Of a stretch of 64,000 bases of DNA, positions 1 to 64,000 are shown in pieces. The notes under the pieces were generated by a model that saw only the letters and a program-made list of their open reading frames with translations, did not search any database and was not told the DNA's origin. The DNA is from Magallana gigas. Its lineage: Eukaryota. The DNA lies in contig NC_088854.1 of assembly GCF_963853765.1 (NCBI RefSeq), positions 44,206,001-44,270,000 of the forward strand, written 5' to 3'. The stretch's first letter is position 1, and each line of letters begins with the position of its first letter. The position numbers and the translations under genes are program-made.

Positions 1-246
1 GAATGGGTGACATGTACTTTCACCATGGGTTTTGCTTTCGGTGACTTGTCTACCCTTGCCACATGTGTTGTATTCTACTACAGCGCGCGTAGTGTAGAAT
101 AGTTTTGTTAGGATTTGTACTCTTTAGGTCACTGGGGTGGCTGTTGTCCATTTGACATATATGTATAACTCTGGATATTTTATTTTTCTCAGCATGTAAA
201 ATGTTACATGAATAAATTCTTTAAATTCTAATTATATTAATTACAG

Positions 247-1197
247 ATGGGGGATGATTTTCTGGACTTGTTTGCTGACATCAAAGAAGTAAACGAAGTG
301 TTACGCCAATGCGAAACGGAGTTCCTTGAGGTAAAGTTTTACCCCAGAGGCATGGGTTGTCCTGTGAGTGGATGTAATGGGATACTGTTTCCCACCAAGA
401 CTAAGTTCACTCGACACTGGGAGGAGAGGCACAGGATACAGACAAGGAAGTTTCTGTGCCCGGTGGCTGGTTGTTCGGCAGAGTGCCGCTGCAATTCAGA
501 CATGAAGGCTCACCTGAGGAGCAAGCATGAGAAGGATCCACAACGCCTGGAGACCATATTGCTGAAATGTCAGTCGGTGGTGAGGGAGAATAAGGGTTAC
601 ATCGACCCAGGACTCTTTTTTTTCAAGGGTGCCTCAGTCACTGAGGAGACAAAAACTGTCCTTCCGACAGTGCAGGAGATTGCGGAGACGGTTCAAAGTG
701 ACAAGGACCGGACAGGGAGTGACAATGACCGGACAGGGAGCGATCAGGACCGGACAGAGAGCGACAAGGACCGGACAGGGAGCGACCAGGACCAGATTCT
801 GAGCGACCAGGACCAGATTCTGAGCGACCAGGACCAGCCTTTACTCAAGCGGCAGAGGATTTTGCTGGAGGAGTACCGGGATAGAAGCACTGCCCAGAAG
901 GAAAGTTCAGGGACCTCCATGGCAACCCAGACCTCCTGGAAGGACTATTCAAGCCTGTGTCTCCCTGTCCTGCCAAACACCAGAGAAGAACTACAAAGCT
1001 GTCTGGCGTGGATTTGTAACAGTATGGATCAACTTGGCAGGGCAAGGGAGATCGCGAAGAAGAGACTCACCGACCTAGAGGGAGGAGAACTACATCGTGA
1101 GAGAGAGGCTAGGAGGCTGCTGGAAAAACGAAACAGGGAACTTGAGAAGGAACTACAGAAGCTGAAGGAGAGGGATGCCCTTTTTCTTGAGGAATAG
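247..1197 (+). CDS. 316-aa ORF with two C2H2-type zinc fingers, a 7-aa repeat linker and a C-terminal coiled coil; accessory ORF of an LTR retroelement
   Basis: CPVSGC-x13-H-x4-H and CPVAGC-x12-H-x4-H motifs; charged heptad-like C-terminus (EREARRLLEKRNRELEKELQKLKE); GC-rich island; lies just 5' of a PPT and LTR in the same orientation. Confidence 0.7.
   Translation: MGDDFLDLFADIKEVNEVLRQCETEFLEVKFYPRGMGCPVSGCNGILFPTKTKFTRHWEERHRIQTRKFLCPVAGCSAECRCNSDMKAHLRSKHEKDPQRLETILLKCQSVVRENKGYIDPGLFFFKGASVTEETKTVLPTVQEIAETVQSDKDRTGSDNDRTGSDQDRTESDKDRTGSDQDQILSDQDQILSDQDQPLLKRQRILLEEYRDRSTAQKESSGTSMATQTSWKDYSSLCLPVLPNTREELQSCLAWICNSMDQLGRAREIAKKRLTDLEGGELHREREARRLLEKRNRELEKELQKLKERDALFLEE
697..843 (+). 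repeat. 21-bp coding minisatellite x7 (SDKDRTG/SDQDQIL)
   Basis: Seven consecutive 7-aa units visible in DNA and translation. Confidence 0.9.
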
Positions 1198-1421
1198 ACT
1201 ATAGTGAATTGACTTTAAGTGAAATGAACACTCTATTAAATATTGATTTATTGTTTATGAATTTAATATACATTTCGTTTGTACATGTATAAATATATTT
1301 AATAATTGATATTATAACTTGAAAAATGCTGTTTCTATTGTAATAGTATGTAACGTGTTGATATTTATTGTAATTTAATATTGTCTTTGACTAATGTGGA
1401 ATCCACATTAGATCTTAATTT

Positions 1422-1807
1422 GAGGGAGAGGGAGTGTGGTGGTTTTTCCTTATTTTTATTTTAGACTTATTTCCCTTTAACCCGACCGGGCGTGGTATGC
1501 GCGTGCCGGGACTATAGAGCCCGACCGGTCGGGGTGTTTTAGTCAGTCTTTAACTTTATTATATCAGATACAGACGCACTTTCGGGGATTAGGGCTCAAT
1601 TTCATATTCAACTATTAATTACGGTAAATATCACACTCCCTTTGATTTTTATATGATACTGTTTCATACCTGTTACGTTTATATATGTTTATGTCTGTTA
1701 TTTATTACAGAATATAGTTTCTAAACACTGAATATATACTCGTTATCCTTTTGAATCCGAATCACATACATATGTACGGGACTTAACCCCTAGACGGTCC
1801 CGTTACA
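1422..1807 (+). mobile_element. Polypurine tract (1422-1434) plus putative 3' LTR (1435-1807) of an LTR retrotransposon; 5' part lies outside the window
   Basis: GAGGGAGAGGGAG directly abuts TGTGGT...; segment ends ...CGTTACA (TGT...ACA); sequence after 1807 (GTATGAACGATAGC) resumes the gene-flank module seen as TTGTATAAACGATGGC in the other units. Confidence 0.65.
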
Positions 1808-2077
1808 GTATGAACGATAGCTTTAACTTCGAGTTGAAACATTTTAGCATCTTTAACAAATAGTCTATGAGTTACCTATTCTAGCTACATTCAAAGTGTG
1901 CGTTCACGCTTTGAAGGACGGTAAGTGTACTGATATACTAATTATTTTAAAGAAAATAATAAATGGTAAAATCTCGAGGTTTTCAGAAAAAAATATTCTC
2001 AGTGGCTGATATTAGCAATTTCAATTCTAGAATCCAAAAATAAGCCTTATAATCCACTTTACAAAGTAGAAAAAGTA

Positions 2078-2080
<3 letters not shown>

Positions 2081-2140
<60 letters not shown>
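2081..2140. repeat. (AT)n microsatellite
   Basis: Direct reading; absent at the equivalent site in units 2-4. Confidence 0.95.
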
Positions 2141-2143
<3 letters not shown>

Positions 2144-3343
2144 ATCAAAGTTGCAATTCTGAACGAACAAAATGGTCCTTACAAATCAAGTCTTTATACA
2201 TGTATGAAACTGGATTTCAAAAGGTAGAATTACAAGCAAAAATATTACGCTTGCTAATGAAATTGAGCACTTTACTTATCAGGAAAATAGTATATATCAT
2301 AATCCTTTATGATATTTGATTCTGACCAAATTAAAAAAAACTTTTTTCACAACAAGATTCAGCTTTTTGTTCTTATAATTTTGGATCGTCATAACAGATA
2401 AAAATACGTCTTCTATAATGATTTCAAAACGTTCGTTACTAAATATTGATGTATCATATTAGATTATATATGGTGTAGCTTATAAAGAAACTGTAGACAT
2501 AGTGCTCCATAATGACTTAGGTTATCGAAAATCTCGCTTGAAAATATAAACTAAGGCTGATATGACGATGCATTGAATGACGACTATATTTGATGTACAT
2601 GTAGCAGTTTAAAAGCTTGAATCAGGGGATGCTGTCTATAAAAAGAAGCGTTTGAATTGGCTGATTTGGTATCTACCTACTCTTACTCTGTATTCATTTG
2701 ATATTAATATTTTTTATTCAGAAACTGCATAGCTAAATACATGTTCCCTGCATCAGGACTTCAAAAACTAATCACCCGATTGTTTAATATTGTAAAGAAA
2801 AATATCAAGTGCCTCATTTCATTTTTCAGCAAAGTTCTTCATTGATAAAACGCATCAATTTCTTTTGATGCAGTATCTATTTTGTTGCAGTTTATTCTAA
2901 AGAATTCACAATAGATTCACAACAGATACTAACTGTAAAAGTACAGAAACTTTATTTTATTGAACTTCATTTAATCAATGGCAGGCTCACTTGGCAATTA
3001 ATATTTGGGACTGTTTCGTAACGCACTATGTCTTTCGCCTCTAAATTCACCAAACAATATATACCACTGATGTCAATGTTTAACTTGCTGCTGACTTTTA
3101 AACACGCTAACCGACCGGCAATCGATTTTTGGAAGGCAGTTTGCAATTCGCTATTTGCAATTTAAAAGTGAACTGCATTCCACAACGCAGTTCCCAATTC
3201 AAAATTTATATTTCAAATTTTGGGTCTGAAATATTCAGCGTCGTATACAAGTGGTGTACCACTACCACTGTAGAAATATATTGAAGTGGCTACATCTTTT
3301 AAAAAAAAAAACAAATCAGCAAATATATTTGATATACACAATT

Positions 3344-4194
3344 TTAATTCAATTTCAAAGCAGGGATATTTTTACAGAAATGTGAGAGTCCTGCACTCAT
3401 GGTGGTGAGATCCTGAGCGGTGATAGCGACTGTAGGACTGTTAGTGTCGATCAAATCAATGATGGACTTCTACAAGAACAGACAAATATCACATTAAATA
3501 ATGATTAAATAATTAGAATTGAGGAAATCTTCAACAGTTCCATGGATTTGTTTGAGGATATAGTACTGTAAAGGATTGAAGATCATACCTCGATGGCATG
3601 GAGTCCTGTTGTGGTATGTACACTTGTTTGTTGATCAGCTGTGAGCATGTATAGGTAGCAATGACGCTGTGTCTTAACGACCAACGTGTGCTATAATGGA
3701 ATGTAACAAAAGTACATTAACTATTGGAATTCAAAGACAAAATTAATTCATTACTACGTACATTGTAGGGACATTAAAACAAATGATATCTCTTTTTTTT
3801 TACTGTAAAGAAATACTTTTTTTAAAGTTTAAAGAGGAATCAAATCAAATAGATAAGTAAACTTCACAAGAATTACCGAATGAGCATCATAGTGGAACAG
3901 AAAACTTTCGTTCACATTTGGTTCATGTGTAGGTCCAGTATGATGTCCATGTACATGTGTGTTATGTGGATGATGATGACCATGATGTGCAGTTGTGGTC
4001 ATACCAACAGCCTATTTCAAAAACAACATAATATTTTTCATGATATCATTGGCATGGTTATAATATCTCATTATGATTTGAAGTAACTGGCATCTATCTG
4101 GTGTATTTTTCTTTTTATGCCGTTATTGTTCTTCACACATCAACTTACATTCATTTTATCAAAATGTACGAAACACAAAGTTAAAAGGTAAGAG

Positions 4195-4255
<61 letters not shown>

Positions 4256-4300
4256 TCTTACCACAGACACAGTACTAATCAAGAAAACAGCGGAGAACAT
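3344..4300 (-). CDS. Secreted His-rich BRICHOS-like protein, paralog A1 (133 aa)
   Basis: complement(join(3344..3469,3589..3690,3877..4011,4262..4300)); all GT-AG, phase 0; MFSAVFLISTVSV/AVGMTTTAHHGHHHPHNTHVHGHHTGPTHEPNVNESFLFHYDAHS/HTLVVKTQRHCYLYMLTADQQTSVHTTTGLHAIE/KSIIDLIDTNSPTVAITAQDLTTMSAGLSHFCKNIPALKLN*. Confidence refers to the gene model; the BRICHOS label is less certain. Confidence 0.9.
4200..4252. repeat. (GA)n microsatellite in intron 1 of A genes (also about 15025-15085, 24966-25023, 34969-35055)
   Basis: Direct reading; length and purity differ per copy. Confidence 0.95.
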
Positions 4301-4355
4301 TATTCTATGAAGTGTCGGTTCAAATTGCGATTGTTGAAAAAAGAGCAGTCATTTG

Positions 4356-4363
4356 CTTATATA
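4356..4363 (-). promoter_or_regulatory. Putative TATA box of A1 (TATATAAG); equivalents at A2 15197-15204, B1 8990-8996 (TATAAAA), C 50692-50699 (CATAAAAG)
   Basis: Located about 55-75 nt upstream of the ATG in all three paralog types although flanking bases differ. Confidence 0.55.
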
Positions 4364-5739
4364 TGCAAAAGTACTCTCTGTTATCTCGATTTTGGCACGA
4401 TACTGTATTAAAAGTATACCATATACATTTCTTTGGGCTACGTAGTGCGTACTGAAGCACATGAAACGTGAACGAACTATTAGATCTAATGTCAAGGTTC
4501 ACATAGTCTAACATCAGATTCACGTTTCAGTGTATTATAGTACTGGTGTCTTATATTCCAATGTTTTGTTTATTTTCGATTTACTACTGTGTATGTATTT
4601 CAGAATAATTAATTTTAATATTACTCTTTGAATGATGTTTTATGGCAAATGATTATTCAGGACAGAATCATTGTGACATAGGAACGCTGTTTGCTTGATT
4701 CTGAAATCCATGACATATGTAGTAACTTGCATTTCTTGAGCTTGCAGTTTTAAAAAAATCCATCAATGTAATTATTTTAATTTTTCTGTGTCCCTGATAG
4801 ATGGAAAGCTTAAAGGCTCAGTACCGATATTCTATTGCTATTATCTATGTTACCTTTATGTAAATACGCTATCCTTCAATGCAAATCAGATAAATGTTAA
4901 CATGCAATAAAATCTTCAGAATCTGTATTAAATTAATTCATTTGTTTATCATTTGTATATCATCGTTTGTTTTACCTATCGAATTTGGTATATTATTCTT
5001 TCATAATTTTTACTTTTTTGCGACATTTGTACTTACATTTTTCGATATGTATGATTATGAACTTTATAAATATCACAGAGGGTGCTCGCCACCTCGAAAA
5101 TTTTGTAACATTCACTGATACAACTCTGTATCATCAATCATGTACCAGAGAATTAACTAATTACAGTTTTTGTCTCGAATCTTCAAGTACAGTATAAATG
5201 CACTCAATATTGATAATGTATGCATTTTAGCAAACGCAATGTAAAATGAATTGTATGTTCTATGGTATCAGAGACATAAATAACATATATAATCTCTGAT
5301 GGTATGGTCTATGTCTATATGCCGGCATATACAGATAGCTTAAATTGTTAGCACGTATTTTGATTTTCCATTGCTTTATTTCAGCAAACGTCAAAATAAA
5401 CACTCAGGTAAATTACATAAGAGACGTGATATTTGTATAAAGAATATAATTTGGAACTATTTTTTTACGTGCTGCTAATTTTTACGAGTTTTTGTAAATA
5501 TTAATGCAGCAATTAATTTATCAAATCAAGCTGAGAAGAAAGGAAAAAAATCATTAATCGTGCTTTGGTCACTACATTGTATAAACGATGGCTTTAACTT
5601 CAAGTTGAAAAATTTTAGCATCTTTAATAAAAGTAAATAATCTATGAATTATATACTTATACTACATATAGGTACATTAAAAGTGTGCGTTCAAGCTTTG
5701 GAGTACACATAACTTGTACTGATGTACTTATCACTTTAT

Positions 5740-6092
5740 TAAGAAATAAACAGCAATTTAAAAAGTTCACCGGGATATGAAGTTGGTTGGTCACGTGATC
5801 AAATCCTGTGAAACCCGAAGGGCTTCTCGGTAGATTTGATCACGTACCAACCAACTTCATATCCCGGTGAACTTTTTAACATTGCTGTTTATTACTTATA
5901 TTTACGTTTGAAAAAGACAAATCGCCAAGAACTGTTAAAATTATCGAGAATTTTTGTTTATAATAATCTAAGCGAAAACGGTAAGCGCGTGCTATGATCA
6001 TTGTGACGTCATGAAAAAGTTCATACAGAATTGAAAGTTTTCACTATTCTATAGGTTCATCTAAGGAAGCACATTTGCAAATGTAAATATAA
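5740..6092. mobile_element. ~350-bp non-autonomous element with a long internal hairpin (5746-5892); copies at about 16563-16916, 26544-26896, 36784-37136
   Basis: Near-perfect ~60-bp arms (ATAAACAGCAAT...GATCAAATC / GATTTGATC...ATTGCTGTTTAT); absent from the homologous A flank, which reads TTAAAGAAAATAAAAACT. Confidence 0.7.
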
Positions 6093-6465
6093 GAAAATAA
6101 AAACTAGTAGAATCTTGAGATGTTTAGGAGATGTTTAGGAAAGTCCAATCACTGAGTGATAATAACAATTTCAATTCTCGAATCCAAAAACAAGTATTAC
6201 GCCTGCATTACAAAGTAAAAAAAACACAAATATTTCTTTTTTTATTTGTTATATAAAGTACTGTATATAAATAAGATCAAAGTTACAATGCAAAAGGTAG
6301 AATTACAGACAAAAATATTACGCTTGCTAATGAAATTTTCATATCATCAAAATAGTATATATCTTATTTTTTAATGATATTTGATTCTGATCAACAAAAA
6401 AACGTAACTTTAAACTTTTTTGTAACTTTGGATCGTCATAACAGATAAAAATAAGTCTTTTATTA

Positions 6466-6980
6466 AAGCATTGAATGCTTATTTTTGAATGATAACGCGC
6501 GGTATTCAAGTCCTCTACACCGCTTGGTTTTACGACGACATCCAAAAATAAGAATTCAGTGCTTATATTTATATTCATACTTATGTCTATTTATATGAAA
6601 TATATGTGTATTGTAACTGTAAAGCCATCATATACGCTATCAGTCAGGAATAAAAAACAGATACATGGAACAGCTATACTATCATGCTATTTAGTTTGCT
6701 TCCGCGACTAAAAATATAGTGCCAGAAACTTTGTAGAGAAAATTCTTCTTTATTATGGAGTAGATATAATTATATAATTTAATGATTATTTTTCAAAAGT
6801 ACTATCAAACTGATTATGTTAGATTGAACGTTTCATTCAATCTTACAAAAATAAATATAGTCAAAACACGAGAAGGCGTTAATTTGTGCACATGGCGCAT
6901 GAATTATCAAAGTGTATTCATAGAAAATTTCCAATGCAAACATAAGGGGAAATATACACTGAACGTAAATATAAATATCT
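6466..6980. mobile_element. B-flank-specific ~0.5-kb insertion starting with a ~100-bp foldback (6466-6564); present in all four units
   Basis: AAGCATTGAATGCTTATTTTTGAATG vs CATCCAAAAATAAGAATTCAGTGCTT (23/26 complementary); absent from the A flank; right boundary approximate. Confidence 0.5.
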
Positions 6981-7855
6981 TAAAACGTGTGTTACTCAAA
7001 ATTAATGCATCATAGATAATTTGTGGTGAAGCTTATAAGGAACTGTAGACATTGTGTTTTATTATGACTTATGTCATTGAAAATTTTGCTTGAAAGTATA
7101 CAATAAGGCCGATATGACGATATACTGAGTGACGACTATATTTAATAAAATGTTAACAGTTTAACAGCTTGAATCAGGGGATGCAGTTTATAAAAGAAGC
7201 GTTTTAGTTGGCTGATTTGGTATCCGCCTACTCTTACGCGGTATTTATATGATATATAATTTTTTTAAAAAGTGGCAAGCTAAATACCTGTTCCCTACTA
7301 CCGCAGATGTTTAATAGTGTAAAGAAAAAATACCAAGTGCCTCATTTTATTTTTCAGCAAAGTTCTTCATTGATATACATGTAACGCATCAATTTTATTT
7401 GAGGCAGTGCTTATTTTGTTGCAGTTTATTCTTAAGAATACACAACAGATTAACAACTGATACTAACTGTATATAGTACAGAAATTTTTATTTTATTTTG
7501 AACTACAATCGATCAATGGCACGCTTGGCAATTTTTGCAACTATTCCGTAATTCATTATATCTGTAGGAACATTTTTTCGCTCTAAATTCACCAAACAAT
7601 ATATACTACTGATGTTGATGTTTAATTTGCCGCTGACTTTCAAACACGCTAACCGACCAACAATCAATTTTTGGAACGCAGTTTGCGATTTGCTTTTTAC
7701 AATTTAAAAGTGAACTGCATTCTATAACACAATTCGCAATTCAAAATTAATTTATCAAATTTTGGGCCTGAAATTTTCAGCGTCATCTACTAATGGTATA
7801 CCACTACCACTGTGAAAATATGGTGAAGTGGCCACATTTTTAACAAAACCAACAA

Positions 7856-7917
7856 ATCAGCAAAGGTATTTGATATACACAATTTTATCAGCAAAGTTAT
7901 TTGATATACACAATTTT
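7856..7917. repeat. 31-bp tandem duplication at the start of the 3' UTR of all B genes
   Basis: ATCAGCAAAGGTATTTGATATACACAATTTT x2 in B copies, single in A copies. Confidence 0.85.
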
Positions 7918-8934
7918 AATTCAATTTCAAAGCAGGCAGTTGTCTACAGAAATGTGAAAGTTTTGCACTCATGGTGGTGAGATCCTGAGCTGTTACAGCG
8001 ACTGTAGGACTGTTAGTGTCGATCATATCAATGATAGACTTCTACAAGAACATAGCAATCAACAAATAAATGAATAATAATTGTTTTTGGGGGGACGCTG
8101 TCTGAGCATGATGAAAATCACTAAATATTCATTTGTAACCGGTCGTGAAGATTTGCATATAGCGTTACAGAAATGTTCATGTTTTTAATGCATTCATAGG
8201 ATTTAAATCATAACCATGAAAAGAATGACGCGTGTCGGAAATACCAATATCATATGGATGAAATTGATTTAAGATGATACCTCGATAGCATGGAGTCCTG
8301 TTGAGGTATGTACACTTGTTTGTTGATCAGCTGTGAGCATGTATAGGTAACAATGGCGATTGGTTCTCACGGCCAAAGTGTGCTAAAAAATTTAACAAAT
8401 GCATTATCTAACAAAGTGCATATAAACCGAGTGCTCATTTAGTTTTAATTTCAACTTAATTCGCATCATAAACTTAAAGAAATTTTGAAGATAGAACTGA
8501 CGGAAATCTTCAAAACAGTTTGGATTTTCTGAAAGGTTGAATCTCTTAAGAAACAGATCTTTAAATTCAAATTCAATGGATATATAGTAAGTATTATTAT
8601 CAAATACCGTCATGGCATCATAGTGGAACACAAAAGATTCACCGATGCTTGGTTCATGAGTAGGTTTTGAATGGTGTCCATGCAGGTGCGTGTGATGTGA
8701 ATGGTGGTGACCATGTTGAGCAGTTGTGGTCATACCAACTGCCTATAGCAAAAACAAAATTGCATAGTACATGTATATTAAACCATGCGAGGTGAAAATT
8801 TTATTGATAGCGATAAGACAAGATTTAAGGTATTTGTATTTTATAAAGAGCCAGAAAAAGAGAGAGAACATTTTATTAATATCTTCACTTACCAGAGACA
8901 CAGTGCTAATCAGGAAAACAGCCGAGAACAACAT
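7916..8934 (-). CDS. Secreted His-rich BRICHOS-like protein, paralog B1 (134 aa)
   Basis: complement(join(7916..8041,8281..8382,8608..8742,8893..8934)); MLFSAVFLISTVSL/AVGMTTTAQHGHHHSHHTHLHGHHSKPTHEPSIGESFVFHYDAMT/HTLAVRTNRHCYLYMLTADQQTSVHTSTGLHAIE/KSIIDMIDTNSPTVAVTAQDLTTMSAKLSHFCRQLPALKLN*. Confidence 0.9.
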
Positions 8935-9770
8935 TTTTCGATATATAAGTCGAATTGAAGGTTCTGTACTTCTGGCAACATCTCTCTGCTTTTATAGCTA
9001 AGTTATCCTGCCTTATCTCTCTTCTACCAAGAACCTGTATTTAGAGTATATCGTATTTATTTCTGCTGGTTAATATGGTGAGTACATGATCTGAAATTTA
9101 CGAAACATGAACTTATTTAACTAGGTAAATGGGTCAACCTTTAGCTTCACGTTTCGTCGTAAGTATACGTTGATTTTTATACACAAAATGAATTTTCTGT
9201 AAATATCAAATGTGATGTATTTGAGAGAAAATAAAAACTTACATTATTTAGTTTACTATTTCTATTTCACGGGTAAAGTAAAATAAGTCATTACGTTTTT
9301 CAGATTAAGATGGAATAACACACATGAAATAAAGTCACTCAAAGTTATAGTAAATTATTTTATTTTACAGATATAATGATAAATAAACTGAACATATGTC
9401 AAATAAGCGAAAAATTTGCAGTTTGGGGATAAAAAAAATAAGATAAAAAAAACTGCAATAATTAAGTAACAACAAATGCCCATACGGGGCATTTTAATGA
9501 TTGGTCAGAATGTTAGAAGTTAAGTAAAAAACGAAATACAGAGGTCCGAATTCACTGCTATTTAGTCCGAGCATTTGTTTTTGGTATAAATAATGTATTG
9601 TGAAGAAATTGTCATTATATTTTAGCAAACTGACTTGTTGCAAACATTTAAACTATAATATCATATCTATATTATAATCATCAACAAACTAAGGCACGAT
9701 TTGACTGAAACTAATACCAAAACAAACACATGTAAACAATAACAAGACTCGAATTATGTTAACAATACAA

Positions 9771-10707
9771 AGAAACTGGGCGCACAAGATAGTGAGTTTG
9801 CAGGAACCATCGACACGAACCAATTGGGGTTTAAATGTCTATATCCTCGAAATGCTATGTACAGGTTTGAACAAAAATTGATTACTCAAACTATATTGTG
9901 TTGAGAGAGTTTAAGTGCAAGTCTATGCTTTCTGAAAAGGGAAATGAGGGGTAAACCGATAAAACTTTATATTGGAAATTTTAATACACATGCATATATA
10001 TTTTAATTGAATTATACTGTATATCATAATAAACTAGTAATAAGAACAGAAAATAGTGTTCATACGGTAGAAATCAATAACGACTAATCAAAATATACCG
10101 GTATCCTAGTATAATTCAACATAATGTCATATCAACATACATTTTAAAAAAAAGTTTAAAAAAAAGTTAATTTGAGTCTCGAGCAGGATTTGAACCCAAA
10201 ACACTGCGTGAATGTCTTCAAAATCCAGACCGAAACCAGTGAGCCATGCGAGACTTTGAAAATTGCGGTATAAAGTAGTGTTGGAGACAATATTGTCATA
10301 TCTTTGGACTTTGTTTTATTATCTTCCAAAAATATTTTGAAAAGGTATATAATTAGTCATCTCTGGGTCATCTCTCCATCTTTTTTTAAAAAGCGACGTT
10401 TTTAATGTTGAATTAAGTCATCTTTACAAGTTTAAAATTTGTGGAGAGAAGACCCAGAGACATCAGAATCATTTAAAAACAGCTGTAAATAAGTACGATT
10501 TTGCATCAATTCCGCCGTGTTGCTATATTTAGGCCCATATTATGACAAAACCTTTTGCATTTCAAACATTTTTCTGCCCATTCTACGTCCAACAGAAACC
10601 AAATAACGGTTATTATTCGGAAAATGTCAAAAATTAATCAATGAAATTTTCACTATTCTTGTGCGCCCAGATTCCTGCCGAATCCACATCTTAAGCGCCC
10701 ACTTTCT
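9771..10707. mobile_element. 937-bp Kolobok-like non-autonomous DNA transposon, unit 1 only
   Basis: TIRs AGAAACTGGGCGCACAAGA / TCTTAAGCGCCCACTTTCT; TTAA on the right, left TSD damaged; empty site AATACAAATTTAAAGAGC in units 2-4. Confidence 0.75.
10176..10254 (-). other. Degenerate tRNA-like sequence inside the Kolobok-like element
   Basis: A box TGGCTCACTGG, B box GGGTTCAAATCC, GTCTCG/CGAGAC acceptor-like stem; D and anticodon stems broken. Confidence 0.5.
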
Positions 10708-39004: not shown

Positions 39005-41043
39005 TTAATTCAATTTCAAAGCAGGGAGTTGTCTACAGAAATGTGAAAGTCCTGCACTCATGGTGGTGAGATCCTGAGCTGTTACAGCGACTGTAGGACT
39101 GTTAGTGTCGATCATATCAATGATAGACTTCTACAAGAACAGAGCAATCAACAAATAAATGAATAATAATTGTTTTTGGGAGGACGCTGTCTGAGCATGA
39201 TGAAAATCACTAAATATTCATTTGTAACCGGTCGTGAAGATTTGCATATAGCGTTACAGAAATGTTCATGTTTTTAATGCATTCATAGGATTTAGATCTT
39301 AACCATGAAAAGAATGACGCGTGTCGGAAATACCAATATCATATGGATGAAATTGATTTAAGATGATACCTCGATGGCATGGAGTCCTGTTGAGGTATGT
39401 ACACTTGTTTGTTGATCAGCTGTGAGCATGTATAGGTAACAATGACGATTGTTTTTCACGGCCAATGTGTGCTAAAAAATTTAAGAAATGCATCATCTAA
39501 TAAAGTGCATATAAACCGAGTGCTCATTTAGTTTTAATTTCAACTTAATTCGCATCATAAACTTAAAGAAATTTTGAAGATAGAACTGACGGTTAGGATT
39601 TTCTGAAAGGTTCAATCACTTAAGAAACAGGGGCTCGTAACATAAAGGGTACTTAAGTCTAAGACAGTGCTTAAGTAGGACTTATGTACATTCTTAGACT
39701 TAAGTCCGTAACTAGAAGAGTGCTTAGCAAGGACAATTTACCTAAAACTTAGGCAGCCGGTAGAGGTGACTTAAGTATGTCTTAAGTATTGTTTTCAAAC
39801 ATTTAGAAGTTTCATTGTTAATTATTTCAATTCAGCCTTTGAAACAGATTATTAATCACATATTCACACAAAACCAATATATAAATGTTCACCAATATAA
39901 AAGTTTTGATTAAATTGATATAAATTTTAATAGTGGTCCTAAGGAGCTGTATTGATTTCAATATAATATGTATCTGGGCTGCTGAATAGGTTGTAAACAC
40001 GTAATGGTCAGTTCAAAAGAAGTAACTATAATTATGTAAACTCGCAAATCTTGCGAAATTGAAAAAAGGACGTTCGAAGACAGAAAAACCATCAGTGATT
40101 TTAAAGACGATTGCCTCATTTCATTACTGTAACAATGTTTATCCACTTAATGAAAAATCATACTCAGAGTATGTAAATTGCCTTATTGGTGGGGTAAGAC
40201 AAAAGATAAATAAATAAATCCACTAAATTATTCTATCAAAACAAAGAAGTAAGAACAACAGACTGAAAAACATTGCCTAAGATCCATCGCTTTGAGCTTT
40301 TTAAAAATTTTAAGTACGTATGTACATGTATGCATACCATGCAACCTTGAATTTTGTTTCTGTATATTTACATCTACCCAATCTTATATCAAAGATATTA
40401 AGAATAAACAAGATATTAATCTAAGACAATGATTTTATTATCAATGCATTCAAATTCATCAAAAGATAATATGAAAAATTCATTCCTAAATTTTAGCATA
40501 AGCATGACTTAGCTAAGACTTTGCTAAGTTTGTTTTATGTTACGGAATAAGACATACTTAAGTAGGACTTACTAGTATGTAGGTCCTAAGATTCCGCCTA
40601 AGTCCTACTTATGAGCCTACTTAAGTCAAAATCTTAGCATGCTTTATGTTACGAGCCCCAGATCTTTAAATTCAAATTCAATGGATATATACTAAGTCTT
40701 ATTAATAAATACCGTCATGGCATCATAGTGGAACACAAAATATTCATTGATGCTTGGTTCATGAGTAGGTTTTGAATGGTGTCCATGCAGGTGCGTGTGA
40801 TGTGAATGGTGGTGACCATGTTGAGCAGTTGTGGTCATACCAACTGCCTATAGCAAAAACAAAATTGTATAGTACATGCATAACCATGTGAGGTGAAAAT
40901 TTTATTGATAGCGATAAGACACATTGTGAATCCTTTAAGGTTTTTGTATTTTGTAAAGAACCAAAAAAGATAGAGGACATTTTATTAATATCTTCACTTA
41001 CCAGAGACACCGTGCTAATCAGGAAAACAGCCGAGAACAACAT
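39005..41043 (-). CDS. Secreted His-rich BRICHOS-like protein, paralog B4 (134 aa, diverged; MITE in intron 2)
   Basis: complement(join(39005..39130,39370..39471,40713..40847,41002..41043)); PSINEYF vs PSIGESF, AVKNNRHC vs AVRTNRHC, MSAGL vs MSAKL. Confidence 0.88.
39631..40658. mobile_element. 1028-bp PIF/Harbinger-like non-autonomous element in B4 intron 2
   Basis: Perfect TIRs GGGCTCGTAACATAAAG / CTTTATGTTACGAGCCC; 3-bp TSD CAG; empty site AAGAAACAGATCTTT in B1-B3; many subterminal CTTAAGT motifs. Confidence 0.85.
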
Positions 41044-43658
41044 TTTTCGATAGATAAGTCGAATTGAAGGTTCTGTACTTCTGGCAACATCTCTCTGCTT
41101 TTATAGCTTAGGTAAGTATCCTGCCTTATCTCTCTTCTGCCAAGAACCTGTATTTAGAGTATATCGTATTTATTTCTGCTGGTTAATATGGTGAGTACAT
41201 GATCTGAAATTAACGAAACGTGAACTTATATAACTAGGTAAATAGGTCTACCTTTAGCTTCACGTTTCGTCGTAAATATACGTTGATTTTATACACAAAA
41301 TGGACTTTCTATAAATATCGGATGTGATGTATTTGAGAGAGAAAAAGCATTCACTATTAAGTATTATTAAGTATACTATTTCTATACACGGTTGAAGTAA
41401 AATAAGTCATTAAGTTGTTAAACTTTCAGATTAAGGTGGAATAACACACACGAAAAAAAGTCACTCAAAATAATAGTAAATTATTTTTATTTTACCGATA
41501 TTATGATAAATAAACTGAACATATGTCAAATAAGCGGAAAATTTGCAGTTTGGGGATAAAAAAAATTAAGATAAAAAACCTTAAATAATTAAGTAACAAC
41601 TAATGCCCATACGGGGTATTTACATGATTGGTCAGAATGTTAGAAGTTAAGTAAAAAGCGAAATACAGAGGTCCAAATTCACTGCTTTTTAGTCCGAGTC
41701 TTTATTTTGGGTATAAATATTGTACTGTGAAGAAATTGCCATTATATTTTAGCAACTGACTTGTTGCAAACAATTTATACTATAATATCATATCCATTTT
41801 ATAATTATCTACAAACGAAAGCAAGATTTGACAGAAACTAATACCGATACAAACACATGTGAACAATAACAAGACTCGATCGAATTACGTTAACAATACA
41901 AATTTAAAGAGTTCTAAACTCGTGTGTAACTCGATATTTAACATTCAAATCATGGTAAAACATTATAGGTATCTATATAAATCATTCTAAACATTAAAAA
42001 TGAGAAACTAAAATTTTAAAACTGAGCCCAAATCGTGTCTTTGTCTAGAAAGGCGATTGTAATCCATTCCAAAATTGATCTGACCAGGCTGAAATGAACT
42101 GACTTTTCTTCGTATACTGGTTAAAATAATAAGATTCTTAAAACTTTTTAAACTTTTTAAACCTTTTCAATTCATGGCTTTACTTAATTGAATATCAATT
42201 TTAATTTAATTAGCTATAAAAGATTATTTTAACATCATTCACTTATATCTTTTTCACTTTTGGTGTTTACTTTGCGTGGATTATTTCTTATTAAAGTTAC
42301 ATATATATACATGTACATTTAAAGCACAGACTTCGCTGATTTCACGGGTTTACCTCAGGTTTAATTTCTTATAATTGTCCAAAATTGTAATAATGTTGTA
42401 CAGTTTTTGTTTTCAACTTTTGCATCAATTTAAAGGCCACGTTATTGTTGTTTTTTATTGTTGTTTTTATATGTGTATGTATATGAAAAACTTATCTCTG
42501 TCATCTATCTTCAAAAAATGACCATTCGAATTCCCTACAAATCTGTTGTGTTAGTGTTTTATGTAGGTGGCGGGCCAAACGGAGCGTCATCATATCAGTA
42601 GTCAGTTATCCATAGAGGTTGTTCTGATTTGGTCTTTTGATTGTTCTCATTGTGAGTCCTTGTACTTTCTGTCCGTTCAATGTCTTGATCAGTATGAAGG
42701 TTGTCGAGTGCTATATACTACAATTAGGACATGTTTATCTAAATGGGTTCATATGGTCACGTTTGAAATATGTCTCAAACTATGCTGTTATATCAAATCT
42801 GTAACTTTCTTAAATGAAAAAAAAATGAAATAGTTAATGGCCATAATTATTTTTAAAAACTCCAAAAAAAAAAACAAAACTACAAATGATCGATTAGGAT
42901 AAAACTTTTCTTTAAAAAAAGTTCAACAAATACAATGTAGAATAAGGAGCTATATTTTGTGTTGACATGTTAGGCGTTGTAATATTATTTCATTTCATTT
43001 GTATTGTATAAATTTTTTTATGCATTTAAAATTTTTTAATATTTAATGTTTAATTTACCATTGTTTTGTGTAAATTCTATTTCTTTTGAGTATTTTATCA
43101 TTTATAATTGTTGTATTTATTTAATAATCCTTTATTTGTAATAAAAATGTTGGTTTCATTCTTAAATTCTTTTTCATTTAAATTTCGATTGTACACATTT
43201 TGAAAATCAATTTTTGTGAGGGAAATCAATTACAGCCCAACTGTTATTCCATCAAGTAAGCTTTGCTCATTTATTTACTGAAATGTAACTTTTTTGAAGC
43301 TAAAACTTGACAAGTTGAACGTGCACATTTTAAGCTCAGAAAATGTTTAAAGATATCATAAATCTTCGAAAGTTTAATACAATAGAATAAACCTATAATT
43401 CAACATACATAGTTTGTATATTATTCGGACCCTTTCCTTTTTACTTTGTTATTTACATTGTAGACAATATCTAATGAACTATACAGTCTAAAGTGAAAAA
43501 TGATGAACGAGTTTTCTTCTTCAAAACTACGCTTTTTTATCAAAGAAAAACGTGAAGCCATATTGACTATGTTGTACTATTGCCTAATTCCTTAACTTTT
43601 TTTTTTTGGTTTCGTCTGAAACATTGGACATTTTGGGAAGTGCCACACGGTAAATTAG

Positions 43659-44397
43659 TAGGGATGTCAACGAGTACTCGAGTACTCGACTATCGCTCGG
43701 TCACGCCGATCATCGACTAAAATATTCTTAGTCGATTAATCGTTATTAAATGAAGAAGATGAATCAAAAACAATTTTTTTCTTAACGCAGCAATTTTGGA
43801 TTTCGATGGAAAATAAGAGTTTTCTTTTCTCTGCATTTTAGATCATGTTACACTTTGTTCCACCAAACGGGTGTCCCCGGTATATTTTTAAGCGGATAAA
43901 AATTGATCGCTTTTGAATTTGTAAATCAAATTATTGTTTTAAATAGAAGTACTTATGCAAACATGTACTTGAAGAAATCAATTTGTAGATCATTAAATCA
44001 GTTATTTATTGGTCCAGGATTAGATGTTTGTATTAATCAAAAATTTAATCATTTCATCTCATGGCGTTTGTTTAATCATTAACTTTAATTGTTGATTTGC
44101 CAGGGCACGGGACAATGACTTCATACCATGAAACAGGTGACATTTGATTTGCCTAAGATGATATGCAGCTCAATTTTGTGTATATAAGCATCACAAGAAA
44201 AGGGGAAAGCTAAGACATCATCACAAGTTTTTACAAGTTTATGATATAAGATACGATGTATGTGACAGACGACGAGTATAGAATTATTTGATTTGAAAAG
44301 GACGCACAGTTTCAAATAAATCAACGAGTACTCGACTATCGCTCGACTAAAGGCTCCAATTAATCGACTAAGCCAACCGAATAAAATTGACACCCCA
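43659..44397. mobile_element. 739-bp hAT-like MITE, intact copy at the array right end
   Basis: TAGGGATGTCAA ... TTGACACCCCA termini; 8-bp TSD TAAATTAG at 43651-43658 and 44398-44405. Confidence 0.85.
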
Positions 44398-45115
44398 TAA
44401 ATTAGCAAAACAATATGAAACACCTCACCACCACGATCTCAAGTTAGACAAAAAGTGATTTGAAAATGGGCATCGCATACTGCTTTAAAATATATGCACA
44501 GTCAACATATTTTAGTCCGAATATAACCTGTTTAAGTTTCTGTTGGTTAGCATCGTTCCCACCGAATAATCGGTAAATCAGTTTTTCAAACAACTATTTT
44601 TCTATTTGTATTGAATACACATTTTATTCATAACGTAAAACCGTCTGTATTTTCAATTTTTATTTTTTATTTTGATTGAATACTTTCTTCTTTTCATTTG
44701 TAATGTGTTCTGTGGGTTATTTATCTTAAATAAGTATAATAAGATACGACTTTTTCAGTTTTTATCCACTACAGGTTTGTACTTAGACCGCTAGGAATGT
44801 TATCATAACCCCTTTTAATCGTTGCAGTCACGATGTAAGATGTACTCTAATATATAGGTTGGTTTGGTTATCTTGATAGACGGGGTTAAAATGTACATGT
44901 TTTCTTAAAATTTAATGTGAAATTTGGAACATATGTTTCATTTAAAATTTAAATGACGAGGAAACTTTACAAATGGTCTTCAAATTAATTTAAATATGAT
45001 TTCATATTTATCAGGTATGATAAGTAGTAGTAAACAAACTATTCTCTTTCTTTTAAAGGCTGTTTCTAACTTACAGATGATGTCAGATAACTTTTTAATG
45101 GCCCCTGTAATTCAA

Positions 45116-45116
<1 letters not shown>

Positions 45117-45178
<62 letters not shown>
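45117..45178. repeat. (GA)n microsatellite (others at about 46910-46988, 49290-49318; (CT)n about 57715-57753)
   Basis: Direct reading. Confidence 0.95.
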
Positions 45179-45182
<4 letters not shown>

Positions 45183-45852
45183 TATAAGTTTTAAAAAATT
45201 CTTACAAAATACATAAATTTGCTTCCACCCTTAAACCGTTCTTTACTTTACTTTTTGGGAGAATTGATCAGTCTGTCAAAACGTAATTTGTGTTTGATTT
45301 GGTCAAAACCGCTATGATAAGTACAGTATTTTTTTTTTGGTACCTTGTTGTTGTCTGAATTTTATTTTTTTTTCTTTCTGGTTCATAATTCTTTTTATTT
45401 GTTTATTTTTGCATACGTTGTATCTGTGCCCCCGGGTCCCTGTTTGTAGGTCTGTAATTTCGCCTTTTCCAATTTAATGGTTTGACAATATGCAATATCA
45501 ACTGTTTCTTTTTTCTCTTTGTTCTTTTTTATTTAATTCAAAATGACATTTTTTTATCATCCCTACTTATATATTACTAAAACCGATTTGGTTTGACTTT
45601 ACCGATCGCGTCGCGTTCAACTCTTTCAGCTACGTCATACATAAACAATACCCGCACCTTAACCACAATTTTTTTATTGGTGGATTCAGCTTACCGCTGA
45701 TTGGCTGCTGGTTAACTAAGACTAAATTATGCACGGACAGAGCAACAACATATCTGAGAATGAAAAATTCACATGGGTACTCGTGACTGTCGAAATTGGG
45801 CTATTTTTCGAAAGTGTACACTTGTGATAAAACAATACATACATGTACGGTA

Positions 45853-46215
45853 CACTGGCGTCGGAAGCAAATTGAAAGTGGGGGGGGGGGCTAGACTAAT
45901 CCTCAGAAGTATTGAGAAAAAAGTAATTCCCAAATTCATGAAAATCCTAATCCGTGGGGGGGGGGGGGGGGGGGGGGGGAGAGTATACCTATACTTCCAA
46001 AAGAAAAAAAATTTACTTTCCCAAATTTTCTTTTCCAACATTACCAAATTCCTATTCCGTGGGGGGGGGGGGGGGGGGGGGGACTGCGAGAAAAAGTGGG
46101 GGGGCTGGACCCTCTATCATACTATGTTTCTAATGGTTTGGTATAACTTTGAAAAAAAAGTGGGGGGGGCTAAGCCCCCCCTAGCCCCCCCCCCCCCCCG
46201 GTTCCGACGCCTATG
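45853..46215 (+). mobile_element. G-run-rich MITE with 5-bp TSD, copy 1
   Basis: CACTGGCGTCGGAA ... TTCCGACGCCTATG termini; CGGTA duplicated on both sides. Confidence 0.85.
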
Positions 46216-46906
46216 CGGTACATAACATATATAGCTGTAGCTCTATGTATAAATTTTGGGTTAGAAAATATATAGCTACAGTGCATACAATACTTACATG
46301 TACAAAAAAACTTTAAGGCAATTTGCCGCATATAAAAATAACGCTATTTTTGAAAAAAATAATAATTCTTCATTTAGTTTACCCAAACCTTCTCCTATTA
46401 AACAACCTTCTTCCGTACTCGGAAGGCGGATCAAGAACTGTATTTTTTATGTATGAAAACAAACCATTGTTCATGTATGGAGCTGGTGATCGGCGGTTCA
46501 GAGACAGGTAAAATAAAGAAATCTGCAGTAAATTGTTTGTGGATATTTTAGTATATATATATTACACCGAAAGTGATAGGGCAACAGAAGAGAAACGAAT
46601 CGGACACTTGTCTAATGAAGACACACATTTACAAACCCCCTTGCACTCTCCACTTCCGTCTCGTTCTTTCACACCATCGTTCAATTCTTTTATTGACTGT
46701 CGATTGCCGATCGAAAGGTGTAGAAATCGAGGAATTCATATCTTTCACTTTGACTGGCAAGTTAGTAGGTAATACATGTGCATATTACACATTTACGGTA
46801 TTTACATTAATTGAACGCTTAGCACATGCAACTTCTAAATATTATATTTTTTATAACGCCGTACTCTGGACCGTAGCTTGAGTTGAGGCTATGGTTTAAC
46901 GCCCGT

Positions 46907-46993
<87 letters not shown>

Positions 46994-49070
46994 CACAAAA
47001 ATTAAACAATGGGGATAGTCGATTTTGAATGAATAATATTGGGGGAAATGAACTGTTCTGAGAAATCCTTCAGCTCTGGCATTGCATAAGCATTTACTGA
47101 TAACTCCGCCTAACTCAACCACTCATAAAGTTTTCACAACGGTGGCGTGTATAATTTATGCATGACGTAGCTGACAGAAATGATCGTGACGCTATAGGAA
47201 AAGTCAAACCAAATCGGTTTTGATCATATACTGAACATGCATGCAAAATAAGCTTCAAATTGCATCGATATGACAGTAAAGTATGGCTTTTGCTAGTATA
47301 TATTTAATCTCTCTATCAAAACCAAAAAAGAAAAATTAAAAACATCATCTGAGGCAGGTATCACAGTCTATACTTAAAATTGCTAGTACACACATTATCA
47401 CGGGAAATATATCGCGAGAGCACTGTGATGTCATCCATGACCTTTTTTGTTTTTGTTTACGTATCTCGACTCAATACGAAGATATGGAAGTATGTAACAA
47501 ATCTCTTTGGTCTCGCCAAAGCTGGGGCAGTACTCAGAACGTGTCTTCAGACCTCAAGACACCGTAAATTACGATTTAAATGGCGGCTATTTTTGGCTTC
47601 GCACCACGGGTGAAAACATTAGAGAGCATTATGGGACGTAGACAAAATATTGTTTCATGAATCTATAGGTTTAGCTCGTTCTTTTTCCCGCGTACATTGG
47701 TTCTTAGAGCTCGCTTCTCTTGATATAACCCTTTAAAGAGGTTTGTTCCTCTGTTTTGGGTAGCCATTTTGAGTCACCTCTATTCTAGAAATCATCATAT
47801 ATTGATTCTACCTATAAATTCAAATTTTATAATGCCAATTAAACTATCTTAAATAAAATAGTAATGAAAAAAGTACATATTTACAGAGTTTAGTATGGGA
47901 CTATATTTTGTGGCGGAAGGTTTTTAAGAAGAAAATGAACATTTTTCATAACTCAGTTGTTTAAGAGTACCGTCACTTTAGCTTCCTTATTTTCAGTCCA
48001 AACAAAATTTCCAGATAGTTTGTGCATTAGGATATCTTCAATTTGTTACAAAAAACATGATTTTACCATTTTTCAATATTTATATCGACACTTATTGGCA
48101 AATTTAACTTATATTTCATAAAAGTCAAGGAAAAATGAATCCCAATGTTTGCCTAAAATCAGCTTATTTCATGCCATATCTCAAATTTTACATAATAGGC
48201 CCATACGTTTTGTTTATTTTTCTGAAATTTTAAGATTTTTCTGACAAGTTTATCATAATGTGAGAAAAGGTTTGAGACTGTTAAATAGTTTCATTACATG
48301 TTGAATTGCTAATGGATAAAAATAGCGCTTTATCAGTGCAAAAAGGTCAAAATATCAAATAGGTGAAGAAATTGTAACATTTTTCTTTATGATAATTTGA
48401 TTTTTATTTATTTTAAATAGTATAAATTTGTATTTGGTGCCATGGTTCATTTCGATAATAAAATATAGAGGGAAAAGCGATTTATGTGCAATCTGCACTT
48501 TCAGTGCAGAAAATTCATATTAAATAGACCTTAGCGCCAAAATGAGGCATATAGACCCCAAAATTTTGTTTTGAATTTTGGTTAAGCCATGTGTGTAGAT
48601 TAAAAAAAAAACACTTTAGGAAAAAACTTTCAGACTTTGATCGCAGGATCCAACGTCCTTAAGTTTACCGGTGACTTTGTGTAACTAAAGAACCGCGGTT
48701 CGTATAGGCGTTCAATATTTGCTCGATTCAAATTATCACCCCATGATATTCAAAGAATGATTCTTTATTACATGTACTTATATTTATATTATTTTCAATT
48801 TCTACACTTTTGAAAACAACATTTCAAAACCACTATTTTTTCAGGTAGCACATGCCACGTAATTACTACGCGACTCAGCCAATACCATTTTCGGTTATTT
48901 TGCTGTAAGGCACGCCTACTTTGTGTCGCTCATCTTTTATGAAATTATTGGTTGATTGGCTTCAAAATTGATTCTTAATGTTATCACAGACAAAGACAGT
49001 TGAAAATGAATATTCATTGATGATGACAAATTACAAACAGAATGCTGAAATGAAATAACGACGTCTTTAT

Positions 49071-50626
49071 TCAGTTCAATCTCATGGCCGTGAGTTTTCC
49101 ACAGAAATGTGACAGTCCGTGGCTCATGGTGGTGAGGTCTTGTGCCGAGACGGCGGTGGTGGCGCTGTTGGCGTCAATCAGATCGATAACGGTCTTCTGC
49201 AAGTCAGATGTACGGGACTCAGACTACAGCTTACATGCATTTAGAATTCGATACCAATAAGGAAGAATACAGTTACATTTTAAAATGAATAGAGAGAGAG
49301 AGAGAGGGAGAGAGAGGGGACCATGGGACACACACACAAACAACCTAGGCTTGTTTGTTACCTCGATGGAGTGAAGGCCAGTTGATGTGTGTACTGTGGT
49401 TTGTTCATCGGCTGTGAGCATGTACAAGTAGCAGTGTTTGTGCGTTTTCACTGCAAGGGACGTCTGTAATTCATCAAGTACCGACAATTTTATTATTCAT
49501 ATAATTAGAGAGAAGATAAAAATTATAATTAATAATGGTAAAAAGGTTGGGAAAAAGTGCTGTCTTTGCAATATCACATGATGTTAGTTGGTCAGGTACT
49601 CTGGGCTGTTAAAGAACTCTTCCTAAGAAGCAAAGACGTGTTTTAAATTTACTACGTGTACATTCTTACCGAATGAGCATCGTAATGGAAGGAGAAAGCT
49701 TCGTTGATATTTGCCTCGTGCGTGGAGTGATGATGGTGCGGGTGTGACACATGGGAATGGTGATGGTGTGGGGGTGTTGTCATACCCACTGCCTATTAAA
49801 ATAGAAATGTCAGCAAATGCATATCACAGTGTGAAAGTTTGTAACCCTTCCAAGAAGACACATCGACAGTTCTTCAGTTCCTTTTTAGCAATTCTGTGTC
49901 ATGTTTGCATACGAATTCAGTATGAATGCTCAACACAACTTAGGTTAAAAATGATCTTGTGTGAAAACTCCAGTCGTTCTAAGCTTAAATAGAATTATTG
50001 TAGCAAAGTGTTCTTCCATTCCAACAAAAATAGGTAACAGAATAGATTGAACTAAGGAAAATTTATTTGCTGATACTTTTTTGTGTCAAAACACAGTGAT
50101 TCCCTCTAAATATTGAAGGTACACAATAGAGTCCATATTGGGTACACTTCGTTTGTCTTCAAAGTATATAATGCACCGTATTACAAGTGTTAAGATAACA
50201 AATGTTTGGATTTTTCCCATTACATATTGTATGAAGTCTTCAAACTCGAAATGTTCAACCAGGGCTTGAATACATGTAGCTGGATGTATGTAGTCTTTTG
50301 GTTGATATTCTGCCAATAGCCTCAAAATTATGTCGTATTCAAATATTAATTTTTCGGGTTTTTTTTTAAACAGAACTAGCGAATGCATTATGTAATTAAA
50401 CAATAAGAAACGTGTAACTCTAAGCAACACTCAAAAAATGGCAGAGTAATACATGATAACATATTTCATAGAACATTTGTTAAAATTCTAAATGTTATGC
50501 AAGACGTTCTGTAATGTAAACAAATCCTTAGATATTACGAGATCTGATAAACAAGACGGATGTTTGATTTTTGAAAAGTCTTACCACAGAAACAAGACAA
50601 GCAACGAAAACCACTGAAAAGACCAT
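49071..50626 (-). CDS. Secreted His-rich BRICHOS-like protein, distant paralog C (130 aa)
   Basis: complement(join(49071..49196,49362..49463,49670..49792,50585..50626)); MVFSVVFVACLVSV/AVGMTTPPHHHHSHVSHPHHHHSTHEANINEAFSFHYDAHS/TSLAVKTHKHCYLYMLTADEQTTVHTSTGLHSIE/KTVIDLIDANSATTAVSAQDLTTMSHGLSHFCGKLTAMRLN*; same phase-0 intron positions as A and B. Confidence 0.9.

Positions 50627-64000: not shown

Follow-up and report, generated by a model that had tools for sequence, protein, structure and literature searches.

A tandem array of nine genes for predicted secreted proteins with a histidine-rich tail and a BRICHOS-like domain in a Pacific-oyster-type genome

Gene array and its transcripts

Gene models built from the raw sequence revealed nine minus-strand genes in the 64-kb window (the whole stretch of DNA that was analysed), which lies on chromosome piece C2 of a Pacific-oyster-type genome. 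Each gene consists of four exons, with all 27 introns flanked by GT-AG and in phase 0 (Table 1). No reading frame is broken, confirming the nine intact four-exon genes proposed in a preliminary description of this DNA, and the span given there, 3344–50626, has the stop codon of A1 and the start codon of C as its exact ends. A tblastn search across the window recovered no additional copies or fragments beyond the nine genes. The nine-gene cluster holds inside the window, but the cluster itself is larger: two further A-like genes and one more distant member are located just beyond the window on the same chromosome, giving a family total of at least 12 genes there, and one further member lies on piece C9.

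The repeat units are 9.9–10.9 kb long and 88–98.5% identical to one another, and the array is the product of recent tandem amplification. The A2, A3, and A4 proteins are identical, the B3 protein is identical to B1, and B2 differs from B1 by one amino acid. Intron 2 of B4 measures 1241 nt rather than 225 nt; the excess is made up by a dispersed repeat, of which the genome contains at least 224 candidate copies. C is the most divergent copy; its protein is identical at 128 of 130 positions to the Magallana gigas database protein P0001, listed as uncharacterized.

Table 1. Positions of the nine genes and of exons representative of the encoded protein regions
Feature	Position	Strand	Details
A1, 133 aa	3344..4300	-	exons 4300-4262, 4011-3877, 3690-3589, 3469-3344 (with stop codon)
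B1, 134 aa	7916..8934	-	exons 8934-8893, 8742-8608, 8382-8281, 8041-7916
A2, 133 aa	14255..15141	-	exons 15141-15103, 14869-14735, 14601-14500, 14380-14255; GT-AG introns, frame intact
B2, 134 aa	18784..19802	-	exons 19802-19761, 19610-19476, 19250-19149, 18909-18784
A3, 133 aa	24175..25080	-	exons 25080-25042, 24789-24655, 24521-24420, 24300-24175
B3, 134 aa	28775..29786	-	exons 29786-29745, 29594-29460, 29234-29133, 28900-28775
A4, 133 aa	34177..35111	-	exons 35111-35073, 34791-34657, 34523-34422, 34302-34177
B4, 134 aa	39005..41043	-	exons 41043-41002, 40847-40713, 39471-39370, 39130-39005
C, 130 aa	49071..50626	-	exons 50626-50585, 49792-49670, 49463-49362, 49196-49071
Exon 2, A1 example	3877..4011	-	signal-peptide end AVG, His/Thr-rich tail, THEP motif, first BRICHOS strand (FHYD)
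Exons 3 and 4, A1 example	3344..3690	-	remainder of BRICHOS-like domain

Spliced transcripts, named in the preliminary description as a check, were found as exact joints in RNA contigs and poly-A reads, with the contigs matching all three modelled introns of B1 and two of A1. A single 525-nt RNA contig of B1 (X5 record 12) spans all three joints (8041/8281, 8382/8608, and 8741/8892), two of which were also confirmed in run X8. For A1, intron 2 (3690/3877) is spliced out in X8 RNA contigs and in two poly-A raw reads of X21, and intron 1 (4011/4262) in an X1 RNA contig. Contig depth is in the thousands over exons (2761 for the B1 contig) and in single digits to tens over most flanking DNA, excluding the dispersed repeat at 5740–5960, in RNA runs that were picked for containing array sequence, where depth is a poor gauge of expression. 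A TATA box is positioned at -62/-63 in 8/8 A and B genes (TATATAA at -63 in A1 and TATAAAA at -62 in B1), and one RNA contig terminates approximately 29 nt downstream of the TATA box.

Protein architecture and selection

Analysis of the gene models indicated that the array products are ~13-kDa proteins, each composed of a cleavable signal peptide, a disordered His/Thr-rich tail, and a terminal, divergent BRICHOS domain. The signal peptide, assigned by inspection, is 16–17 aa long and ends in AVG in 9/9 proteins; its hydrophobic stretch followed by AVG is conserved across the family and, at only 13–14 residues, is too short for a membrane helix. Judging from these sequence features, the proteins are very probably secreted. 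The tail contains 11 His in 31–35 residues in every one of the nine genes (31–37% His, with HxH and HH runs), while the mature protein carries 17–19 His in total; the tail has a neutral pI and is not amphipathic. The domain is approximately 85 aa long, and the mature proteins carry exactly two Cys, the third Cys of gene C being located within the signal peptide. In A1, the first Cys (CYLY) is encoded by exon 3 and the second (HFC) by exon 4, nine residues before the stop, and all nine proteins end at this distance from the second Cys, inside the last strand of the domain. The signal peptide, the His-dense segment, and the two-Cys domain are as first described, and the peptides quoted at that time are present in A1. 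The reported lack of a dibasic site after the His segment also stands: neither a dibasic nor a furin-type site occurs between tail and domain in the nine proteins, and the tail probably stays attached to the domain. A convertase site and a C-terminal beta-hairpin mature peptide are likewise absent from all nine. In the AlphaFold models, the tail is disordered, with no predicted docking to the domain.

Comparison of the paralogues revealed dN/dS values of 0.1–0.3 overall, with 0.24–0.29 for A versus B and about 0.1 versus C, where dS is saturated. For the His tail alone, dN/dS is 0.16–0.18 at a dS of 0.9–1.05; the His codons therefore vary synonymously while His is retained, and each tail still carries 11 His, although synonymous changes are numerous and the order is rearranged. 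Both the genes and their His tails evolve under purifying selection. With repeat units 88–98.5% identical, low dN/dS between paralogues, and spliced transcripts, the array exceeds what would be expected by chance.

Relationship of the domain to BRICHOS

The Pfam comparison suggested in the preliminary description gave a divided outcome. The exon pieces and the database twins of the window's proteins have no Pfam match even at E ≤ 10, and the proteins of the window have no direct sequence match in the PDB. However, five of 50 relatives match PF04089 below its gathering threshold of 25 bits, the best being P0056 (E 4.7e-5, 24.0 bits, profile positions 21–90 of 91); among 50 proteins scanned, about 0.002 matches at this E value are expected by chance. 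Both Cys are kept in 9/9 genes and 50/50 relatives. The Asp, also claimed at the outset to be invariant in the array, is kept in 9/9 genes; among the relatives, 40/50 have D at this site, rising to 45/50 when E is counted as well. The oyster profile retrieves 81 cluster representatives (50% identity clusters) from bivalves and one gastropod, and their database name is always "uncharacterized". A search for an already characterised family thus returned only uncharacterized mollusc relatives, and no other function is assigned to the family in the literature or in database names. Oysters, pearl oyster, scallop, and mussels share the arrangement of a His-rich tail preceding a THEP-like motif, with a tail His content of 15–37% in most relatives and few or no His in some. 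A Thr-Thr motif right after the cleavage site is conserved, as are Thr and Pro in the tail.

Structural analysis with AlphaFold yielded a confident domain (pLDDT 90–98; first model above 90, second model 98) in which two helices pack against a beta-sheet, the BRICHOS fold of the proSP-C structure 2YAD, at moderate match scores. For both models, Foldseek ranks the six 2YAD chains ahead of all other PDB matches (E 0.03–0.7 for structural matches; TM by target 0.52–0.60 versus 2YAD). Alignment to 2YAD with VIA-align gave Z 6.7 and an rmsd of 2.6 Å over 68 residues. In an exhaustive search of 48,161 PDB chains, 2YAD ranked first (Z 6.2, rmsd 2.9 Å over 68 residues), a BRICHOS trimer entry ranked third, and only two chains reached Z ≥ 5, with the bacterial DUF1488 protein 2gpi scoring Z 5.1; these values lie below Z 8, in the range where small alpha/beta folds may match by chance. 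Of the best 30 Swiss-Prot AlphaFold models, 26 are BRICD5, SP-C, ITM2B/C, chondromodulin, or gastrokines, aligned over the BRICHOS region. Matches outside the mollusc family in AlphaFold DB and the ESM Atlas are nearly all BRICHOS proteins, the first non-family matches in the Atlas shape search being SP-C and gastrokine-2 (TM 0.50), and GKN1 comes closest among named clusters in language-model features (0.89). In the predicted models, one of the two Cys opens strand 3 and the other closes helix 2, and the Asp of FHYD ends the first strand.

The BRICHOS-like domain first recognised by eye is supported by 2YAD as the best solved match, by the AlphaFold DB and Atlas matches, by relatives near the PF04089 cut-off, and by the retained Asp and Cys pair. 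The fold together with the sequence links through relatives makes homology to BRICHOS highly probable. Chance resemblance of an unrelated, mollusc-specific alpha/beta domain is very improbable: it would accommodate the moderate scores (Z 6.2–6.7, Foldseek E above 0.01), the Z of 2gpi, and the missing direct Pfam match, but independent searches all point to BRICHOS, with every BRICHOS subfamily represented, five relatives match PF04089 over nearly its full length, and the Cys pair and Asp occupy equivalent secondary-structure elements.

Comparison with proSP-C (Z 6.2–6.7, rmsd 2.6–2.9 Å over 68 of 77–79 residues) revealed the same order of strands and helices, equivalent positions of the Asp and the Cys pair, and a domain that ends the polypeptide, whereas identity is about 12–18% and proSP-C contains a long loop and one more disulphide. 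In addition, the partner segment of proSP-C, a type II membrane protein, is a poly-Val transmembrane helix, while in the oyster proteins the signal peptide is cleavable and the tail is hydrophilic and His-rich. The candidate partner segment is N-terminal to the domain in both. The preliminary description did not recognise its arrangement as described, but an N-terminal partner segment has a precedent, as the mature peptide of proSP-C also precedes its BRICHOS domain. Of five features listed for BRICHOS proteins (PMC9714404), the convertase site and the C-terminal beta-hairpin peptide are missing here, as they are in proSP-C, a known exception among BRICHOS proteins. OAF, which joined the BRICHOS family in 2022 via AlphaFold models and profile comparison (PMC9714404), is likewise a subfamily outside the coverage of PF04089 that was recognised by predicted structure and hallmark residues, but it retains the convertase site and the C-terminal hairpin that the oyster family lacks.

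Candidate functions of the His-tailed proteins

BRICHOS domains are ATP-independent holdases that shield aggregation-prone, beta-prone polypeptides; they are studied as natural anti-amyloid chaperones, and few families are known. To these the present proteins add an invertebrate subfamily that is both large (81 clusters at 50% identity, from bivalves and a gastropod) and unannotated, and that Pfam-based annotation currently misses entirely. Its architecture is unusual, with a conserved His-rich tail and no C-terminal peptide. The oyster members are amplified in tandem and transcribed abundantly. The explanation that we judge slightly more probable than not is that the array comprises amplified, transcribed genes for secreted His-tailed BRICHOS proteins with a chaperone or metal-buffer role. 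By composition, the tail probably binds metal, and as an arm rich in imidazole groups it would take up Zn, Cu, or Ni reversibly and in a pH-sensitive manner. By analogy, the domain would act like other BRICHOS domains as a holdase for aggregation-prone, beta-prone polypeptides, although such chaperone activity is rated somewhat less likely than not. On this view, metal load and pH would set the state of an abundant protein that acts outside the cell as a chaperone or metal buffer, and the tandem copies would serve its dosage. If the tail does bind metal, the family would offer a simple system for testing the regulation of a BRICHOS domain by pH and metal ions, and would be a candidate player in oyster Zn/Cu physiology. 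To our knowledge, no BRICHOS protein has been described as acting in extracellular metal handling. A bolder and distinctly tentative proposal is a mollusc-wide BRICHOS subfamily in which the N-terminal His-rich metal-binding tail is itself the segment served by the chaperone domain; the product might then, with equally little assurance, be a metal- or pH-gated secreted chaperone or a chaperoned metallopeptide. If true, this would link BRICHOS to extracellular metal handling, and the subfamily could be one contributor to the exceptional Zn/Cu load that oysters carry.

Alternatively, the products could be gastrokine-like secreted mucosal proteins, in which the His/Thr/Pro segment is a flexible, possibly O-glycosylated spacer without a metal role and function (epithelial protection or signalling) resides entirely in the BRICHOS domain. 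Gastrokines (GKN1-3) share the small, secreted plan of signal peptide, short spacer, and BRICHOS without a membrane anchor, and the likeness extends to language-model features (GKN1, the nearest named cluster) and shape (GKN2 TM 0.50/0.58), with no sequence match. The conserved Thr-Thr, the Thr and Pro of the tail, and the lack of tail His in some relatives would also suit a spacer. Nevertheless, retention of 11 His in 9/9 genes through synonymous change and reordering speaks against it, as does the tail His content of most relatives, which exceeds the needs of a plain spacer. Gastrokines also differ in being vertebrate stomach proteins with a segment C-terminal to BRICHOS and no His-rich tail. 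This alternative is unlikely.

Slightly less likely still is a precursor of a His-rich bioactive peptide, a histatin- or clavanin-like, metal-dependent antimicrobial, with BRICHOS as the pro-domain and the tail freed by a non-convertase protease. The order would be that of proSP-C, with the mature peptide N-terminal to BRICHOS, and tandem amplification with high transcript depth is typical of immune effectors. Moreover, BRICHOS proteins are generally pre-pro-proteins (PMC9714404), polychaete antimicrobial peptides derive from BRICHOS precursors (PMC9756803), and a BRICHOS-domain transcript, possibly related to the oyster family, is listed with the genes up-regulated in response to toxin in mussel digestive gland (PMC4203926). 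However, the tail and domain are not separated by a dibasic or furin-type site, the tail is neutral at sea-water pH and not amphipathic, and selection among the paralogues is purifying, showing no sign of the diversification often seen among antimicrobial peptides. Known antimicrobial peptides from BRICHOS proteins, which reviews report from polychaetes only (PMC9756803), are C-terminal Cys-rich hairpins, which are missing here. The polychaete precursors (arenicin, alvinellacin, capitellacin, and nicomicin) resemble the oyster proteins as lophotrochozoan secreted BRICHOS proteins, but they release such a hairpin at a cleavage site. An arenicin-type antimicrobial precursor is ruled against by the lack of sequence after the domain and by the presence of two Cys only in the mature protein.

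A structural or matrix component (of shell matrix, mucus, adhesive, or another secretion) cross-linked by His-metal coordination, as in mussel byssus proteins, is improbable: copy number and transcript depth are high, and bivalve His-rich secreted proteins take part in metal-coordinated materials as well as in plasma and shell particles (PMC6530089), but the protein is small and globular without repeats, Gly/Tyr/DOPA-type motifs, or an acidic mineral-binding stretch, BRICHOS is not known as a structural module, and none of the papers found names the family among shell or byssus proteins. His-rich metal-binding proteins have no homology to the oyster family and none is fused to BRICHOS; mussel plasma histidine-rich glycoprotein, histatins, and clavanins resemble it in tail composition only (31–37% His, HxH/HH).

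Gene models and transcription of the array

The nine minus-strand genes of the window array (A1-4, B1-4 and C) are real, the array is transcribed, and the genes encode proteins with a signal peptide, a constrained, disordered His-rich tail and a domain of the BRICHOS fold. The genes were located by back-translated and peptide motif scans; A1 was read directly, and all nine were then modelled by script. In the scans, FHYD, CYLY and AVG each occurred nine times on the minus strand of the window, spaced roughly 5 kb apart. Each gene consists of four exons with uninterrupted frames, all 27 introns are bounded by GT-AG, and all junctions are in phase 0. The rebuilt array runs from the stop of A1 to the start of C, in exact agreement with the span put forward in the preliminary description. 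The products comprise 133 (A1-4), 134 (B1-4) and 130 (C) amino acids. A tblastn search with the nine proteins as queries found no further copies or pseudogene fragments in the window.

The N-terminus of each protein holds 13-14 hydrophobic residues followed by AVG, forming a predicted signal peptide, after which come MTT, the His-rich stretch, a THE(P/A) motif and a domain of ~85 residues that extends to the protein end. The domain contains two Cys, the second of which lies nine residues ahead of the stop. The mature window proteins are ~12.6-13.2 kDa with a pI of 6.5-7.0 and contain 17-19 His each; the tail accounts for 11 in every copy, a count reported earlier that is true of all nine genes. 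The His codons number 15 CAT and 3 CAC in A2, 10 and 7 in B1, and 8 and 11 in C, with the tail His constant. Two database entries served as twins of the window proteins, P0001 (from Magallana gigas, identical to the gene C protein at 128 of 130 positions) and P0008 (identical to the B1 protein at 132 of 134); folding and most searches were run on these twins.

RNA-derived contigs and reads were compared with window positions 3200-9100, where they reproduce the gene models and bear out the expectation of spliced transcripts. The four RNA runs (X1, X5, X8 and X21) were chosen for holding this sequence, so that the depths given here are a poor measure of expression. All three B1 introns are joined in one 525-nt X5 contig (depth 2761), and two of the three were confirmed by X8 (depths 5131 and 2869). 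In A1, X8 (depth 3800) and two raw X21 reads of poly-A RNA show intron 2 removed, and an X1 contig shows the same for intron 1. The skipped pieces are all CT..AC on the plus strand, corresponding to GT..AG on the gene strand. A TATA box is located 62-63 nt upstream of the ATG in all eight A and B genes; in B1, the end of the X5 contig, at 8967, falls ~29 nt downstream of this box. One low-depth contig, X1 record 1, lacks A1 intron 1 but retains intron 2, and it continues for ~820 nt on the upstream side of the A1 start codon, showing ~4% differences; it may represent an unspliced or alternative transcript or derive from another copy.

Identity of the domain

AlphaFold predicted the C-type protein (with 11 oyster sequences) at pLDDT >90 over residues 45-130 with a disordered N-terminus, and the domain of the B-type protein (with 54 sequences) at pLDDT 98. 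In the models, three strands lead into two helices, one short and one long; a further strand and a pair of helices follow, the pair ending at the second Cys, and a final strand closes the domain. For both models, Foldseek ranked the six chains of the solved proSP-C BRICHOS structure, 2YAD, as its top six PDB matches (E 0.16-0.74, TM by target 0.47-0.60), and VIA-align superposed the fold on 2yad_D with Z 6.7 and an rmsd of 2.6 Å over 68 residues. When 48,161 representative chains were compared by a method independent of Foldseek, 2yad_A came first (Z 6.2, rmsd 2.9 Å over 68 residues), with a BRICHOS trimer entry in third place; only two chains reached Z 5. Among Swiss-Prot AlphaFold models, BRICHOS proteins made up 26 of the 30 best matches and represented every subfamily (BRICD5, SP-C, ITM2B/C, chondromodulin and gastrokines), each aligned over its BRICHOS region. 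The fold search of a cluster library returned eight uncharacterized proteins with mussel- or scallop-type accessions first, which we take to be of the same family as the oyster proteins, and most of the named matches after them were BRICHOS. In the ESM Atlas shape search, SP-C and gastrokine-2 (TM 0.50) came directly after three mollusc clusters labelled 'hypothetical', and GKN1 was the nearest named cluster in a language-model search (0.89).

At the sequence level, the link is indirect. No direct Pfam match to BRICHOS was obtained for single exons or full-length database twins, even at E <= 10, and profile searches of PDB sequences with 11- and 50-sequence alignments yielded chance-level matches only, 2YAD not being retrieved by sequence. 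Searched against 1.84 billion proteins, a profile of 11 oyster proteins collected 81 cluster representatives (E <= 1e-3), and PF04089, the Pfam BRICHOS model, matched five of 50 aligned family members. The related database protein P0056 reached 24.0 bits, the cut-off being 25, with E 4.7e-5 and a match spanning profile positions 21-90 of 91, and a second relative, P0039, matched positions 10-91 with E 0.0067; the oyster profile in turn matches both (E 9.7e-8 and 3.1e-10, respectively). In the 50-member alignment, the two Cys are the sole invariant columns, and the hallmark Asp position is D in 40 members and D or E in 45. Of the five BRICHOS features in a published list (PMC9714404), the family shows three (signal peptide, Cys pair and Asp) and lacks two, a convertase site and a hairpin peptide at the C-terminus. 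The BRICHOS reading of the preliminary description is thus upheld by the fold searches, the Cys pair, the Asp and the sub-threshold PF04089 matches of relatives, but not by a direct Pfam match. The domain very probably represents a divergent BRICHOS subfamily. One canonical BRICHOS exon (27.3 bits), lying in short exons, was detected in the oyster genome.

The long helix opens with a family-specific motif, VHT..GL...E, whose conservation is near the hallmark level (H in 39, G in 42 and E in 46 of 50 members). A His two residues ahead of the second Cys is also frequent, almost at that level. Judged from sequence, these elements might form a candidate metal site within the domain.

The His-rich tail and the proposed function

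Named members occur in Magallana, Crassostrea virginica, C. angulata, Saccostrea, Ostrea, Pinctada, Argopecten, Mytilus and the gastropod Gigantopelta. Their database labels read 'uncharacterized' throughout, except for two long Mytilus entries that bear automatic names of the cadherin type and a Pinctada entry called 'DUF732 domain-containing protein'. In most members, the signal peptide is followed by Thr-Thr, a His/Thr/Pro-rich tail, a THEP-like motif and the domain. The tail contains 15-37% His in most members and little or none in a minority; other oyster relatives carry 5-14 tail His.

BRICHOS is a known ATP-independent chaperone whose conserved Asp is implicated in pH regulation (PMC9714404). 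From this established knowledge, the oyster domain would act as a holdase for aggregation-prone polypeptides, and, from poly-His chemistry, the tail may reversibly bind Zn, Cu or Ni with a switch near pH 6-7. A metal-regulated chaperone function, if shown, would raise the importance of the family. Docking of the tail on the domain was not predicted in the models, which therefore give no support here to the tail as the intramolecular 'client' proposed earlier.

The oyster proteins are closest to gastrokines in overall plan, and a gastrokine-like mucosal protein with the His segment as a passive spacer is a rather unlikely alternative to the metal-regulated holdase; the tail alone evolves with dN/dS 0.16-0.18 at dS 0.9-1.05, so that His has been retained in it despite codon drift between CAT and CAC. 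In order of parts, the architecture is closest to proSP-C. That the proteins are proSP-C-like precursors releasing a His-rich peptide is nevertheless doubtful: the tail has no cleavage site, which suggests that it stays attached to the domain. A metal-cross-linked matrix component, drawing on the same putative metal binding, seems very improbable. Hardly any credence is left for a chance resemblance to the BRICHOS fold, against which the Foldseek, 48,161-chain, Swiss-Prot, ESM Atlas and language-model searches all point to BRICHOS.

A search of the accessible literature returned no description of this family, of a His-tailed BRICHOS protein or of a mollusc BRICHOS subfamily, and reviews report BRICHOS antimicrobial precursors from polychaetes only (PMC9756803). 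Two oyster plasma metal-binding proteins were rejected as the identity of the window proteins, Segon being an unrelated ~30-kDa protein and dominin a Cu/Zn-SOD-like protein.

Array structure and neighboring sequences

Comparison of the genes gave dN/dS values of 0.24-0.29 between A and B, and of ~0.1 in comparisons with C, for which dS is saturated. Repeat units measure 9.9-10.9 kb and share 88-98.5% identity. Differences of 1.5-12% between them, together with private changes such as a transposon in B4 intron 2 and copy-specific microsatellite lengths, rule out an assembly artefact and indicate a true recent tandem array, not a collapsed or duplicated assembly. A whole-genome search identified three additional members on the same chromosome immediately beyond the window, two of them A-like and one more distantly related, so that the local cluster comprises at least 12 genes over ~78 kb; one further member lies on chromosome piece C9.

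Coordinates of the array, its transcript junctions, neighboring features and family loci in the genome
Feature	Location	Remark
Nine-gene array	window 3344-50626	A1 stop to C start
B1 introns	window 8041/8281, 8382/8608, 8741/8892	junctions
A1 intron 2	window 3690/3877	junction
A1 intron 1	window 4011/4262	junction
X1 record 1	window 3655-5122	RNA contig
(CT)n microsatellite of A1	window 4190-4261	in intron 1
B4 intron 2	window 39472-40712	1241 nt
Dispersed repeat	window 5740-5960	~220 bp
Recurrences of this repeat, examples	window about 16563-16784, 26544-26764, 36784-37004
Thioesterase-like ORF	window 51439-52200	minus strand, 253 aa
ORF in GC-richer first 2 kb	window 247-1197	plus strand, 316 aa
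Family loci L002 and L001, same chromosome	C2:44193777-44198719; C2:44178309-44178622	two A-like genes and one P0010-like gene
Family locus L003, other chromosome piece	C9:19788744-19789643	P0013 gene
Canonical BRICHOS exon	C8:5620775-5620891

Rfam gave no match over the whole window. The ORF directly upstream of gene C encodes a thioesterase-like domain (4HBT_2, E 3e-12) and is an unrelated neighboring gene or exon, and the plus-strand ORF shows only a weak, below-threshold match to the zinc-binding zf-Di19 domain (E 3.6e-4). A (CT)n microsatellite occupies much of intron 1 in every A-type gene, and its varying length accounts for the intron range of 233-281 nt. In B4, intron 2 exceeds the 225 nt of the other B genes through insertion of a dispersed repeat of ~1 kb, for which at least 224 candidate copies exist; the frame is unaffected. 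The ~220-bp dispersed repeat matches itself on both strands, has a MITE-like look and recurs in each repeat unit; at least 1598 candidate copies exist genome-wide. It accounts for the peak of RNA depth and the numerous loose ends at this site in all four runs.
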